DNA of 63,807 nt, the filler included, from Hausera hauseri (taxonomy: Eukaryota), in the NCBI GenBank assembly GCA_046269625.1. It is 12 parts of 12 records of this genome, joined end to end, with 100 filler letters (N's around TTAATTAATTAA, not from the genome) between each part and the next. Parts side by side here need not be neighbours in the genome. Positions count along the whole stretch, not along the records: positions 17,093 to 23,125 come from JBJURY010150200.1; positions 23,226 to 27,950 come from JBJURY010460245.1; 10 more parts are not named here. One strand, given 5' to 3'. This document shows, one piece after another, positions 1 to 63,807 of the stretch. The position numbers were made by a program, and so were the translations under genes. Below the pieces are notes generated by a model. The model ran no database searches and was not told the DNA's origin. It saw nothing but the letters and a program-made list of their open reading frames with translations. How positions within the stretch are numbered: the stretch's first letter is position 1; every line of letters starts with the position of its first letter.

Positions 1-229
1 ATACATTCCGGAAACCACGTCTCAAGGAGGACTGATTCAACAACTAAACAAATGGATGAAAGATGAATTGATAAGAAAGTCAAGACCTCGTCTATAGTTA
101 CCAGACCCACATCATACATACAGATAGCCTTAGCACTATCGCTGGTAGCTTGATACATTCCGGAAACCACGTCTCAAGGAGGACTGATTCAACAACTAAA
201 CAAATGGATGAAAGATGAATTGATAAGAA
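1..229 (+). repeat. Exact 77-nt direct duplication (1-77 = 153-229)
   Basis: atacattccggaaacc...gaattgataagaa occurs identically at 1 and 153. Confidence 0.9.
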
Positions 230-1463
230 CAAAAAGAAACGACTTAAGTATCTTAGATCATTTTATGGTCCAGAGTATAGATCCAAGACGATATTGCGTG
301 CCATTTAAGACAGACGGAACCGTTAGAAAATCAGTTAAATACAAAGTAGTTGTATGGAACGCGAATAAACGAGTGATGACCCATTGCAATCTGCCTTATG
401 GAGCTCCATAAAGATGTTGTGTCATAAATTATGAAAACATTTATACCTTCACAATATGAATGTACTACAACACTACGAATGCCCACAAGGAGCGATAAGA
501 CGGCAAGTGAAATTAGTAATACCCGCCAAAGAACGGGTCAATGCAACAAAACACATTGACATAGCACAGTCAACCGATCCAATAAAATGGGTGTTGAATG
601 AAAACATAATTGGTATTTCTGAAGATAGGAAAAACAAATGTATCCAAATAGATACAAAAGGAAGATTGCCAAGCAACTAAGAGATCTCAATCCCTTTTAC
701 AAAAATGAAGGAGTTAAGTCCAGATTCCAATTATTGTAGTATCAAGAACACAGATCTTAGTATCTCTTGTCAAATCTCAGAAGGCTATGAATATAGGATT
801 CATTTTGACCTCTACGGAATTCGAATGAATAAGTCGAGCACTTATTTAGGGAGATACTGTTCAGACAGTAGAATCTGGAAAATTGCGGTCGAGACGACGA
901 CAACGAGATCGACTGTACCGGTAATCACCACTGTTAGGCTTACTGCGACAAAGAATGTTAACGAAAGAAAATTGCTTAAGATACCTGTGAAATGATGGAT
1001 ACAGAAACGTAAAATAATATTTTCGGTGGAAGAGAGGGTCAACTATGACGTCGAAATAAATTGCCGTACAATGTGCAATCATATAAAAAACCTTACTGAA
1101 AAACACATATTACGCCGAATGCAACTCATTAGTACCAAAGATAGAATACATAATGCAAATGCATACCAAAGACTTGCAGAGCCGAACCTTCGCGATATAA
1201 ACCCTAGAAGAAATACAAATAGCACCACATGCAGATAAAAACACAAGACAAGAAGTCACTACGGAGATAACAATTACCTAACCCGAAAAGTTGAATACAT
1301 TATCCATAATAATGATTGTAAGCCTGTCAACGCTTGTGCTTATAATATGTATCGCGATATTTCGATTAGTTGACGTAAATTGTTGAACTAAGCGTACTAA
1401 AATCATAGAACGGGAATTAAGGGTATTGGAACCCCGAGAATACATCTATGATAAAATAACCTG
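208..1463 (+). pseudogene. Fragmented Cys-containing type I membrane protein (env/glycoprotein-like) of a large retroelement
   Basis: Successive + strand ORF pieces with Cys and a Thr-rich stalk (ETTTTRSTVPVITT), ending in a hydrophobic helix TLSIIMIVSLSTLVLIICIAIFRLV (~1297-1370) and a basic tail; broken by stops and frameshifts. Confidence 0.4.
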
Positions 1464-1790
1464 ACAATTACAGATCGGGTTATTCTATCATCAAACAAAG
1501 AATTGGTTTTGGTTCAAAACTATACTTTATCATAAGATTAACACTTACTGTATACTGTACAGACCGGTAAGTACCCAGATCCAGAAAATGAACTCAGAAA
1601 AGGGTCGACGTAGTATCGACTATTTCTTGCAAAAATGTGCAACAGTGCTGATTCCCCATCTAAATAAAATTTTCGGCAGATTAATAACGAACTACATGAA
1701 AAGAATTTTGTAGAGTGCAAACGAACTAATGAGATCCCAAACAATTTAAAAGGGAGTACAGAAGAGAATCGAACAGTACGATTATACGCA

Positions 1791-2860
1791 ATGAGAGAAA
1801 ATAAAAACGTGCGGGCATGCGCTTTGAAAGAGATAATTCAGTACGAGCCAGTATATCACCAGAACATATTTATCCACCTAGCCGACGGTGAAATCTGTTA
1901 TAGGTTAAAAGATCAAAATTGGGATTCTGCACAAGGACGTCAACATAGATACAGTACTTTTCTAATCAATAGCGGAGATTTCCACCATTACAATTGTGAA
2001 TTGGAATTTCGAGTCGCCGCACTACCCGTCAAACTTATGATAGAAGTATGTTATGAAAAGGCGCCATTTATTCAGTTACCACCATTACGATTACAACAAA
2101 GGTTAACTCAGGAGGATCAAGACGACCACCTGCACTCCTTCTGATTAGTTCAAGATGCTAGAAATGCCAGGATTATTACTGTGAATTACGGAGAAGCAGA
2201 TGATGGAAATGACGTTCCAATTGGAGTATCTGTACGAGAAATGGGAGGAACCGAACTTTACACAGAAATTATTAGTCCTAGAAACAGAGTACGAGAAACG
2301 TATTTGGAACTTACTGGAATCAAAAAGAAACAATTAGTTAACGGGAGAGACATCAAATTAGTTCGTGAAGAATTAATCCATTGCTTGTATGGAAGTATAC
2401 TTGTTTGATATCAAATAAAAAAGATTATGGACGAGTTGAAATTACCTGAAACCCACGTGAGTGGAGTTAGAGAAATCGAGACTCATCCAGTAGTAATGAA
2501 TCAGATGGAACAGACCGTTAGCAAAAGAAATGGCTATTTACCACCAACCGTAGAAGGCCGATTTAAGTTAATGCTGGAAGCCATGAGCGGATAACACGTT
2601 CGGATAAGCCGACTGCTAACAGCGAGCCAACGTTCCCAATATTTAAGAGATATATACGCAGGACTCAAATGGGATCACAAATGGACTCCCTATAACCCGA
2701 GAAAAAACTTACGAAGCTCAACTAATTCCGAAGGATTAAGTTCGAAACACAGAAGGAACTTTAAGCCCTATTCCCCATCAGAACTGTTGAATCAATGCCA
2801 GGAGAAAGTTACAGAATTACCATTCAGAAAACCGAATCGAATAAAATCACAACAATAAAC
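1791..2860 (+). pseudogene. Accessory ORF: cupin-like domain followed by a catalytically dead REX4/ISG20-type DEDDh exonuclease domain
   Basis: ORFs 1791-2144 and 2181-2408 share one frame across stops; IITVNYGE...VPIGVSVREMGGTELYTEIISP...LTGIKKKQL...LYGSILV*YQIKKIMDELKL...ASQRSQYLRDIY follows the REX4 pattern AlDCE...RVSiV...G...yVkP...sGI...ilVGH...HsSveDA...LY with the acidic and His residues lost. Confidence 0.6.
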
Positions 2861-3517
2861 GAAACTGAAAACAAACCCAGCACCACTCAAAATTCAGAAT
2901 CAACTAATCAAAAATCCCAGGGTCAAGAAATGTTCAAAGTACCGAAAAACTCAAAAGGAAACAAGAAGAACAAAACAGCGAAAACATTCTTCACCGCAAA
3001 AAGGAAATTATCCTTGTACGAATATCTATTCAAAAAGAAAAATAAGGAAGAAGATAACAAAAAGGTAATTGCAAAACACAAAAAGCCCGAAAAGACAGAA
3101 ACCCAACACGAAATAATGACAACAGAAAAAGAATCTACGAGTACCAAAAGTCCGGACAAAACAAGAAAGATGCACTCAGAAGAAATAAAAAGAAAGACTA
3201 GACATCAAACCCAAAGGAGGAAGTCAGACAACGATATCATCCTCACCTAAGTGAAAATTTTGAAAAAGAAAAGATAGGAAGAAAACGTAAATTTTTCAAC
3301 GAATAAAGATTTCCGCAGACTACTAGTAACCTCCGAGTACTGTAACCACCAGAAAATAAAGGAAGCGATATTTTATGTAAAAAGCGCTGGAATACGAGAA
3401 ATACCAAATGGAACATACACTTGGAAAAACTCCGAAATAGGGAAATATTTAGCCCCAATATTTAAGTCAAAAAGGACTGGAAAGTAGACTGTTCCCGTAA
3501 ATAACCCAATTAAACTG

Positions 3518-4054
3518 ATGTTCAAGAAACAATATCAAACCTACCAGAAAGAAGGAGAAATTCCCGACTTAGATAAAGAAACCATCATGGACTGGACGTT
3601 AGTCTCCGTGAATTATGGCCCTAGAAAAAGTTCAATCAACAACCAGCAAAAAGAATTATACGGTTACCTATATTCCGACCAAAACGGACTAGTACTCGAA
3701 CAAATCCAAATTGTACCCAAAGTCGATTTAGATCGTGACGAAAGCACAAACAAAGATGAAGGCACCTGACCAGTATGTAGCGAAGATATCTAGCAAGGAT
3801 GTGTTAAATTGGACAACCAAGAATGCAGGCACAGATATTGTCGTACATGCTTAGAAACATGGACGATGGATCATGGGAAGACGACGTGTTTAGTATACCG
3901 AGCAGAGGCTAATGGCTTAAAATATTTTTCAAACGGTGAACGCAACAGATCTGTTCATATTCCAAATCAACCCAGTACTAGTTATGCTTTAGAGGCGAAC
4001 ACAGTTGACGACAGTAGTCTCCGGAGTAGACTGGAACTGCTGCGCCGACGATAA
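3518..4054 (+). pseudogene. Accessory ORF with a decayed C3HC4 RING finger
   Basis: In-frame read-through gives T*PVCSEDI*QGCVKLDNQECRHRYCRTCLETWTMDHGKTTCLVYR; the first Cys is now TGA and the last is TAC. Confidence 0.7.
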
Positions 4055-4252
4055 ATGAACGCCACCTCTCCTGACGCAATAGGCACATACGAGGTGTCGC
4101 TCAGGCAGGAGAAATGTTACCGATGGTACATAATCATTACGTGTATTGTAATTAGATATTGTTGAAATAATTAATGGGAATATTTGTCGATTGATTCGAA
4201 TTATTAGTTGTTTATTTGATATTTCTGCGATAAGAATTGTAAAAAGAATGTG

Positions 4253-4983
4253 AGTAGTTAGAAAGGAGGACATGACCCCAAGCCCCCCCCTCCCCGGGAA
4301 GGAAAGTAAGCAATCAGCGCAGGACACGTCATCGGGGGAAAGAAAAGTGGCAAATGATAGGAGAACACGTCATCGCGGGGTGAGGGAAAAAATGGGGTAA
4401 ATTGGGTTTCACTATTCCCACCCCTTTTTGAACAAAGGATTTTCTGAGGTAGATGGGGTTTCACTATTCCCACCCCGGAACAAAGCTGGGGCAGTCGTGG
4501 TTTCACTATTCCCACCTCCATTTTGTTTTGCAAAGTTGTGAAAAAAATGTACACTATGACAAAGCACAAGACAAAAATAAGACAAAGAAGTCTGTACAAA
4601 TATTTATTACAAAATATTTACGCAATAATTTTCATAAGCTACACTATGGTTTTTATCAACCCAAGGCGTTTGTCATCGAAGGGATCCAGTGCTTTCTTTT
4701 TCGATCTAATTGTCATGAGCTGGTGGTTTTTACTACCAATTCGCTCCTGATCTACCACAGTGCTGCAACTGGTTTCATACGCCTGTAACTAGTTACTGAA
4801 TTGTAAGTCTGTTTGCATCAGGTTTATGCGCTTGCACTTGAGCACTGGTTTGGATTGGGTTTTGAGGGCATATGATTTCGGACGTAGGAAAATCGCCTCC
4901 TGATATTGAACGCTGCCCTTGCTTTCATCTTTGAATTTACCAATTACAGAAGCGAAACGAGTCGAGTACAGTGGATCACTTTT
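4253..4983 (-). mobile_element. Maverick/Polinton terminus (AGTAGT end, GC-rich TIR) plus the 3' end of protein-primed PolB
   Basis: agtagt at 4253; three subterminal ggtttcactattcccac repeats (~4404-4516); minus strand ~4620-4983 reads VIGKFKDESKG...EAIFLRPKSYAL...KKKALDPFDDKR, the pPolB C-terminus. Confidence 0.8.
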
Positions 4984-5083
4984 NNNNNNNNNNNNNNNNN
5001 NNNNNNNNNNNNNNNNNNNNNNNNNNNTTAATTAATTAANNNNNNNNNNNNNNNNNNNNNNNNNNNNNNNNNNNNNNNNNNNN
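4984..5083. other. Artificial contig linker N44-TTAATTAATTAA-N44 (also at 9055, 16993, 23126, 27951, 34818, 39627, 44341, 50566, 54935, 59752)
   Basis: Identical 100-nt spacer 11 times; TTAATTAATTAA puts stop codons in all six frames. Confidence 0.98.
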
Positions 5084-5849
5084 CCGAAGTTTTTTTCTGT
5101 TCAACGTGTGTTAAATTTAATATAAGAACGGCGGACATTGCATATCAAATATTAATAATACAAACTTTGTTCAACGCATGCTAAATTTTTAGAATTAATG
5201 AACATCACCTACCTGCGCAGAGTTTGCCAAATTTTTTTTCTTTCTTTCTGTTCAACGTGTGCTAAATTTAGCATACACCTACCTATGTTGTTGAGTCTTC
5301 AAAAACTATATATGCTTACTAAAAAAAATGCACACAAATCCGCTCATTTGAGCACACGCGTGTACGTACTCACATGAGCTCCTTTGACTTCACGTACGTA
5401 CTCAGATGTCATACTTGTGTGCTCGCACAACGCGTAAGTGCACCGTGGGAAAAAATTTGTTTTCTTTCCCACGCTCTACGGGCCATGTTCCGCAAGGGGA
5501 ACACGACGCCCGGCCCGTACCGGGTCCGCCATACAAAACCGTGGGAAAAAAAACTGACCTTGTTCTCGACAACGCATAACCACCTACTAAAATGTCATCA
5601 AAAGTAGGACAAATGAAGACCCCATCCAAAATTAAACGATAGAACAACCAAGACTGCAGGTATATAATGCACAAGTACCAATAAAATGTATTTTGGTAAT
5701 CGATAATATCGATTCATTGTTTGATTTGTCAATATAGCCAATCTTACCCCATTTATCAATTGACCAAAACATTTTATTTTTCTCATTCAAATTTCATATC
5801 CGGTTGGATTTCTACATCTTCAAAATTTTTTTTTCGAAAAAACTGCAAA

Positions 5850-6083
5850 ATGAACTCATCCGACATAAATTTGCGTATAGTCTGCACTGAAGATGGAATT
5901 CCCAAATTCTTACCTGTGAAAAGGAATGATTTAATACGGCAAATAGAGGAGAAAATATTTGAATTTTGTGGTTGTCGTCCTGTACATTTACAGAGGCGAC
6001 ATGGAAATATACTGAATCGTGATAGTTAGGTAAATGAATACAGATTGTATAATGGAGATTCGGTTTTTGTTTATTTCGGGTAA
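5850..6083 (+). pseudogene. Stand-alone ubiquitin/SUMO-like small protein with one in-frame stop
   Basis: MNSSDINLRIVCTEDGIPKFLPVKRNDLIRQIEEKIFEFCGCRPVHLQRRHGNILNRDS*VNEYRLYNGDSVFVYFG matches the beta-grasp spacing of ubiquitin (IFVKTLTGKTITLEV..SDTIENVKAKI...G..L...TLSDYNI...S.LHLV). Confidence 0.55.
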
Positions 6084-9000
6084 TTATACCATTTTATTGA
6101 TTGAATAACGTCACAATTGTAATTTAAGTGATGTCATAGTACCGGTGACCGATCCGTCAAGTGAGCAATGTACCAGAGGCATACAGATTACATATAACAA
6201 GAAAGGAATTCATTTGAAACAAGAAATATCGTCGTTTATTAGCCGTCAACCCGATTGGTTTGCAGTTATCCTAACTAATAAGCAGAATACGAAATGCTGT
6301 TGTATTCTCGATAATGAGTTTGTTTTCACGTATGGCATTAATGATACTTCTATAGTAAAATGGGTACCGATTGAAAGGTAAATATTTCTGTTTTTATTTT
6401 GGGAGAATTTTTGTTTGCAATGTAACAGAATTATTTAACATTAAATGGTTTGATTGGTCCAATTGAATAATAAGTAATATTGGGTAAAATTGGGATTACC
6501 ATTTGTCTGTCTAACATGGGTTATGTTCTGCTTGAAGTTGGTAAAAATCTGATATTGTCGGCTCGTCTACACTACATTGTACACATCATTATTTCATTGG
6601 TCCTATGGAATTATGTTGTTTTTATCCATTTTATATTATACATTTGCTTCTGTTTAGTTATTAGTGTGTCGTCGCGTAGGTGGAAAATATACATTTTCTC
6701 GTGCATGATGCCACAACATGTTAGATGTTTGTAAGGTCAATAGATCACGTGTTTCACATTGTTTAAGACTTAAACATAATCGCAGACGTCATAAGAGACT
6801 TTTGAAAAGGAAGAAGATGGTGAAGAAGTGCCGAGATATTTCCGGTATGCTGTACTAGTTCCAACGCGGTTTCAGATTACAAAGACCTACTTATACAATC
6901 CTGATTGAGTTTGTTTCAGAAAGTTTTATTCTCCTTCTTTTCGTGCCACCTCGTGTATGTTGGCTAACACAAATTTTTGGTGTAAGTTCAATTGAATATT
7001 TCTGGAAAGACCTTAAAAGTAGAATGAAGGAAATGAGACAAAATTGTAATCAAAGTTGGTGATGTCCAAACTAAACGTTAATTCTTCTAAATTAGTCAAT
7101 TTTAAAAGTTGTTATTCGCTCTGACGTAGCAAATCTTAGTGGTTCCCTGGCATGTCAGGTATTGGTACTTCCTGCCCTTTCTCTTCTTCCTACGCATTCA
7201 ATTTCCGTTCCGACATGACATTCAGCACACACCTTACTATACGCTGAATTTCCATCTTATTCATTACATTTGTATTTATCAGTAATCATTTATTTACTAT
7301 CTTAACATACAAATTTAAACGACACTTTCACTGTTCCACAACCAATGTCAAAAGTGATGTCACCTCAAGTCGTAATTCGTACGTAAACTAACAAGGAACA
7401 GCACATCTCTGCTTGTTGGAGTTTTACAAGTTCTACAGGTTCTGCAAGCACAGTGGAAATATGGGACATTTTTATAACAAATAATAAGGGAAATGTAAAA
7501 ATATAATGACGATTAATAATATGAGAAAACTGTTGAACATTTCTTTTGTGGAATTTGTTAAAATTTATAATTCAATGAAGGTGGGGAATATTGTACAAGT
7601 ACCATAAATGAAAGATTTTACTGCAAATATGGGTCATCTTTATAACAAATAATCAGAGACATGCAAAATATAATGCTGATTAATAATATGAGAAAATTGT
7701 TGTCGAGAAAGCCAACATAACGCATTTGGAACATTTAAATGTAACAGCACTTTGCACTTCTTCAAATCTCTCCCACTGCAACTAGATATTTTAAATTCTT
7801 AAAGTTTTTATTGCCTTTCTCGAGCAAATATTCGTTTCATATTCGATTTATCGCATTTCCTTTATGTTCTGACGAAATAAAAATATCCATCGTATATAAT
7901 CTGTGGCCAGTCGTGTCCATAGCCAAAATTTATGTACGATGAAATACGCTGTTGTAAATTAAACCAACACATTTTATACTATCAGAACATCAAGAAAACC
8001 TAAATCAAATATAAAAGGAACGTTAGCACGGAAAAAGGAACAAAAATGTTGTTAAAGTTCAAAATTACTGAACTTAGGTTGAGATGTGAAGGGGGGGTAA
8101 TTTGATCAAGTGCGATACGCTGCAACAACAGTCTGACAAACCAAATTGACGGAGAAATTGAGACAAAATTTTAAACGTGGTAATTCACATAATAGAAAAT
8201 TGAAATTAAAATATTTTTTAAATTTTTACTAATTGGTCATAAATATCTGTGACCTCAGAGAGAATTTCGTGATCATTGTTCAGTAGTTTTTCAAAAATAT
8301 TCAAATTTCCTAAAACAAAACTGCTGACAAGTACGTCGATGAGTAAAGGTTCATGTCAAATTAAAAATACTAATTCCGTAGTTTATAATGTGTAATCTCA
8401 AATAAAATTTTTAGTTCTAAATGACATTCTGTTCATTTTTATAATTGGTTATTTTTAAATTGATTAAAATATTTTACACAACATAAGAAATTATGGCTTC
8501 ATTTGAAACTGTTTATTACGCATTTACTTTCCCTTGTACCTCCAGGGAGGTGAGGGAGCAAATTGCTCCTCTAAGTCTTCAGTACCCCATGCCAACTCGT
8601 TCGCCTAGCTCCCACCCTCCTGTTTCACAACCCTGGGTACAGACAAAACACAAGGGAAACAAATAAGTAAGGAAGTGAGTCTTACTATGAAACAATTGTT
8701 ACGGCTACTATATTCGCTGCAGGTACGCAGAACATCATCACCGATGTCGGAAACGAAAACGTAAAATTCTGCAAAAGTAAAGTTCAGGTATAAAAGGTAT
8801 ATTGAAAGAGTTAGCCAGAAAAGTGGTAGCCATTAATCGGGCGTATATCCATTTCGACGTATTAGGAACCGAAGAGATCGAATGTGTAGGATTACAAGAA
8901 AGGTCCAGTCCGAATTGGCTAAAAGTAGTAGAGTCCGTCTTAGCTCCTGGAGTGTAGGGTACGACAGCGGGTGTTTTTTTCACTGTCTCAGTTTGGTGTG

Positions 9001-9154
9001 CACAATGTCTGCATCCTGCTGTAGTCTGCGGATCCAGTCTGTTTCTGTGAGCATNNNNNNNNNNNNNNNNNNNNNNNNNNNNNNNNNNNNNNNNNNNNTT
9101 AATTAATTAANNNNNNNNNNNNNNNNNNNNNNNNNNNNNNNNNNNNNNNNNNNN

Positions 9155-9435
9155 TAATTGCGAACGGGAAATCCCTTAGAGTCTCGAACTAACTGCAAAC
9201 GACTCGATGCAAAAGATTGTCTTAGTAGAGTATAGTATGTAGCACTGTTCTCACGTATTGTTATTGGTAAAATTGTAAATGTGAATTCCACCAAAGTCAC
9301 TTCCCAGGCTCCCTGGCGTAAGCAGAGCGGCTCGTCCAACGCCACTGTAAACCGTTCAGCAGTATTGTTGTTGTTGCCTTTGTTGTCATGTTGTGATAAT
9401 CTGTTACTATCAAGTACCGAATAAATGCTCACCAT
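9155..9435 (-). pseudogene. Maverick/Polinton minor capsid (penton-like) N-terminus
   Basis: SVLDSN...NTAERFTVALDEPLCLRQGAWEVTLVEFTF fits the Polinton penton start LpSn...nt..F.v.L...l.L.g.WeV.L.E; lies next to the integrase. Confidence 0.7.
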
Positions 9436-10466
9436 TTAATCTGTGATACAAATATCCAACTCTGTGTAATGTATGTATGAACCTTTGCCACGTGAACGTA
9501 GAATTTCCTGAATAAGATACACATAAGGTTTTCCCGGTAGTACTTGCAGTTCCTGTTCGTAAAATTTGTCACGTATTTGGTCACCATTTTCATCTTCTAA
9601 AACGTACATAACAGGTTTTTGTTTTGTATTGATTGATGAAATTCGGAAAATCTCATTACTCCAGTTCTGATTGAAATTCTTAATGAATGGTGTCGTACTC
9701 AGTTTTGAAATATGTACATAGTTCCCTATTTTTTACTTGGGCCGTTTAATTGGTCGTCGTTGTACTCGGTTGTGATAAAACCACATGTTGGTAACTTCAA
9801 ACGGCCGTAATCCACTGATTCTACGATGTGTCGAATGATTGTATGCATGAATAATATGGGTAATAGATCTACACAGCGTTTACTGCCCTGCTTTGTAAAG
9901 AATTTGTTTATTCAGCCGCGTAATGTTCGATTAAATCGTTCAGCGAGTGCAGCCTTCTATTGTGAAAACAGAGTAGTGGTTTATACCGAACCTGTTCAAG
10001 GCCGATGCGACATGCGAGTTGTAGAATCCTTTACCCAAATCCGTTTGTAAATGCTTCGATGGGGTTGTTGTTGTTGTTGTGGCTGGTTTATTACTTTGTA
10101 AGCAGCGTTGGCAATCTCTTTACCGGATTTAGATTTTGCGACAATTGCACGTACAAAATGAATAAAAATATCAATACATGTAATCACGTACCGTTAATGC
10201 TGGCGTACGGAATTATTTCCGTCAGATCCATTTGGCAAAAATTATTTACGCCTGCAGCACGGTATGCATGAGTTGGGAACCATTTTCCTACCGGTTTGTT
10301 TGAGCTGTATGACAACTGCTTCCCCAGCCAACGTTGGATTTGTCGCCGACTCTGCCGTACAGTCTTTGCCAGTTTGTCGACGCCAATATACTCGACGAGA
10401 TGACGCGGGTCAAACCGCACATTGCCCATTGTCGGTTTTGTCGATGGTGTCGGTTTTTCTTGCATT
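9436..10466 (-). pseudogene. Maverick/Polinton retroviral-like integrase
   Basis: FDPRH..YIGVDKL...WLGKQLSY; QMDL; ITCIDIF; KAALAERFNRTL; GNYVHISK...NWSNEIFRI...YVLEDENGDQIRDKFYEQELQ; many stops and frameshifts. Confidence 0.9.
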
Positions 10467-10574
10467 ATAACAATCTGAATGAAACAATAATGTAATTTTC
10501 GGTAAACTGGGACAAAAAGATGAAAGCCATGTACCAATATCGCTAAATCATCATATACTTACCGTCATTGTTTA

Positions 10575-10915
10575 TACTAAACTGTTTCAGCAATGAGTCT
10601 ACCCACTAAAGACGTGGCAACCAGTCGAACTGCACTAAGAAAGCCGTCATCTTGCTGGTACATGACCTATGCTTCAGTCGCTTGCTACGAGAGGTTAGCA
10701 AGGCTAGTGAGACCTTTGCGATACTTCAGTAAAATCCGCTTTCTACTACCAATGTCAACGTGACCCACAACGATATTGTATATAATTTCCATTAAATCGT
10801 CCATTACAAATTGCAGGAATGATCGTAGCACGATTCGTTTATGTCTCGATAGTGCTTTAAACAAAGCAAAAATGTACGGTTGACTACGTTTGAAACGCAT
10901 GTTTCGTCCGTGCAT
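10575..10915 (-). pseudogene. Conserved small Polinton protein (PW / protein X-like)
   Basis: Helical ORF LMEIIYNIVVGHV...KYRKGLTSLA; read-through gives MYQQDDGFLSAV, similar to the Q.GGFL motif; lies between ATPase and integrase. Confidence 0.55.
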
Positions 10916-11132
10916 ATTGATGCACTGACGACGTAGTTGTTTATAATCGTTGCCATTTTGTGGATAATTTGCGTCTCACTGCTGACGTTGTTCGATTAAT
11001 TGCTTAACTGTGACAATACGTTTTGCTGTACTTGATACACGTCTCTTTTTTACACCTGTTTGGTTGGTTCACGTTTATCAATTGTTTTTCGGAAATTTTG
11101 CTTTTGGTTTCACTCTTACTATCATGTCGATT

Positions 11133-11766
11133 TTAGAATTTGTTTATAGACATGTACTCCTTTTGGATTGAAAATATCTGTTTGTACACGCATGTTATCT
11201 TGACATTGTTGTGTAAAGTCAATAAATTGATATCTATGCGCCTTGTTCGTAGCATCATGATATGCATTCATCAAGTAGGCTCGGTTGTGAAAAAATGCTT
11301 GTCATGCAACATAATCAATGATAGTCTGATCACAGGAATTTTTGAACAACACCAACTAGTGTACGTTTAAATTTCTTGTTCGATGCTATCCGCATGATGG
11401 AACATGTTTTGCGAATTGAAAATAATCGTCGTGTCGTGCAATCTTCGTGAACAGTTTGTTGAAGTCGGTTTGTTTAGTTGCTTTCTGAAATAAATCGTCA
11501 ATGACGATAAGGTCACCGTTGCGTAATCTCTCAGACCAGTTTTTATAAAACCCATCAATTACCGTTATCAATTTTAATTTACAAAATTCCTGATGTATCA
11601 GACCGGACTCACCATCATCACCAACACCCTGATGTCAGTAAATGTGATTGTACCGGGGTGAATGAAACATGCCACGGTAGTTCTGCAATATTTTACACAC
11701 AAAGTGTGTTTTTTCACTTCAACTGGGGCCTACAATCTGGACAATTGCATCATTCTGCAGCTTCAT
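11133..11766 (-). pseudogene. Maverick/Polinton A32-like DNA-packaging ATPase
   Basis: Walker A IVGPS*SEKT, Walker B LIVIDDL, LFTKIARH, LVLFKN. Confidence 0.85.
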
Positions 11767-11853
11767 CTAAATAATACAACCTTTTCTCACATAATTTGTT
11801 TATAATCATGTTACGCACATATAAATAGCCATAATATAAACACTGTTTCCATA

Positions 11854-12279
11854 ATGTTAGCTAATATCAACTATCGCGGACATGTTACTGAGAGTGACAT
11901 TAACACATTACTTTTTAATCAATGGAAGCCGAGGCATTATGTCCTCAAGTGTCCACCGGATTTTACATGCATAATATTTTAATCGGGAAAGTGCCTTATT
12001 ATGGGTTGTCGCAAACCAATCACAGCAGACAACAGTAAACTACTGCCATTCAGAATTGTCATTAACCAAATCCAATAAATAACAGAAAAGACTCATTTAG
12101 GCTGCCCATCAATCAGTCTGTACAAATTATCAACGGCCACTGAATGTACGTATGAACCCGAACTGTTTTCTGCACTTAGACTGACATTATTTCTCCCACT
12201 TTGTGTCAATATGTTTAGCAGTGAAAAAATTGTTGTACTCCGTATTCGGACAATGTACTATAAACCGAATATTAATTAA
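11854..12279 (+). pseudogene. TATA-binding protein (TBP)-like gene inside the Maverick; intronless, two in-frame stops
   Basis: Single frame: MLANINYRG...CIIF*SGKCLIMGCRK...TYEPELFSALRLTLFLPLCVNMFSSEKIVVLRIR, matching both TBP repeats (LIFSSGKMVCTGAK and YEPELFPGL...LLIFVSGKVVLTG); absent from the ORF track because of the stops. Confidence 0.75.
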
Positions 12280-12738
12280 ATTAAAAACCACATAAATGTT
12301 TTACTGAATCAAAATAATGTACTCTGCACAACACCAGCAATCTATAAATACCATTCTCATGCTCATTCAGACATTACTGCCATGGAAGGCGACGATAAAA
12401 CGATTCTACTCAATGATGATAGTGGTTGTGAAAATAATGCAAGTTCAGATTGGTCGTGGTTGTTTGGCTACAAAAAGGATAATTCTAATGTCAAATTGCA
12501 GGGAACGAAAACAGAACCTGTCCAACAAATAGAAAAACCGTATGACAATTCTAATGTCGATTGTCTGGAGGACAATTATGATGTCGATTATCTAGAAACA
12601 AAAAAGGAACTTGCACAGAAATAAACAAAACCGATATTAAAAAGGCAAGTAGCAATGATTGAAATACGTAAATGAAAATCAAAACTGCCTCGCCAAACAC
12701 CGACACGTTTACCGAAACAAATTTTTCGCAAGTATGAA

Positions 12739-13095
12739 ATGCATTTTCTACAAATGCCCGTATTGATTTCATTGAATGATCCAATGTCTATGTGCTCACC
12801 CAAGTACCGCTATCGTGTAAAACGGCTTTTGAATAAAACTTTTTATAAACTTTCTGATGCTCTGCATCAATTAAACCTGAATTTAAAGTGGAACGAACCG
12901 ACCTTGAAAGAGCAATCTCTCGTTTTACCAGCCACAAAAACAAAACTGTTTTATTTTATCGATCGCGAAATGTCTAACGTGCCTGATAATGATTTGCAGT
13001 ACCAATTAAACATTGAATTGCAAGGATACAAGGAAAAGGACGGAATCAAAAGCACGATTTGGAGTGTAGTTGAAGCACGCTTTAATTATCAATAA
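12739..13095 (+). CDS. Maverick accessory protein of unknown function (possibly OB-fold/SSB-like)
   Basis: 118-aa ORF within the co-oriented accessory block; ends LNIELQGYKEKDGIKSTIWSV. Confidence 0.3.
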   Translation: MHFLQMPVLISLNDPMSMCSPKYRYRVKRLLNKTFYKLSDALHQLNLNLKWNEPTLKEQSLVLPATKTKLFYFIDREMSNVPDNDLQYQLNIELQGYKEKDGIKSTIWSVVEARFNYQ

Positions 13096-13197
13096 ATATT
13101 GTTGTTGTTTTTCTTCTTTTATTGTTGCTTTTTCTTTCATGATTCCAATTGACGAATATAAATATACGTGTAATTTGTTTGTTAGTATTAGATGATA

Positions 13198-13570
13198 ATG
13201 TATGATGTAAAGATTATTTTAACTGATGAAAGTGCTACTGTACTGAGACGTGTTACAACAAACATTGCAGGCTACCATGTGTTTTCTAATGTCAATGTAT
13301 AACGACCGGTATTCTATTGGCGATCCCGTACGGTTACTATGGCCAACTGATTACAAAAATCTGATTGGCAAAGCTTGGACTTACGGTTGTGGTGGTGTTA
13401 TTGATTCAGACTTCCGTGGCGAAATTAAGGTGTTGCTGAAAAACCAATTCGGGGAAACGTATGCTTTTTTTGAAAAGCAGTGCAATCATCCAAATCGTTT
13501 TTCTTCGGTGTGAAGAGGCGGAATTCAGTGTAATATCACCAGAACAACGGGGATTGTTTTGTGTCATAAA
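13198..13570 (+). pseudogene. dUTPase (Maverick-borne)
   Basis: AGYHVFS (motif 1), GGVIDSDFRGEIKVLLKN (motif 3), AIIQIVF (motif 4), EQRG (motif 5), across frameshifts. Confidence 0.85.
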
Positions 13571-13712
13571 GCAACACGAAATGAACGCAATGAATTTGTC
13601 TTTGGTGACATGGACAATAAACCTGTGTTTAAAGATTGTGATGATAATAATAATATTAGTTAGTTGTTTGGTTTGTTCTATAAAGAAAAAATGATTTTTT
13701 ACATGATAGGTA

Positions 13713-14205
13713 ATGGCGACAGGATTTATAGATATTGAAGCATTCCAAGATAACAATGCCCAGTACATAATAAAGGAATTATGCATTATGAATGCCGGTA
13801 TTATTTTCAAACCGATTGTATACGTATTCAAGCCCGGTATTGTGTGGAATGACCTGACGGAAGATGCGAAAATTACAAATGGATTTCTCTTTTGACATCG
13901 TCATGGACTTCATTGGTATGAATATAATTCAACATTTTTTGTGTCGTATATTATTTGCGAAATTTGTAATCGTTTTGACGTTGAAAATACAATGTTTTAC
14001 ATTAACGATCAAATTTACGGACCAAAGTTTACGCAACTACATTCACACTTTCCCGAGTTGCGAACGACTACGTTTTTAACATCGAAAAACTCGCTGGTGA
14101 TGGTACTTGACAATGTTAGATGACCATATCGTGATCATGGACCACATTGTTTCATGCAAATAAATATACGTATTTGTTTTCTCTTATGTAAATATGGTAC
14201 ATGAT
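13713..14205 (+). pseudogene. DEDD-family 3'-5' exonuclease-like Maverick accessory gene
   Basis: FIDIEAFQD...YIIKEL...YVFKP...WNDL...NGFLF*HRHGLHW: ExoI D-x-E plus the KEL/FKP/HGL.W signature. Confidence 0.65.
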
Positions 14206-14570
14206 GACATTAATAAATGATCATAAAGACATAAATGATCTAGTTGACATTACTGTTTATTTAAGAAAACATAACTTTTGGGCATTGGTATATATTTCCG
14301 GAAAAAAGATATTATCATAACATGTGTCAACAACCAGTATGAAGACAGTTTCGAACTCGTAATATAACCCTCTAATGTTTACACTTGTGCAATATAAACA
14401 AAACAATTTGAACCAATGTGATATATATAGAGGCACCATTTCATTTCATTCTGTCTGTCTCGAAAAATATCTTTTCATGATGAAAACAATTCAAGTGACA
14501 GTTCTGCGAGTCTACAAGATACATTCCATAATCGCTCAGAACATCCAGGTTGTATAATGAATACAACTTA

Positions 14571-14757
14571 AGTAGTGGGGAAATGCCGATTCGGTCACAA
14601 TCCTCCCCCTCGGGACTTGTGACCGAATGGGCATTTCCAAAATCTGGTTTGGTAAGATATTTAAACTAAACAAAATTGTGGAGTGTGACCGAATGGGAAT
14701 TTCCCCAATCAGGTTTGGTAAGACATTTAAACTAAACAAAATTGGGGAGTGTGACCT
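14571..14757 (+). repeat. AGTAGT-initiated terminus-like block with a 22-bp hairpin and a 66-bp tandem duplication
   Basis: ggaaatgccgattcggtcacaa / ttgtgaccgaatgggcatttcc (21 of 22 complementary, 14579-14638); 66-nt unit gtgaccgaatggg...ggagt twice from 14619. Confidence 0.6.
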
Positions 14758-14961
14758 ATAATTTTTCATAAGAAATTTAAACAAAGTTAGCGTAAAATTT
14801 GAATTTTTAAAACCCTTAAATCATTTTGAATCCATACTGTACGCCTGCTTGTGTGTATCACCTCAGAATGTCAATATTTCTTATTTTCACCTATTAACCA
14901 TGCATGTGTGTATCGTTTTGGCTTACCCACAACACGTCTATGAACCACATCTATTTTAGTC

Positions 14962-15060
14962 AGTAGGGGGAAAATGGGAAGTCTGTCCCACCCCGGCGGG
15001 TAATAGATAAATCGATACTGCACATGTGCTAATTGATAGTGCACCCGGTGCACTATTTGT
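14962..15060 (-). repeat. Terminal-repeat fragment shared with 49925-50028 (probable Maverick TIR)
   Basis: Reverse complement aligns with tgcactatcgattagcacatg...ggggtgggacaga...cccatttt...tact in contig 9. Confidence 0.65.
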
Positions 15061-15804
15061 ACGTATTTATTAGTGATTAAATTAAACGATGTTATTTCAG
15101 AATCCCGGAAATATTTTAAGGGGTGATAATGTGGAGGCTAAGGAGAATTGTACTCCTGACAGATATGCAAAAAGCCAAGAGGTAAGTTTGCAACACTTTG
15201 ATTTTTTATGGACGAGAACAGAGTGTCTGCGTTGTGAACCGTCGGGAAGTTAATAAAAACTGTGACATCAAGCAAAAATGGAGATTTTCAGAAATAGTTA
15301 TAGTTTGGTTGAACGAGTATTCCCGGTGGGTTTGATGGTGCAATGGTGTAAGGAAAATGTGAATGATGGTCTCCAAATTCATCCGACATCAACTCATGGG
15401 ACTACTCTGTTTGAGATGAATCTGTACACCAGATGAAATGAGACATATTTAAAATTCGATTTTTGTAATGTTTTTATGGTTTTTCAAAAAAGCGTCCATT
15501 CATTATGCGTCACCAGTTATTTTGTTCAGATCAATGGATACATACTACTACATAGACGACATCATTCAACAAGAGCATACAAAACTTTACGATAAATCCA
15601 TTTCCAAGTAAATTTTATTATATTTCCATATGGTAACAAAGGAGAGCATGCAATGCAAAGAAGTTTATTTGGACACGCAAATTTACGAGACGGGCAAATT
15701 GACAACAACAACAACAATAATCAACTCAAATTATCACTATTTAATTGTACGAAAAAAATATTTGACTTTTGAGAAAAGCATTTCAGTAATAATTGAATCG
15801 ATTT

Positions 15805-16959
15805 TCAAAATTGCCGAGACTGTAACGTCCGATTAGACAGTGGACTCGATACTGAGGCGTTCAAATTAGACAAGGCTTTGTGATTTTCACAAACAGTGGA
15901 TTCCGTTTTACTGTTATGGTCGAATGGTAACGAATTCGCATTCTGACCAAATGACGTCACATCATTTGTTGCACTGTTTTCATTACTCCACGAATTCTCC
16001 ACAAATTCCATTCGACTGGTTTTGTTTGAATGGTGGCGATGTACTGAAATGTTGTGTCCTTCCATTTGCTCAACAACCTCCACGTTCGGGCTAACTTTAC
16101 TAACAGCAGTTTGTTCGATTTTATCGGCAGAATTGTCGTCCAACAATTTCGTGGATAATGCACATTCTTCATAATCTTTAATCAAACACGCTATATTCTC
16201 TAAAGCATCTTTGAACTCATCCTCCTCCATTCCTTCGCCGACATACCAATGAACGTAAGCTCTTTTTTGAAACAATATCTGAAACCGAAAAATGCTCTGT
16301 AACAGTGCATCAGTAATACAGGAATTGTTCGACAGAATGGAAACGATCTTGTCGGACTCACCAAAATGACTATCGTGAACGTGTATCGGTGACCTTTGAC
16401 ACAGCATTACTTTAACCCCAGTCGGACACCAGTCGACGAATGTTAGAGTTTCGTGAAATTTCAGTCGAGCTACGGTTGAACGAACGTCAACGGAGTTGAC
16501 ATTTCCTCGATACATCAAACAACAGGCTAACATTTTCCCACCGATGGGGTCACAACTCAACAGTTGTGATTTGCTCGTTAGAGCTTCTCGAGTTATGCAA
16601 AAGACGGAATTTGGCGAATGCATTTGCGTACTCGGACTATTGACCGGAGCCAAACTGCAAATGGGAAAATGCATTCGGGGATACGGTACGATGTTGTTGA
16701 GAATCTCTGTTGTTGATGAACTGTGATCACTATATCTAACGGATGATGTAAATACGTTAAAATATTGAGCCATTATTCGATTTATGTCGTTATAAGTCGG
16801 TTTAGCTTTCATCGGTGCTTCTGTAGCAATCCGAAACAATGATTCATTGTCAGCTAAAAATGTAACATCGGTTTCGTCAATTGTGTAGTGTTTGGTTAGA
16901 ACACTGTTGTATGGTTCAACTAATACTGGTGAAGAAGGGAATGATGGGTGGATGGACAA
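15805..16959 (-). CDS. Divergent alpha-tubulin, C-terminal two-thirds (5' part lost at the contig end), with a ~118-aa tail extension
   Basis: VEPYNSVL, DNESL, PTYNDINR, VPYPRMHFP, MLACCLMYRG, FVDWCPTG, KRAYVHWYVGEGMEE, KDYEE; uninterrupted ORF. Confidence 0.92.
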   Translation of the reverse strand: MSIHPSFPSSPVLVEPYNSVLTKHYTIDETDVTFLADNESLFRIATEAPMKAKPTYNDINRIMAQYFNVFTSSVRYSDHSSSTTEILNNIVPYPRMHFPICSLAPVNSPSTQMHSPNSVFCITREALTSKSQLLSCDPIGGKMLACCLMYRGNVNSVDVRSTVARLKFHETLTFVDWCPTGVKVMLCQRSPIHVHDSHFGESDKIVSILSNNSCITDALLQSIFRFQILFQKRAYVHWYVGEGMEEDEFKDALENIACLIKDYEECALSTKLLDDNSADKIEQTAVSKVSPNVEVVEQMEGHNISVHRHHSNKTSRMEFVENSWSNENSATNDVTSFGQNANSLPFDHNSKTESTVCENHKALSNLNASVSSPLSNRTLQSRQF

Positions 16960-17092
16960 ATGGATGGTTGGATGGATGGATGGATGGATGGANNNNNNNN
17001 NNNNNNNNNNNNNNNNNNNNNNNNNNNNNNNNNNNNTTAATTAATTAANNNNNNNNNNNNNNNNNNNNNNNNNNNNNNNNNNNNNNNNNNNN

Positions 17093-17899
17093 GATCCGAA
17101 ATTAATTTGGTAGGCGTATAATGTTCTGATACATTTTCACGTATCCTCGAATTGGTTTCTGATTTGTCCATATATCTTTTCCCTGTGGTCTTATTGAACT
17201 TTAGTTCTTTAATTTTAATAAAATTACAATTTCTTCCAGAAGAAGGTTCCCAAATTATAACCGAGCTTCTAAAAGCGCAAGTTCCGTCTTGTAAATGACA
17301 TTTTTGATTCTCTGTATATAATTTGGTGACACTATGGAACATTACCTTCTGTGATAGCATTTCTGATTCGTAGAAATTCACAACCACCACGTTTGACTCT
17401 AATCCTTTTCCGTTATAGTACTCTGCTCAATTACAATATCCGCTATGCATATCTGGTCTTCCGGCTACTACTTTATATGCCCTGATTATTTTTTTGGCTG
17501 CATCTCCAATTGCATACTATCCCATTGTATTTTCCCAGTTTCCTTGGCTTGCTTGTATTGTTGGCGCTCTAAGTTCATCGGAATTATTGGAGTCGTTAGT
17601 TTGATTATAGATGAGTATCCATGAACCAATCCACAGTAATAAATGCTACGCGATCGTCACAGCATGCGTTCCATTCCATCTAGCGATATCAATTCTTGCT
17701 GCTGATAGAGGAAATAATTTTTCTCTTTTGTCTCCAACTTGTGTAGTCTAGCATCTTCGCATACTTCCAGATCCATTAAGGAATATCTCTGTCCTAGCTT
17801 AAACTTATCGCAGTCGTAGACGGTTACAGCGTCTATATGCTTAATTATCATCATCAAGGTGAGTAGGCTAATTAGCCAATTCGATTCATTTTCCGGCAT
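17093..17899 (-). pseudogene. Chuvirus-type (class III, gB-like) envelope glycoprotein, N-terminal ectodomain
   Basis: Signal peptide WLISLLTLMMIIKHIDA, then VTVYDC...YSLMDLEVC...LYQQ...RSIYYCGLVH...GYCN*AEY...NVVVV...CHLQDGTC...IIWEP...CNF, the Cys and motif order of chuvirus G and Anakin-type env. Confidence 0.7.
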
Positions 17900-18297
17900 C
17901 CAACGTCCGCCGTTGTCAAATTACGTAACATATCATCGAATTTATTACCGTTTCGCCTGTCTTCTTCGCTGTCAAATAGTCTTGACCAATTTACTTTGTA
18001 GGGCAATCTTCTTGCTGATTTTCGTGCTAAGCTTACCGCTCTATTGATTTTATTTTCTCGATTGGGGTTTATTTTAATAGCTAGGTATAGTAATACTTTC
18101 CTCAATTTCTCATTGGTATTTTCTATCATGATCTTTTCTATTACTGCTTCGCCGGTCAAATTACTCTTCGATAGCTTAAAACGTAAGCTTCTCATCATTC
18201 TAGCTACGTTGAATATTATCTTTTCTCTTTCATCTAATATATCGCCTTGAAAGCTTGAATAATTTACAATTCGTATTAAATTCTTCATTAACCCGCT

Positions 18298-19038
18298 TCA
18301 TTCTTCATTGTTTGTACTGAGGGTCGAAATCGACATCTGTTTCAGTTCCTTAATTAGTTCTCCATTGTAATCGACTCCTTCTCGCGTCTTCCTAGGCCTA
18401 CCGACTGAACGTTTCGGCCTTTGCCCTTTTGTTGTTATTTCGCTGAGTGGTACTAAATTTATATCGTATTGTTCCTTATCTTCATCCATTTGTAAATACT
18501 CAAAATACATTGCAGCATCTCGGACTCCCATAATTTGTCCTACGCATTGCTCTTCCTTGGCCTTACGCGTGGTTTCCTCTTTTGTCTGTTCATTAGCTAT
18601 TGTTACTACTATGCGGTTTGTTTCGTCGGGGATAATCCCGACGTCTATTAATTGTTCTAGGTCGGCGAGTGTTCTACCTATAAAGTAGAATGTGTAATTT
18701 AGCTCGTTTGCTCCGCCATAGTTTAATAACCATTCTCTTACTTCTTTTACGTAGGAATATCTAGTTAGCTCGCATTCTTTTACATTTATCCATTCGGATG
18801 ACACCATTACTTTTATTGTTACCTTGGGTATAGCCCTTAAAATTTTATAGTATTTTCTTATAAAAATTTTCGGCACCGTACTACAAATCGCATTCTCACT
18901 AGATAATTTAGTTAATGTCGGAATAAGTTGTTTTAACTTACTTTCATTAATGTTTTCGTTAATTAGTTCAATAAAATCCTTTTCAGTTAGCGCTGATTCT
19001 AGTTCATCTCCACATTGAACCTCCTGTCCTGCGGGCAT
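18298..19038 (-). CDS. Accessory ORF with a ubiquitin-like domain (~18595-18828) and an AT-hook (~18384-18414)
   Basis: VTIKVMVSS...YVKEVREWL...FYFIGRTLADLEQLIDVGIIPDETNRIVVTI is ubiquitin-like (LIF.GK.LED..TL.DY.I); KRSVGRPRK is an AT-hook. Confidence 0.6.
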   Translation of the reverse strand: MPAGQEVQCGDELESALTEKDFIELINENINESKLKQLIPTLTKLSSENAICSTVPKIFIRKYYKILRAIPKVTIKVMVSSEWINVKECELTRYSYVKEVREWLLNYGGANELNYTFYFIGRTLADLEQLIDVGIIPDETNRIVVTIANEQTKEETTRKAKEEQCVGQIMGVRDAAMYFEYLQMDEDKEQYDINLVPLSEITTKGQRPKRSVGRPRKTREGVDYNGELIKELKQMSISTLSTNNEE

Positions 19039-19603
19039 GTTTCTATGTCATTTAGTCGTACTGGCGACATAGGTTTTACGGCCAGTATTGCGTCGAAGTA
19101 TGCATCCAATTCCGGTCTATTTCCGACATTTGGGAGTCCAGCGCCTACTAAAGCTACACTTGTTCTTTGCGCGTTTTCTCGAATTTCTTTCAATTTTGGC
19201 TGTATTTTCTTTATCTGCGTAGTTCGAAAACCCACTCCATTTCCACAGGCATATTGAATCCCTTTTGGTAATAATCTGTTAATTCAATAATTACATCTTT
19301 TCGATATCTTTGTACGAATTCTCACTTATTTTTGATTTCTGATTCTGTAAAAGCATATTTGTTTCGGTAAATTTTGAGTTCTTTTGCTAGTTCATCCAGC
19401 CTCTTTGCTCTTTGTTTTGTTCTGATACATGTTTCCTCCACTTGATGTAATTTGGGCATCAATTGCCTCATCTTCTCATCGTTAATTTCTGCCATTTCTA
19501 CCAATTTCGTTTATGACTTTTGAGTCTGGATCCAATGCATCCGATAATTTCTTTACGAACTTAGATTCTTGAAAACTAAGATGTTGGTCATTTCCTACCG
19601 TTA

Positions 19604-20866
19604 TCAGTCGGTATGGAAGTTCTGATCTGATCCGGTCATCCATTCTTGAGGTTTATGCAGAAATTTTATCCTGTCCGTTAAAGTTGCACGTTGTTCCGGG
19701 CAAATATCTAGGGTTTTGATGTCTTGGACAGAGATTTCGTTAATAGGTTTATCTGTTAAATGTTGAACTCCTTCTAGTCGGACCGTTCTTAATATTGGGT
19801 AAAAATTGCAAGTCATATTCCGCTTTTGGGTAAAATTCGTCTCTTCGACCATTTTATAGATTTCTTCCAGTATTGTTGCTTCTTGTTTCTTCTTCATAAA
19901 ATTAAGTTGTAATGCTTCAAAACGCGTTCGGGTGCATATTTCTGCGAGTATTGTATCTAAATTACGTGCGCTTTCTTCTAATTGCTTCTTTACAGAAGGC
20001 TGGCTCTCTGGGAATTCTTCCTTACGGCTTTCCATTAATTTGCTTAGTCGCATCATTAATTCGGACCATTTCGACAGTTGATTGGCGATTATTGGCTTCG
20101 CAATTATAGCCTTATCTAGCATCTTATATGCATCTTTTAACTCATCGTCCGGCCCTCTTAGGAAATCCATAATCCGACCGACATAACTAAACGCATACTT
20201 ATATGCGTCCCATTCTACAATACAAGCCTTTACATATTGAGTCTCTTGGTGATTTGGGGACATAATTCGGTTCCTTAAGCTACAAATCTGTGCTCGCATG
20301 TTATTTTCTATCTTAATTCCATTTTCTAGGTTTGTATATTGTTTTGGCGTAGCTAATGCGATTTTTATCATCTCCGTCAAGGGAAGAATGTCTATCGGGT
20401 CTATACCCAATATTTCCAAATCAATATTACTTCGATGGTTAACCGGTTTTTCCCTAAGCTGATTAATCATTGCGCAACGAATTTCATCCATCGTACGTTT
20501 TAAATTTCGGACCACTCTCTTCAATTTTGGGCTTGTTTCTAAGGTTGACAATAGCATTTGCGCTTTAGTGACTTTTGCCTCGACACTATCTTTATTTTTG
20601 CTCCATCCTTCTGAAAATTCTACTACGCTTTTAATCCATGATTCTAATTCATGCTTCCATTTTAACAATGTTTCAGGTAATACCTCTTCAGGTTGTCTCA
20701 AGTCGATCGCTTCGGCAAGTTTTCCTTCACTACATAGTTTCAAACTTTTATATAACCTCTCAGCATACTGCTGTTCTTTTAAAGATATATCTACTTGTTC
20801 GCTAATCTCCATAAGCCTTTCTAAATTTTGCTGCAGTATTTCTGGATCGTGGGATCTAATTCGCAT
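19604..20866 (-). CDS. Helical/coiled-coil accessory protein of the giant element, unknown function
   Basis: 420-aa open frame, E/K/L-rich heptad-like composition, collinear with gag. Confidence 0.5.
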   Translation of the reverse strand: MRIRSHDPEILQQNLERLMEISEQVDISLKEQQYAERLYKSLKLCSEGKLAEAIDLRQPEEVLPETLLKWKHELESWIKSVVEFSEGWSKNKDSVEAKVTKAQMLLSTLETSPKLKRVVRNLKRTMDEIRCAMINQLREKPVNHRSNIDLEILGIDPIDILPLTEMIKIALATPKQYTNLENGIKIENNMRAQICSLRNRIMSPNHQETQYVKACIVEWDAYKYAFSYVGRIMDFLRGPDDELKDAYKMLDKAIIAKPIIANQLSKWSELMMRLSKLMESRKEEFPESQPSVKKQLEESARNLDTILAEICTRTRFEALQLNFMKKKQEATILEEIYKMVEETNFTQKRNMTCNFYPILRTVRLEGVQHLTDKPINEISVQDIKTLDICPEQRATLTDRIKFLHKPQEWMTGSDQNFHTD

Positions 20867-21599
20867 TTTCTTTAATTCATCGGCGTTTTTCCGTGAACGT
20901 CGGACTTCCCATTTCTTTGGATCGAAATCATCAATATTTGCCTTTCTTCCTCACTAGTGGAAAGTGAGCAAATTTCGTTAATTTCACTTATTAGATTTAT
21001 AGGTTCCCTTACCTCGGTAGGTGAAAACGAATCAATTTCTGGTGTAACTAGGTTATGCTTTGCGTCGCTTTCTATAACGATATCCGTATTTTTCGTTTCT
21101 TCTATTTTTTCCCTAGTTATTTTGGAGCGTGAACGACTTCTACGTTTCGTCTTTGGAGAAGGGCTATGGCCTTTATTTTTTGTAATTTTAAGTATTAATA
21201 GTTCCATAAATTCTTTTTCTGCTGTATCGTCATCAGTAGACTTATCTACCTTTTTAACCATGAACTCAGGCTCTCCCTCTAAGTCGACTGCTGTCGATGT
21301 GCCCGGTTTCTCAGACGGTTTATTACTGGTCGGAACACAATTTTTCCGTGTCATATCACTTCGCTTTGGTGCTATTGCATGTTCTTATTCAGTTTCTAAC
21401 TGTACCAGACCACGATATACTTCTAATAGTCTCAGCTTGTCTCCATATTCTTTTCTATCCATCAGAATTTGTGGGTTAATAGTTTCAGGCTGAGCATCTA
21501 GAAATCTTCGTAAGTTTTGTATGTCGATGATAGTACCTGTGTCTCCGCGAACACCATACTTCGCTTCTAAATTTTCATTACTTCTGACCATACTAGTCT

Positions 21600-22833
21600 T
21601 GTTTGGCTCAGTAAATGAAACGCTACGTGGGTTTGGACATGACCTTAAAATATGTCCTTCCTTACCGCAAGTAAAACAGACTAAATTTTCATTTTTTCCG
21701 ATTCTCTGTTGACCGTCTTCATTTACAGGTGAATTAGGCCGATTCGAACTTCAATTGTACTGATTCTGTGCGCTAATTGCACTTCTTCGATTATCATCAT
21801 CACGATTCCAGTACTTTGAACCTTTGCAATTTCCCCTATTCTATCCCAGTTAAAATCCGATCTATTTATATTTTGTTCATTAGTGTAGTTATTGCCTCGG
21901 CTATTTCTGTAACTGCTATTATTATTTCTACTTCCATAATTTTTGTTACCCGTAAATTGTCTGTCGTCTCTTCCACGATTGGCGTTCCGATTTCTGTCGT
22001 TGCAATCACTTCGATCATTATTTTTATCGTTTCTATCATTGTGTCTGGCATATATGTCAAGTGCCATTTCTAAGTCCTGAGCTAATTTGTAAAGTTTCTT
22101 TAAAATTTTCAGGTCTAGCCAAAATCAATTGTTTAACAAAATATCGTGACCAGATACCATAAATTAATTGAGTCGTCATCATGACATCTAGATTTGGCAG
22201 TGTTGCCTTTTCTGCGGCATCGCGTTCCGCATCTGTTTTGGCTCTAGCTACATTGGCTGTACGCAGTGTGTTTATGTAACTATTAGCCAGTTTCGTCAAC
22301 GCAAATGCGAATTAGGTTACTGATTTACCCTTTTGTTGTATTCTATTCTGAAATGCCATAAGCTTCTGCTGCGGCGTTATTGTCGGTAATAATTTACGGC
22401 TTTGTGCTCATACCAGGGAGGACCAAGATTTCTTCTTATCGTTTGTGAGCTCACTATAAGAGTCAGCGGTTAAGTTTTTCAAATACAACGACAAGCGTTT
22501 AATCATTTCTTCGGGAGTAAGACTAACACCTTGTGCGTGCAATTTATAAGTTCTCAAAAATTTATTAAGCCCGTCCGGGTCACCATCGTATGCCGGCAGG
22601 TTCAGAGAATCACAAGTAAAGATGTCCAGTTTCTGCGCTACTGGTGGGCTATCTGCTGCCATATTAGTTGCGTAATTTATCTCTAAATTTGGTTTATTTA
22701 TTTTGTGCTTCACACGTAGAATTTTAAATGGCTTATTTTGCTCGACGACGTCTAATTTGATTCTATTTTTTGAATTCGAACGTTTATCTACTTTTTGCGT
22801 ATCTCTATATATGTTTCGACGTGCTTCACGCAT
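21600..22833 (-). pseudogene. gag: Gag (capsid, N/R-rich linker, CCHC zinc knuckle)
   Basis: LPAYDGDPDGLNKFL...LSLYLK...AFQNRIQQKGKSV; knuckle VCFTCGKEGHILRSCP at 21637-21678. Confidence 0.85.
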
Positions 22834-23040
22834 AGGTGAATTATCGTTTAATACACGGTTTGCTTTTGACTTATCAATGCTTGTTCTCGATTAAAATTTG
22901 CGTTACTTATCCCGTTCAATAAACTTATATAGCCAATTTGATTTAGTTTCAACTATATCGAATTATTTGGTGTGAATGGCGCTGTTCGCCAATATATAAT
23001 TATTTAACTCTCAAAAGTAAGTCTAGAGAGGTACAAACTG

Positions 23041-23057
23041 TCCTGCTAGGGTCGTCA
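23041..23057 (-). promoter_or_regulatory. Putative tRNA-Arg-type primer-binding site
   Basis: Minus strand TGACGACCCTAGCAGGA resembles TGGCGA.C..GCCAGGA and lies ~200 nt upstream of gag. Confidence 0.4.
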
Positions 23058-23225
23058 AATATTATATATTGGGGTGGCCCTTATACAACTCCCACTATAA
23101 CAATATCTACCCTTGAAATTTTTAGNNNNNNNNNNNNNNNNNNNNNNNNNNNNNNNNNNNNNNNNNNNNTTAATTAATTAANNNNNNNNNNNNNNNNNNN
23201 NNNNNNNNNNNNNNNNNNNNNNNNN

Positions 23226-23809
23226 ACCTCTTCGGGTTTTTCTTCATCATCACTTACTGGGTTAAAATCACATTTTCTCAGTCTTCCTCCCTTTTTCTTA
23301 GTGCCTATTTCCATAGTGATTTGGTAAGTATTTCCTGTAAGTAATCCATAATCTACAACATAATCATTATCGACGGCTGTTCTACCGTAAACATCTGTTT
23401 TCGCTATTATATTAGTCTCAAGGTCTAATTCGTCCAATACTTTTCTTCGGAGATCCGTAAATTTGGTGAACATTCCTGCTGTGACTTCAATTACTTGTTC
23501 TCGTTTGTTAGTTTTGATTTCTATATTTATAATATATGGTTGCTTTCTTCTATGTTTCCGTCTTAAGTCTCTTCCTAAGGTCTTTAATGATTTTCTTGCA
23601 GCTAGGAAACAAAACATCTCATCCCTTGTCAGTGGTATAAGTAATGATGCGCATTCTATCCGGTTGTTTAATGATAGTGTTTCATATTGTCTCAAAGCAT
23701 CCCATACTTCATTGGGTGCTGAGTCGATCAATTGTAATTTAGCCTTAATTGTTTCTACTACTAACTCTGAATTTTCACCATATACTATGGATCCTGGTGG
23801 AATATTCAT
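23226..23809 (-). CDS. Accessory ORF with a ubiquitin-like domain (~23300-23540)
   Basis: INIEIKTNKREQVIEV...KFTDLRRKVLDEL...VYGRTAVDNDYVVDYGLLTGNTYQITM. Confidence 0.6.
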
Positions 23810-23905
23810 CTCCGGGATAATTTTTGGATTTTTGATTGGTGATAATGTATTCTCGGGATACTGGAGCGTATATGGTATTGATATCAGGTCATCATCTAAA
23901 ATTTC

Positions 23906-24916
23906 CTATATCTCTTCGTCTGTTATCTGATGTTCTTTCTTAGATGTACTTGGTTGCATGGAATCCCAGATATTTTCAAATAACGTTGGTCGTTGTGGTG
24001 GAACCGTTGGTTGGATGAATGGTGCGACTAATCTATCATCATATGGGTCTATCCATTCCCCGGTTGGTCTAATTCTGACAAGTTCTTGCGAATATTTATC
24101 AGCATCCATATCTGGATATCTTTGAGTTATTGGTTCGATTACCGGGATTGGTCTTGCTTCTTCAGTTTTCTCTAATTCTTTTATCGCTGGAAAAGCTATT
24201 TGTAACGTCTTTCGGCTTTCTATTATCCATGGTACATTATATTCCACTCGTGTCGTTTTCAGGTATTCATCTAAACATCTTTGTGCCATAATTTCCGAGT
24301 TATGACCATTATATAGGTCTAAGCATTTGTAGTTCCTATTTGTCTGTTCCAGATCATAGATAGCGGTTAGATTTTCGGGGTTTATATTCAATGTATTCAA
24401 CAATTCTGGTAACTGACGACCAATAATCGTTTTACCTGGTAAATATCTATCCATAAATTCGCTTATTGATTCTTGTCGTTGCGGATTGAATCGTCTACTA
24501 TATTCAGTATACTTAGTAGTATCCGGTAGGTTTGGGTATACATGAATATTAAGGATTGTTTTTCCTTCCAAATTTTTGGCAGTGACTTGAGTAAGTCCTT
24601 TTTGGTCTCCTTTAGTTATACATCTACCAGTAAGAATTATTTCACTGTCTTGCATTACAGGCTCATCCACAGCTAATATTGGTATATCCTTAAGCAATTG
24701 TATTAAATATACCGCGCAGTTATCCAAAGGTTGAATCTGATAATCTCCTTCATAAGGATAGTTAGGAAGTATCTTAGTTTCTTTAGAAACTATTACTGTT
24801 TTATTATTAATTTGCAATCGAGCTTCTCCTTGGTTAGTAATTATAGCACAAGGTGGATCCTTTCTTTTGATTCGAATATCAGTCCTTTTACGGTAAATCT
24901 TATCGATACCTCCCAT
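23906..24916 (-). CDS. Accessory ORF: cupin-like domain plus dead REX4-type DEDDh domain (~24255-24645)
   Basis: IITNQGEARLQI; IILTGRC...LTQVTAKNLEGKTILNIHVYP...YLPGKTIIGRQL...IYDL...GHNSEIMAQRCLDEY (compare gHsSveDA.a.m.LY). Confidence 0.6.
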   Translation of the reverse strand: MGGIDKIYRKRTDIRIKRKDPPCAIITNQGEARLQINNKTVIVSKETKILPNYPYEGDYQIQPLDNCAVYLIQLLKDIPILAVDEPVMQDSEIILTGRCITKGDQKGLTQVTAKNLEGKTILNIHVYPNLPDTTKYTEYSRRFNPQRQESISEFMDRYLPGKTIIGRQLPELLNTLNINPENLTAIYDLEQTNRNYKCLDLYNGHNSEIMAQRCLDEYLKTTRVEYNVPWIIESRKTLQIAFPAIKELEKTEEARPIPVIEPITQRYPDMDADKYSQELVRIRPTGEWIDPYDDRLVAPFIQPTVPPQRPTLFENIWDSMQPSTSKKEHQITDEEI

Positions 24917-25949
24917 ACAAATCGATCCTTGTTCAGCTATATCCGCGAACTCTATTCTTTCAGTTTTCTTGTCCTCAAACAGTTTATCTCATTTCTGAAC
25001 AATGCTTATGTCCATGCGCTGCAACACTGCCTCTGGAATTAAGATAGTATTGCATGTCATTTCACGTTGGAGATATCCATCGTTCTTATATAAAGGCCTA
25101 CTTGGAAAAATGAAATATAAAGGTCCTTGACGGTTAAGTTTAACCTGGTACTCTTGTTGTAGATTATTCAATTGTTGTAACAATGTATCTTCTCTTTTCC
25201 AATGGTCATTTGGTAAATTAAAATTCTGATCTACACTAAACGTACCAAAAATATCGGATTCCTTCAATTGTATTTCTTTAAACAACCATGGCAATTCTAC
25301 TCCAATTATAAGTTTTCCACAGAGTATTTGTCTAAGATGTTCATAGCATTTTTTTTCTCCCTATACACATCTTCCAATTCAATTATCAGATCCCCCTCGA
25401 TATTCTCTATTCTTATTTGGTTAATTTTTGATTTCTGTTTTTGTTCGTTAGTTTTATCTACTGCTACAAAGGTTGAAAGTAAATTTTTTATTTCTTTAGT
25501 TTCTGGCCATAACATGTATGGAAGTGTATTTCTTTGGATATCTGGCACTTTTCGTTCTGCCTGTTCCAATTGTTTTCTAGTTATGAAGGGTTTTTCCAGG
25601 ATAGTATTATTGGTTGGCAGTTCAGGTGTTAGTTGATGAGATTCCGTTACAGATTTTGTCATTAGCAAACCCGTAAAAGCTGATTTAGTTTGTTCATTAA
25701 AAGTTACTGAGCGGCGAGGCGAAGTGTTTCTTTCGTCGCTATTGCTTTTTCTGTTATCCGACAAATTTCCTTTTTCTCTCGTAGGACTACTATAAGGTGG
25801 TATTGCCGAATCCAGTTTTCTCTTATTGTAATTCCTAGAATGTTCTGGCGTCGAATTCCTATTATACCTTTATGGAGAAACACTCCTATTTGATGATATT
25901 TCGTTTCGTTTGAAATTGTAGTCCGACGATCGAGTATATCTATCATTAT

Positions 25950-27850
25950 TACCATTTAATCCTGGGGAAGGAGTTCGGTTTCCGCCTCTTGAAGGGTATG
26001 GACTAGGATTTCTATTATATCTATCCGATTCTTTTCGAGTCGGAGTGTAGTCGCGTCTTGTATCGTAATTTCCCGATCTTGAATCATTATAATCAGTTCG
26101 ATTATCGTTTCTAGGACTATGTCTTTCTCTACTATCACCCCGTCGATTATCTCTTTCTCTCTTATCACTTCTATTAAAATTATTATATCTTTCACGACTA
26201 TCCTGTCTTCTAAACCTTTCTCAACTCTCACTTCGCCTATCATTAGGATAGTTAGATCTTACTTGTTCCCGTCGATTATTTGGATATCTTGTTCGACTAT
26301 CGTCTCGTAGATATCGTGCTTGATTATCATCCCGTGGATATCGTATTCGACTATCATCTCGTTTATAGTATGAATTTCTATCCTCATAACGCCCAAAATT
26401 TCGGTCGTTGCTATATTTTTCTCTACTAGGGAATCGACTTTTATTATCATTTCTGTCTCTCGAATCACCTCGTGTTCTATCATATCTATTATCGTTTCGC
26501 TGTCGATCATCATAGTTTCCCCTATTTTGTTGATACTGCATATCTCTTTGGTTGCTATTATAATTTCTGGATGCTTGATTAAAACTTCTTCTTTCCGGGG
26601 TATTGCTTCGTTGAAATGTGTTGTTATCTGATCGGTTGGGACTTTGACTTCTCAATGAGTCCCTCCAAGGTGAATTACTACGATTTGGTACATAAGGTCT
26701 TACTAGTAATGGCGTCGTAGCTACTGCTGCCATTTGCATTTGGTTAGTCCATAAAGGTGTTTCATCTATTCGCGTTGCCATTTTTCTAGTATAGTCTATT
26801 AATTCATTAATATTGTTGGCAGTATGAAACTTAACTCCTTCTCTTAAGGGTGGTAAAAGTCCTAGTACAAATTGTTTCATTATCATGGCACTGAAAGCAT
26901 TTGCGTTATGACCAAAATATCTAGTCATTGCCGTTTTAAATCTATTAATGTAGATCAACACTTCTTCATTGGGCTTCTGCTTACAATTTTGGAATTTCAG
27001 ATGTCGATTCTCTTGTATATTAACCTGTTGATTTTGTAGAATTCTTTCTCGGTGTTGTAACCAAGTTTCGTTTACTCGTGGGGGTAGACGCGTTATTGCC
27101 ATCCTTAAATCATTATTCACATGTACTTGTAGGAGTGATATTTTCTTCGCGTCACTCCAATGCATGGCAGTGGCCAGAGAATCATATTTATCTAAGAAAT
27201 CTTCCAGGTCCGATACTCGTCCTTCATACGGTTGAAGGCGGGGAAGTGTTTGATATTTCTCTTCTCTTCATTGCAGTCATAGATAATATTATTATTGTTA
27301 GAATCACAGTTATATCTGTTTCGAGGAGCCGATGGCTCTCGATTATCCCTTTGTGGGTCCATGTTGTCGCTATCGATGTCAGAAATTTCACAAGACACTG
27401 AGCTTACATCTATTGAAAATTCAGATGTATGTACCTTTTCTTGACGTCGGGTTATTGCTTCTTCTGTCCTTGCTTGCTCAAGGCGTTCATTCAATCGGTC
27501 TATATCTCGTATCAACGTCTCTATTTAATTTCTAGTACAATTATTTCCTTCTTGAATCTGTTTCTGTTCGTTTACTATAACTGTTACGTGGTTCTGCATA
27601 TCATTTATCCTTTGTCTTACTTGTCTTTCATTGTTATCTATTTGTTCTCTGTTTCTATATAATGTAGCTATATTATCGATAGTTTGTTGTCGAATATCAC
27701 GCATTTGTCTAGAATAGATGCTAACTTCTTGTGCGAGTTGACCAGTTTTCTCATCCAATTCATTTAAACCCATACTATTATCATTCACTTTTTGCTCTAT
27801 TTGGGTGATTCTTCCTTCAACTTCGTCTAATCTTATACCATTATTCATAA
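25950..27850 (-). pseudogene. gag: Gag with an N-terminal coiled coil and a long Arg/Asp/Asn-rich C-terminus lacking CCHC
   Basis: HWSDAKKISLL...FQNCKQKPNEEVLIYINRF...KQFVLGLLPPLR, typical retrotransposon capsid motifs (Q..NE.V..Y..RF, F..GL). Confidence 0.85.
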
Positions 27851-28050
27851 CATCTGTCTCTATAGTTACTCCTTGTCGAGGTATATCCTGTATTTCTTCT
27901 ATTAGTTGTCGTATACTGTCGTCTGTTCGATCCTGTCTTGATCTTAAATCNNNNNNNNNNNNNNNNNNNNNNNNNNNNNNNNNNNNNNNNNNNNTTAATT
28001 AATTAANNNNNNNNNNNNNNNNNNNNNNNNNNNNNNNNNNNNNNNNNNNN

Positions 28051-28888
28051 CAAAAACCATCGGATGCGCTGCCACAGCGGCAAACCGTCAGGTATGGGTG
28101 GAAAAATCAAAAACACTGACAATGTGTGGACCGCTATACTTTGACTTTTTTGATCATCTGAAATACCTATTACCCGGTGTTAAAGCTATGATTTGGCTCA
28201 AACGAAGCGACAATGTCTTTTGTTTGAAAATCACCGTTGAAAATCTCAAACCCATACTAAAAATAACCGAGGCACGATTATACGTACGTCGAGTAAAAGT
28301 AGAACCGTCTGTGCTCATGGGACACCGATTGGGCTTGGAAACGAAAATGCCTATTACCCGATACAACGCACAGAACTCATCTTTTACACCATACCAAAAG
28401 GTTTAACTACGTTTTACAAAGGTGCATTGTTTGGTGACATGCGATTACCGAAATTTGTGCTTGTTACTTTTCAAACGACTGTTCAACAAACGAGCAGTTA
28501 TACCACCGATTCGGAAACGTATACCTACAGCAATGTGAATTACATCAGTTTGGGTCGGAATGCGGATTTCGTTGAGACGTACAAACAAGATTTTTAGTCT
28601 AATGATTTTGTTTGCACATATATGCAATCTATTGTGCACAATATGGGTTTGTTGAACAAAAATGTCACCAATGGTATATAGATGGATTTATTCAAATCTA
28701 CCTACCCATTCTTCACGTTTGTCTTGGATCCGGATTATGACGTTCAAAAGATTCAACTACTTCAGCAGGGAAACCTACGACTGGAGGTTCACTTTGCTAA
28801 AGCGTTGGAGCAATCTACCTTGATGTACATTTACGGTGTATTTGATGCCGAGGTTGAAATAACGAAAAACGGAATCGTCATTGTATAA
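28051..28888 (+). pseudogene. Maverick/Polinton major capsid protein (double jelly-roll), C-terminal part
   Basis: GPLYFDFF..KYLLPGV...LKITEARLYVRRVKV...RLPKFVLVTF...GNLRLEVHFAKAL...YGVFDAEVEI. Confidence 0.88.
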
Positions 28889-28974
28889 ATAAAATCCGCT
28901 GTGTCTCACCTTTTCTTCTTCGTCATACAATGAAGTAATTTACTATTATTATTATACTTAAATCACATTTTCAC

Positions 28975-29410
28975 ATTCAGCTCTACCGAGCTCAGTCATT
29001 ACTAAAAACTGCTATTGTGCGTGAAATTTTGTTGTGTTTCCACTGGACAGTGTGCCGCGTGATTTACAACAATCTGGCGGCTTTATTTTCAATACACAAA
29101 CTTCATCGTCGCCGGGCGAACATTGGATTGCTGTGTACGTCCATCCGGCCAACGTCGTCAGAGTATTCGATCTGCTCGGATTTTACTATCCGTCATCTTT
29201 AGTTTCTCAAATTGAACGGCAATCATCATCATACCGTGTTGAATATAATCGAGTTTATTATCAACATCCAATGACTATACTACGTGGACATTATTGCTTA
29301 TTGTGGCTAATATTACAATCACTTTTGTGAAATATATATGTATTATTTCCTTGCTGTTGTTTTGTGTACCAAAGAGCGAACAAATCATGAGAAATAATGA
29401 TGTAACAATC
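28975..29410 (+). pseudogene. Adenain-like cysteine protease (Maverick)
   Basis: FIFNTQTSSSPGEHWIAVY...FDLLG...YQHPMTILRGHYC (catalytic Cys of CG.yC changed to Arg). Confidence 0.88.
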
Positions 29411-29517
29411 ATTCTTCTCGTGAGTAGTAGTACTCAATTATGAGTTCGTCGTACAAAATAAAATCCACACGACTTTTTACAAATCGAACGAACGAACGCA
29501 TTTACAACGATGATGAT

Positions 29518-30669
29518 GATGATGATGATTTTGACTTTTTAATAATGTTTTTGTTGCATTTTTCACCGGGATTAATTGGTCTGATCGTGAGGTGGCTATA
29601 ATAGGAAATGCTCAACTACTGATGGATTACGTGCTCAACCCATTTCCACAACCAGCAGACTTGAACAATGGGAAATTTTTAGAGTTTGAAATTTCCCCAT
29701 CGATTTTTCCCCATGTTCCCATGGTCAGATAACGTTGAAATTGTGCGCATTCGATTCCCCGACATTGATTTGACATTTGCACCAAATATTGCGCAATTCG
29801 TAACTCGTGTCTCGTTTCTCATAAAACATTTCCTGCTTTGCTTCCTTTACTTCTAGCGCCGCCCAGTAATATTTTCGACTCTCGCTACGCTAGAAAAATT
29901 TTCTCGCGTCATCCAGCTTTACCGATGTCCGCCGGTGAAATGTGCGACAGGTGACGCGCTTCCAGCTGGGGGGGTCTCTGACCACAAAACATGAAATGCT
30001 CAGAATTGCGAGATAGGTGGGGAAAACTGGTTCCCAGCTCGATCTGAGCACTTTTTGAAAGTGGTTAGGAGAGGACACTTCTACCTACTATGATGATTTT
30101 GACTTTATATTGCGCTTTTTTGGTTGGTTGGTTCGTTCGTTTGATTGCATTTTTCAGCACGATCCGTTGGTCTGATCGTGAGGCGGTTATAATATGAAAT
30201 TTTCCTCAGCTTGTGGGCAATGTATTAGACCAATTTCCATCACCGGCAGACTTGAACATTGGGAAATTTTATCCGTTTGAAATTTTCCCATCTATTTTTC
30301 CCATGTTTCCATGGTCTGACTGACTTGCAACAGTGTCCATTGCAATCACCAATATTGATTTACCCCTTATACACATTTTCGCAGTGCTAGCAACATGTTT
30401 CGCGTTACACGTGGAGCACTTCCTGTTTTGCTTCTTCCTCTTCTAGCGCCTCTCCCTTACATTTCCGTAAGCCGCACCTCCGTTAACTTTTGCTCACCTT
30501 GTCACGCGCTATCGATATCACCTGGTCCGAACCTCTTTGCTCAACCTCATTTTCTGGACGGGGGTCGTGAAAAAAATTTAGTAAAATGTTCAGAATAGCC
30601 AATCAGGTGGGGAAAACTGGTCGGCGGACTAATCAGAGAAGTGTGGTGGAGAGCTCACTTCTACCTACT
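29518..30669 (+). repeat. Two diverged head-to-tail ~580-bp copies of a Maverick right terminal repeat
   Basis: Both units contain ttggtctgatcgtgagg and gcagacttgaaca.tgggaaatttt and end cacttctacctact (30089, 30669). Confidence 0.75.
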
Positions 30670-30839
30670 ATAATGAACCCTGTTCATATGTTCATCACGG
30701 AATAAAAGAAAAGATTGATGTACTAAAAGAAACTCCTTTACATTGCTCATTAACTACCATCCAAATAACAATTCAGTTGTTAAATATTTGTTTTCTTCAA
30801 ACTCTGAAATATTTGTTAACATTTCATTTGATCTACGTG

Positions 30840-33800
30840 GGGGAATGGAACACAATATTTGTTCAAGCGACGTTAAATCATCACCAACAACTTCTCCCTG
30901 CTTACGATTTTATCTCGATAAGGAAGGATTGGCATCCGAATTGCTCCAAGTTCATAAAGCATAGGCAATATCTACCGTTTTAGTTTCTTAACAGGACCAA
31001 GCATATTCTTTATTATCTGTTTTACTATGAGATACTTATAAAAAACTAATTAACGTTTCAGCATTGCTAACCAGTGCTACACCGTATGATGCAATACAGC
31101 AGGGAATTCTAAAACTAACTGATCCGCCATACGAACACTTAATTAAGAAACATTTCGTATGTAATCAGTTGGGTAACTCCACGCCGTCAGACCATCTTAG
31201 AAAAGCGTGATGCGAATTGAATCGACTGAACTGTGGGGTACCAGAAAACGAAGCATTTTCCGTCAACTTTTTCTTCCAGCATATATCCAAATGCTTTTAT
31301 CTATTGTCCAATGAGATACAAAATTAGACGATTTTGCAGCTGCCGCTGACAGAATTTATGAAACCTTAAAAACTGCACAAATGCCTACTATGCTGACCTC
31401 TCAGATACAGGTCTAAAATAAACTAGTTACGTCTACAGTCGATCAGTTACATCATTCACATAATTCTTCAAAAACCCTTGTTTCCCCGTCTTTTCACACT
31501 TCCCAGATGTAATTGGTAATAAAAGTCAGGAAAATAGAACTCGTGTCTCTGAATAACACCAAACAAGAAGATTGTATAAAAGTTCCCGTACATTTTCGGG
31601 TGCTAAGATTAACCACCAAGATTTACAATATCCAACACCCAGTAATTTGCAACAGTGATATGATAAGTGGTTTAAATTTTTCTTGAATGAAATCTCAATA
31701 TTGATTTAAACGACCCTCCAATGAAAACATCGAAACGAAAAAACAGGATGAAATACCAAAGTGTATTTTCTACGAAATGTCTAACTTTAACAGTAAAATT
31801 ACAATGAAAATGAAAGTAAAATTTCAATCAACAACTTGAAATGTTCATATTATCTTTAACTTGTTGTTTACTGTTAGAATTACTTTAAACAATATTGTTG
31901 TATTTACAAAAGGTCAGGAAAGTTCGGCATTTATCCATAAAACCACCGGCAATACTTAGTCTATCGGTTGAATATGACAGTCTGAATATGACAGTATTTC
32001 CAGTTGTAAATGCCATTGGAACTCGATGGTCTGATTATCCAAACTGAGGCCTTGAAATGTCTAGGCAAATCGAATTAATGTTTGTTTCACTTGTGAGATT
32101 CGCATTTCCCACTTGATATGTTGCATTGATATACGTATCGATAACATTCTCATTTATTTGCGCTTCTTTAACTAGAAAATCGATCAATTTACGAACGTGT
32201 CTTGCGGTTCAGATATTTTCCTTCACTGTAAATAATAATCCAAATCATTTGTTTTTTGAATATTTGAAACCTTCATTAGAACCACATAATTCAAAGCAAA
32301 CAATATACGAATTAATGTCGGTGAACGTTCTCAACATAATTTATCATTGTTGCGATAGAAACAAATCTCTGTCTAGAATGCATCACCGACCGTTGAACTG
32401 TTGGAAAACCCTTGACTTCGTTTTGAATTACCTTGTGGAAACATTTTATTCGGACTTCCAAAATTCATTTGAAAATAGATTTTGATGGAAGTATTCAAGT
32501 ATGTGATATTAAAATGTCGAATGTAAGCTTAGTTCAACGGCAAGATACTCCGAGGGAGAAAAACCAGGCCGCGGCCAACAGCGCAATCCGGGCGAAACCG
32601 ACGCACCCTCCAGTATCCGGCCAAAATGGGCCAGGGGGCCTCAAAGCATGGTGGGTACCACACAAGAATTCCATATATCAAACGGATCAGAAAATCTCAC
32701 TACAATCACCAATAGCTAACCTTTCAAATATGTTTAACGATTTTATTCATACCTAATCCATACAATATCGACGTACAAACGACACAATATACCGCCTCAC
32801 TAAACAAACCCCTCCAATAACAATTTAGATTCATTTGCTTCTATCGCACAAAATTCAAAGAAACTAGGAAATACTATATAGGATGCCGATTCTATAATAA
32901 ACAAAATTGTTACATTTTTCCGACATGTATTTTTCATTCTAAATATAGAAACGCTGCACAAAATTGTCTGAAAAGTTGTACGGACCAAAACAGTTATTTC
33001 ACAGAAGACAACGATCTTGAACAGTCAAGAAATCAAAATTATCCACACAAACCATATTTAAACTAACTAGCAAGCCCAAGCCTCCGGTAACCTTCGGTTC
33101 TGGCCTAATTACTACTTTGCAGATCCCTACTCTTCACAAAATTCAACATCTCCATACATATTTTAATAACAGCGTCACTTGAATCATCTCAAAACTCTCT
33201 CGTGGATTTTTAAGTCGATACTGGTTTTTCTATTTTTGTTTTTCCTTTAAGCTACAAAAATGACAATAACTGTCAAAATAGTAACGTACTTCTTGCTGCA
33301 AATGGTACTATAATACGTACATCCGGACACCGTTAAATATTATTCAATATCCATAATATCCCCAGTACATTCACTTAGACAGTAACTGATATCCAACAAC
33401 CATTCTTGGGGTCCGACATCTTTGAAGAATTTGAACTACTACTGCCACATGACACTTATTTAAAAGTCACAAATAGCAAACATTTAATTCAATCTAACTC
33501 TTCGCCAAAAGCACTAAAACCTTGTCCGAAGAACTGCAGAGTTGCTACAATTCATTAATTAAGATTGTTCCAATATTATTAACAAATCTCTAAATTCTAA
33601 AAGTCCATGCGAAGTATTTCACTACATAAACACAAGCTCAAACTTCCAATAACATAACGACGACGAGAGTTGACGCAAAGCTGCTGAACAAGAATTCCTA
33701 CAACTCGAAAAAGACGGTATAGTTAGGCGGTCTACATCACCCCGGACATATCCATTACATATGGTATCCAAAAAGGATAACACGATAAGACCCTGTGGAG

Positions 33801-34817
33801 ATTATTGACGACTTAATTCTCTAACCACTCAAGGTAGCTACCTTCTGCCTTTCATAGCTGATATCTTTCATCGTCTCGACGGCTGAAAAATATTTTCCCC
33901 TATAGATATACATAAGGCCTATCATCAGATACCTGTCGTTACACCATATTTCCTAAAAACGGCCGTAACAACTCCATTTGGACTGTATGAATATCTATAC
34001 ATGCATTTTGTATTACATAATTTCGCACAAGTATTCCAAAGACATATTGATTCGGTCATATCAGATTTACATTTCTCATTCCCTTACATTGACGACATTC
34101 TCATAGCATCCAATAAGTTAAGCATCTGAAACGTATATTTTCACGACTCCATAAACATAATTTACAAATTAACTGGGGTAAATGTAATTTTCTATTTTCT
34201 CACATAACTTATAATTTCTATAAAATTTCAAAAGAATGTTACTCATCTCTACCCGAACGGTTACAATAAGTTAAAGAGGTACTTTTGCCCCTGACAATTT
34301 CAGACTTACATAGCTTCTTGGGGATGGTAAATTTTTGTCATAACTACATAACAAACTGCTCCATGTACACAGCTAAGCTTACAGCATTGTCTTCAGGACC
34401 ATAACGTTGGAAGATCCAATGGACTAAAGATCTTCAATCTGACTTTGAATTGTTAAAAACAAAATTAGAAAGCATTAAAATACTAGCATACCCAACATCA
34501 AACGCCCAATTGTTTCTAACCACAAATGCATCTAATGTCGCTGCTGGAGCAGTACATCACCAAAAAGTAAATGACGAACAACAAACTCTGGGATTTTTTA
34601 GTACTAAATTTAGTGCAGCTGGAACTAAATACACCACTTTCGACTGGGAGCTTCTTTCCATTTTTCTCGCTCTTAAATATTTCCGGTATATATCAGAAGG
34701 AATATATTTCATATGGCAAACGGATCACAAGCCGCTTGTACATATAATGCACATGAAAAACCCTTCTTCTAGACAAGAAAGACAAAAATCATTCCTTTCA
34801 CAGTTTTTGTTTGATAT
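30840..34817 (+). mobile_element. Decayed conventional Gypsy retrotransposon (gag, protease, RT, RNase H)
   Basis: gag LGNSTPSDHLR; protease VDTG (~33215); RT RPCGDY*RLN, KAYHQIP, TPFGLYEY, YIDDILIAS; RNase H TNASNVAAGAV, YTTFDWELL, TDHKPL. Confidence 0.88.
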
Positions 34818-37756
34818 NNNNNNNNNNNNNNNNNNNNNNNNNNNNNNNNNNNNNNNNNNNNTTAATTAATTAANNNNNNNNNNNNNNNNNNNNNNNNNNN
34901 NNNNNNNNNNNNNNNNNATGTCTTGAAGTCAGTTTCCATGCGGGGGGGGGGCTTTAACCTCTAAACCTCTCTTCGGCACTCACTGGTCACAGTGTAGTAA
35001 GCGATAGCAACGGCATTTTTAAAATGTCATACTCAGTGTGACAGACGATAGGAAAGGGTTATAATTACTTTTATTTGACTATAATGCGCGTGACCTTTCT
35101 CAAAGGCCATTAGGCCTCAATAACTACACATGAATTTAAGAACATTGTAAAAGTTTTATTTTACAAATTACTTATAACATGTTTCACATTATTTTATAAT
35201 GAATTCCATACTTTAGAATTTTGTATAATTATTTAAAATTACGGAACAGAACTACATGATGTTATCTAAGCCAATTGTATAAGTTTTACAGTACAAGGCT
35301 GAACTGGACTAATTTTCGGAAGCCGATGCCAGTACTTTTGATGTACCAGATACCAGAACTAGTACAGATATAAATATCAACGCAAAATATTAACAACGTT
35401 CATATATACGATTATATAACACTTACTCTGACAATATCAATTATAAGGAAGAATGCACATGAACCGTAAACAAATGCAACTCAGTCCATGAACTTAATTA
35501 CCTCTGTGTTTGTGGATAAGTATTGGAGAAGCATCTCGTCATTTAAAGGTAGTCATTCCCACGGAAATATTTACACATGTCAGCCATGCACAAAATGAAA
35601 CCTGTTTCATTTAACATTTTTAACAATTGCACAATATAATTTTACCAGTGTGGTGGATCCCGTTTCTAAATATCCAATCCACTTGTTTTTTAGATATTTC
35701 GAAATGGGTTCTACCATATTAGAAAAATAATATTATGTTATTGTAAAGAAAGTTAAAGAAAATATTTTTATATTGAGCGTGTCTAATTGAAAATTCACTT
35801 AAAAACTAATATAAGATACGTTTAAAAGCAGAGAACTCATGTTCATATGAAAACAAAATTCTATATAGAGTTAATAAACTATATGGTATTTTTGTTTAAA
35901 ATCACAATTTCCAAAATTTTTACCACAAACTCTCTTCAGTTTTTGCTTTGACTCTTACAAATTTTGAAAACTATTCAAGGAAATTCGTTTATTCGAGTAT
36001 TACATTCAAATTTCGTGCACAGTTTGCGAAATTGATATACATTTCATGAATTAACTGGCAAATGTCTTCAGTTTATAACAAGTTTAAAAGAAATGCAATT
36101 AGTTCATGAACGTATGGAATTGAGGTTAAATGGTGATAACGGTGATCGATATTCATATACTGCTCGGGTATTTAATGCTTGCTCATTTATTGTCATTTAG
36201 ATGCTTTGTCACGTTGTTACGCAAATTCTTTCATTTTGTTGTTTGTACTCACGAAGGAATCTGCCAAAGTTGGCATTTAAAATGATACTACATGTGAATT
36301 CTCTAATTTATTTCATGTAACTTTAAAAAAGGGAAATGAAGAAGTTAAGAAATTGTGGCAAATACATGATCATTTCCATAAACCTTTCAATGTCAATTAC
36401 ATTTGAATTTGAATAATTTCAAAATTATTACAAAACCATGGCATGTTTCACAGACGTTTGCCATGAGTTCAAGATTTGTGAATGATACTGATATCGTGAG
36501 TCACAGATTCATAATTTGTCCAATTGATGGATGGTACTTGATTGCTTGAAAAGGTGCTGTAAGAAATGGATTCAATAGCGTTACGATAAGTCAAAGGACA
36601 ATTCATTATTGGAAAGGATTTCCTAAACTGTGGTGAAAGATGCGTATGCTCAAGTTGCACAACATTGCGTATTATGCAAATGTGTTTATTTAAAAAATAT
36701 TGACTTTTAATGAATTTTTAAATTTCGCTGTTTTTAATAAATAAGGAAGTATGAGTATTTGTATTAACCCACAAATTATCAATTCTTTAATGTGATAAAA
36801 ATATTTCGTGTTCATATTCTCTCGTCTCATTGCTTTATCAACAAATCCTTTCAGTAATTCTAATCGTCAATTGTCATCAAACCTAGTAATTCTTCTTCTT
36901 TTGCCCCTTTTAGTTAAATCGATTCTATCTGGTATAGGAATGATAAGTAATATGGTAATTCTATGACTTCATGGAGATCTCGACATGCAATTCTTCTGTG
37001 ATTTGATAAATGTTTTCTTTCTGGAAGCCTCTGGTAAAGTCCATTGATAAACTGTTCATATATATCTTTTTTGAAATTGATAGAGTGCAATGTTAATACA
37101 CTAACCAAATTTTCTTTATGACCATTCCATGGTTGATATTTCAATCATTTGAAGTTGGAATTTTTCCATGAACGTGTACGCATGTTGCTGAAAAACTGAA
37201 CTTTCTTCTTGTACATAAAATAAAAAATGTCATTTTATGATGCGTATAAATTGAACTCACTTTTGGAGTATCTTAGATATCAACAGTTAAATTTGGATAA
37301 GCTAAAATGATAATGAAAACAGAATTAATTTGTGTTTGTCACATTTATCCTACTGTGGAATTGATTATTGAAACTAAAATTGCTCTTCACAGTAAACCCA
37401 TTGTATGCTTTATGAAGACGTCATACGAAGGAAGTTATATTGCGTCTCTGACGAATCAAAACGAACTCTTTCCAAATGTATTCAGAAACTGTCAGTTTTA
37501 TTTATTCATTGGTTTATCTTTATTGCCATAATCAGATCTGAAAGACAGGCGAATCGACAGTTTAATATCCATGTTGAGAACACAAATGTATTAGTAATTA
37601 TTGACTGCAAACGACCGGAATAAAAAAATCGGATGGCATGAAAATTCGAACATAGACATCCAAGTCGTTTGCATATTTGAATTCAAAAATATTAATAATC
37701 TGGATAAAATCTAATGCAACTGTGATTTTGAAAAATTTATTGACTTGTGCAATTTT

Positions 37757-39626
37757 TTATTCAAAGTGATATATGTACTCACCATCCTTTAACCATGCAT
37801 AAATGGAGTTTTTTTCTTTATCGGTGTCCGTATTTTTGATCGGCATCCAAATCGTTTTATTTTGTCTTACTGCCAAGAGTCCTGATAATGAGTGAGCACT
37901 CTCTTGGTTACAATGCTGGTAATAATTTGGGTAGGAATAACCACTTGACATCTAATTTCAGTAATATTCGAAGCTCTTTCGGGGTTCATCTCAATTGGTA
38001 AGTCTAAAATGTCTGAGAACTTTCTGTATGAGATGAGCAATTTCCTTTCTCCGAATAACTTGGTATATTGTGCTGCAATCAACCTGTTTCCGATGGACTC
38101 CCAATCAACAATTTGTTTATGGCGGATTCCTAACTGCAACGAAGCGCTTTTCTCATCTATTATCTCATCTAGTACTATTGGATCAATGAAACCATTTCCC
38201 ATAACCATCAGAAGTATTCCGTTAACGCAAACTTTGTCCACCTTGGAGTCCGTGAGTGAACGTAGTAAATTTTTCATTAGGTCGTTGCTTTTTACTGGAT
38301 CAGTTTGAGTGGAGACATTCGTAGAATTAGCACTGCTCCATTTGCGTTTTGTGGCTGTTTTGGAAGATATTTTATCTTCGTCGTCAAACATTGGTTCTAA
38401 TACTTCGCAATCCATTACTTCAAACTCCTCTTCCTGTAGCTGTTATTACCACTTTAGCTACATTTTCTTTCGTCACTGTAGCCTGTGTATCGTATTTCCA
38501 TTGAATTCCGACCATATACTCTCTCTTGCGATTTAATAGATCTCCGAAGTCCACTATGTTATTATGGAGATCTGGAGGGATCTATTCATAAGTCTTGGTC
38601 AATTTCTTATGGGCTTCCATTGCAAGTTGTAATCGTCTTTTTGTAGTACTGGGAAACCATGGTAATGTCAAGGATTCTATCATCTGACTTAGTGTCTTGA
38701 TACGAGTGCCTATGGTATACTCAGCACAGTTTAGGGAATCAAAAACAGCGCAAGTTCTGTCTACTGGAATACTTAGGGCCTTGAAAGTCTTGTGTGCCTC
38801 CAATGCTACTATTTTGTATCCCAGGATATATTTCTCGAATTTTTTTGAACCATATGGGAATCTTTTACTTTTCTATTTGTTCCCATTTTATTACGTGTCG
38901 TATACTGTTTAAATTATGATAGTTTGATTAAAGATAATTTCTCAATTTTTCTGCAATGATTAGTTCGATCGGTAGTGGAACTTATAGTCCGTTTGACTTG
39001 TGGACGTATGCAAAAGACGCCGCTACATATCTAGAACTACTGGATTTACTGGTATATAGAATGTTCGTTTCATCCAATAATTCTTCATCCATAGGTTCCA
39101 CCTTGTATTTTATTGTTAACAAGGATGGAATTTTCTTTTCCATTCTAAAAATTTCTACCATTCCAATATTGATTATCCCTTTAGCGATGAATCGAATATG
39201 TTTTGAATCTATTGGATAATTAATTTGGCAAGATTCTTGACCGACAACAGTTTCTAGTGAATTTTTCGGCCTTTTTCTCTTCTAAATATCACCATGATTT
39301 TTCCAATGGTGACATGTATGGTCATTCCAATGTTGTTTACAGTCCACTGCGGTAGTTTAAGTGTGCTTTTCGAATTGAATATCTTGAAAGGGAAAATTTC
39401 ACGGTTTCGTTGCTCTCCGTATTTAAGTATGTTAGGTTTTTTGGTGATTTTGCTTATTCAATCCATTGAGTTGTCTAGACATGCTATTATCTTGTCATAA
39501 AAGGAACAGGTCATATTCCTTTCTGCAGTGCTGAGTCTTCGTATCCATTTATCTACGTCTCTCTTGTCTATCGAAACTGTTTCATGTCGTTTGAAGATGT
39601 CTGTTCCTCCAAATTTCGAGTTAGAA
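37757..39626 (-). pseudogene. Accessory region of a giant element: cupin-like domain plus two tandem dead DEDDh-like domains
   Basis: IHVTIGKIMVIF; RYVAASFAYVH...PIELIIAE...KYILGYKIVALEAHKTFKALSIP...VFDS (38582-39035); second copy VLDEII...LGIRHKQIVD...LFGERKLLISYRKFSDILDLP...ITEIR aligns by eye with the contig-1 domain. Confidence 0.5.
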
Positions 39627-39726
39627 NNNNNNNNNNNNNNNNNNNNNNNNNNNNNNNNNNNNNNNNNNNNTTAATTAATTAANNNNNNNNNNNNNNNNNN
39701 NNNNNNNNNNNNNNNNNNNNNNNNNN

Positions 39727-40190
39727 ATGGTAAAACAGTTTGAACCCTGCTCCAATGCTGCGAGCCTTGCTGCCCTTCCACTTGGTCTCTTGGACACATA
39801 AAACATCTACCTTTCTTCTCTGCATCATGTCAGCCAGCTCTCTACCTTTGCCTGTCATTGTCCCCACATTTAGAGTTGCAACCCTCAGTCCTACATTCTT
39901 CACTGTCCTCTTCTCCCTCTGTCTCCTGACACGTTTCCCTCCTCGTGGTCTTCGACTAACAGTAACACAATTTCCGCCGGCACCCTGTTTGTCAACAGCA
40001 CCGGTGGCGGTCGTTGTTAACCCGGGCCTCGACCGATCCGGTATGGTTTCACTTTGATGAACTCGCATTATGGTTTTGGCAAAAGTGTTTTACATCGGAT
40101 GCCATTCCTGACACAACCCTCACCATTTATCCGGGCTTGGGACCGGCACAAGAGATACACTGGCTTGTGCTCCCTAGTGGCTGGTTTTGT
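39727..40190 (-). mobile_element. RTE-clade LINE 5' end (5' UTR plus AP-endonuclease N-terminus)
   Basis: LRVATLNVGTMTGKGRELADMMQRRKVDVLCVQETKWKGSKARSIGAGFKLFYH; frame open up to the contig edge. Confidence 0.93.
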
Positions 40191-40465
40191 CTCTCTCTCT
40201 CTCGATCAAGAATATGTAAGAATGTCAAGAGCCACTCAGCCCCTGGTGAATAGCAAGCAGCCATCAGTGACCTATGCTTTGACAATCAATTGTTAAGGCT
40301 CCCCCATAGCTCTGCGTACGGCCGTACGCGTGTCCATACGCACGTACTGTACGTAAACAGTTCACCTGCACAGCTCAGCGTACGTTCTCACGTACATTCT
40401 CGCGTTTTCGCTCCTATTCTTGACGTCATTTCCTTGAGTTCGTCATTTCCGCTATTGTTTCAGCC

Positions 40466-40968
40466 ATGGCGTCAACAGATGATGAAGAAGAAGAGATTGT
40501 TTGCCTCTTATTATTAGCTTCAAGAAAACGTAGAAGGTGGCACGTTAGGCCATTAAACGAGGCCAGGGATGAAGAAGGAGAATTTAATACGTTGGTTAAG
40601 GACATGAAAATGATGGACAGCGAGAAGCATTTCGAATATTTTCGAATGGATTCGATCAAGTTTGATGAGCTAGTTGGGCGGCTAGCCCCGTTGCTTCTAC
40701 ACCAGGGCAGCCATCGCTCTCCTGTCAGCACTGCACAAAGAGTGGCAGTCACGCTGCGCATCTTTGCGACTGGCTGCTCGGAACAGAGTGTTGCTGCCAG
40801 CTATCGCCTGGGCTCATCAACTGTGTCAGGAATAGTGTCGGAGGTGAGTCATGGAATAAACAAATGAAAAGTTTTGCTGTGATATTATTGATGACTACTA
40901 GTGAAGTCAGCAGCAGCGGATGAACTAGTAGTTTATATAAATGCATATAAATATATATATTATATATA

Positions 40969-41010
<42 letters not shown>

Positions 41011-42617
41011 TACATGTAGTGCATCTGGAGATGTGGTTGTCTGTGATGGTGGGGAGACTGACTCCAACAGACTTCTGATAACTTATGATAACAGTAATAT
41101 CTTAATAGTCCAAACTATTAGCAGATTAAATTAATTAAAAACTATGGTAAATGTCTGTTCTTCATTCCAGTGAGTTTTATTTAAAAATGTACTTCAGGTA
41201 TCTCAAGCCATTTGGAAGGCTCTTCAGCCGGAGTTTGTAGCCTTCCCCTCTGGCCATCAGTGGACTGCAATTGCTCGTGATTTCTGGCGAATCTGGGATT
41301 TTCCGCACCTTTTAGGTTGGTTCATTTGTCTTTCTGTCTTTGCCGTTTGTGTACCTGTTTTGATTAATGTATTTATTAGTACTATAAATATCTAAAAATA
41401 CTGAAATTATTATTTGTTATCAGGAGCACTGGATGGAAAACACGTCAGGATTCGTTGCCCTCCGAGATCTGGGAGTGACTTCTTTAATTACAAAGGAACC
41501 CACTCTCTTGTCCTCCTGGCTGTGTGTGATGCACATTACCGCTTCACTATGGTGGATGTGGGAGCATATGGGCGTCAGAGTGATGGCGGCATCTTCCAGG
41601 AGAGTGTGTTTGGACAACAGCTGTTGAACAGTACCCTGGATATTCCACCACCTGATGTCCTACCAGGGACCACTGTGAAGAGTCCGCATGTTTTTGTGGG
41701 GGATGCAGCTTTTCCACTCCATGAAAATCTTATGCGACCATATCCTGGTAAGATTATTACAAAAACCTGAGGTTGTTTTGGTGGGATACAGCTGAGCCAG
41801 GAGAGAGATGAAATAGTCTGTATTCACCTGTGGGAACGAATAAAGTTATCAGTACTACTTCTATTATAATTACTATTATGACTCTTATGATGTTTTGTTG
41901 CTCAACTTTTTTAGAGAATTTTATTAAATGGCTTTTGTATGTATGTGAATGAATCTGTAAAGTACTCTGAGACAACTTTGTTTTGAACAGGTGCAAAATA
42001 AATAAACCAAATTGCATTATTAGTAATAATTTTGATATTCTATCATGCACAGGCTCAAATCTGGAGGAAATGCATTTGGTGTACAACTACCGTCACAGCA
42101 GGGCTCGCAGAACAATCGAGAACGCCTTTGGCATCTTGTCATCCAGATGGCGGATCTTCGGCCGCCCGATGGAATATAATCCATCCAAAACTGTCCATGT
42201 GGTAAAAGCATGTGTGGCGCTACACAACTGGCTGGCGTACAATGACGACCGTAGGCAGTACATCCCCACAAACTATGTGGACACTGACACACCATCGGGA
42301 GACCTCTTACCAGGTGATCACACACACACTCATGACTCACTACATGTATATGTAGTTTAGGCCGTAGCTCATCTGTACAGTACAACCCACCCCGCCCACT
42401 ATAACATTTGCTTTTCTTGTTTCCCATCCGTATAGGAGAATGGAGGCAGGTAGCAGGAAATCATCTCGAGACTTCATTAAGAAGAACAAGTGCCACAAGG
42501 AATGCTGGAAGAACAGCGTATGCAGTGAGGAACAACCTGCGGGACTTCTTCTCATCACCACATGGTGTTGTGCCTTGGCAACAAGCCACAATAAGAAGAG
42601 GAAGGTTGTTTGAGTGA
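40466..42617 (+). CDS. Harbinger DDE nuclease (HARBI1-like), 5 exons: 40466-40843, 41198-41315, 41424-41747, 42053-42313, 42436-42617
   Basis: GT-AG junctions keep the frame; [52 protein letters not shown]. Confidence 0.92.
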
Positions 42618-43052
42618 TTACCTATCAATAAATTGATAACAAAATTAATTTGTTCATCATTTTGTTTGTACAATAATGAACATTTGCATTTCAGTCAATT
42701 TCTTTGTGATTTTAAAACAAACAATATACACATATTTAAATGGTGGAAATTTTTATTATCTACAGCTAAATTCCAATGTTCACCAAAATAACACACAATA
42801 CACATTTCAGAGTGAATTGATCCTTAAAAACATTTCTAAAAAATAACACTTCTAAAAAATAACACTTTAAAAAAAAATAACACTTAAAAAAATAAAAATA
42901 AAAACACGTTTGAAATCATGGAAGAGGAAATCCCTACTGTGTGATGTAAAACACTACATTTCTTTTTTTTTTTTTTAAATGTTGAACTATTTCAATAAAT
43001 GTAACAGCAAACCTGTACAGGTCATAAGCTTATGACAATACATAACACATTC

Positions 43053-44039
43053 TTACAGTGGCTCCAAGGTGTACGTTTGCCGATGTGCATAATCTTGTTC
43101 TAGAGTATACATGAGCTCGTATAAGCGAAATCGTGCATGTGATTTGAATTCTGAAGGAATTTTTTTTAACATGTCAGCTATTGTTAAGCCAAACCGTGTG
43201 TCCTCATCATCTCTCTCCACTCTACGTCGATCAAGGGCCTCCAGCCTCGTCATTAAAACATTGTCAGCTTCTTCCCTCCATCGCCTCTTTCTTCCCTGCT
43301 TTGTAGCATTTCGTGTGCTGGTGCCTGGTGCAGATGACTGCCTTGGGGCAGGTGGGGCAGGAAACTCACTGGAGCAAGCTGGTTGAAGAGAAGGTGCCAA
43401 TGAGATATTGCTGGAAGAGGAGCTTGATGGAGAAGGTGCCCATTGGTTGGAGCTGTTGTTGCTGGAGCAGGCAGGTGAAGGGACAGAGCAGGCAGGTGAA
43501 GGCACACCACAGGCAGGTGAAGGGACACCACCGGAACCACAACTGAAGTCCTATCATGTACACAATGTAGAGCAATTAAATGTTGATGGAAAAATTTTAA
43601 TTACAACTGAATTAATTATGATGAAGTAGTTCAATTTTATTTAGTTTTATGAAGTGTCACAACTTTTGGCTAGCTAATTAAATTATTCAGTAGCTTAAAA
43701 ATAGAAAATACTTACTGCAGGCACATTTGTCTCTGTCTCTCGGCATTTTATGAAGTTGTCCAGCCAGGACATTATATGAAAAATCGGTGGGACACTTCCA
43801 CTGGCACCATCCCCACTTTTTCCCTTCATCTTTTTCCTCGCCCTCACAAATCTGTCCCTGAGGTATTTCCATTTGGCTTTACAAACCGCAACGTCTTTAC
43901 CCACGGTCACAGCCACTTCATCCCATGAATTTTTTGTTCTTTGAACATCCTTGTACTCTTTCATGGACGTGTCATATAAATTGCGATGTTTTCTTATCTC
44001 CTCTAAGAGCCTCTCTTCGAAGTTTGCCTCCATTTTCAT
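43053..44039 (-). CDS. Harbinger Myb/SANT (MADF) DNA-binding protein, 2 exons: 44039-43716 and 43550-43053
   Basis: LLEEIRKHRNLYD...YKD...SWDEVA...CKAKWKYLRDRF; VPSPAC repeats; C-terminal BESS-like DEDTRFGLTIADMLKKIP; phase-0 GT-AG intron. Confidence 0.9.
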
Positions 44040-44983
44040 TCACAAAGCGGGAAATGCGGTCTGTGTCACACAAAAAACAGTTCGATGTGAACACAATTCC
44101 GGGCACACAGTTCTGTGCCGTTTATTGTGTGACACCGCGCTTGCGTATGCGGTCGTAAAATTTGAGCTTTGCGCGTACATGCCCTGCGGGGTTACGCTTG
44201 TGCCTCTGTGTAGTATGTGCGTACAGCTGCAGAGCTATGGGGGAGCCTTTAATCTTCAACACGAACAGGTTTTGAAATATTCTGTTTATTTGTCAGTCCA
44301 TCAGCTGATTTTACCCAAATTGAATTTTGTGACGTTGTTANNNNNNNNNNNNNNNNNNNNNNNNNNNNNNNNNNNNNNNNNNNNTTAATTAATTAANNNN
44401 NNNNNNNNNNNNNNNNNNNNNNNNNNNNNNNNNNNNNNNNACGCGGAGCAGCGCACCGCGGTGTATTAAAACAAGGTTTAATGACAAGTAAAAAGTACAT
44501 AAAAATACTAAGTTATTAAACGGTCCTTATTTCTATTGCACAATTGACGGTGAAATTGGAGGTGAAGCACACTGAAATCAATAAATCTATTAGTGCATGT
44601 AGATAGGAAACAATATATGGTGAATCTGAATCTGGTGTTAGATATTCGAATACATTATTCTAAATCGATTAATTATCGATCCGAACCCAAAAAATCGATA
44701 GTGTATGTTATTCAAAGAACCTGACGAGCACAATAGATTTCTCATATGAAAATCTTGATGAAATTTTAAATTTGGCGTGGAGAAATTTATGTATTTGATG
44801 CATTAAAACAAAGTTTTGGTACATCTATGCATGACATTGACAAGTCAAGTGCATCATGTAAACAAGTTTATGTAAATGATGCATTAAAACAAAGTGTTAT
44901 AGAATGATCGAAAAAATCCATAAACGAGGCCGTGCACATTGACATGGCTACATATTTTTTTATTTCCAAATTCACTTCCAAGA

Positions 44984-45768
44984 ATGGTGAGTTTTGTTAT
45001 TTGTGCTCCTCAAATAATTGGTTTGTTTAGATTTGTAACTTCTACAAATTTTGTGTGGCGCAGAAACACGGGGAACAGAATTGCCACAGTGTGATGCAGA
45101 ATTATTTTGGATACAAGCACAATAGGACTCAGTACTATGTGTGTCCTGTATGTGAGGTAGTGTGTCGGATTGGTTACCAGGAATTTTACAACCAGCATAA
45201 ACAGCATCTGGATTCGTTCACAAAATCGAAGAAAGAAATATTCAATAATAATATACCAATGACAACAAGTGTCCTAAAAGCAAATCAGATGTGCAGTTCC
45301 CATGCTTATTGCACATCCAAAGCACATAATCCACAACAGTGTCATGAAACAATGCAGCGGTATTATGGACACAAATCCAAAAATATCCAATATTATATAT
45401 GTCCGGGATGCGAGACTGTATGCGGTGCACATTACATACAGTTTTATTATGATCACAAACATCATTTGAGTCACTTCGCATCAAAATCAAAGAAGGCCAT
45501 CTATAATGAGCAACATAATCTTGATGCATCTGCTTCGCAGTATGACGCTTCGCAGTATTCTGCCTCGTATTATGCTACTGGATTTGGTGCAGCAGCTGCA
45601 AAGCATATTAGAGAATTGAAACAAGCAGCCGCATCATGTGCAGCAGCATCAGACGCAGCGGCTCCATCAAAAAGCCATAGACAGCGGAAAGTTGATGCTT
45701 CAGCATTAAAGAACAAATGCTACTGGCCAAACAGGACAACATGGCAGTGCTCGAAGCACTTAAAATGA
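44984..45768 (+). CDS. Maverick-associated protein with two Cys/His-rich repeats; ATG-only first exon and a 44-nt intron (44987-45030)
   Basis: ATG|gtgag...tttag|ICNFYKFC; repeats H.EQNCH..MQNYFG...QYYVCPVCEVVC...FYNQHKQH and HNPQQCH..MQRYYG...QYYICPGCETVC...FYYDHKHH. Confidence 0.6.
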
Positions 45769-45769
45769 A

Positions 45770-48300
45770 TATGAAACATCAATGTTGACGGTGAAGAATC
45801 CAACAGGGCCTTCAAGGCTAAAAATAGACCCATATTGGAAAAGAACAATATTGCAGAATGGATGCAAGAGGCGCACGAGAAGCTGATCCGTGAAGCCGCG
45901 GAGAGCCAGGATAAAACGAGCGGATGGACTCTGACAACCATCAAGAGATTTATTGTATATGTTCAGAAGTACTCTCCCATGCGGTTCAGTTCATATATTG
46001 AGCTCCTTGATTGGATCGCTAATAAAAAAGCGTGTCAGTGTCTATAATAACGACAACATGTGTTTCATGTACGTCATTCTGTCAAAACTCGTAACGGATC
46101 AAAGTCATGTTTTACGAGTTTCGCTATATAAGGATGTGCAGTACAACTATAACTTCCAATGTATAAAGTTCCCACCATCCATAGATGAAGTCAAAAAATT
46201 CGGACGACCCAATAATATATCAATCAATATCTTGGGATTGTATTAGGAAGACAAATTCTATCCCCTGCAGATATGTGATGCTGAATTGGAAAACCATAGG
46301 GATTTGCTCCTACTAGATGATGGTGAAAAGAGGCATTTCATCTGGATAAAGAACTGTGAACGTCTAGTCAGATCCCAAATTACAAAACATGAGGAAAGAA
46401 TCGAAATATGCAAACGATGCTTGTCCCATTTCAGCCGCAAGTTCGCTGCGGAGAAGCTGAAGGAGCACAAGATGTACTGCACCAACGATTATTGTATCAG
46501 GCCAGAATTTCCAAAGGAGGATTACATTGAATTCAAGGAGTTCGAGAAGAAGATCAAGGTCCCAATAGTTATCTGTTGCGACTTTGAAGCTATCCTGTGC
46601 CCAGTTCAGAGTTGCAGTCCTAATCCCCAACATAGCAGCACAACAGCATACCAATATGATGAACTCTCATCATATTGCATATATGCCAAAGGACTGGACA
46701 GTGAACCATATCTATTCAGAGGTCCAGGTGCAGCAGCACATTTCATGAAACGATTTGAAGATATGGTTCATAGGATTGGAGATATACAGCAGCAGCAGCA
46801 GCAGCATAAGGATACAATGAGCATGTCGAAGCAGCGAGAAGAATGGCGCAAGGCAACAGCATGTTACTTGTGATCCAAATCATTCACTAAGGACAATCAT
46901 AAAGTCAGGGATCATTGACATTTCACGGGCAAATATCGTGGCGCAGCATTCAACAACTGCAATATACGCCGCAAAAATGTACATATATGCCTGTAGTGTT
47001 TTATAATTTCAGTGGCTATGATTCCAATTTCATTGTTCTGGAACTGGCCAGCATTGAAGGAAACATTGATGTGATCCCTAATAGTGAGGAAAAATACATC
47101 ACATTTACCAAGCATGTTGGAAAAATCTGGCTTCGCTTCATAGACAATTTCCGTTTCATGTCGTCTTCACTTGACAGTTTAGTGAAGAACCTCCTTGCAG
47201 AAGAACTCAAGGGGACGAAGCGGTTCTTTTCCACTGCATTTGACCTCGTAAAGAGGAAAGGCGTATTTCCCTATGACTATATAACTTCATCGGAAACACT
47301 GGATGAGACCTCATTGCCGGCCAAGAAGGATTTTTACAATATCCTCTTTGATTGCGACATCAATGATATAAACTACCAGCGTGCCCAAAACACCTGTGAG
47401 GCATTTCAATGCCGAATATTAGAAGAATACAGCGACATATACAACAAGACGGATGTGCTGCTGCAGATGGATGTCTTTGAGAGCTTCAGGAATGTTAATA
47501 TAAAGAGCCATGCATCGGATCCAGATCATTCCTTTACTTCTCCAGGGATGCGTTTGGCAGCTATGCTGAGATATACAGGTGTCAGGCTGCAGATCATAAC
47601 GGATTACGACATGATCCTCATGATTGAAAGAGGCATTAGGGCGGAATATGCCAGGCCAATCACCGGTATAGCGAGGCCAACAACAAGTATATGGCCCAGT
47701 ATGATCCATTCAAGGAATCCGCATGTATATCATACCTGGATGCCAACAACTTGTATGGATGGGCAATGAGCGCCCCATTGCCATATGATAACTTCAAGTG
47801 GGTCGAGCATCCTGAAAACATCCCTATACTGGACCTGGATCTAACTGGAGATACGGGATACATACTGGAGGTAGATATGGAATATCCGTCTTTTATCCAC
47901 ACAAGGCATGAGCAGCTGCCTTTCCTCCCAGAGGACAAAAGACCACCGAATGGGGGATTAGAAAAGTTACTATGCCATCTTTGAAATCGGGAAAGATACG
48001 TAGTCCACAACATAACTCTCCAGCAAACGGTCAGAAATGGACTCCGCATTACTAAGATCCATCGGGCCCTGCAGTTCATCTAGTCCATGTGGCTGCAGCC
48101 CTACATAGACCTCGATACGAAGCTGCGGACAAATGCCAAGAAAGACTTTGAGAAGGACCAGTTCAAGCTTTACAACAACAGCGTTTCTTCCAAGACCATG
48201 GATAATATCGGCAACGGGATCAACATCGAACTCGTCTCTTAGTGGAAGCGGACAAAGAAGCTCATTGCCAAGCTTAACTTTGACAGCAGCACCATATACA
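45770..48300 (+). pseudogene. Maverick/Polinton protein-primed DNA polymerase B with an endonuclease VII-like insert
   Basis: SGWTL, NNDNMCF, HFIWIKN, CDFEA, VRDH*HFTGKYRGAA..NCN, YNFSGYD, KRKGVFPYDY, YLDANNLYGWAMS, GYILEVDMEYP, FKLYNNS. Confidence 0.93.
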
Positions 48301-48558
48301 CTGAATTTGTTTTTTCGGCTTGGTGAAGGAAATCAAGTTCTGTTTATGGACATTGTAAAAGTCTTCATAATCGGATTGGCACACTACCTTACATGTAGTC
48401 CATATATAATACTGAACCCTGTTGTACATATGGCCAAAGTACTTCTTTACAATGCTGTGCAAATTTTCAGGCTCGTGGATTTGAGCCATGCAATGGCTAT
48501 AAAGTTTGCACATCTAAAAATCAACCATTTTGAGGAGCACAATTAAAAAACTTACCAT
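48300..48558 (-). pseudogene. Inverted paralog of the Cys/His-repeat gene with the same ATG|intron structure (42-nt intron, 48514-48555)
   Basis: ATG|gtaag...ttttag|MCKLYSHCMAQIHEPENLHSIVKKYFGHMYNRVQYYIWTTCKVVCQSDYEDFYNVHKQNL. Confidence 0.6.
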
Positions 48559-49164
48559 TCGTTGAAGTGATTTTGGAAATAATGAAATATAGTGCCATAT
48601 CACCATGTAGTGCCTCGCTTATTGATTGATTTTAATGCGTTTTTTAATGCATCGATTAAATTAAATACATGGTGGCGCCAATTTAAGGTTTTCGATCATG
48701 GAGAATCGAATGAAGTCATTAGATTCTTCGAATAATGCATGCTTTATCGAATATTCGAGTTCGAATAGCTAAGTATTCAACTTGTAAGCTCGAATTCGAA
48801 TACGTAACATCATATTCCTATTCAACATACATGACTTCCTATCACGCACAGCTTATAGATTTATTGACTTCCGCTTCAATGATCTTTAAATGCACATTTT
48901 GCTTAATTCGAAATATTGATTTTGTACCTATATAGTACATTTTCATGGAATGATTTTTATGTAGAAGGAAGTTTTTATATATGAGGAATCGATTGCCGTT
49001 GTTAAATTTTTCGTAAAGTTCGAAATTCGATATTCGAGCTCGAAAGTATTCGAATCTCCAATATTCGACTCGAGATTCGAGATCGCCGTAGTCGATTTCC
49101 TAGCTGTCCCCGATAATTATAATATCGAATTTTGCGGTTTCTCCCTCAGTTGCACTTTGGTTTG

Positions 49165-50028
49165 ATATTATTCGAAAACTAATGGATAAATTTAAATTCT
49201 AACTGCACAATCATATACTGTACTATGTTTGTGTTTGAATGCACCCGGTCGCATGTCCTAATCATCAATATTGGAAATATCGGAAATCCGATATTATTGA
49301 TTTTTGCACACTTGCATGTGTTTTTGCACTGCACGCCATATATCAAAGTGCATCTAGATGTGCTCTATCCACCTGCACTTGACCCCGATCAGTTCCATCA
49401 CTCCTACGCTGCACAAGTGCAAAAATGTGCAAAGTGAAAAGTGCCCTAGCAACCGTATCCAAGAGCACACCAATATCAAGTGCTGTACTGAACGATAGTA
49501 CATCAAGTACTGCACCCGCCACTATGTGCCATATTGATATTATTGATTTTCAATTTATAGCGAAAAGGCCTATGGAAAGTCTGTTCCAGTTGGCAATTAT
49601 TCGAAAACCAATCAATATATTTAAATTCTAACTACACATACACACAGTGCATCATGTGTGTTTTCGATTGCACCGGTACCGTGCCCCAATAATCAATAGT
49701 GGGAATATGGGAAAACCGATATTATTGATTTTTTCACACTTACACATGTACGGCACACCTTCACAGTGCACTAATCGATGCGCACTAATGTGCACTATCT
49801 ATTAACAATTTGTCCCGATCGATTCAATCAATACTGCATTGTGTAGCGATCAATTTGTAAAATGTGCAAAAATGTGCTTAGCAACGGTGCCTAGCGGCAC
49901 CGTCGACTAGCACTCTACCAATCGATAGTGCTACGTGTGCACTATCGATTAGCACATGTTCACTATCGATTTATCGACGCGCACACCCCCTCCCGGGGGT
50001 GGGACAGAATCCCCATTTTTTTCCATAC
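49165..50028 (+). repeat. Probable Maverick terminal region with an internal ~430-bp diverged direct duplication, ending in ...TACT
   Basis: tattcgaaaac...tttaaattctaact...ccgatattattgatttt at ~49169 and ~49598; terminal part homologous to 14962-15060. Confidence 0.6.
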
Positions 50029-50665
50029 TTATGTAAATGCCTGCACGTGAATAGAAAAAAGTCATTATTGGAATAAGTGATTTATTGCAAGAGACATATG
50101 AAGCAAACATTTGAGATTATATAAATAGTCATCGCAATGGGGGGACATACTTTTTACGAGCAATTGTGGTCTTAAACAGATTCTTGAAAATCTTGAAGTT
50201 CATTCTATTTGACAAACGAAGTTACAGAAGTGAACGTTCCCGAAATTACTAAACCTTCCCAAGGATACGGAATGTATTATAATAGATACCGTTTTAAAAG
50301 TTTACCATATGCAAAGAAATTAATAGCGAAAAACAACTTTGGAACCAAAAGGGAAATAGAAGTGAATGGTCAAAATACAAAGGCTCAAAGATGATAACAT
50401 TATTCGCATTCTCAGATTATTAAGCAAAGTGGGTGGTTCAATTCTTACGATGTGCAAAAGTAAACCTACTGAGTTCCAAACAGATAAATACATATCGCGA
50501 ATGATATAAAAGTTTTATTTTACAATGAAACAATATCGGAAGATGTTCTTGACAAAATGTCGCGGNNNNNNNNNNNNNNNNNNNNNNNNNNNNNNNNNNN
50601 NNNNNNNNNTTAATTAATTAANNNNNNNNNNNNNNNNNNNNNNNNNNNNNNNNNNNNNNNNNNNN

Positions 50666-50768
50666 GGACGGGGCCAAGAGGCCAAATCAAATTTTCTGAG
50701 GCCAAGCACGTTGAAAAAAGGCCAAATTTCCGGAATTTGGCCGCCAAGAGGCCAAGTTGGCAACCCTG
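50666..50768. mobile_element. End of an adjacent tandem copy of the hAT element
   Basis: Near-identical to 53405-53507 (one substitution seen); ends tggcaaccctg. Confidence 0.9.
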
Positions 50769-50776
50769 GTTAAACG

Positions 50777-53507
50777 CAGGGTTGCCAGATGAAAAAAATT
50801 GTTTTAGGCCAAACAGTACTAAAAATAGGCCAGAAAAAGGCCAAATGACACTGTAAAGAGGCCAAAAAAAAGGCCAAACCAATTTAAGTACATTTTTAAG
50901 TCTTTTAACATAAATTTAAAATCACATCATACTGCTGCACAAAAAACAAGCTATAACTCAAAAAAGGAAATTAAAATAGCATATTATTGCACACTGCAAT
51001 CACATAAACAGCTCCAGATCTTCGTCATCGTTTCCATCATGATCATTGCTGACGCTTAATCTTTGGCCATAAACTATATCAGATATGAAGTTCTGAAGCA
51101 TCTTGGGAGTAACAGTAAAGTCTTTACAGCACTTATTAGACAGTAACAAATCTGTCCTGATTCTAACAATAGCATCCAGAAGATAAATCTGCATTCTATT
51201 TCTTGCTTTAGTCTTCACTGATGATACCACTGAGAATATCCTCTCGACTACTGCGTTACTTACTGGTGTTACCAAACAGGTAAGGGCGAAGGAGGCAAGC
51301 TCTTTGAACATTTGGTGCTGAAGGACACCAATCCAAAACTGTTCACTGTCTTCTGGGAGACCTTGATCTTTAAAAGGAATTTCTTCCTTCCAGTTAACAA
51401 AAGCAATTTTTCTGTACTGTTCTTCTATAATAGATATATTGTTTTCAGTAAGATGCAGGAATGGCAGCTCAGAAAATATGGGCCTTGACACTTGGTTCAA
51501 AATGACCACAGGGCTCAATTTCGATAGACCTTGAAATGTGTCTCTTGCTGAAGGAATTCTTGCTGTAATTTGAGTGAAAGCTTCCTCCAACATAAGGAGA
51601 CATCTTTCTTTCACATAGTCTATCTCTTGTTGAGCCTGAGCAGTCTGGTTCTGAAGTAAATATTTACTACAGTCTGTTAGAAATTTGATGCCAAAATCAA
51701 CTTGACGAATGTTCTTTTTCTGCATATTAGCATCATATAGTCTGCTCTGTAGACTTCTGTGGTGCAAGAGTAATTCGTGATGCAACTGATTAGGATCAGC
51801 TTTTGTTTGCTGAAAAAGGCTGTTTAGTTTCTCAAATTCCTGCACAACAGGTGTTGCAAACTCGAAAAACAAATAATTTTTGTGATCAGACAGCATGTCT
51901 TTCAACACATGTGCTTTATATTTTATATTAAACTGTAATTGTCCAAGTTCAGCTGAAGTAAAATATGCCTTGAGCTCTTCCCAGTTCATCAAAATATTGA
52001 ACATCACTTTGCCACGGACAAGCCACCGAGTTGATGAAGGTTTTTCAAAAGGGAGTGGAGCCGCTCGAACCTGATCAAATTCTGATGTGTTGATAACTCT
52101 AAACAGTTCTTTGTATGCTTCTCGTCTTAATTCACTGTGGCGAAACCACTGAGGTATCTCTGACAGTAAGAATCCGATACTTGCTGGCAGTTTTGAAACT
52201 GCATGTTGAATACAGAGTGCCAATGAATGACAGATACATTTGAGCTGCACACAGAAGGGAGATATATCTTTCATCCGCGACCACACTGAATTGTTGCAGC
52301 CTATCATGTTTGATGCACCATCGGACGCAAAGCCAATACAGTTATTAAGACTCTGGCCACATTTCCTGATTTCATCATCGATCAGATTGAATATGTTTTC
52401 GCCCGTACATTGCTGAACTGGAATTAAACCCAGAAATCCAGTAAAAATTTGCATTCTTTTATCACTGAAAAAGCGGACTAAAATACACAAATACTTTTGT
52501 GTCGAAATATCAGTTGATTCATCAACAATAATTGTGTACTTCTTGTTTTGAAAGTCTTCAATCAGGTCATCTTTCAGAGAAGGCGATATGACGTTTTTTA
52601 TCAAGCATACACATTTAGTTCTGTGTAATTTTATGTGTTCAAGTGTGCTTCCCTGTCCATGTGCTTTGATTAATTCACCAAAATGATCAACAGCACGCAC
52701 TGCACAATGACATGCCATAGACACTGCAATCTGTAGCTCTGCCACTTTAACGTTATCATCAATTTGAATTTGTTTGGATGACTTTACAGCGTTAATTTGA
52801 GTTTGACCTTTGGATACAGTTCTCTGTCTATGTTTATCTGACTTTTCGTGCTTTGCAAGATTACACAATTTTGGTGCAATATTGCTATGACAAACTTTGC
52901 AGTAAGCCTCTTCTGATCCGTCGGAGGCCTTTTTGACCCACAAAAAGGTTTTTTCCCAGTTAGTATTGTATTTACGACACTTGTCATAAGAAGATCTCCA
53001 CTTTCCTGACGACATTGTCGGGTTCAAAAGATTTGTTAATAAAATTAATAAATTAATTTATAAAGTCAACAAGTGTCACTCACAGTTATATTAATTAATA
53101 ATACAACTCGCTTTTGATCTAGTTATAATTCACATTAAAACAATGGCTGCTTGAAGCAAGTAGATTCAAACTGATTGCCTTGCTGCGTAACAATTTTGAA
53201 AGTTTGAAAAGACGGATGCACGATGTATGCCAGGAAATTCGGTCAGTCAGACAGGAAGGATGCCTGGATGTGCCTGATTTTGTTGGGTAGAGTGACCAAA
53301 ATCCAATTTACTTGAAATATTTATCTTAATTTCTTGAAAATAAATTTTAGAATGAAAAAGCCAAAACATGGCCAAAAAGGCCAAACAAGATGCAAAAAAG
53401 GCCAGGACGGGGCCAAGAGGCCAAATCAAATTTTCTGAGGCCAAGCACGTTGAAAAAAGGCCAAATTTCCGGAATTTGGCCACCAAGAGGCCAAGTTGGC
53501 AACCCTG
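50777..53507 (-). mobile_element. Complete hAT transposon
   Basis: 11-bp TIRs cagggttgcca / tggcaaccctg; many subterminal ggccaa motifs at both ends. Confidence 0.92.
51000..53015 (-). CDS. hAT transposase (intact, intronless, ~671 aa from ATG)
   Basis: Zn finger AYCKVC...HEKSDKH; VDESTD; ASDGAS; CICHSLAL; STRWL; VSNAVVERIFS dimerisation motif. Confidence 0.95.
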   Translation of the reverse strand: MSSGKWRSSYDKCRKYNTNWEKTFLWVKKASDGSEEAYCKVCHSNIAPKLCNLAKHEKSDKHRQRTVSKGQTQINAVKSSKQIQIDDNVKVAELQIAVSMACHCAVRAVDHFGELIKAHGQGSTLEHIKLHRTKCVCLIKNVISPSLKDDLIEDFQNKKYTIIVDESTDISTQKYLCILVRFFSDKRMQIFTGFLGLIPVQQCTGENIFNLIDDEIRKCGQSLNNCIGFASDGASNMIGCNNSVWSRMKDISPFCVQLKCICHSLALCIQHAVSKLPASIGFLLSEIPQWFRHSELRREAYKELFRVINTSEFDQVRAAPLPFEKPSSTRWLVRGKVMFNILMNWEELKAYFTSAELGQLQFNIKYKAHVLKDMLSDHKNYLFFEFATPVVQEFEKLNSLFQQTKADPNQLHHELLLHHRSLQSRLYDANMQKKNIRQVDFGIKFLTDCSKYLLQNQTAQAQQEIDYVKERCLLMLEEAFTQITARIPSARDTFQGLSKLSPVVILNQVSRPIFSELPFLHLTENNISIIEEQYRKIAFVNWKEEIPFKDQGLPEDSEQFWIGVLQHQMFKELASFALTCLVTPVSNAVVERIFSVVSSVKTKARNRMQIYLLDAIVRIRTDLLLSNKCCKDFTVTPKMLQNFISDIVYGQRLSVSNDHDGNDDEDLELFM

Positions 53508-53694
53508 CCTGTAACCTCGCAGGATCTGTTAGCAATCAGCACTTGTTCCTTAGGCAGCTGGTAGCTGACTGCGCTAATTTGCTGCTCGGATACATTTATG
53601 TGTCAAAACTCTCACCCATTATCACTAGGACTTAACTCATGGACACAGCGAGTAGTTCACCTGGGGCATCACTATTCTACGGGGTTTATTTTAG

Positions 53695-53900
53695 GGGCTC
53701 CGTGATCTCGCGATAAGGCGTCCCCCTCGGGTACTGAAGGTACAGCGTTCGAACCCCACTGGACGCAGCTGGAATGTTTTTTTCTCCTGAATCCCCTAGT
53801 AATAAATTCCACAGATCTATGGGTGGTGAGATCGGAATAACGTTTGCATTGTCGTACACGCTAAACATCCTTGGTAGATGAGAATTGAAGAAGAATAAAC
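53695..53900 (+). mobile_element. Probable tRNA-derived SINE (decayed)
   Basis: tRNA-like head with degenerate A box (tgatctcgcga) and B box gttcgaacc, followed by a body and a gaagaagaa tail. Confidence 0.45.
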
Positions 53901-55034
53901 TTAGCGGTGGCAGTGCGATGAAAAGAACAAGAAAAATATATATCTATAATCCACCCAATGCGGGGAGGGGTTACTCCCTGGAGGCAGTGGAGTTCGTCCA
54001 CTGAGATGAGATCCTCAAGAATGAAACAGACCTGAATACTTACGAACATAAAGTGCTCAAAAGATGACAGACCTGAAGTAAGATAATTCTGTTGAAATTT
54101 TTATTTCGATGAATGAGCTTATCGTGCTACAAGTGAATTGCTTTGCACGGCGACACCAATGCTATTGCGGCGATCATGGCTATTATAGAATTTCGGCAGC
54201 GCAACAGTTTTACGGACAGCAGGTTGTTACCTAATTCTCGTAATTGCGAAGAAATCGGGGCACCATAAAACCCTAACGCCAATTTTACCCCGATGATAGC
54301 TTTAACGAACGAAAAGTCAAACTGTAGAAAACCAAGCCGTATGTAACAAAAAGTGCTTTCAAATGACGACACAAATTGTGTTGAGTTATGAACGCACTGT
54401 TATCATTTTAAAAAACCGGATATCGGTTTCACGCGACTTTAAACACGACATCCAGAACGTAACTGTAGCATCCTGTATCGCTTCAGTTTCCATGACAACA
54501 ATTAAAGCGGCGGTTAAATAATTATGCACGTGTGACAGGCGTGACAAGAGACTTAACACTTCCGGAGCACTTTGGTAAACAGCCTGGCAATTGTAGCAAT
54601 GTAAACAAATGGTTTTTGTTTCCTTTTCAGACTTTCAACATCGCTCCGCAACACTTCATGGAGCTTCGAACTTCTCATGTGCTTTTAGTAGTAATAACTA
54701 ATAAAATCATTATGACAATCAATAATTCAATCAATATTCAATGAACATTATAAACTTCATTTGCTTAACTTTAAAATAGAACATACACCAGTCAGATATT
54801 TCTACAAAACATTTATTTAACTTTCATACGAGCTCTTTCTTTCACTGTCAATGGCTTTCTTCGCATTATAATAAATAGACCCTGACCAAGACACGCATTT
54901 ATTTCACATTTGGAAAATGTGGCTGTTTGTCCGTNNNNNNNNNNNNNNNNNNNNNNNNNNNNNNNNNNNNNNNNNNNNTTAATTAATTAANNNNNNNNNN
55001 NNNNNNNNNNNNNNNNNNNNNNNNNNNNNNNNNN

Positions 55035-56340
55035 AAGGCGTAAGAATACAGAAGGAGTACACAACTAGAAAATGACACTACAGGAGCTGCTTCGAAAGCA
55101 CAATATCGATATTAGCTGTGTCTATGAAACTCGTCTTCAGGAATTTCAGATAATTTTCATAGAATTGTATAAATCCTATAGAACGTACAGGGGGAAAACA
55201 CAAAGGAAACATAATCACCCTTGTCAAAACAACAATTCCATCATTAGCAACCAGAAAATCATAATAGAAACAATGGCAAAAACAAAAAGTATGGAGACGG
55301 AGATTCAACTACCCCTGTCCACATTCTTTCTTCAGACTACAACAGCCCTTCTCGCGGCACATTCAGGCGAGCTGAGGATCTGTGATGTGGAGATCAATCA
55401 ATAATAATACTATAACAGTAAAAGAATTTCTAACAAAACGGAAACTACTGAAATCACAAAATGCTCCAGCTCTTTAACCCCCGTCATCGAAAAAGATAAA
55501 ATAAGACCCCTGGTTCCGAACTACCTTAATGTAGGCGATTTCAGTGGGCATTCACTGAAATATGAAGTAATGGATCAGAAAAACAAGGAGATTAAGTCTT
55601 TGGTGATTGGAAACAAACTCTCCTTTAGAAACGAACTGATTAGCCATTTCACTTCTCAAGAGAATGCGGCCTAGCAATGCAACGGGTGATATCTCTCTGG
55701 ACTAAGTAACAGAATACAGGAAACTACAAGGAAGTGACCACGTACCTGTTACTCTGAGGATAGATAAGACATAGCATAGAGCTTACAGTACATTGCCCCC
55801 AAGATGTAACTTTAAAAAGACAAACTGGGACATTTTTAATTAGACACTGACCAGTTATGTCAAGTATTCTCCAGAGAAGCAATATAAAAGACAATGTTGT
55901 GAATCCAACACAATCATCTTGTAGGCTGCAGCAATGTTAATTCGTACAAAATGGCAAAATTACACATTTTTGGAGGAAAACACTTGAGAAATTCCATCAT
56001 GCGTTAAACAAAGTCAGGAGATAACTGGCATAGGCTCCAGCAAATGGAAGAATAACAAATATAAACGAGATATTCAACAAACACAGGAAGACTGAATTAC
56101 GACGAAATTGGCATGAAAAAAAACCAACAAACTAAACGTGGACAGAACACTAAGAAACCGTGGAAATCGACAACAATCCAAAATGAAACAGGAACCTCGG
56201 TTACAGAACAGTTTCTGAAGGATACTTGCAGGTTTATACAAACTGGATAATATAACCACACAACTAAAAACAGAATGCCGAAGTAAGAAGCCACGTACAA
56301 GAAAAACTGAATAAAAAGGAATAAAAACACAAATAAACTC
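55035..56340 (+). pseudogene. Decayed non-LTR retrotransposon ORF2, AP-endonuclease region (I/Nimb-like)
   Basis: LQELLRKHNIDISCVYETRL, VGDFSGHS, GSDHVPV, PRCNFKKTNW. Confidence 0.7.
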
Positions 56341-56760
56341 ATGACGTCATCATCATCTGCAGCCATTCTGTACCGCGTAGGTTCTCACGGATCTCCATTT
56401 CTCGCGACTCTTGGTGTCCTTAGTCATATCTGCCGTTAACTGTCGTCCGAGCCAATGATGTAAACCATACAGGAACTTAATCCTCTGTCATCCATTACTT
56501 CAATTTTCTGGTATTTTGCTTGTGGTGACCTTCTCTTCTGAAAACACGGTCATTCATAAATGCTAGTCTCTTTCTGATCTTACTGATTAGCATTCTTTCT
56601 GCATTTAGCGTAAAACATCCTTTTTTGCTCTCCTTGTTATCCATGGGATTTTCGAAATTCTTCTGGGAAATCAAATCCTTGCTTTCAAAGAATTTCCCAA
56701 TCTATTTCTACTCTAGTCGTAGCCATACGGTATCATGGGTTTTGTATAATAGAGCAGAAC
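56340..56760 (-). mobile_element. Decayed RTE-type LINE 3' end
   Basis: Minus strand RRISKIPWITRRAKKDVL...LISKIRKR; (GAT)n tail at ~56348-56358. Confidence 0.55.
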
Positions 56761-57799
56761 TCACCTTTTAATTGTAACACGATATATGCCTCACGAAATA
56801 TGTTTTTCATTGTTTTCATTGTGATTTTTTTTGCCAGTGTAATAATTATCCTGTTAGTTTATAGTCACTTCTTCCATCAGGCTGTTCAATATATTTTCTG
56901 CACTCGCTTTCTGGTGTCTTTCGTAGTCCTTGTAGTGGGCACTGGTTGTTTTTTTTCTTTTTAAAGACCATCTATCATAATTATTTTTTTAAAATGGAGA
57001 TGAAATAGGTTTTTATTTAAGCTCTCATTGTACCGACAACACAGGTCCTGTGTTAAAACACAAACCTGGCGAATACGTTGATTTAGGTTGGATTGGACGT
57101 ATTTGTACTGTTGCTTTTTGTTACCATAATAAGTTTTTCTTTTTAATCAATTATACTTTCGTCTAATTTTGAATATTTCTTTCAAAAATCCATCGCAATC
57201 TCACTCAGTTTGTGAATTCTATTAAAAAAAGAGTTTTCAATTATAATTATAATGTAACATCAAATCATTAAAGGACACTTCAACACATTGCATCCTGGAA
57301 AACGAAGAAATTCAGGCCGACTTTGGGAGAATCAAACATTGATCACAGAAAATGTCAAACCTTGTCTACAAGTCTTGGTAATGTGTAAGACAAGTAATCA
57401 TCTATTTGACTCACTCTCATGTGCCGTGTGCAACATTTGTTTACTCGTCCCAAGGGGTGCTATGAAATAAGCCTGGTGGACAGTTATTGAATATAAAGCA
57501 TATTCAGATTGTGAAAACACAAACTTCCAGAAGCTGGACTAAATCCAAAACACAGCCCTGTGAATAATAAAAAGAGACCTAAACATGGAATACAAAAGTA
57601 TGAAAGAATACAGAAAGGAAAAAATTAAACTATTGGAATGGATAAGAAAACAACTAAAGTCTATAAAAAGCCCAGACTTCACCCACCTGTCAAAAGCAAG
57701 TTGGTGGTAAAACCCAGAAGAATGAAACATGTTCAGAACAGTTTACCACAATGCTGTCTTAAGTTGTGAACAAAAAAAAAAGATAATGAAAATTAGATT

Positions 57800-58840
57800 T
57801 GAATATAAAAGTTGCTGACATGTAAATTGGCAGATATAAAAAAAGAGTTGCCGACATAAAAAGTCGATGTCATGCAAAATTGCCAAATTGAAAAGTACCC
57901 AACATGAAAAACTGCCGACATGAACAGTTTTCAACATGAAAAGTTGTTGATACGGAAAGTTGAAAATTTGAAATGTTGTCGCCATGAAACATTGCCAACA
58001 TGAAAATTAGCCGAAATGAAACGTTGCCAAAAAGAAAAGTTGCCAATGAAAATTGGATAATATGAAATGTTGTCGACATGAAATGGTGCCAAAATGAAAT
58101 GTTGTCGACATGAACAGTTCGAAGCTCCAAAAAATACAGATGCAGAAAGTAGTTGATAATGAAAATTACCGACATGAAAAGTTGTCGACATGAAAAATTG
58201 CAAACATAAAAAGTTGATATCATGAAATATTGCCATTTTGAAACACTTTTTTCATAAAAAATTTACATGAAAAGTTGTCGACATGAAAGGTGGCCCATAT
58301 AAAAAATGACCGACATGATAAATGGTCGATATCTAAAGTTGTCGACATGAAACGTTACTGACAGAGAAAATGGTCAAAATAAAAAGTTGTCGAAATGAAA
58401 TATTGCTGATCTGATAAGTTTTCGACATGAAGAAAAGCTGACTAACATGAACAGTTGTCGACCTGAAAAAAAATGACCGACATTAAAAGTTGTCAACATG
58501 AAAAACAATACTCCACATGAAAAAATGGAAAACATGAAAGGAAAATGCTGACATGAAAAGTTATCGACATGAAAAACAAAGCTGACATAAAAAAAATTGC
58601 CGAAATAAAAAATAGCTGTCATGAAAATGTATCGATATGAAAGAAAATGTCCGAAATGACAAAAAACTGGCCGTCATGACTAATGGCTGACATGAAGAGT
58701 TATCGACGTGGAAAAAAATGGCCATCATAAAAAATGGCCGACATGACATACGCAAATGTTCGACAAGAAGTTATCGACGTGGAAAAAAAATAGCCATCAT
58801 GACAAAAAATGGCCTACAAGACCAAAAAAAAAACAGCCAA
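57800..58840 (+). repeat. Degenerate minisatellite, ~16-17-nt unit (consensus aaaagttgtcgacatga)
   Basis: Dozens of variant copies of gtcgacatgaaa / gccgacatgaaa over ~1 kb. Confidence 0.85.
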
Positions 58841-59851
58841 CAATTTGACACTAATTATTAGTTTATTGAGTTTTTGAATTACAGAAAAGTATTTATTTTA
58901 TTATTATTTTCAGTTAATATGCGTGTTAAACCCTAACACAAGCAATGTCATGTCTTTATTTATTCATGAAGGTGTTTACTGTTATGTTAAATAGTATTAT
59001 TGACATCTCTTCTTGTTATTTATTTTGTGATATAATTATTTAATTTCAGAACCGAATGCGGCTCCAGTTGAAGGTTGGTCAAACCATTTAGTTAAAATAT
59101 TACATTTGTTTCTGAAAGAAATTATAACAAGCGAAATTGGCACACACAATATTTACCACAAGCAGATGAGAGGTCTAAAATACATCATCAACTAATCCCC
59201 AATCCCATGATCAACCCCTAAAATGAAACTTGTCTTTGTCATAACGTTATTTTCGTGGCTCAGGACAAACACACCATTAGCCTTAACTCACTGCACCAGT
59301 TCAAACCTTTTTTGCCAGCTCCTTTTGGGTTATCATTAAGGATTATCAGTATTGATCCTTCTTGATAATGATTTATTTATTAATTTGATTTATTAATATA
59401 TTTTATTGCCATTATCGTCATTGTCATTTATATCATTTTCTACAAAGTAACTGGTATTAATGTGTACTCATGGAAGCGGCTGAAAGTAGTCTGACAGTCT
59501 AATGTAAAACGAACATGTGTGTCCAGTTCTAAACCCTTTAAACTAAAGTTTCTTTATTTTGTGTGTGTTTATTTATGTCATTTGCATTTAGTTAAAGAAT
59601 TTACTATTATTGCTACATTTCTTTAAAAATCATTTTTAATAAATTAATATCACAAAAACATTCTCAAACTCAGAAACGCAAACTGAACATTAAGTGAACA
59701 TATATGCGTTATGTCTGTAAGCTGAATACATCGTATTGAATCTGGCATGATNNNNNNNNNNNNNNNNNNNNNNNNNNNNNNNNNNNNNNNNNNNNTTAAT
59801 TAATTAANNNNNNNNNNNNNNNNNNNNNNNNNNNNNNNNNNNNNNNNNNNN

Positions 59852-61621
59852 CCGATACATCATACCTTTGTTCCTCTTCATCTTTGTGTCTCCAACTTAA
59901 TTCCATTCCAAAATTCTTTTATAGTTCCATTCCTCCTATTATTTCTGGTAATATGTCTTTTATTACTATAAAAGTTACGCACTTCTGTACTCCCTTGAGT
60001 TCCACATTTACGGATGGTTCACTCATGCAGTCTATAGGGCTACCATTTGCACAACGGAGTAAGATATCTGATTTCTCCAGCCGGATTTCTGTCAATCTTT
60101 CAAAAATCTTCCTATTCATCACGTTCACCGGTGCCCCTGTGTCCAATAGGCAATCTTCCCATCTACCTTATATCGTTATTTTTATACCTGGCCGTCCTTG
60201 TTGTTTATCGTACGTGGTCCTCTTTTCCATTCCTTTGAATATTTTGGGATCCTTTGGAGTTGTTTAATATAATGACCCGACTGGATGCACTTCTGTCGAA
60301 GCTCTGCCTTTTGGGGTTTTCGACTCTGTGATTGATTCTTCATAGTGTTCATAAATGTTTGCAGCGTATGCTTGCCTGCTGTTCAACCCTTTTCAATATT
60401 ATTTTTGATCATACTCCGCCCTTTTGTAGTTGTCGATAGACGTATTTTGACCTCTTCTGCTCTTGCCCAATTTTGTATAGCAAGCTTCTTCTCTGTGTCA
60501 TCTGTTGTGACATATATTGCATTTTATGTTTATTTAATTTTGTCTTACGTGTCCTTCCTGTTAATGTGTCCTTCTTTCCCGCAACCAAAGCATCGTGCTA
60601 CATGTTGGAGTTTGCATGTCCTGCTTGTATGCCCGTCTTTCTTGCACGACCTGTATTTCATTATACTCTTTGCCTGCGTATTGTGCACTTTGAAATCCCT
60701 TCTTTCCTGTCTTGGCTTGTCAGATTTGTAAAGCATCACATCCCGGTAACTCCGTCGACCCTCCATAGTGTGTTCCCTGATTGCGATCATCTCTCCCGTA
60801 ATTCTTGCCACTTCGTAGACTTTCTTGTTTTCTCTTTGATTTGTTCTACATTTTTTCGTCATCTCCGGATTGTCGCAACAGTGGATGATCAATTCTTCTG
60901 TTACAGTTTCCGGTGTTATTTTGTGGCCAAAGATTCCTTTCACCAGCTGTTCGATTTTGCTGAAGAATGCTGCCGGTTCTGCTCTCCTCATTCTGTAGAC
61001 CAGTGTCTCCCGCAGATCTCTGCACAGCGTTCTGGGTTTTGCGAAGTCTTTTCTCAACCGGTTTTGGTACTATTTCACCTTCTAGCTCACCAGATTGTAT
61101 TTTTCCTGTGCTTCTTCCGCTAAAAGGCACAAGGTCGCGGTTTCCCCGTCCATATCCGAAATCTTTATGAAGTCGAAGTATCTCTCGCATTTTCCAATAA
61201 AGGTTTCCACTTTGTCACCTTCCCGGAATGCTTTGGGCATCAATTTCTTCTAAAAGAAGTTGCTTGAAGCGTTGTTCGCCATGTTAGGAGACCGCGTCTG
61301 TACCATCCCGACCTCAACATCACTAGAAGATTGTACAATAGAATTATCCATAAGAGATTTATTATAAAAGTTTATATAACAATTATCTCCTTGACTCGAA
61401 AAATGAGTCTTATTCTACTTTTTTCTGAATTTCTTGACTTTCTGTTGCCTGCCTCAATTCCTCCTCACACGAGAACCCTGCGTATAAGAAAATCCGAATT
61501 TTAATAGTTACATAGTTTCCACTTATCAACGTTCAAGTCAAATGTGTAACTTGTTATTCGTTATAAACTATATAATTGACTAAATATTTATTGCCTTTGT
61601 TTTTATACAGGTATTGCTACA
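59852..61621 (-). mobile_element. Gypsy LTR retrotransposon 5' part: putative LTR (61332-61621), gag with two CCHC knuckles, aspartic protease
   Basis: LMPKAFREGD; YRSCKKDGHTSRTC and CFGCGKEGH; LLDTGAPVNVM...CANGSPI; candidate LTR bounded by TG...CA and containing AATAAA. Confidence 0.8.
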
Positions 61622-61816
61622 TTTGACCATTGCACCAAATTGATAATTTACTGGTTATATACTGTGTCCCTTAATATGTTACATTGAGAAAATATTTATA
61701 GCTTTGAATGTAAAACATATTACGGAACATTGATTACATATACAATGCGTTATCTTCGATTCCAATTAAAATAAAAAATTTTCAACTTCAAAACCAATTT
61801 ATGAATTAAAACAACA

Positions 61817-62574
61817 AATAGGGGAAAAGGGGTTCCTGGCACAAAGGGGAGGGAGTCCACATACGCATCATGTGACCAATCACGCCACAGTCATCTGATG
61901 CACGTAATCAGTTTACGTCTTCAAATAATAATACTAATTAAAACACCACTCATGCCTCAAATTTTATTTCTAAAAGAATCTTAAACTTTCAATTCAACCA
62001 ATGTTTTGTTAACTACATTAATTTGTAAGCACCAATTATCCAGTCCATCAAAAAACGTAGCACTATCAGAACCACCAATAAAGTAGAGTTTTGTAGTTTA
62101 AACGTACAACAATTATGTTATTTGAAATATTCATTTTGTTGTTATTGACGACGTTTTGTGTCAGATTACTAGTAATAAATCCATTAGCAGTTGAATTGTG
62201 ATATGGAGTGAGAGAGCGCTCGTGGTAAAGCACATTCATTTTTAGTTATATAGACAACTATCAGAGAATTGAAATCATTCAAGTCGCATGATAACCGTTT
62301 GTCTAATTTTGACTGACTATATAGCTTGCGCGTTGTATAGCATATAAGACATTCGAATTCAACTTTCAATCTTTTACGGCGAGCTAATACCACGGATTCC
62401 ACTTGATGTTGGTGAATTTTTATTTGATTCTACATTATTTACCTTTTGCTATTAGTCACGTTACTAATTACACGATGTGTGATATATCATTTGAATCACG
62501 TAACTGATCCCATGCATCACGTGATGTGTGGGTGGACCCCTCCCTTTTGTGCCAGAAACCCACTTTCCCCTACT
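61817..62574. mobile_element. ~760-bp non-autonomous TIR element (MITE-like)
   Basis: ~55-nt imperfect inverted repeats taggggaaaaggggttcctggcacaaaggggaggg.. / ..cccctcccttttgtgccagaaacccactttccccta. Confidence 0.75.
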
Positions 62575-62897
62575 TTTAGAATTGATCCTATGAATGAATT
62601 ACCGCAGCTAGAATTTTGACAAACTATTTATATAAGCCTTAGCAATTTTCTAACAAAGTTTTTTAATATTTTGGCACACATAAGTTTACCAAACTAACAG
62701 TAAAATTCTGTTCCCTTTTGAATTTTACAAAACGATCTACATATTTCTATTCCACTGAGGTTAGTTTAGATTCAAGTAAGTGCATGAAGAGTAGCGTTTC
62801 ATCGTCTGTTGATATTGTGCAGAAATTTCTATCCATGTTGTTTCCAAATTTTCATGTTGTTTTGTCATCTCCGGATGATTGTACAAAATTTCCCTTG

Positions 62898-63275
62898 TCA
62901 TAAAGCGAGGAACATACTTGGAACACAGTTTTTGATGCTAAAAGCTTTCAGTTTGGTGTAAACACCACCGACACTGATGTTTAAGTAAGTTGCCAACACT
63001 TTCAGATATTCGTCGATGTTTCGTACAATGTCCAACAATTTTTCACTTGTGGAATCACAAATTTTTTGTAGTCTTCCTTCCCAAACTGATGCCTTCCAAC
63101 CTCTGAACTCGGGTACCCAGTATTTCACCGTAGTCAGAGATGGCGCATTATTCTGGTATGTTGTTTCCAGTTGATCAAAAATTTTCTTGCAAGACTTTCC
63201 TTGAAATACGAAAAATTTGATTACACTGCGGCAGTTTATGGGAGAAATCATGATTATGGCGAAATTTTGGTTCAC
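62898..63275 (-). pseudogene. Mariner transposase N-terminal HTH remnant
   Basis: RSVIKFFVFQGKSCKKIFDQLETTYQNNAPSLTTVKYWVPEFR. Confidence 0.8.
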
Positions 63276-63574
63276 TGCTGCTGCTATGAAACTCTGAAAT
63301 GATATAGTAAAAGAAACCTCAATATTTGAACCTATATAAGTTTTATGTGTTATCCATAAAAACTTATCAATTTATTCCTTTTATTTCTGTCTCAGTCCGA
63401 GTACTTATTTATCGCATAACGTATGCATGAATACATGACTTGCATACAAAAACAATTTCGCCATTTTGTTTTACTTGTTTAAACATAAAGGTCATTGTCA
63501 TATACATTTCTTTGTCCACAGAATTGAAAATTGTACAAGTAGTGGGTTGTGCAGTGTCTAAAACAGGGTCAGTA

Positions 63575-63705
63575 TGTGAGCACGTATGCCAGCACACATG
63601 TACGACATGTGAGCAGTAATGAGTGACATGTGAGTATGCTCACGTGCGTGCTCACAGGGTTGTGCGCAATTAATAAGTCGGTATATAGTTTTTTTAGACT
63701 ACGAT
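63575..63705 (-). repeat. Dispersed repeat related to 5293-5440
   Basis: Reverse complement shares agtct.aaaaactatata...tgagcac...actcacatg...atgtc.tac.tgtgtgct with contig 2. Confidence 0.55.
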
Positions 63706-63807
63706 AAACAATCAGTTGATGTTCAACAAGACGTCGGTGTGTATGTCGCACGATTAAATGTCCACTATAATAACATAGTATTTAACGGACTACGACTAGC
63801 AATTAGT

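Follow-up and report, generated by a model that had tools for sequence, protein, structure and literature searches.

Polintons (Mavericks, adintoviruses) carry an rve integrase, an A32/FtsK-type packaging ATPase, pPolB, an adenain-type protease and a double-jelly-roll capsid protein according to the available part of PMC8502044, a gene set shared by the relatives that we describe here. In the same source, the only mention of a TBP-like gene stands in the legend to a figure of non-animal MELD elements (Starrett et al. 2021, PMC8502044), and the available part gives no late promoter word; one supplement mentions neither TBP nor TATA, and its genome maps are figures that could name TBP in animal elements. 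Openly accessible literature yielded no account of a reduced-TBP family or of the promoter word YATAAACR: TBP and TATA occur 0 times in PMC11131425 and in bioRxiv 10.64898/2026.06.19.733378, and the available part of PMC2396422 contains no TATAAAC.

Cellular and archaeal TBPs (PDB 7egb_P, 1cdw_A, 2z8u_B) share with the element protein studied here the saddle fold, a complete C-lobe, the YEPE stirrup and three phenylalanines. As described in the accessible text of PMC7221094, the N-lobe surface of TBP binds TFIIA, TAF1, Mot1, Brf1 and Brf2, and two C-lobe glutamates contact TFIIB. By the same text, the TBPs of nucleocytoviruses and mirusviruses resemble the element TBP in having lost the basic N-lobe signature and kept the DNA-contact phenylalanines; they differ in that the TFIIB-contact glutamates are kept in ~40%, nearly all with a viral TFIIB, compared with 94-99% in element TBPs, for which none was found. 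The best viral fold match to the element TBP reached a TM of 0.57-0.70 at 16-17% identity. KSHV ORF24, a TBP mimic of beta/gamma-herpesviruses associated with TATT promoters, has in common with our proposal the use of ordinary early promoters and a divergent TATA-like late word, and resembles the element protein in pairing a viral TBP fold with greater polarity on the DNA face (PMC12529657, accessible text). The element protein differs in its length of ~150 aa, its kept TFIIB surface and its much closer sequence to TBP, and it lacks the large size and the Pol II-binding N-terminal domain of the herpesvirus vTBPs (ORF24/UL87/BcRF1), which work in a six-factor complex. It is a member of the TBP family, not a canonical TBP, and does not belong to the herpesvirus mimic family.

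To our knowledge, the field has yet to settle how Polintons activate capsid and packaging genes, or whether those of animals make particles by themselves. Here we describe a decayed TBP-like gene in a Polinton fragment and its intact relatives. Our main reading, to which we assign a probability of roughly 60%, is that the intact reduced TBP, encoded beside the packaging and integration genes, is the element's own late-promoter factor; the frame reported here is a dead copy of its gene.

The decayed TBP-like gene and its element

The window, a stretch of 63,807 nucleotides from Hausera hauseri, consists of 12 small unlinked contigs joined by 100-nt spacers, so genes on opposite sides of a spacer are not neighbours; the contig with the TBP-like gene covers 9155-16992. 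We read 11854-12279 (+) as 142 codons carrying the signatures IF*SGKCLIMG and YEPELFSALRL...VNMFSSEKIVVL, in agreement with the sequence-only reading, which had described an intronless frame of ~140 codons with both TBP repeat signatures, interrupted by two stops. Two TAA stops do lie inside the frame (codons 43 and 75), although two is not the total: the frame matches the intact relative P0002 to about codon 160 (~12333), with 110/161 residues identical (68%), so a third stop at 12277-12279 (codon 142) is also an internal break. The packaging ATPase does start 88 nt away and divergently, with its ATG at 11766 on the minus strand. In the profile check that had been proposed, the frame with X at its stops matched Pfam TBP (PF00352) in two stretches at E 4e-9 and 36.6 bits, above the cut-off of 22.9; none of 11 other frames scanned alongside matched TBP, and all 30 PDB sequence matches to the frame at E up to 10 were TBPs or TBP fusions. 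The window copy departs from the family at 5 of the 18 columns conserved at 90% or more. Stops also interrupt the ATPase, integrase, PW-like and C1 frames beside it; with these genes broken too, the element copy in the window is dead, and it is unable to make a TBP protein.

Table 1. Features of the window, by position, with side observations in the last five rows.
Feature	Position	Strand	Remarks
N/TTAATTAATTAA spacer blocks	4984-5083 and ten more 100-nt blocks		
Cluster C5 gene start, cut by contig end	9265..9369	-	tblastn E 5e-5; putative minor capsid by position
rve integrase, broken by stops and frameshifts	9466..10456	-	tblastn in three frames; intact relatives match PF00665
YATAAACR word	10569..10576	-	5' of integrase
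Small conserved Polinton gene, cluster C4, broken	10580..10915	-	tblastn E 1e-22; 2 stops
YATAAACR word	10938..10945	-	30-45 nt 5' of PW-like gene
A32-type packaging ATPase, broken	11128..11766	-	5 stops; 54-56% by tblastn against the intact ATPases at related loci
YATAAACR word	11141..11148	-	at the 3' end of the ATPase; a short unassigned frame follows
YATAAACR word	11797..11804	-	38 nt 5' of ATPase ATG
Canonical-type TATA box TATAAATA	11820..11827	+	34 nt 5' of TBP ATG; candidate host-read promoter, putative function
YATAAACR match	11835..11842	+	19 nt 5' of TBP ATG; atypical, 0/57 relatives have one there
Reduced TBP-like pseudogene	11854..12333	+	three in-frame stops (codons 43, 75, 142); PF00352
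Cluster C3 gene, conserved, unknown	12706..13077	+	20 related loci; frequent neighbour of the TBP gene
dUTPase remnant	13343..13540	+	PF00692 E 9e-4, below cut-off
Cluster C1 gene, conserved, unknown, broken	13713..14150	+	25 related loci; relatives without Pfam match
Small element, 22-nt hairpin and two 66-nt direct repeats	14576-14749		just past the Maverick genes; repeated in run X1
Divergent tubulin frame	15805-16992	-	Tubulin_C E 2e-31; open for 395 codons; long Ser/Asn-rich tail; low-depth host flank
Capsid plus protease and two polymerase fragments, on other contigs	28056-29297, 45859-48239, 4663-4980	+, +, -	
hAT-type transposase, mariner HTH, retrotransposon RNase H and gag-like frames	51000-53057, 62898-63371, 34405-34869, 26221-27267	-, -, +, -	
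Degenerate array of a 16-nt unit	57838-58753		

Cluster C4 is the gene that we take to be PW. The ATPases of related loci match Pox_A32 (PF04665), and the ATPase frame of the window itself has no Pfam match. Cluster C3 likewise has no Pfam match, and its best ESM Atlas score was 0.85, no more than a lead, with nothing at 0.9 or above. The contig with the TBP-like gene ends at 9155 and lacks pPolB, the protease and the double-jelly-roll capsid; these occur in the TBP-bearing relatives L013, L034, L056 and L082, and fragments of them lie elsewhere in the window, on different contigs. Polintons are marked by long terminal inverted repeats and a 6-bp target duplication; no terminal pair was found in 14000-15800, in L082 or in L013, and the contig covers only one side of the element.

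Intact relatives in Polintons

A first search returned 2 intact clusters among 5 candidates, with six members altogether. A search of 50%-identity representatives gave 106 clusters at E up to 1e-10 and 670 at E up to 1e-3, the weaker of which include ordinary TBPs, and a profile search retained 967 of 2368 candidates, some of which may likewise be ordinary TBPs. The intact P0002 and P0003 scored 59 and 63 bits against Pfam TBP, and all ESM Atlas matches to P0002 were TBP-domain clusters, whose taxa are based on 1-8 members. In metagenomes, 195 stretches encode a relative. A Polinton core gene was present in 38 of the best 80 of these 195, which we analysed, and in 18 of the 21 that reached at least 4 kb; the loci without one were mostly short. 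Pfam families in TBP-bearing loci comprised rve, Pox_A32, DNA_pol_B_2 (protein-primed PolB) and Peptidase_C5 (adenovirus-type protease). The cluster C9 protein has a double-jelly-roll capsid fold (E 1e-14) like the capsids of iridovirus, PBCV-1 and mavirus, an identity that came from a fold search, the capsid profile having no PDB sequence match. Accessory genes of TBP-bearing loci (L056, L058, L068, L031, L023, L060) encode PLA2-like, KilA-N, C2H2 zinc finger, LRR, ubiquitin-conjugating and RING proteins.

We also aligned to the window 22,675 contigs of run X1, the one run found to contain the stretch and possibly the source sample. Between 9155 and 14132, an interval with the integrase, ATPase and TBP bins, summed depth, which is not equivalent to copy number, was 1e4-3e5, whereas the tubulin flank had 3-34; one divergent contig spans both the ATPase and TBP. 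The proposal that the element carries its own shortened TBP is borne out by the Pfam match, the Polinton context and the placement on one TBP branch, and the gene extends beyond this single copy, with intact relatives in Polintons and a divergent contig bridging it to the ATPase. Among 68 intact locus genes, the median dN/dS was 0.20 over 52 non-independent pairs with usable synonymous distance, and the ATPase gave 0.026 (4 pairs); judged by the median ratio, the intact relatives of the window TBP are under purifying selection.

Scanning IMG/VR with P0002 gave no match; with the family alignment, a single locus came up, on a large-virus contig that encodes a full-length TBP. The ATPase and capsid alignments matched nothing in IMG/VR, which hence supplied no TBP-less complete Polintons as controls, and a phage collection had no match to the ATPase. 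A search led by the ATPase, and blind to TBP, produced 8 loci (L082-L089), contigs in bacterial MAGs with Polinton-type ATPases. These are probably eukaryotic elements that were binned in error, and one of them, L082, is nearly complete at 12.7 kb.

A quick TBP tree, built from 72 rows picked by hand, put 52 reduced TBPs on one long branch (SH-aLRT 99), within which a short subgroup (90) places the window copy beside P0002 and P0003. Outside this branch fell the archaeal-type TBPs, one plant-type TBP, one large-virus TBP (L001) and six full-length TBPs of the L086 type. In the tree comparison that had been called for, viral, archaeal and plant-type TBPs thus stand apart from the reduced branch; the plant-type TBP is the one cellular eukaryotic row, with no animal TBP or TRF in the tree. 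An ATPase tree of 33 rows divided the TBP-bearing elements from five others (97, under a long-branch warning). The short and mid-length TBP subgroups recur in it, which fits vertical inheritance. The TBP of L086 (2443-2976, minus strand) is a full-length, 177-aa two-lobe protein (Pfam 114 bits) in a small clade of its own, apart from the reduced TBPs. L086 is a different Polinton fragment, with a BIR/IAP gene, an ATPase, a capsid and a PC4-like ORF on a contig without YATAAACR, and its TBP is possibly a second, separate capture by Polintons.

The reduced fold and the promoter word

The predicted structure of P0002 (pLDDT 95.9) has strands throughout and helices only at 85-91 and 133-157, and it superposed on TBP with a Z of 13.2 and an rmsd of 2.5 over 146 residues. 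The reduced TBP is predicted to be a two-lobe, ten-stranded TBP saddle without the N-lobe helices H1 and H2; cellular TBP is marked by four helices, including the basic N-lobe H2, and the model has two. The span that holds H2 has a median of 20 residues, against 32 in the plant-type P0089 and 32-33 in cellular TBP, and the span that holds H1 has 37 residues against 46 in P0089, with C-lobe spans the same. The N-lobe linker has a net charge of -1 in reduced TBPs and +2 in cellular ones. Among 202 non-redundant members, 159 belong to the short and 41 to the mid-length type; most proteins have 145-175 aa, no part of which lies beyond the TBP fold.

In the same 202 members, the C-lobe glutamate pair that contacts TFIIB is kept at 94% and 99%, and three of the four intercalating phenylalanines at 98-100%. 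Of the phenylalanines that the sequence-only reading had proposed to check, the first N-lobe one has no conserved counterpart. At positions that we take to be DNA-facing in cellular TBP, the family has become fixed (83-99%) for different residues, most of them polar; among these positions are those equivalent to yeast I194, V203 and L205, in a register set by alignment offset. These three residues give altered specificity in TBPm3 (accessible text of PMC1636458). Besides the missing H1 and H2 of the model, the element TBP thus differs from cellular TBP in its length of ~145-165 aa, in the loss of one phenylalanine, in its changed DNA face and in being encoded by a mobile element. No TFIIB was found in element ORFs across 88 Pfam scans, in elements none of which is complete end to end.

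To characterize the sequence ahead of element genes, we collected 332 upstream windows, reduced to 273 after removal of near-duplicates. The word TATAAACA occurred in 80/273 of them, against 3.0 in shuffles. YATAAACR precedes 76/92 morphogenesis and integration (late-type) genes, being absent from the other 16, and 0/57 TBP genes; the Fisher p of 7e-27 overstates this association because the rows are related. By gene, YATAAACR was found 5' of the ATPase in 25/26 cases, PW in 15/16, integrase in 11/14, C5 in 9/14, capsid in 9/10, protease in 2/4, C19 in 5/5 and C31 in 0/3, and 5' of C3 in 1/15, the zinc finger gene in 0/9, C1 in 16/24 and the polymerase in 1/3. Its position is typically 30-59 nt 5' of the ATG (89/134 matches), mostly on the sense strand with 4 antisense matches, and the word is the same in the short and mid-length subgroups. 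TBP-gene upstreams have a canonical TATA in 21/57 and an initiator-like word in 18/57. As with the TBP gene, canonical TATA stands 5' of C12 genes (6/9) and C10 genes (3/5), which may form an early class with it.

Across the window as a whole, YATAAACR shows no enrichment (18 matches, 16.1 expected); the element part has 7 against 1.96 expected, a count reached in 1 of 100 shuffles. Enrichment in L013 and L083 alone was not significant (8 and 9 of 100 shuffles). Of the loci found through the ATPase, L082 and L083 both contain a reduced TBP gene: in L082 the word stands 5' of 7/7 late-type genes and not of TBP, and in L083 5' of PW, integrase and PLA2 and not of the ATPase. The other 6/8 (L084-L089), partial contigs of 3-14 kb, have neither a reduced TBP nor YATAAACR before the listed ORFs. 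Gene and word mark one ATPase branch, so their association amounts to a single independent contrast.

Possible roles of the element TBP

If the intact reduced TBP is the element's own late-promoter factor, host TBP and Pol II would transcribe its gene early, using a normal TATA box. The TBP so produced would bind YATAAACR through its re-fixed DNA face, such that an intact member should favour this word over TATAAAAG or scrambled DNA, and would recruit host TFIIB and Pol II via the kept YEPE stirrup. Packaging, capsid and integrase genes would thereby be switched on as late genes, and loss of H2 would free the element TBP from control by TAF1, TFIIA, Mot1 and Brf1. Early and late genes would then follow in two steps, comparable to the cascade of beta/gamma-herpesviruses but run by one ~150-residue protein. 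The YATAAACR match 19 nt upstream of the window TBP gene itself runs counter to this proposal, as do the small share of TBP genes with a canonical TATA (21/57) or an initiator-like word (18/57), the 16/92 late-type genes that lack YATAAACR, its presence 5' of 16/24 C1 and 1/3 polymerase genes, the one intercalating phenylalanine without a conserved counterpart, and the restriction of gene and word to a single contrast. The sequence-only reading had left it between redirecting and antagonising host TFIID; because the helix that binds TAF1, TFIIA, Mot1 and Brf1 is lost and a private TATA-like word stands on element genes, the evidence points to redirecting, through a late-promoter factor that uses host TFIIB.

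The foremost alternative, the antagonist side of the sequence-only reading, is one that we nevertheless consider unlikely. In it, YATAAACR serves host TBP as a weak TATA box, while the element TBP acts as a decoy by sequestering host TFIIB or blocking the promoters of the host. The C(-25) TATA variant of PDB entry 1qn3 presumably reads TATAAACG. Wild-type TBP was crystallised on this variant, going by the title of the entry (PDB 1qn3), so host TBP may read YATAAACR; a decoy would also suit a protein whose TFIIB-contact glutamates are its best-kept surface and which has lost one intercalating phenylalanine. A pure TFIIB sink, however, would not need new residues on its DNA face, and here that face is re-fixed across the 202 members rather than degenerate. 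In addition, C at TATA positions 6-8 is selected against by yeast TBPm3 and TFIIIB (PMC1636458, in the part accessible), and YATAAACR avoids the TBP gene itself in 57/57 relatives.

It is also conceivable, if improbable, that YATAAACR is read mainly by C1, C3, C12 or the zinc-finger protein, the small TBP then being either one component of a small viral pre-initiation complex or without a direct role. C1 accompanies the TBP gene in 25 loci and C3 in 20, and six late factors are required in herpesviruses (PMC12529657, accessible text); yet none of the four genes is present in every near-complete element, and the word is TATA-like in both sequence and position and identical in both subgroups. 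We see a slimmer chance that the protein works outside Pol II late transcription, for instance with Brf2 and Pol III or in DNA bending at the element's termini, and that the word is a lineage habit. The same glutamates contact Brf1 and Brf2 (accessible text of PMC7221094), but the N-lobe surface that Brf1 uses is missing, and the word lies at the Pol II TATA distance, on the sense strand, before protein-coding genes. Finally, a one-off retrocopy of a host TBP or TRF, inserted in one Maverick and decayed, would match the intronless and broken window copy and is hardly credible: P0002 is ~27% identical to cellular TBP, against 68% between the window copy and its intact element relative, depth is high across the TBP gene, the Polinton context is conserved, the relatives are under purifying selection, and the intact metagenome relatives, Polinton core genes and single reduced-TBP branch refute it.

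Since the window copy is dead, its worth is as a pointer to the family. Beyond the late-promoter role of the intact protein, we give even odds to the wider proposition that a widespread Polinton lineage runs a one-gene early-late cascade, in which a ~150-residue TBP without the regulatory helices, its specificity changed to YATAAACR, uses host TFIIB. A named factor together with a named promoter word provides a marker to seek in transcriptomes. The family is a natural TBP deletion series (full, mid-length and short) that shows which surfaces are dispensable, and it is a candidate orthogonal promoter system. If the wider proposition is true, these elements would hold a natural minimal orthogonal TBP-promoter pair, and with it the switch that times their particle production.

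Follow-up and report, generated by a model that had tools for sequence, protein, structure and literature searches.

Introduction

To our knowledge, no Gypsy elements other than those of the Burro type have been described with an in-frame env between gag and pol and with apoptosis- and ubiquitin-related cargo; catalogues of this cargo cover few species. Burro (GYPSM1), from Schmidtea and Dugesia, is a group of giant Gypsy elements with an internal length of up to 25 kb; a single frame with a polyprotein of 4,873 aa runs from gag, with two or three CCHC knuckles, through an Smc-like coil, MATH, Ubi2/SUMO-like and BCL2 domains and a mononegavirus-like env to PR, dUTPase, RT, RH and IN (PMC6431247). 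GAG-ENV-POL elements with an HSV/gB-type env are known from Platyhelminthes, Nematoda and Bryozoa and include six from Schmidtea with 1-215 copies; that survey looked for gag in the 5 kb preceding env, and its passages compared here describe no cargo domains (PMC13524379). The rotifer elements Juno and Vesta are LTR retroelements with a captured DEDD-superfamily domain, an RNase D-like DEDDy enzyme with intact catalytic residues in a separate third ORF (PMC5408684). Anakin, a BEL/Pao element of mosquitoes, has an env of the same chuvirus glycoprotein class as that discussed below. In Anakin, env follows pol.

The window analysed here is a stretch of 63,807 nucleotides from Hausera hauseri (GCA_046269625.1) in which 12 contigs are joined by spacers. 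Two of these, c4 (positions 17093-23125, JBJURY010150200.1) and c5 (23226-27950, JBJURY010460245.1), are quite likely to be decayed 5′ portions of two divergent Burro-like GAG-cargo-ENV-POL Ty3/Gypsy LTR families from an invertebrate, probably a flatworm. No contig holds a complete element.

Coding capacity and relatives

Both contigs code on the minus strand, where stop-free stretches of at least 100 aa cover 0.75 (c4) and 1.0 (c5) of the sequence; in 100 shuffles the same coverage averages 0.01, with maxima of 0.11-0.16. Searches with blastn and tblastn found no similarity between c4 and c5, nor between either and c1 or c7. The copies in the window contain stops and frame switches (in c4 at least seven switches by eye) and are probably inactive. 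The c4 family is high-copy: in run X1, which may be the window's own sample, 15786 contigs match c4 at at least 80%, all 30 bins are covered and the bin at the candidate LTR end has the highest summed contig depth (21205), a hint only, the env bins being high too. No X1 piece reaches from gag to env; the longest among the matches listed is 561 nt. Burro likewise has a high copy number, and decayed copies are noted in a planarian. Two open relatives of c5 were used for comparison: P0001 (1963 aa), 59% identical to c5 across 704 aa, and P0002, a 1339-aa frame 63-64% identical to c5. The features are listed in Table 1.

Table 1. Features of c4, c5 and the two contigs with possibly related modules (window positions)
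Contig	Feature	Positions	Strand	Remarks
c4	Candidate 3′ end of 5′ LTR	22992..23125	-	Directly upstream of PBS-like word
c4	PBS-like word starting TGGCG	22974..22991	-	~100 nt ahead of gag frame
c4	Gag N-terminus and capsid-like region	22060..22890	-	Stop-broken; motif by eye, like c5 capsid
c4	CCHC zinc knuckle (nucleocapsid)	21631..21681	-	PF00098 E 6.1e-6, above cut-off; follows Arg/Asn-rich stretch
c4	Cargo: charged linker and long helical-looking region	19003..21384	-	Several frame switches
c4	Ubiquitin-like stretch	18600..18840	-	Label by eye
c4	AT-hook-like word, GRPR core	18388..18414	-	Read from sequence; no profile match
c4	Helical pre-env region	17875..18297	-	At the BCL2-like domain's place; by eye
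c4	Chuvirus/gB-type env, N-terminal part from signal peptide on	17093..17872	-	Broken; cut by contig end
c5	Coiled-coil-like gag N-terminal region	27450..27950	-	Cut by contig start
c5	Gypsy-type capsid	26740..27267	-	PF03732 (Retrotrans_gag type) E 3.3e-5, 24.5 bits (cut-off 24.1)
c5	Arg/Asp/Asn-rich low-complexity gag tail	25700..26700	-	Without zinc knuckle
c5	First cargo region	24700..25699	-	38-75% to P0001 (40-residue windows)
c5	Beta-rich 'cupin-like' stretch, end of first cargo region	~24700-24988	-	Label by eye
c5	DEDDh-like region	24190..24699	-	Without acidic ExoI/ExoII residues (by eye)
c5	Ubiquitin-like stretch	23290..23545	-	82-88% to P0001; best-kept part of cargo
c1	Decayed cargo-like frame, no gag in contig	450..4051	+	Ig-like, beta-rich, DEDDh, Lys-rich, RING
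c1	Apparently dead DEDDh	2145-2600	+	ISG20L2 E 0.003; 4/4 PDB matches DEDDh nucleases
c1	RING	~3770-3890	+	PF00097 E 6e-5
c7	Decayed A-rich coding stretch	37870..39626	-	DEDDh-like by eye only

Gag, cargo and env

The initial annotation placed a Gypsy-type capsid in both contigs. This stands for c5, where the capsid exceeds the Pfam cut-off and is 60-85% identical to P0002; in c4 the capsid-like region has no Pfam or PDB match and an hhalign probability of only 0.7% against the c5 capsid, and the significant gag match there is the zinc knuckle. The c5 region ahead of the capsid matches residues 124-342 of P0002 at 39.5%, and P0002 shows a weak spectrin-type match (E 0.003). The gag tail of c5 recurs in both P0001 and P0002. 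Knuckle number, one in c4 and none in c5, differs from the two or three of Burro. The word upstream of the c4 gag is one that we liken to a primer-binding site; the window has no predicted tRNA, and so no host tRNA to pair with it. Troyka, which has no env and a CX2CX8-10HX4C knuckle, is ruled out by the env and by the ordinary CX2CX4HX4C knuckle of c4.

The c4 cargo holds a 448-aa open frame at 19607-20950; its linker and helical-looking region gave no family match at useful E, and no related locus was found. Conservation in the c5 family is 0.65-0.88 in the cargo domains compared with 0.35-0.45 in the linkers. The ubiquitin-like domain proposed for both contigs was not recovered in Pfam or PDB searches: the two stretches do not align with each other, and for that of c5 no profile matched and fold searches were uninformative, a low-confidence AlphaFold model (pLDDT 39) giving the order strand-strand-helix-strand. 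The proposed cupin-like domain fared similarly, neither it nor the rest of the first c5 cargo region having a family or PDB match. The GRPR-core word of c4 resembles an AT-hook. Ahead of env, c4 has BH1-like and BH2-like words in separate frames (by eye); this region has no Pfam match and does not align with its counterpart in P0001, for which 57 of the best 60 PDB rows belong to the Bcl-2 family (E 0.4-1.5, BH2 region only). The top row is a death domain (E 0.12; Pfam Death E 0.15), and neither a Pfam Bcl-2 match nor any Atlas match was obtained. None of the cupin, ubiquitin-like, BCL2 and c5 DEDDh-like labels has a significant match, the first three being weak or by eye. MATH, BIR, ankyrin and AIR1 have no Pfam match in c4, c5, P0001 or P0002; Burro elements differ in which of these domains they carry, and here they may be encoded by accessory ORFs beyond the contigs.

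The chuvirus-type env was confirmed: PF24664 matches c4 with E 6.2e-8 (profile 6-127 of 653) and P0001 with E 2e-63 (residues 1345-1952), and the two env sequences share 24.6% identity over 130 aa (E 3e-5). The order in c4 is gag, zinc knuckle, cargo and env, as in P0001 but broken; in P0001 no pol intervenes from gag tail to env. P0001 carries gag tail, cargo, ubiquitin-like, BCL2-like and env segments in one frame, and P0002 capsid and cargo; the cargo is thus in frame with gag in P0002 and with env in P0001, contrary to what unrelated insertions would give. Insertions or assembly chimeras behind an ordinary gag might be suspected from short-read contigs in a repeat-rich genome and from the heavily broken state of c4. 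However, single open frames kept at ~60% identity, and coverage of all of c4 by thousands of diverged X1 contigs, make such an origin scarcely tenable, and for c5 the comparison of frames largely refutes it.

Beyond the fourth-to-fifth cysteine, the env block of c4 and P0001 resembles, by eye, the six Schmidtea GAG-ENV-POL rows; c4 against Smed_3 gives 9/21 identical residues followed by a common TPT word, and the last 390 nt of c4 resemble the Schmidtea env rows. The block is unlike the nematode, bryozoan, branchiopod and cnidarian rows and the 34 insect rows, of 124, that were compared (by eye). A rival reading keeps the GAG-cargo-ENV-POL design but assigns it to a separately evolved lineage or to a host outside the flatworms, or sets pol apart (in a separate ORF, of BEL/Pao type or otherwise). 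GAG-ENV-POL arose in several unrelated clades (PMC13524379), BEL/Pao elements also carry chuvirus-type env, and the c4 cargo cannot be aligned to that of c5. We nevertheless regard this reading as distinctly improbable, given the proximity by eye of env to the Schmidtea rows, the Retrotrans_gag type of the c5 capsid and a succession from ubiquitin-like through BCL2-like to env that is specific to the Burro description.

Position of pol

The claim that several kilobases of same-strand coding sequence follow gag without protease, RT, RNase H or integrase in two separate, divergent contigs was borne out by profile and motif scans. Pol families were matched by none of 65 stop-free frames of at least 55 aa on both strands, nor in the six coding frames read through stops as X. 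A scan for PR, RT, RH and IN motifs in c4, c5, P0001 and P0002 gave only a chance GPY word on the non-coding strand of c4; in c6 and c12, which represent ordinary Gypsy pol elsewhere in the genome, the same scan recovered the RT and the protease motif, respectively. No pol and no second LTR could be linked to c4, c5, P0001 or P0002, and searches for longer relatives were empty.

Burro resembles the c4 and c5 families in one long frame with a Retrotrans_gag capsid, a coiled coil, a mononegavirus-type env after gag and, by tentative label, ubiquitin-like and BCL2-like segments, and GAG-ENV-POL errantiviruses, with env between gag and pol, resemble c4 and P0001 in the chuvirus/gB class of env (PMC13524379); pol is unseen here. 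Since the order gag-cargo-env, with pol behind env, is already published for Burro, a cargo 'instead of pol' is unsupported. The proposal of a new system thus gives way to Burro anatomy (PMC6431247) and to GAG-ENV-POL elements reported from three phyla (PMC13524379); the domain order is largely that of a described family, and part of the cargo differs. What remains of the proposal, large virus-like Gypsy-type elements with cargo behind gag, is upheld. Of the two suggested places for pol, far downstream or in trans, the published Burro order favours the former: most likely, pol lies behind env past every contig end, its enzymes cut off by short contigs. c5 ends at the equivalent of P0001 residue 1129, ~215 codons (~0.65 kb) short of env. 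The P0001 contig (7573 nt) has only ~1.7 kb outside the frame, too little for pol, and therefore could not show it. Distances from gag to env of ~1,700 codons in c4 and ~1,900 in the c5 family suggest a polyprotein probably shorter than that of Burro.

An improbable alternative is a high-copy, pol-less enveloped satellite 'metavirus', defective-interfering or satellite in nature and fixed in the germ line, with only capsid, pseudo-nuclease/ubiquitin-like/BCL2-like cargo and env; it would assemble particles, with protease, RT and integrase supplied by an autonomous Burro-like or ordinary Gypsy helper that copies it. Consistent with this, all four sequences are without pol, P0001 ends right behind env, no longer relative occurs among proteins of 1079-3436 aa, and ordinary Gypsy pol is present in c6 and c12. 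However, each of these records breaks off no later than where pol would start in Burro, so that on the simpler reading no pol should be visible; the P0001 frame stops 11 residues beyond an env match that itself stops at profile 591 of 653, at a stop codon or contig end; and the order up to env is that of the autonomous, published Burro. Unless pol is truly absent, the elements are an extension of a known oddity and not a new system.

DEDDh-like modules and other contigs

The c5 DEDDh-like region is 65-85% kept among c5, P0001 and P0002. An ESM Atlas lead of 0.77 (below 0.9, a lead only) points to RNase_T clusters and an arenavirus nucleoprotein, the ten best Atlas matches all falling in one family or clan. 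An active DEDDh exonuclease was rejected: by eye, c1 (which aligns to ISG20L2/ISG20), c5 and P0001/P0002 carry no acidic side chain at the D-x-E of ExoI or the D of ExoII, and because these are missing the modules are probably dead. The module thus appears to be conserved yet catalytically dead. Unlike the DEDDy enzyme of Juno and Vesta, it is ISG20/REXO4-like, lies within the gag polyprotein of elements that also carry env and has lost its acidic residues.

Related modules without gag had been suggested for c1 and c7. A DEDDh-like module and a RING hold for c1, which also gave a Rho_GDI match below cut-off (E 4e-4); profile searches found no family in c7, and the c1 frame has no similarity to c4 or c5. 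The Burro cargo also includes a RING-type finger; here the RING sits in a contig without gag. c3 carries a divergent alpha-tubulin, which is not diagnostic of the host, and, among Polinton-like frames, a dUTPase that does not adjoin pol.

Functional implications

By analogy with Burro, a Burro-like element would be transcribed from the LTR, primed by a tRNA and translated as a single polyprotein, with protease, RT, RNase H and integrase encoded in the same frame after env. Cleavage by the element's own protease and by host signal peptidase would free the capsid, the cargo domains, env and the enzymes; env would be seated in the membrane by its signal and anchor segments, the parts on either side remaining cytosolic. 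The cargo may manage the host cell, the BCL2-like domain countering apoptosis and the ubiquitin-like domain acting against or through ubiquitin pathways.

Two unalignable families that keep gag, a ubiquitin-like segment and env and swap what lies between suggest that the gag-to-env slot is an exchangeable accessory cassette, like those of complex viruses. None of the labels DEDDh, cupin and AT-hook used here is among the cargo that the review section on Burro describes (PMC6431247); judged from sequence, the conserved, apparently dead DEDDh-like module and the AT-hook within the polyprotein look new relative to the Burro and GAG-ENV-POL accounts compared here. The former is a candidate transposon-encoded RNA shield or piRNA antagonist, which might bind RNA or act as a decoy for the piRNA pathway. 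Dead DEDD folds act in the host piRNA pathway (PMC5408684), and planarian PIWI silences Burro (PMC8532177).

Coding organization of the two elements

Contigs 4 and 5 (c4, 17093–23125; c5, 23226–27950) have their coding sequence on the minus strand and cannot be aligned to each other. On this strand, stop-free stretches of at least 100 residues occupy c5 completely and c4 to 75%, compared with a mean of 1% in shuffled sequence (n = 100). The capsid-like region of the c4 gag was recognized by eye, and profile, PDB sequence and hhalign comparisons gave it no support; it is followed by an Arg/Asn-rich stretch and a CCHC knuckle (PF00098, E = 6e-6). The cargo of c4, that is the coding sequence between gag and env, spans ∼3.3 kb and includes a 448-residue helical frame, a ubiquitin-like (Ubl-like) stretch and an AT-hook-like word. 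The 3'-most feature is the start of an env of the chuvirus/gB type (PF24664, E = 6e-8), which runs off the contig. By eye, stops interrupt the c4 reading and its frame changes at least seven times. In c5, a coiled-coil region, a capsid (PF03732, above cut-off), an Arg/Asp-rich tail, the cargo and a Ubl-like stretch follow one another up to the contig end, interrupted by two frame switches and a few stops.

Relatives and copy number

A search with the c5 cargo gave two open protein relatives from metagenomes. In P0002 (1339 residues), which is 63–64% identical to c5, a single frame runs through coil, capsid, tail and cargo. P0001 (1963 residues) contains all of the c5 cargo (59% identity over 704 residues), preceded by the gag tail and followed by an acidic linker, a helical region and an almost complete env (PF24664, E = 2e-63); two hydrophobic segments lie at 1336–1359 and 1904–1935. 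The end of c5 corresponds to P0001 residue 1129, ∼0.65 kb before env. The c5 family therefore shares the gag–cargo–env order of c4, and its cargo belongs to the polyprotein rather than being an insertion. Conservation is higher in the putative domains (Ubl-like, 82–88%; DEDDh-like, 65–85%) than in the linkers (35–45%), a conservation of cargo domains that is seen directly. We regard a chimeric origin of the cargo, or its origin as insertions, as very improbable indeed.

Residues 330–1963 of P0001 retrieved only the same two relatives among 4876 candidates, and none of 6713 shorter candidates was related to the C-terminal half of env. A library of 1.84 billion proteins gave the same two proteins and one low-complexity chance match; as the query was coding over its first ∼190 residues only, this result says little about distant relatives. 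No related loci were found in viral contigs or in metagenome contigs.

The spread in multiple copies is likewise directly seen. Contigs from sequencing run X1, which may be the window's own sample, were placed on c4 in all 30 of 30 bins (15786 contigs: 540 at identities of at least 99%, 1858 at 95–99%, 6035 at 90–95% and 7353 below 90%), and no single piece in X1 spans the whole c4 element. The c4 family is high-copy and diverged.

Expected position of pol and probable family assignment

The initial annotation described gag followed by kilobases of coding sequence devoid of protease, RT, RNase H and integrase, and this was borne out in both contigs: a profile search of 65 frames of at least 55 residues on both strands gave no pol family, and a motif scan that detected the positive controls in c6 and c12 found no pol motif. 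Under the anatomy of Burro and the GAG-ENV-POL elements, pol would be expected behind env. Our sequences end before env (c5) or inside it (c4), and the 7573-nt contig of P0001 has only ∼1.7 kb outside the frame; because all of them end before the expected place, the absence of pol carries no weight. Longer relatives were not found in protein, viral-contig or metagenome-contig searches, and pol itself was never observed. Pol-less enveloped satellites copied in trans would fit all of these records literally, P0001 ending 11 residues past its env match, but would need a coincidence with the contig ends, and we consider them unlikely. The RT/RNase H of c6 and the gag-protease of c12 were rejected as the missing pol given their ordinary gag–PR–RT context, as was the c3 dUTPase as part of it. 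Identity with Troyka was also considered and rejected.

The layout of both families is a known one, and it is likely that they work like Burro, the planarian giant Gypsy element (PMC6431247). Burro has the same gag–cargo–env order, whereas the cargo of c4 and c5 is partly different. GAG-ENV-POL elements with a gB-type env are described from flatworms, nematodes and bryozoans in PMC13524379, which gives six such elements in Schmidtea with 1 to 215 copies each. Compared by eye, the six Schmidtea env rows have a block cysteine, LK..F, G..F/Y and a later TP in common with c4 and P0001; c4 and the env of Smed_3 are identical at 9 of 21 places, followed by a TPT word in both. This Schmidtea-type block had no match by eye in the nematode, bryozoan, branchiopod and cnidarian rows of the same env table, or in the ctenophore rows, the collembolan rows and the 34 of 124 insect rows compared. 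An independent GAG-ENV-POL lineage, or a host that is not a flatworm, is in our view quite improbable.

Putative cargo domains

Among the domain labels first proposed, env, the c5 capsid, the knuckle and the c1 RING and DEDDh were upheld, the RING by a family match and the DEDDh by four matches, all DEDDh (ISG20L2, E = 0.003); Ubl and cupin found no match, and the DEDDh label in c5 is a lead only (ESM Atlas, 0.77). The proposed relationship of modules in c1 and c7 to these elements gained no support: neither contig can be aligned to c4 or c5, and c7 had no match at all. In c1 (1–4051, plus strand), a beta-rich stretch directly precedes the apparently dead DEDDh, a pairing as in c5 with unalignable sequences, and the frame closes after the RING, resembling a stand-alone accessory ORF.

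The helical region before env in P0001 ends in a BH2-like word, and 57 of its best 60 PDB rows are Bcl-2 family members (E = 0.4–1.5), with a death-domain row first (E = 0.12); a BCL2-like label is suggestive, not significant. Residues 1202–1273, just before the BH2-like word, weakly resemble a death domain (E = 0.12 in PDB and 0.15 in Pfam) and are possibly a death-fold/BCL2 hybrid region. The Atlas was blank for the pre-env region. PDB sequence searches with whole P0001, the A1 profile, the c4 Ubl, the beta-rich stretches of c1 and c5 and the c4 capsid were blank or gave chance matches, and of 16 pieces from c1, c4, c5, c7 and P0001 compared with hhalign, only the c5/P0001 Ubl exceeded 20% probability. 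AlphaFold models had too low a confidence to be usable (pLDDT 28.8 and 38.8), and fold searches gave nothing significant, the best rows of one being RNase H-fold terminase nucleases (E = 0.15).

The published descriptions of Burro surveyed list neither the long helical domain nor the AT-hook, and neither the apparently dead DEDDh-like module nor the beta-rich stretch that precedes it. No DEDDh cargo was found for Burro or GAG-ENV-POL elements in this literature; Grohme 2018, its extended data, Repbase and Sacco 2022 may list more. Rotifer LTR elements carry an active DEDDy in a separate ORF (PMC5408684), in contrast to the apparently dead DEDDh-like module within a polyprotein here.

Possible mechanism

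By analogy with Ty3/Gypsy biology and Burro, the single-frame gag–cargo–env arrangement, which is directly seen, would be transcribed from LTRs, primed by tRNA and translated as one polyprotein; this would be cut by the element protease and signal peptidase, with reverse transcription in capsids and integration to follow. Env may allow cell-to-cell spread. The roles of the cargo are speculative and held with far less confidence than the overall reading: the BCL2-like domain might block host-cell death and the Ubl might act on ubiquitin pathways. Acidic residues are visibly lost from the DEDDh-like region (by eye against an ISG20 alignment), and a dead DEDDh might bind RNA, shielding it or decoying the piRNA machinery. 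Burro is repressed by PIWI in planarians (PMC8532177), and dead DEDD folds function in piRNA biogenesis (PMC5408684).

Genomic setting

The window consists of 12 short contigs joined by spacers, from a eukaryotic genome rich in repeats. On other contigs, pieces of mariner, hAT, Harbinger, ordinary Gypsy and Polinton-like elements mark the genome as animal-type.

Features located in the window
Contig	Position	Strand	Feature	Evidence
c3	12280–14200	+	Short virus-like frame cluster including dUTPase piece	PF00692, E = 0.002
c3	15805–16992	-	Alpha-tubulin, intronless, strongly divergent	Top PDB match, E = 1e-71 (270 aa)
c4	22991		PBS-like word (primer-binding site)	
c4		-	gag with capsid-like region	By eye only
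c6	33150–34817	+	Gypsy protease–RT–RNase H, decayed, ordinary	PF17917, E = 3e-22; RT motif
c8	41405–44039		Harbinger-type DDE_Tnp_4 and MADF frames	
c9	45031–48546	+	Polinton/Maverick-like protein-primed DNA polymerase frames, decayed	By eye, from known motifs
c10	51000–53057	-	hAT transposase, open 685-aa frame	
c11	57770–58810		Tandem repeat array, diverged, ∼1 kb	
c12	59852–61200	-	Gypsy gag with knuckles, protease directly after, decayed, ordinary	PF13975, E = 7e-5
c12	62901–63371		Mariner HTH_48	

A gag-like stretch lies upstream of the c6 protease–RT–RNase H. The polymerase region of c9 had no Pfam match in the pieces scanned and is bordered by inverted repeats. The frame cluster of c3 includes a DEDD-like frame of a kind known from Polintons, and the alpha-tubulin on the same contig extends ∼110 residues past the usual C-terminus.

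Follow-up and report, generated by a model that had tools for sequence, protein, structure and literature searches.

A chuvirus-type envelope gene behind gag and orphan cargo in a decayed, high-copy and likely Gypsy-type element of Hausera hauseri

The window analyzed here, a stretch of 63,807 nucleotides from Hausera hauseri (GCA_046269625.1), consists of 12 contigs of 4–8 kb, with the same N linker at each of the 11 joins. It has a GC content of approximately 36%, transposon remains are plentiful across it, and its appearance is that of a fragmentary animal assembly. The 6-kb contig at positions 17093–23125 (JBJURY010150200.1) carries, in transcription order on the minus strand, a gag-like region, a zinc knuckle, orphan cargo, and an envelope (env) glycoprotein gene. 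The glycoprotein sits at one end of the contig, which stops inside env at 17093. Past the artificial N linker at 16993–17092 (no strand) comes a contig that is no true neighbor, with a highly divergent alpha-tubulin exon bearing a long C-terminal tail (15808–16923, minus strand); this tubulin is 57% identical to the best of 65 matches (P0003) and 31–44% to the other 64. The distance from gag start to env start is 4763 nt, and approximately 3.7 kb of orphan coding sequence lies between knuckle and env. The coding strand is A-rich in eight of eight segments (A 0.34–0.41; env 0.37), and an Rfam scan returned 0 matches.

On its gag side, the contig starts in what is likely the 3′ end of a 5′ LTR (22995–23125, minus strand, as are all features of this contig), which we infer from a depth peak: in the public run described below, summed depth was the highest of 30 bins in 22951–23125 (21,205). 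A second LTR does not occur in the window. A stretch resembling a primer-binding site (22974–22991), recognized by eye, begins TGG, and the gag ATG follows some 310 nt further on. The gag itself comprises a capsid-like region with two internal stops (22060–22662), an N/R/D-rich low-complexity continuation in another frame, visible in translation and with no Pfam match (21726–22124), and a single CCHC zinc knuckle of the nucleocapsid type (21637–21678; PF00098, E 6.1e-6), whose pattern, CX2CX4HX4C, has one match in the three minus-strand frames. A charged low-complexity linker with one stop follows (20875–21636); it holds a GDTGT stretch, for which no protease family was matched up to E 10. The capsid-like region was called by eye and from a weak likeness to another gag, and it gave no relevant match in Pfam or PDB. 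That other gag, which is Retrotrans_gag-positive and lies on the contig at 23226–27950, is 21% identical to it, with the local score reached in 57 of 2000 shuffles and the global score in 1338 of 2000. Judged from sequence, we regard the predicted zinc knuckle as firm and the putative capsid identity as weak.

The contig at 23226–27950 (minus strand) appears to be a second A-rich, cargo-laden element. It has a coiled-coil leader, a Retrotrans_gag match at E 4.8e-4 (below cut-off), an R/D/N-rich tract, and some 700 codons of unknown cargo, with a ubiquitin-like-looking stretch that ends in a double glycine; there is no pol on this contig.

The composition of gag also bears on the class of element. 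BEL gag carries a triple knuckle. The gag described here has one, and neither a gag nor a protease family of BEL type was matched. The glycoprotein family to which env belongs is known from mosquito BEL/Pao elements, in which Anakin likewise joins a chuvirus-type glycoprotein to an LTR element, but on a BEL/Pao backbone (PMC7642597). A complete Anakin reads GAG-PR-RT-RH-INT according to that paper, whereas no PR-RT follows gag here, and an Anakin-like BEL/Pao element is in our judgment highly improbable. Assignment to Gypsy is likely, given the one knuckle and the weak capsid likeness, and the Gypsy-like character proposed in an initial sequence-only reading of this DNA gains support from the PF00098 knuckle and from the high-copy repeat described below.

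Between gag and env lies the cargo. A 448-codon open region, predicted to be all-helical (19607–20950), has no known relative, a search of 1.84 billion representatives giving 0 matches at E≤0.001; its single-sequence model is helical but of low confidence (pLDDT 40) and without structural match. The middle part (19002–19603) is broken by stops and frame changes and has no convincing Pfam match. It is followed by a 249-codon ORF (18301–19047) in which a ubiquitin/SUMO-like domain may lie at 18828–18589, as atlas and profile leads suggest. In the atlas, this ORF has a recognition of 2656, and several of its clusters, PF11976 among them, are ubiquitin- or SUMO-like, all scoring below 0.9. The ubiquitin-like segment and the similar stretch that ends contig 23226–27950, both picked by eye, gave a 21% alignment with a local score reached in 1 of 2000 shuffles. 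A profile made of the two sequences had five matches in PDB, the best being an unrelated enzyme (E 0.019) and three being ubiquitin-like domains (E 0.17, 0.61, and 1.2); the third of these is named by a cDNA id alone, and we take its fold to be ubiquitin-like. Pfam recognized no ubiquitin family in the segment, and PDB sequence searches with each of the two segments singly gave nothing significant. We treat the putative domain as a lead only.

The last cargo reading frame before env is a 141-codon helical ORF (17872–18297), in the position that a BCL2-like region occupies in Burro, a planarian Gypsy element discussed below. Its model (pLDDT 47) had no Foldseek match at E≤0.001, and its best VIA score, Z 6.2, was on generic helices; no BCL2 was among the matches listed, and the model is too poor to exclude one. 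PDB sequence searches with this ORF and with gag gave nothing significant, and no Pfam match to MATH, BIR, or ankyrin was found in the 6-kb contig.

Another stretch with cargo-like content lies at the start of the window (1–4400, plus strand). This coding stretch is A-rich and decayed, and it contains a hydrophobic segment, membrane-like in character, near 1300–1380, unknown cargo, and a RING finger at 3794–4051 (plus strand; PF00097, E 6.1e-5); it may represent the 3′ accessory part of another such giant element. The 77 nt at positions 1–77 recur exactly at 153–229. We considered the contig at 1–4983 as the C-terminal half of a similar glycoprotein and dropped the idea, having found no match to PF24664 and none to the contig at 17093–23125.

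The env gene is present in two pieces. Piece 1 (17492–17899) opens with an ATG at 17899 and comprises a hydrophobic leader and the N-terminal ectodomain. It matches Pfam PF24664, Monjiviricetes_fusion, at E 6.9e-8 and 31.4 bits, with a curated cut-off of 27; residues 10–128 align to positions 6–124 of the 653-position profile, and this was the one protein of 28 scanned that matched it. The sequence-only reading had called a chuvirus-type fusion glycoprotein here and had asked for profile similarity to a fusogen family, and this match bears out that call. Residues 7–19 form a hydrophobic stretch with a mean Kyte-Doolittle value of 2.05; the signal peptide was judged by eye and from hydropathy rather than by a predictor. 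Piece 2 (17094–17516) is in another frame, includes a stop at 17429–17427 and four cysteines, and is cut by the contig end. Alone, it has no fusogen family match in Pfam. The atlas rows for this piece (UvrD-like, unrelated) were discarded at a recognition of 2240, under 2300. A PDB sequence search with piece 1 gave nothing significant, and the description of the family as gB-like (class III) is taken from published work (PMC7642597; PMC13524379, section 14), not from a fold of this env.

The succession of motifs on which the glycoprotein call had been based is present and in order: YDC (17818–17810), RSIYYCGLVH (17650–17621), GYCN*AEY (17441–17418), NVVV (17393–17382), and CHLQDGTC (17300–17277), all on the minus strand. 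Across all six reading frames of the window, each of the three longer motifs is found just once. One detail differs, in that the tryptophan expected three residues past the last motif lies eight residues past it. Likewise, the proposed start at 17899 stands, but env is not one ORF: it has stops at 17659–17657 and 17429–17427, both TGA, and a frame change near 17495. We rejected a reassignment of TGA, since other copies differ at these positions and TAA and TAG stops break neighboring ORFs. The 269 env codons on the contig amount to about two fifths of the 653-position profile, and the full gene would be roughly 650 codons; because the contig breaks off after codon 269, the remainder of the ectodomain and the transmembrane anchor are unseen. 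The broken env of this copy cannot yield an env protein, which excludes the infectivity once considered for it.

Searches for homologues of the env pieces retrieved none among the 113 and 171 candidates scored; these covered proteins of up to 2000 residues, so that Burro-type polyproteins of 5000 residues were out of reach. Locus scans for relatives confirmed 0 of 10 and 0 of 13 stretches in viral contigs and 0 of 125 and 0 of 368 in metagenome contigs.

As proposed earlier, the start of env overlaps the end of the upstream ORF, by 28 nt (17872–17899), the upstream stop lying at 17874–17872. In this copy, env starts in a different frame from the cargo, with a stop of the env frame upstream at 17923–17921, and the two frames are related as by a −1 shift. 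Between 18000 and 17872, this copy contains no canonical slippery heptamer of the form X XXY YYZ.

Neither protease nor RT motifs were found in the three minus-strand frames of the 6-kb contig, and no pol family was matched there in Pfam. Because the contig ends inside env and what lies downstream is unseen, the absence of pol is valid only for the gag–env interval; with that scope, the earlier description of a glycoprotein placed after gag and accessory ORFs, with no pol in between, is accurate. One explanation is a non-autonomous LTR-gag-cargo-env-LTR element that lacks pol altogether, depends on a partner family for the polymerase that copies it, and itself supplies capsid and fusogen. The 4763-nt interval without pol would agree with this, as would the high copy number and the gag- or cargo-bearing contigs at 1–4983 and 23226–27950, which likewise show no pol. 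However, these contigs are of 4–8 kb and the elements of at least 10 kb, an absence of pol downstream of env is unobserved, and the described elements with env directly after gag have pol behind it (PMC13524379, PMC6431247). We consider a pol-less element unlikely.

Other remains in the window include fragments of ordinary Gypsy elements, namely a decayed RT/RNase H (33700–34815, plus strand) and a decayed gag knuckle with protease (59922–61214, minus strand), for neither of which a link to the env element was shown. Decayed Polinton/adintovirus-like genes lie at 9155–14600, where integrase- and packaging-ATPase-like genes were recognized by eye and Pfam left traces of a TBP-like (E 3.8e-4) and a dUTPase-like (E 1.6e-3) domain. 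A decayed Polinton-type, protein-primed DNA polymerase B was seen by eye at 45031–48500 (plus strand), with no Pfam match. DNA transposons are represented by an open, 685-codon, hAT transposase-like ORF at 51003–53057 (minus strand; DUF4371 and PF05699 below or near cut-off), Harbinger-type DDE pieces at 41405–44039 (plus strand), where the minus strand carries an ORF with a MADF domain, and a mariner-type transposase fragment at 62901–63371 (minus strand; HTH_48, E 9.7e-7). A 103-nt near-exact direct repeat occurs at 50666 and 53405, and a degenerate tandem array with a 16-bp period occupies 57838–58753.

To find how gag, cargo, and env occur together, we relied on one public run of 15,501,002 records, possibly from the source sample; no RNA run was among the public runs listed as containing the stretch. 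Contigs of this run aligning to the stretch number 15,786 and cover 30 of 30 bins, 540 of them at an identity of 99% or more, 1858 at 95–99%, 6035 at 90–95%, and 7353 under 90%, with changes that are mostly transitions. None among the contigs listed spans the whole stretch. Only 0.02 of the aligned sequence runs on unlike. The bins at the junction of cargo and env have summed depths, which are not copy numbers, of 1867 and 5171, values that fall among those of the cargo; the minimum, 240, is reached in the low-complexity stretch of gag. Within these limits, gag, cargo, and env behave as a single high-copy repeat, and env not as a separate viral insertion.

This coverage bears on an alternative, a jingchuvirus glycoprotein gene that had inserted on its own beside a retroelement fragment. 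In favor of it, many glycoproteins of this type are flanked by Gypsy fragments without clear capture (PMC10084718, the chief published ground for caution), and the last two env bins are deeper than the cargo (13,653 and 19,234). However, a conserved gene common to subfamilies would also raise the depth of env. The glycoprotein shares strand and base bias with the rest of the contig and overlaps it at its start, coverage is gapless over the junction bins, and no viral L or N family was matched upstream. Repeat coverage continues over all 30 bins, where the sequence-only reading would have taken a break in copy number as evidence of a separate insertion. While the endogenous Jingchuvirales glycoproteins of PMC10084718 include PF24664-type proteins near Gypsy sequences, the one described here is part of a coherent, high-copy unit, and we consider a separate insertion highly improbable.

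The same data weigh on the possibility that an ordinary gag-pol-env element lost its pol by deletion, in this copy or in a subfamily. Gag-pol-env is the commonest order (PMC13524379), and joints that skip parts of the element do occur among the copies. However, no dominant junction is among the loose ends and joints listed (a further 1783 loose ends and 98 joints lie outside the listing), little sequence runs on unlike, every bin is covered, and the interval is filled by cargo as a continuous reading path. A deletion of pol is very unlikely.

Comparison of the copies also clarifies the state of this one. Within each of the two env stop codons the other copies differ from it, and of the 11 length differences listed, 9 coincide with its frame changes, the break in env included, the other two being in the leader; the breaks therefore look specific to this copy. 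The overlap of cargo and env has no row among the length differences listed for other copies, which suggests that a separate env frame is the state of the family, although this is a weak test, as the gag frame change near 22100 is likewise without a row and single contigs show joints around 17892–18006. The earlier idea that one frameshift parts env from the polyprotein would be in line with Burro, where env is in frame, but not with this missing row.

The order of genes, the family of env, the abundance of the repeat, and the decay of this copy are direct observations. We think it probable that this is a decayed, Burro-like Gypsy element of the order GAG-cargo-ENV-POL, with pol likely beyond the end of the contig. 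Against this reading stand that a pol linked to the element is unseen and that no relative was retrieved. Burro/GYPSM1 are giant Gypsy elements of dugesiid planarians, near 30 kb in length and present in thousands of copies, of which some are known to have decayed, with stops and frameshifts (PMC6431247). Burro encodes a Gag with two to three knuckles, Smc- or midasin-like, MATH, Ubi2/SUMO-like, and BCL2-like regions, and an in-frame env that matches mononegavirus fusion glycoproteins, followed by PR-dUTPase-RT-RH-IN (PMC6431247). Compared by description rather than by sequence, our element resembles it in having a CCHC Gag and long cargo, and the weak ubiquitin-like signal before env, which is below significance, would fit its layout. 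It differs in its one knuckle, in an env that lies in a separate overlapping frame rather than in frame in a giant polyprotein, and in cargo without a detected homologue and without detected MATH, BIR, or ankyrin. In Burro, env stands between gag and protease; here it follows gag with no protease between, and the contig then ends. Burro env is also likened to gypsy Env and to paramyxovirus-type proteins (PMC6431247), and it may thus differ in family from the env described here. Because the in-frame env and the number of knuckles of Burro are not found here and pol is unseen, we do not file the element as Burro. We found no paper on an A/T skew of Burro and no published Burro-like element with a separately framed env, Repbase and subscription papers lying outside the search.

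The gB-type errantiviruses described in PMC13524379 are a second point of comparison. In the sense of that paper, the element has a gag with a knuckle and a gB-type env ectodomain after a hydrophobic leader. The gB/chuvirus-type env after gag, the signal peptide before the ectodomain, and the multicopy state are shared with these elements. Multiple copies were found here, mostly less than 95% alike, which places the element outside the >98% class of PMC13524379. Unlike the gB-type errantiviruses in the available parts of that paper, our element has approximately 3.7 kb of orphan cargo separating its knuckle from env, and this copy is broken. Arthropod Gypsy elements (PMC13524379, section 14) carry the same type of glycoprotein, but their env is described next to pol, with an Anakin-type glycoprotein beside Gypsy pol in 114 elements. 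The GAG-ENV-POL cases reported there are non-arthropod: gB-type elements of this order occur in Nematoda, Bryozoa, and Platyhelminthes, and the supplement has at least 10 bryozoan and at least 9 flatworm rows of them. An ancient acquisition of env is argued for in the same paper. An independent capture of env and an unusual gene order had been put forward for this locus; neither is supported as new, since a chuvirus-like env with Gypsy pol and the order itself are in print (PMC13524379, PMC6431247).

If the Burro-like reading is correct, intact members of the family would carry pol after env and would build their particles from a Gag-cargo polyprotein. The fusogen, gB-like and of class III, would enter the secretory route via its N-terminal hydrophobic leader and become membrane-anchored, and it would allow particles to cross from one host cell to another, for instance out of the soma into the germline. 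Drosophila errantiviruses are known to move between host cells. For gB-type elements, the entry route is given as unknown in PMC13524379. Since the frame of env differs from that of the cargo and overlaps it, we propose that env translation would depend on splicing, on re-initiation at the ATG of env, or on a −1 frameshift; with no canonical slippery heptamer in this copy, the first two are no less plausible than the shift. By analogy with what has been proposed for Burro, host ubiquitin or the control of cell death would be the target of the putative ubiquitin-like cargo.

Published work already covers both the capture of a chuvirus env by Gypsy elements and the gene order, and the copy itself is dead, so the value of the finding is modest unless the family proves to lack pol. 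There is a small chance, and we rate it as no better than that, that the family is either an abundant, enveloped satellite (LTR-gag-orphan cargo-gB-type env) that lives on a borrowed polymerase or a Burro-grade giant with a separately translated class III env outside dugesiid planarians. The element would enlarge by one family the sparsely sampled class of cargo-rich, env-before-pol Gypsy elements, which has been detailed only for planarian Burro. If intact members exist, they would provide a test case for how a gB-type env upstream of pol is translated and for the role of ubiquitin-like cargo.

Follow-up and report, generated by a model that had tools for sequence, protein, structure and literature searches.

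Copy 2 of three copies of a two-domain module represents a family that we consider, with a probability only slightly better than even (about 0.55), to be a catalytically dead β-helix plus DEDDh module of Burro-like Gypsy retroelements: it would be held under purifying selection and would act as a likely RNA-binding part of the Gag polyprotein, not as a nuclease. At least two of the three stretches are copies of the module; they have lost the residues needed for cutting, yet one is still conserved by selection, and it therefore likely binds RNA rather than cuts it. We regard the module as real and apparently undescribed, an accessory in a type of element that is already known, with one pseudo-enzyme branch under selection.

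Three copies of the module in the window

The window, the whole stretch of 63,807 nucleotides that was analysed, consists of 12 eukaryotic contigs of 4–8 kb each, from a host that is probably an animal, with N spacers between them; a Pfam-type domain scan finds transposon pieces in abundance across it. Copy 1 lies on contig 1 (1–4983), copy 2 on contig 5 (23226–27950) and copy 3 on contig 7 (34918–39626). All six motifs by which a preliminary description had recognized the module were found, on these three different contigs: 1872–1907 (+) and 2382–2417 (+), 24809–24844 (−) and 24410–24445 (−), and 39284–39319 (−) and 38795–38830 (−). BLASTN and BLASTP detect no similarity among the three copies at the cut-offs used. 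Direct pairwise alignment gives weak scores, and not every pair beats its shuffles: z is 5.7 for copies 2 and 3, the latter with hand-placed X joins (0 of 300 shuffles as high), 2.4 for copies 1 and 2 (8 of 300) and 0.4 for copies 1 and 3 (89 of 300).

Profiles of the β domain and of the DEDDh domain, trained on 43 relatives with no window sequence included, were matched against 72 frames of the window, 72 reversed controls and five proteins; none of the 72 reversed controls matched either profile. Copy 1 matches both (β, iE 1.5e-4; DEDDh, iE 3e-14), copy 2 matches the DEDDh profile only (iE 1.6e-7), and copy 3 matches the β profile only (iE 5e-4). The β part of copy 2 scores 0.3 bits against the β profile, with 70 of 200 shuffles as high, and the DEDDh-like part of copy 3, read across two frameshifts with X, scores −0.6 bits against the DEDDh profile, a value reached by 60 of 200 shuffles. 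The same two-domain order, said to occur three times, thus stands for both domains of copy 1, for the DEDDh half of copy 2 and for the β half of copy 3. A Pfam scan has no match on any of the three, and a search for homologs of near length found nothing.

In copy 1, the β-helix domain (IPN.LK ... HLADG; 1674–2010 (+), the end being approximate) is followed by the dead DEDDh domain (2169–2657 (+); ISG20L2 E 0.003), which has in-frame stops within it and just ahead of it; a RING-HC finger (3770–3890 (+); zf-C3HC4 E 1.1e-5) ends the ORF. The intact relatives P0006 and P0007 match the β profile at 4.5e-8 and 2.6e-8, respectively, and P0006 (870 aa, 42% identity to copy 1) encodes the module and a C-terminal RING finger in a single ORF. 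Copy 3 comprises a decayed β-helix domain (39266–39529 (−); 8.0 bits against 5.1 for the best shuffle) and a candidate dead DEDDh domain (38585–39032 (−)) spread over three frames.

Relatives and their catalytic state

A profile of copies 1 and 2 with relatives was searched against 1.84 billion proteins and returned 30 at E≤0.001: three are training relatives, 14 are full-length proteins in which the same β domain precedes a DEDDh domain with catalytic residues present, and the rest are fragments, two dead relatives, multi-repeat or cellular REX4-like proteins, and one unrelated repeat protein. With a DNA pattern built on non-catalytic conserved columns we reached 46 metagenome loci, which come mainly from three datasets and are not independent samples; the module is encoded in 37 of them, and the other nine were dropped. 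This pattern had no matches in viral contigs, and a related-locus search gave no metagenome or viral-contig matches. Setting aside near-copies and pieces of <290 aa reduced 57 relatives to 43 non-redundant ones.

The residues D-E-[D/E]-H-D are intact in 37 of these 43, with E at ExoII in 22; three of the remaining six have ExoI intact but are truncated or misaligned beyond it, and three are dead. The DNA pattern favours conserved members, so that 37 of 43 is not a census; as judged from these residues, the count shows that the usual state of the module is catalytically intact. The earlier proposal of an ancestral inactivation does not survive this result: on present alignments the loss is a derived state, inherited from a common ancestor by a sub-lineage at most.

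As previously claimed, the ExoI D-x-E is missing from copies 1 and 2 and from the stretch of copy 3 that aligns there. More broadly, ExoI D-x-E, ExoII D and ExoIII H-x4-D are absent from copies 1 and 2 and P0004–P0007 (as far as these reach), and partly from P0010. The majority of members form ORFs of their own that keep D-E-[D/E]-H-D and are placed beside env-PR-RT-RH-IN or gag. Dead domains are found in three arrangements: in tandem with a live paralogue, joined to a RING finger as in the copy 1 type, or, in the copy 2 type, as two in-frame units that lie between Gag and Env. As a separate observation, P0012, P0021, P0029 and P0030 (730–800 aa) have about four tandem REX4-like domains, mostly without catalytic residues, and several of them have a signal-peptide-like start.

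Folds of the two domains

An AlphaFold model of the live family member P0009, based on 17 sequences, has a mean pLDDT of 88.8. Its C-terminal domain matches ISG20 (Z 20.0, rmsd 2.3), and SDN1 is also among the top structural matches of P0009 (Z 15.1). The N-terminal domain (residues 1–129) matches ALKBH6 (Z 9.5, rmsd 3.9, 128 aligned), OsALKBH1 (Z 9.3) and, by Foldseek, cupins (E about 1e-5); these matches point to a double-stranded β-helix of AlkB/cupin-like type. The AlkB motif consists of the H-x-D...H iron ligands and the 2OG arginine, and neither is seen in the β domains of the family. Across 31 β domains only P35 and H73 are invariant; no Pfam 2OG or cupin domain matches the β domains of these 31 members, the β-domain profile has no significant match among PDB sequences, and one β-domain His is conserved in 41 of 43 relatives. 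With one invariant Pro, one His and no Pfam name, an active dioxygenase is unlikely.

The AF2 model of copy 2 has a confident DEDDh core (pLDDT 77–95), whose best match is ISG20 (Z 10.1, rmsd 2.8, 108 aligned); because the model was built on the family alignment, this match is not independent of the profile result. The β part (strands at pLDDT 45–67) and the C-terminus (DEDDh helices at pLDDT under 60) are unreliable. Profiles and structure matches therefore bear out the REX4/ISG20-like fold for copies 1 and 2 and for the family, the corresponding part of copy 3 not being significant. The cupin-like domain of the preliminary description fares less uniformly: the family has a cupin-superfamily β-helix, according to the P0009 model, but established homology does not reach copy 2.

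The module as an accessory of Burro-like elements

We scanned 25 flanking ORFs of the loci for domains. In L012 and L020, Env and then PR-RT-RH-IN are encoded in one ORF of >2,700 aa, and the module is a separate ORF downstream; in L005, L014 and L021 the pol part is followed by the module; in L013 the module lies upstream of a gag ORF. Near module loci there are TRAF/MATH, RING, ankyrin and ubiquitin domains, and RT domains are present in five loci. Burro-like giant Gypsy elements are marked by LTRs and a length near 30 kb; the contigs in the window are 4–5 kb long, and the longest module-bearing loci span 11–14 kb.

This organization resembles that of the planarian Burro elements (Burro/GYPSM1), which are described as having a giant ORF with Gag first, then ubiquitin-like and BCL2-like domains and a mononegavirus-type Env in frame before PR-RT-RH-IN, with ankyrin and MATH/TRAF cargo and with accessory domains that lie in the polyprotein or have ORFs of their own (PMC6431247). 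There are also differences: the text of that description names no DEDDh or AlkB/cupin domain, and it gives Burro 2–3 CCHC knuckles, whereas none was found in the Gag lineage of copy 2 (PMC6431247). Judged from gene content and order, the module is an accessory of Burro-like giant Gypsy retroelements (gag...env-PR-RT-RH-IN), Burro itself being compared by description only; the gag-to-env-to-pol layout is assembled from P0004, L012 and L020, no single record having all three parts. We write ‘Burro-like’, not ‘Burro’, because the copy 2 Gag lineage is without CCHC, no match supporting Bcl-2 was found, and the comparison with Burro is one of layout. The CCHC knuckle is present in L013 and on window contig 4, unlike P0005.

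The contigs had been called unrelated; instead, copy 2 is shown to belong to a Burro-like Gypsy element, and copy 1 probably does too, given its module, its RING fusion and an upstream membrane-segment-like stretch. Copy 3 may likewise belong to such an element, the one pointer being its β domain. A pol-less gag-env element was considered and rejected, being contradicted by the env-before-pol loci and the Burro layout; Troyka, which is described as having no env, was rejected as a match. The main text of an errantivirus survey makes no mention of exonuclease, DEDD, Bcl or ubiquitin (PMC13524379).

Several further features of these elements were noted. Contig 4 holds a second Burro-like fragment (17093–22890 (−)) with a gag-like ORF and CCHC knuckle (E 6e-6), about 900 codons of unassigned ORFs, a stretch that by eye looks ubiquitin-like, and a Monjiviricetes-type env (E 3e-6); no DEDDh module match was found in it. 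The polyproteins L020:3-8897 and L012:1-8271 contain extra protease-like copies and, after the integrase, repeated β-rich ectodomains and membrane segments with no Pfam name. Complete TRAF-like ORFs (RING, zinc finger, MATH) and a RING ORF lie directly upstream of live modules (L003:3140-4342 and L045:4186-7882), and coiled-coil-like ORFs adjoin the module at L012:8444-9106, L031:1457-2431, L010:1753-2328 and L044:421-975.

Copy 2 within a Gag-to-Env polyprotein

The ‘uninterrupted 336-aa ORF’ of copy 2 is not a gene, but a stop-bounded fragment of a Gag-to-Env polyprotein whose frame is open in relatives. The in-frame stop upstream of it (24989–24991 (−)) reflects decay of the window copy, the frame being open in P0004 and P0005, as does the in-frame stop that ends it (23906–23908 (−)), where P0004 is open. 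Window copy 2 is thus a decayed insertion. Reading along the minus strand, the polyprotein begins with a Gag capsid-like region (26221–27267 (−); Retrotrans_gag match at 26224–27267, E 4.8e-4, below the curated cut-off; 54% identity to P0005 residues 347–996), behind which the sequence is of low complexity and rich in Arg, Ser and Asp (25870–26220 (−)). The uninterrupted relative P0005 has no zf-CCHC match at E≤0.1 that would indicate a CCHC knuckle; in its 1339 aa, Retrotrans_gag (E 7.6e-4, under the curated cut-off), an RS-rich region and the module follow one another in one frame.

Within copy 2, a β-strand domain (24660–24985 (−)), at the position of the family’s β-helix and with a β-profile match that is not significant, is followed by the dead DEDDh domain (24263–24646 (−)). 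Its four acidic positions are T, R, L and M, and the ExoIII His is retained; ExoI and ExoII were read from the alignment, and ExoIII was placed by eye from its H-x4-D...Y spacing. This His, together with two nearby Cys, is common to copy 2 and P0004, and could mean that the domain now uses a different active or metal site, a switch that has been proposed for Maelstrom (PMC2628886). We think such a switch highly unlikely: the His/Cys set is found in two sequences only, in a region that is modelled with low confidence, and it is not present in copy 1, P0006 or the tandem-dead copies.

Upstream of copy 2 we also observed a second, more degenerate dead DEDDh-like unit (approximately 25180–25530 (−)), absent from the preliminary description, with a frameshift near 25330–25360. 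It matches the DEDDh profile at iE 0.037 in the window, 0.0011 in P0004 and 0.0044 in P0005, and hhalign aligns it to the downstream unit at E 8e-5 (probability 61%).

The same polyprotein includes a probable ubiquitin-like domain (23285–23540 (−); 85% identity to P0004), which has no direct Pfam or PDB match and aligns with the Pfam-ubiquitin ORF of L039 (z 4.9; 1 of 300 shuffles as high). Contig 5 terminates at 23226, ahead of env and pol. The continuation is seen in P0004 (1963 aa), in which the RS-rich region, the module, the ubiquitin-like domain and a Monjiviricetes-type fusion glycoprotein (PF24664 E 2e-63) lie in one ORF. Before Env, a helical stretch of P0004 (residues 1202–1325) has a weak death-domain match (E 1.1) and aligns weakly with the matching region of L012 (z 3.2). 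By eye it contains what we take to be a BH2-like motif, suggestive of Bcl-2; no Pfam, PDB or Atlas support was found for Bcl-2 in P0004.

Purifying selection on dead domains

The copy 2 family is highly repeated: 21,054 contigs of run X1 aligned to contig 5. In this run only, contig-depth-weighted variants were taken over 366 bases of the dead core at a share of at least 22%, giving 35; six of these, at ≥90% (three synonymous), were excluded because they are mostly specific to the window copy. Among the 29 segregating variants left, 24 are synonymous, against 22–32% expected (p<1e-7; pN/pS 0.06–0.10). No variant at ≥22% share is a non-synonymous change at ExoI, ExoII or ExoIII of copy 2; young copies retaining the DEDDh residues are thus not seen in the copy 2 family at that share. 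The claim that the inactive state is selected accordingly holds for the copy 2 family, to which these figures apply.

Could the three copies be independently decayed pseudogene remnants, their residues lost by neutral decay? Stops or frameshifts occur in all three window copies, and the DEDDh part of copy 3 is not significant. However, the same replacements are found in uninterrupted P0004, P0005 and P0006 (in P0006 the catalytic positions are replaced as in copy 1), and family-wide variation is synonymous. As an account of all three, neutral decay is therefore barely credible, and it is contradicted for copies 1 and 2; it may apply to copy 3.

A dead paralogue lies directly upstream of a live one in five loci (L005, L006, L019, L021 and L039). 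For the least saturated tandem-dead pair, dN/dS is 0.165 (CI 0.09–0.25, 202 codons) versus 0.082 for live neighbours; dS is saturated in most locus pairs, including other tandem-dead pairs. It was also noted that in L005, L019 and L039 a short ORF with a ubiquitin-like domain at its end comes after the dead–live pair.

The adjoining of dead and live paralogues raises the idea that dead domains are folded spacers or protein–protein scaffolds, for example to regulate the live paralogue or to keep protease sites apart, and that nucleic acids play no part in what they do. Purifying selection by itself tells us no more than that the sequence counts, and dead domains have no basic bias: net charge per 100 residues is −1.2 to +5.4 in dead domains (−1.2 in copy 2) versus 0.0 ± 2.5 in live ones, so that the dead are not more basic. 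Nevertheless, we consider a scaffold improbable, since a pN/pS of 0.06–0.10 is stronger than spacing seems to need: copy 2 is 69% identical to P0004 in the dead DEDDh domain and 63% in the β part, and its two linkers are 38% identical.

Origin of the loss

A tree was built from 52 DEDDh domains, with one short row and the two upstream units omitted. On this tree three changes are needed to explain the dead state, and dead domains form a single clade in 0% of bootstrap trees. Even so, AU tests do not reject one origin of the six copy-1/copy-2 type rows (p 0.24), nor that of ten dead rows without copy 3 and outgroups (p 0.57), where the constrained tree is slightly better. Branches are very long. 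The copy 2 family and the tandem-dead paralogues both have Arg or Lys where ExoI has its Glu, and they group together with 95/84 support; this grouping may be real or may reflect long-branch pull.

Proposed function

We hypothesize that the live form is a 3′–5′ RNA exonuclease, with the non-catalytic β-helix as a lid that helps to hold or read the substrate; it would serve the element by trimming its RNA or by removing defence-triggering RNA. Once inside the Gag polyprotein, a copy would be produced at the level of Gag and would enter the particle, in which an active RNase would be a danger to the element’s genome. The Gag-fused copy might then have shed its metal-binding acids and kept its fold, so as to hold or shield element RNA. 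That the Gag-fused dead form binds and shields RNA is suggested by its expected travel with Gag, by the harm that an active RNase would do, and by a Gag without zinc knuckles. The charge of the dead domains, no more basic than that of live ones, speaks against this reading, as do the β domain of copy 2, for which homology is not established, and its poorly modelled C-terminal DEDDh helices. Packaging into particles cannot be the general cause of inactivation, because the tandem-dead and RING-fused arrangements are not Gag-fused.

A bolder version, which we offer tentatively and judge possible but distinctly short of probable, is that giant retroelements of animals that have an envelope encode an RNA-defence-suppressing 3′–5′ exonuclease of their own, with a disarmed AlkB-type reader; its duplicates would become pseudo-nucleases, one of which, fused twice into a knuckle-less Gag, would be a new nucleocapsid or RNA shield.

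The main rival, much less likely than RNA binding, is that dead domains counter the RNA defence of the host, as decoys (a role already raised in the preliminary description) or as adaptors: they would occupy small RNAs or the partners of host DEDD proteins, and the RING form would send a bound host factor to ubiquitination. This reading fits the RING-HC fusion of the copy 1 type best; the ORFs nearby are of TRAF/MATH, RING and ubiquitin-like kinds, the live form has SDN1, a small-RNA nuclease, among its best structural matches, and BURRO1 and BURRO4 are reported to be repressed by planarian PIWI (PMC8532177). The SDN1 match, however, ranks below ISG20 and reflects the common fold, and a decoy leaves unexplained why most elements keep the active form.

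Relation to known systems

Exonucleases have been described as accessories of LTR retroelements before: the bdelloid Juno/Vesta LTR elements, and Athena/Terminon, are reported with a DnaQ-like 3′–5′ exonuclease in an accessory ORF (PMC5408684). These accessory exonucleases, including ORF3 of Juno/Vesta, however, are described as RNase D-like DEDDy with intact residues, often replacing env (PMC5408684), whereas the present module is a REX4/ISG20-like DEDDh domain fused to a β-helix, with env also present and with dead paralogues. Likewise, a 25-kb orchid Ty3/Gypsy element is described with an AlkB (2-ODD) ORF, an AlkB-type β-helix captured by a giant Gypsy, but that protein is enzymatically active, as an m6A demethylase, and stands close to the AlkB of plants (PMC9289625); the β domain described here has no Pfam match and no visible H-x-D...H and is fused to an exonuclease. 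ISG20, ISG20L2, REX4, Pan2 and SDN1 have the fold in common with the module (ISG20 at Z 20.0 for the live form and Z 10.1 for copy 2), and the catalytic set with its live members. The module differs from them in being element-encoded, in its G-x-D-L and G-x-R-D motifs, in its N-terminal β-helix, and in window copies without all four acids.

Dead DEDD folds for nucleic-acid binding are described in the host genes PML, as PXL (PMC13659232), and Maelstrom and EXD1, which are nucleic-acid-binding pseudo-exonucleases (PMC5408684). The arenavirus nucleoprotein ExoN is a DEDDh domain on a viral structural protein, but it is active and belongs to an RNA virus (PMC7968707). The likeness seen here to pseudo-exonucleases and to the arenavirus protein is one of fold. 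Among the literature matches listed, we found no description of Burro-like elements that have a β-helix joined to a DEDDh domain, whether live or dead; supplements or Repbase may annotate it.

According to its description, half of the Burro polyprotein has no annotation, and the cargo known from it relates to apoptosis and ubiquitin. The module would add an RNA-acting cargo that comes as a natural series: live stand-alone, dead tandem, dead RING fusion and dead Gag fusion. These are small, assayable proteins, suited to studying how retroelements with an envelope cope with the RNA defence of their host, and how a mobile element comes to have, and keeps, a pseudo-enzyme.

Other contents of the window

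Polinton/adintovirus-like pieces (polymerase-, capsid- and protease-like) were recognized by eye at 45031–48500 (+), 9155–13100 and 28051–29330, with no informative Pfam match. Other transposons include a hAT transposase in an uninterrupted 675-aa frame (51000–53057 (−)), a Harbinger-type DDE_Tnp_4 with a MADF ORF (40424–44039) and a mariner HTH remnant (62898–63371 (−)). At 15805–16959 (−) there is an intron-free, divergent alpha-tubulin-like ORF (Tubulin_C E 2e-31) with a long non-tubulin C-terminal tail.
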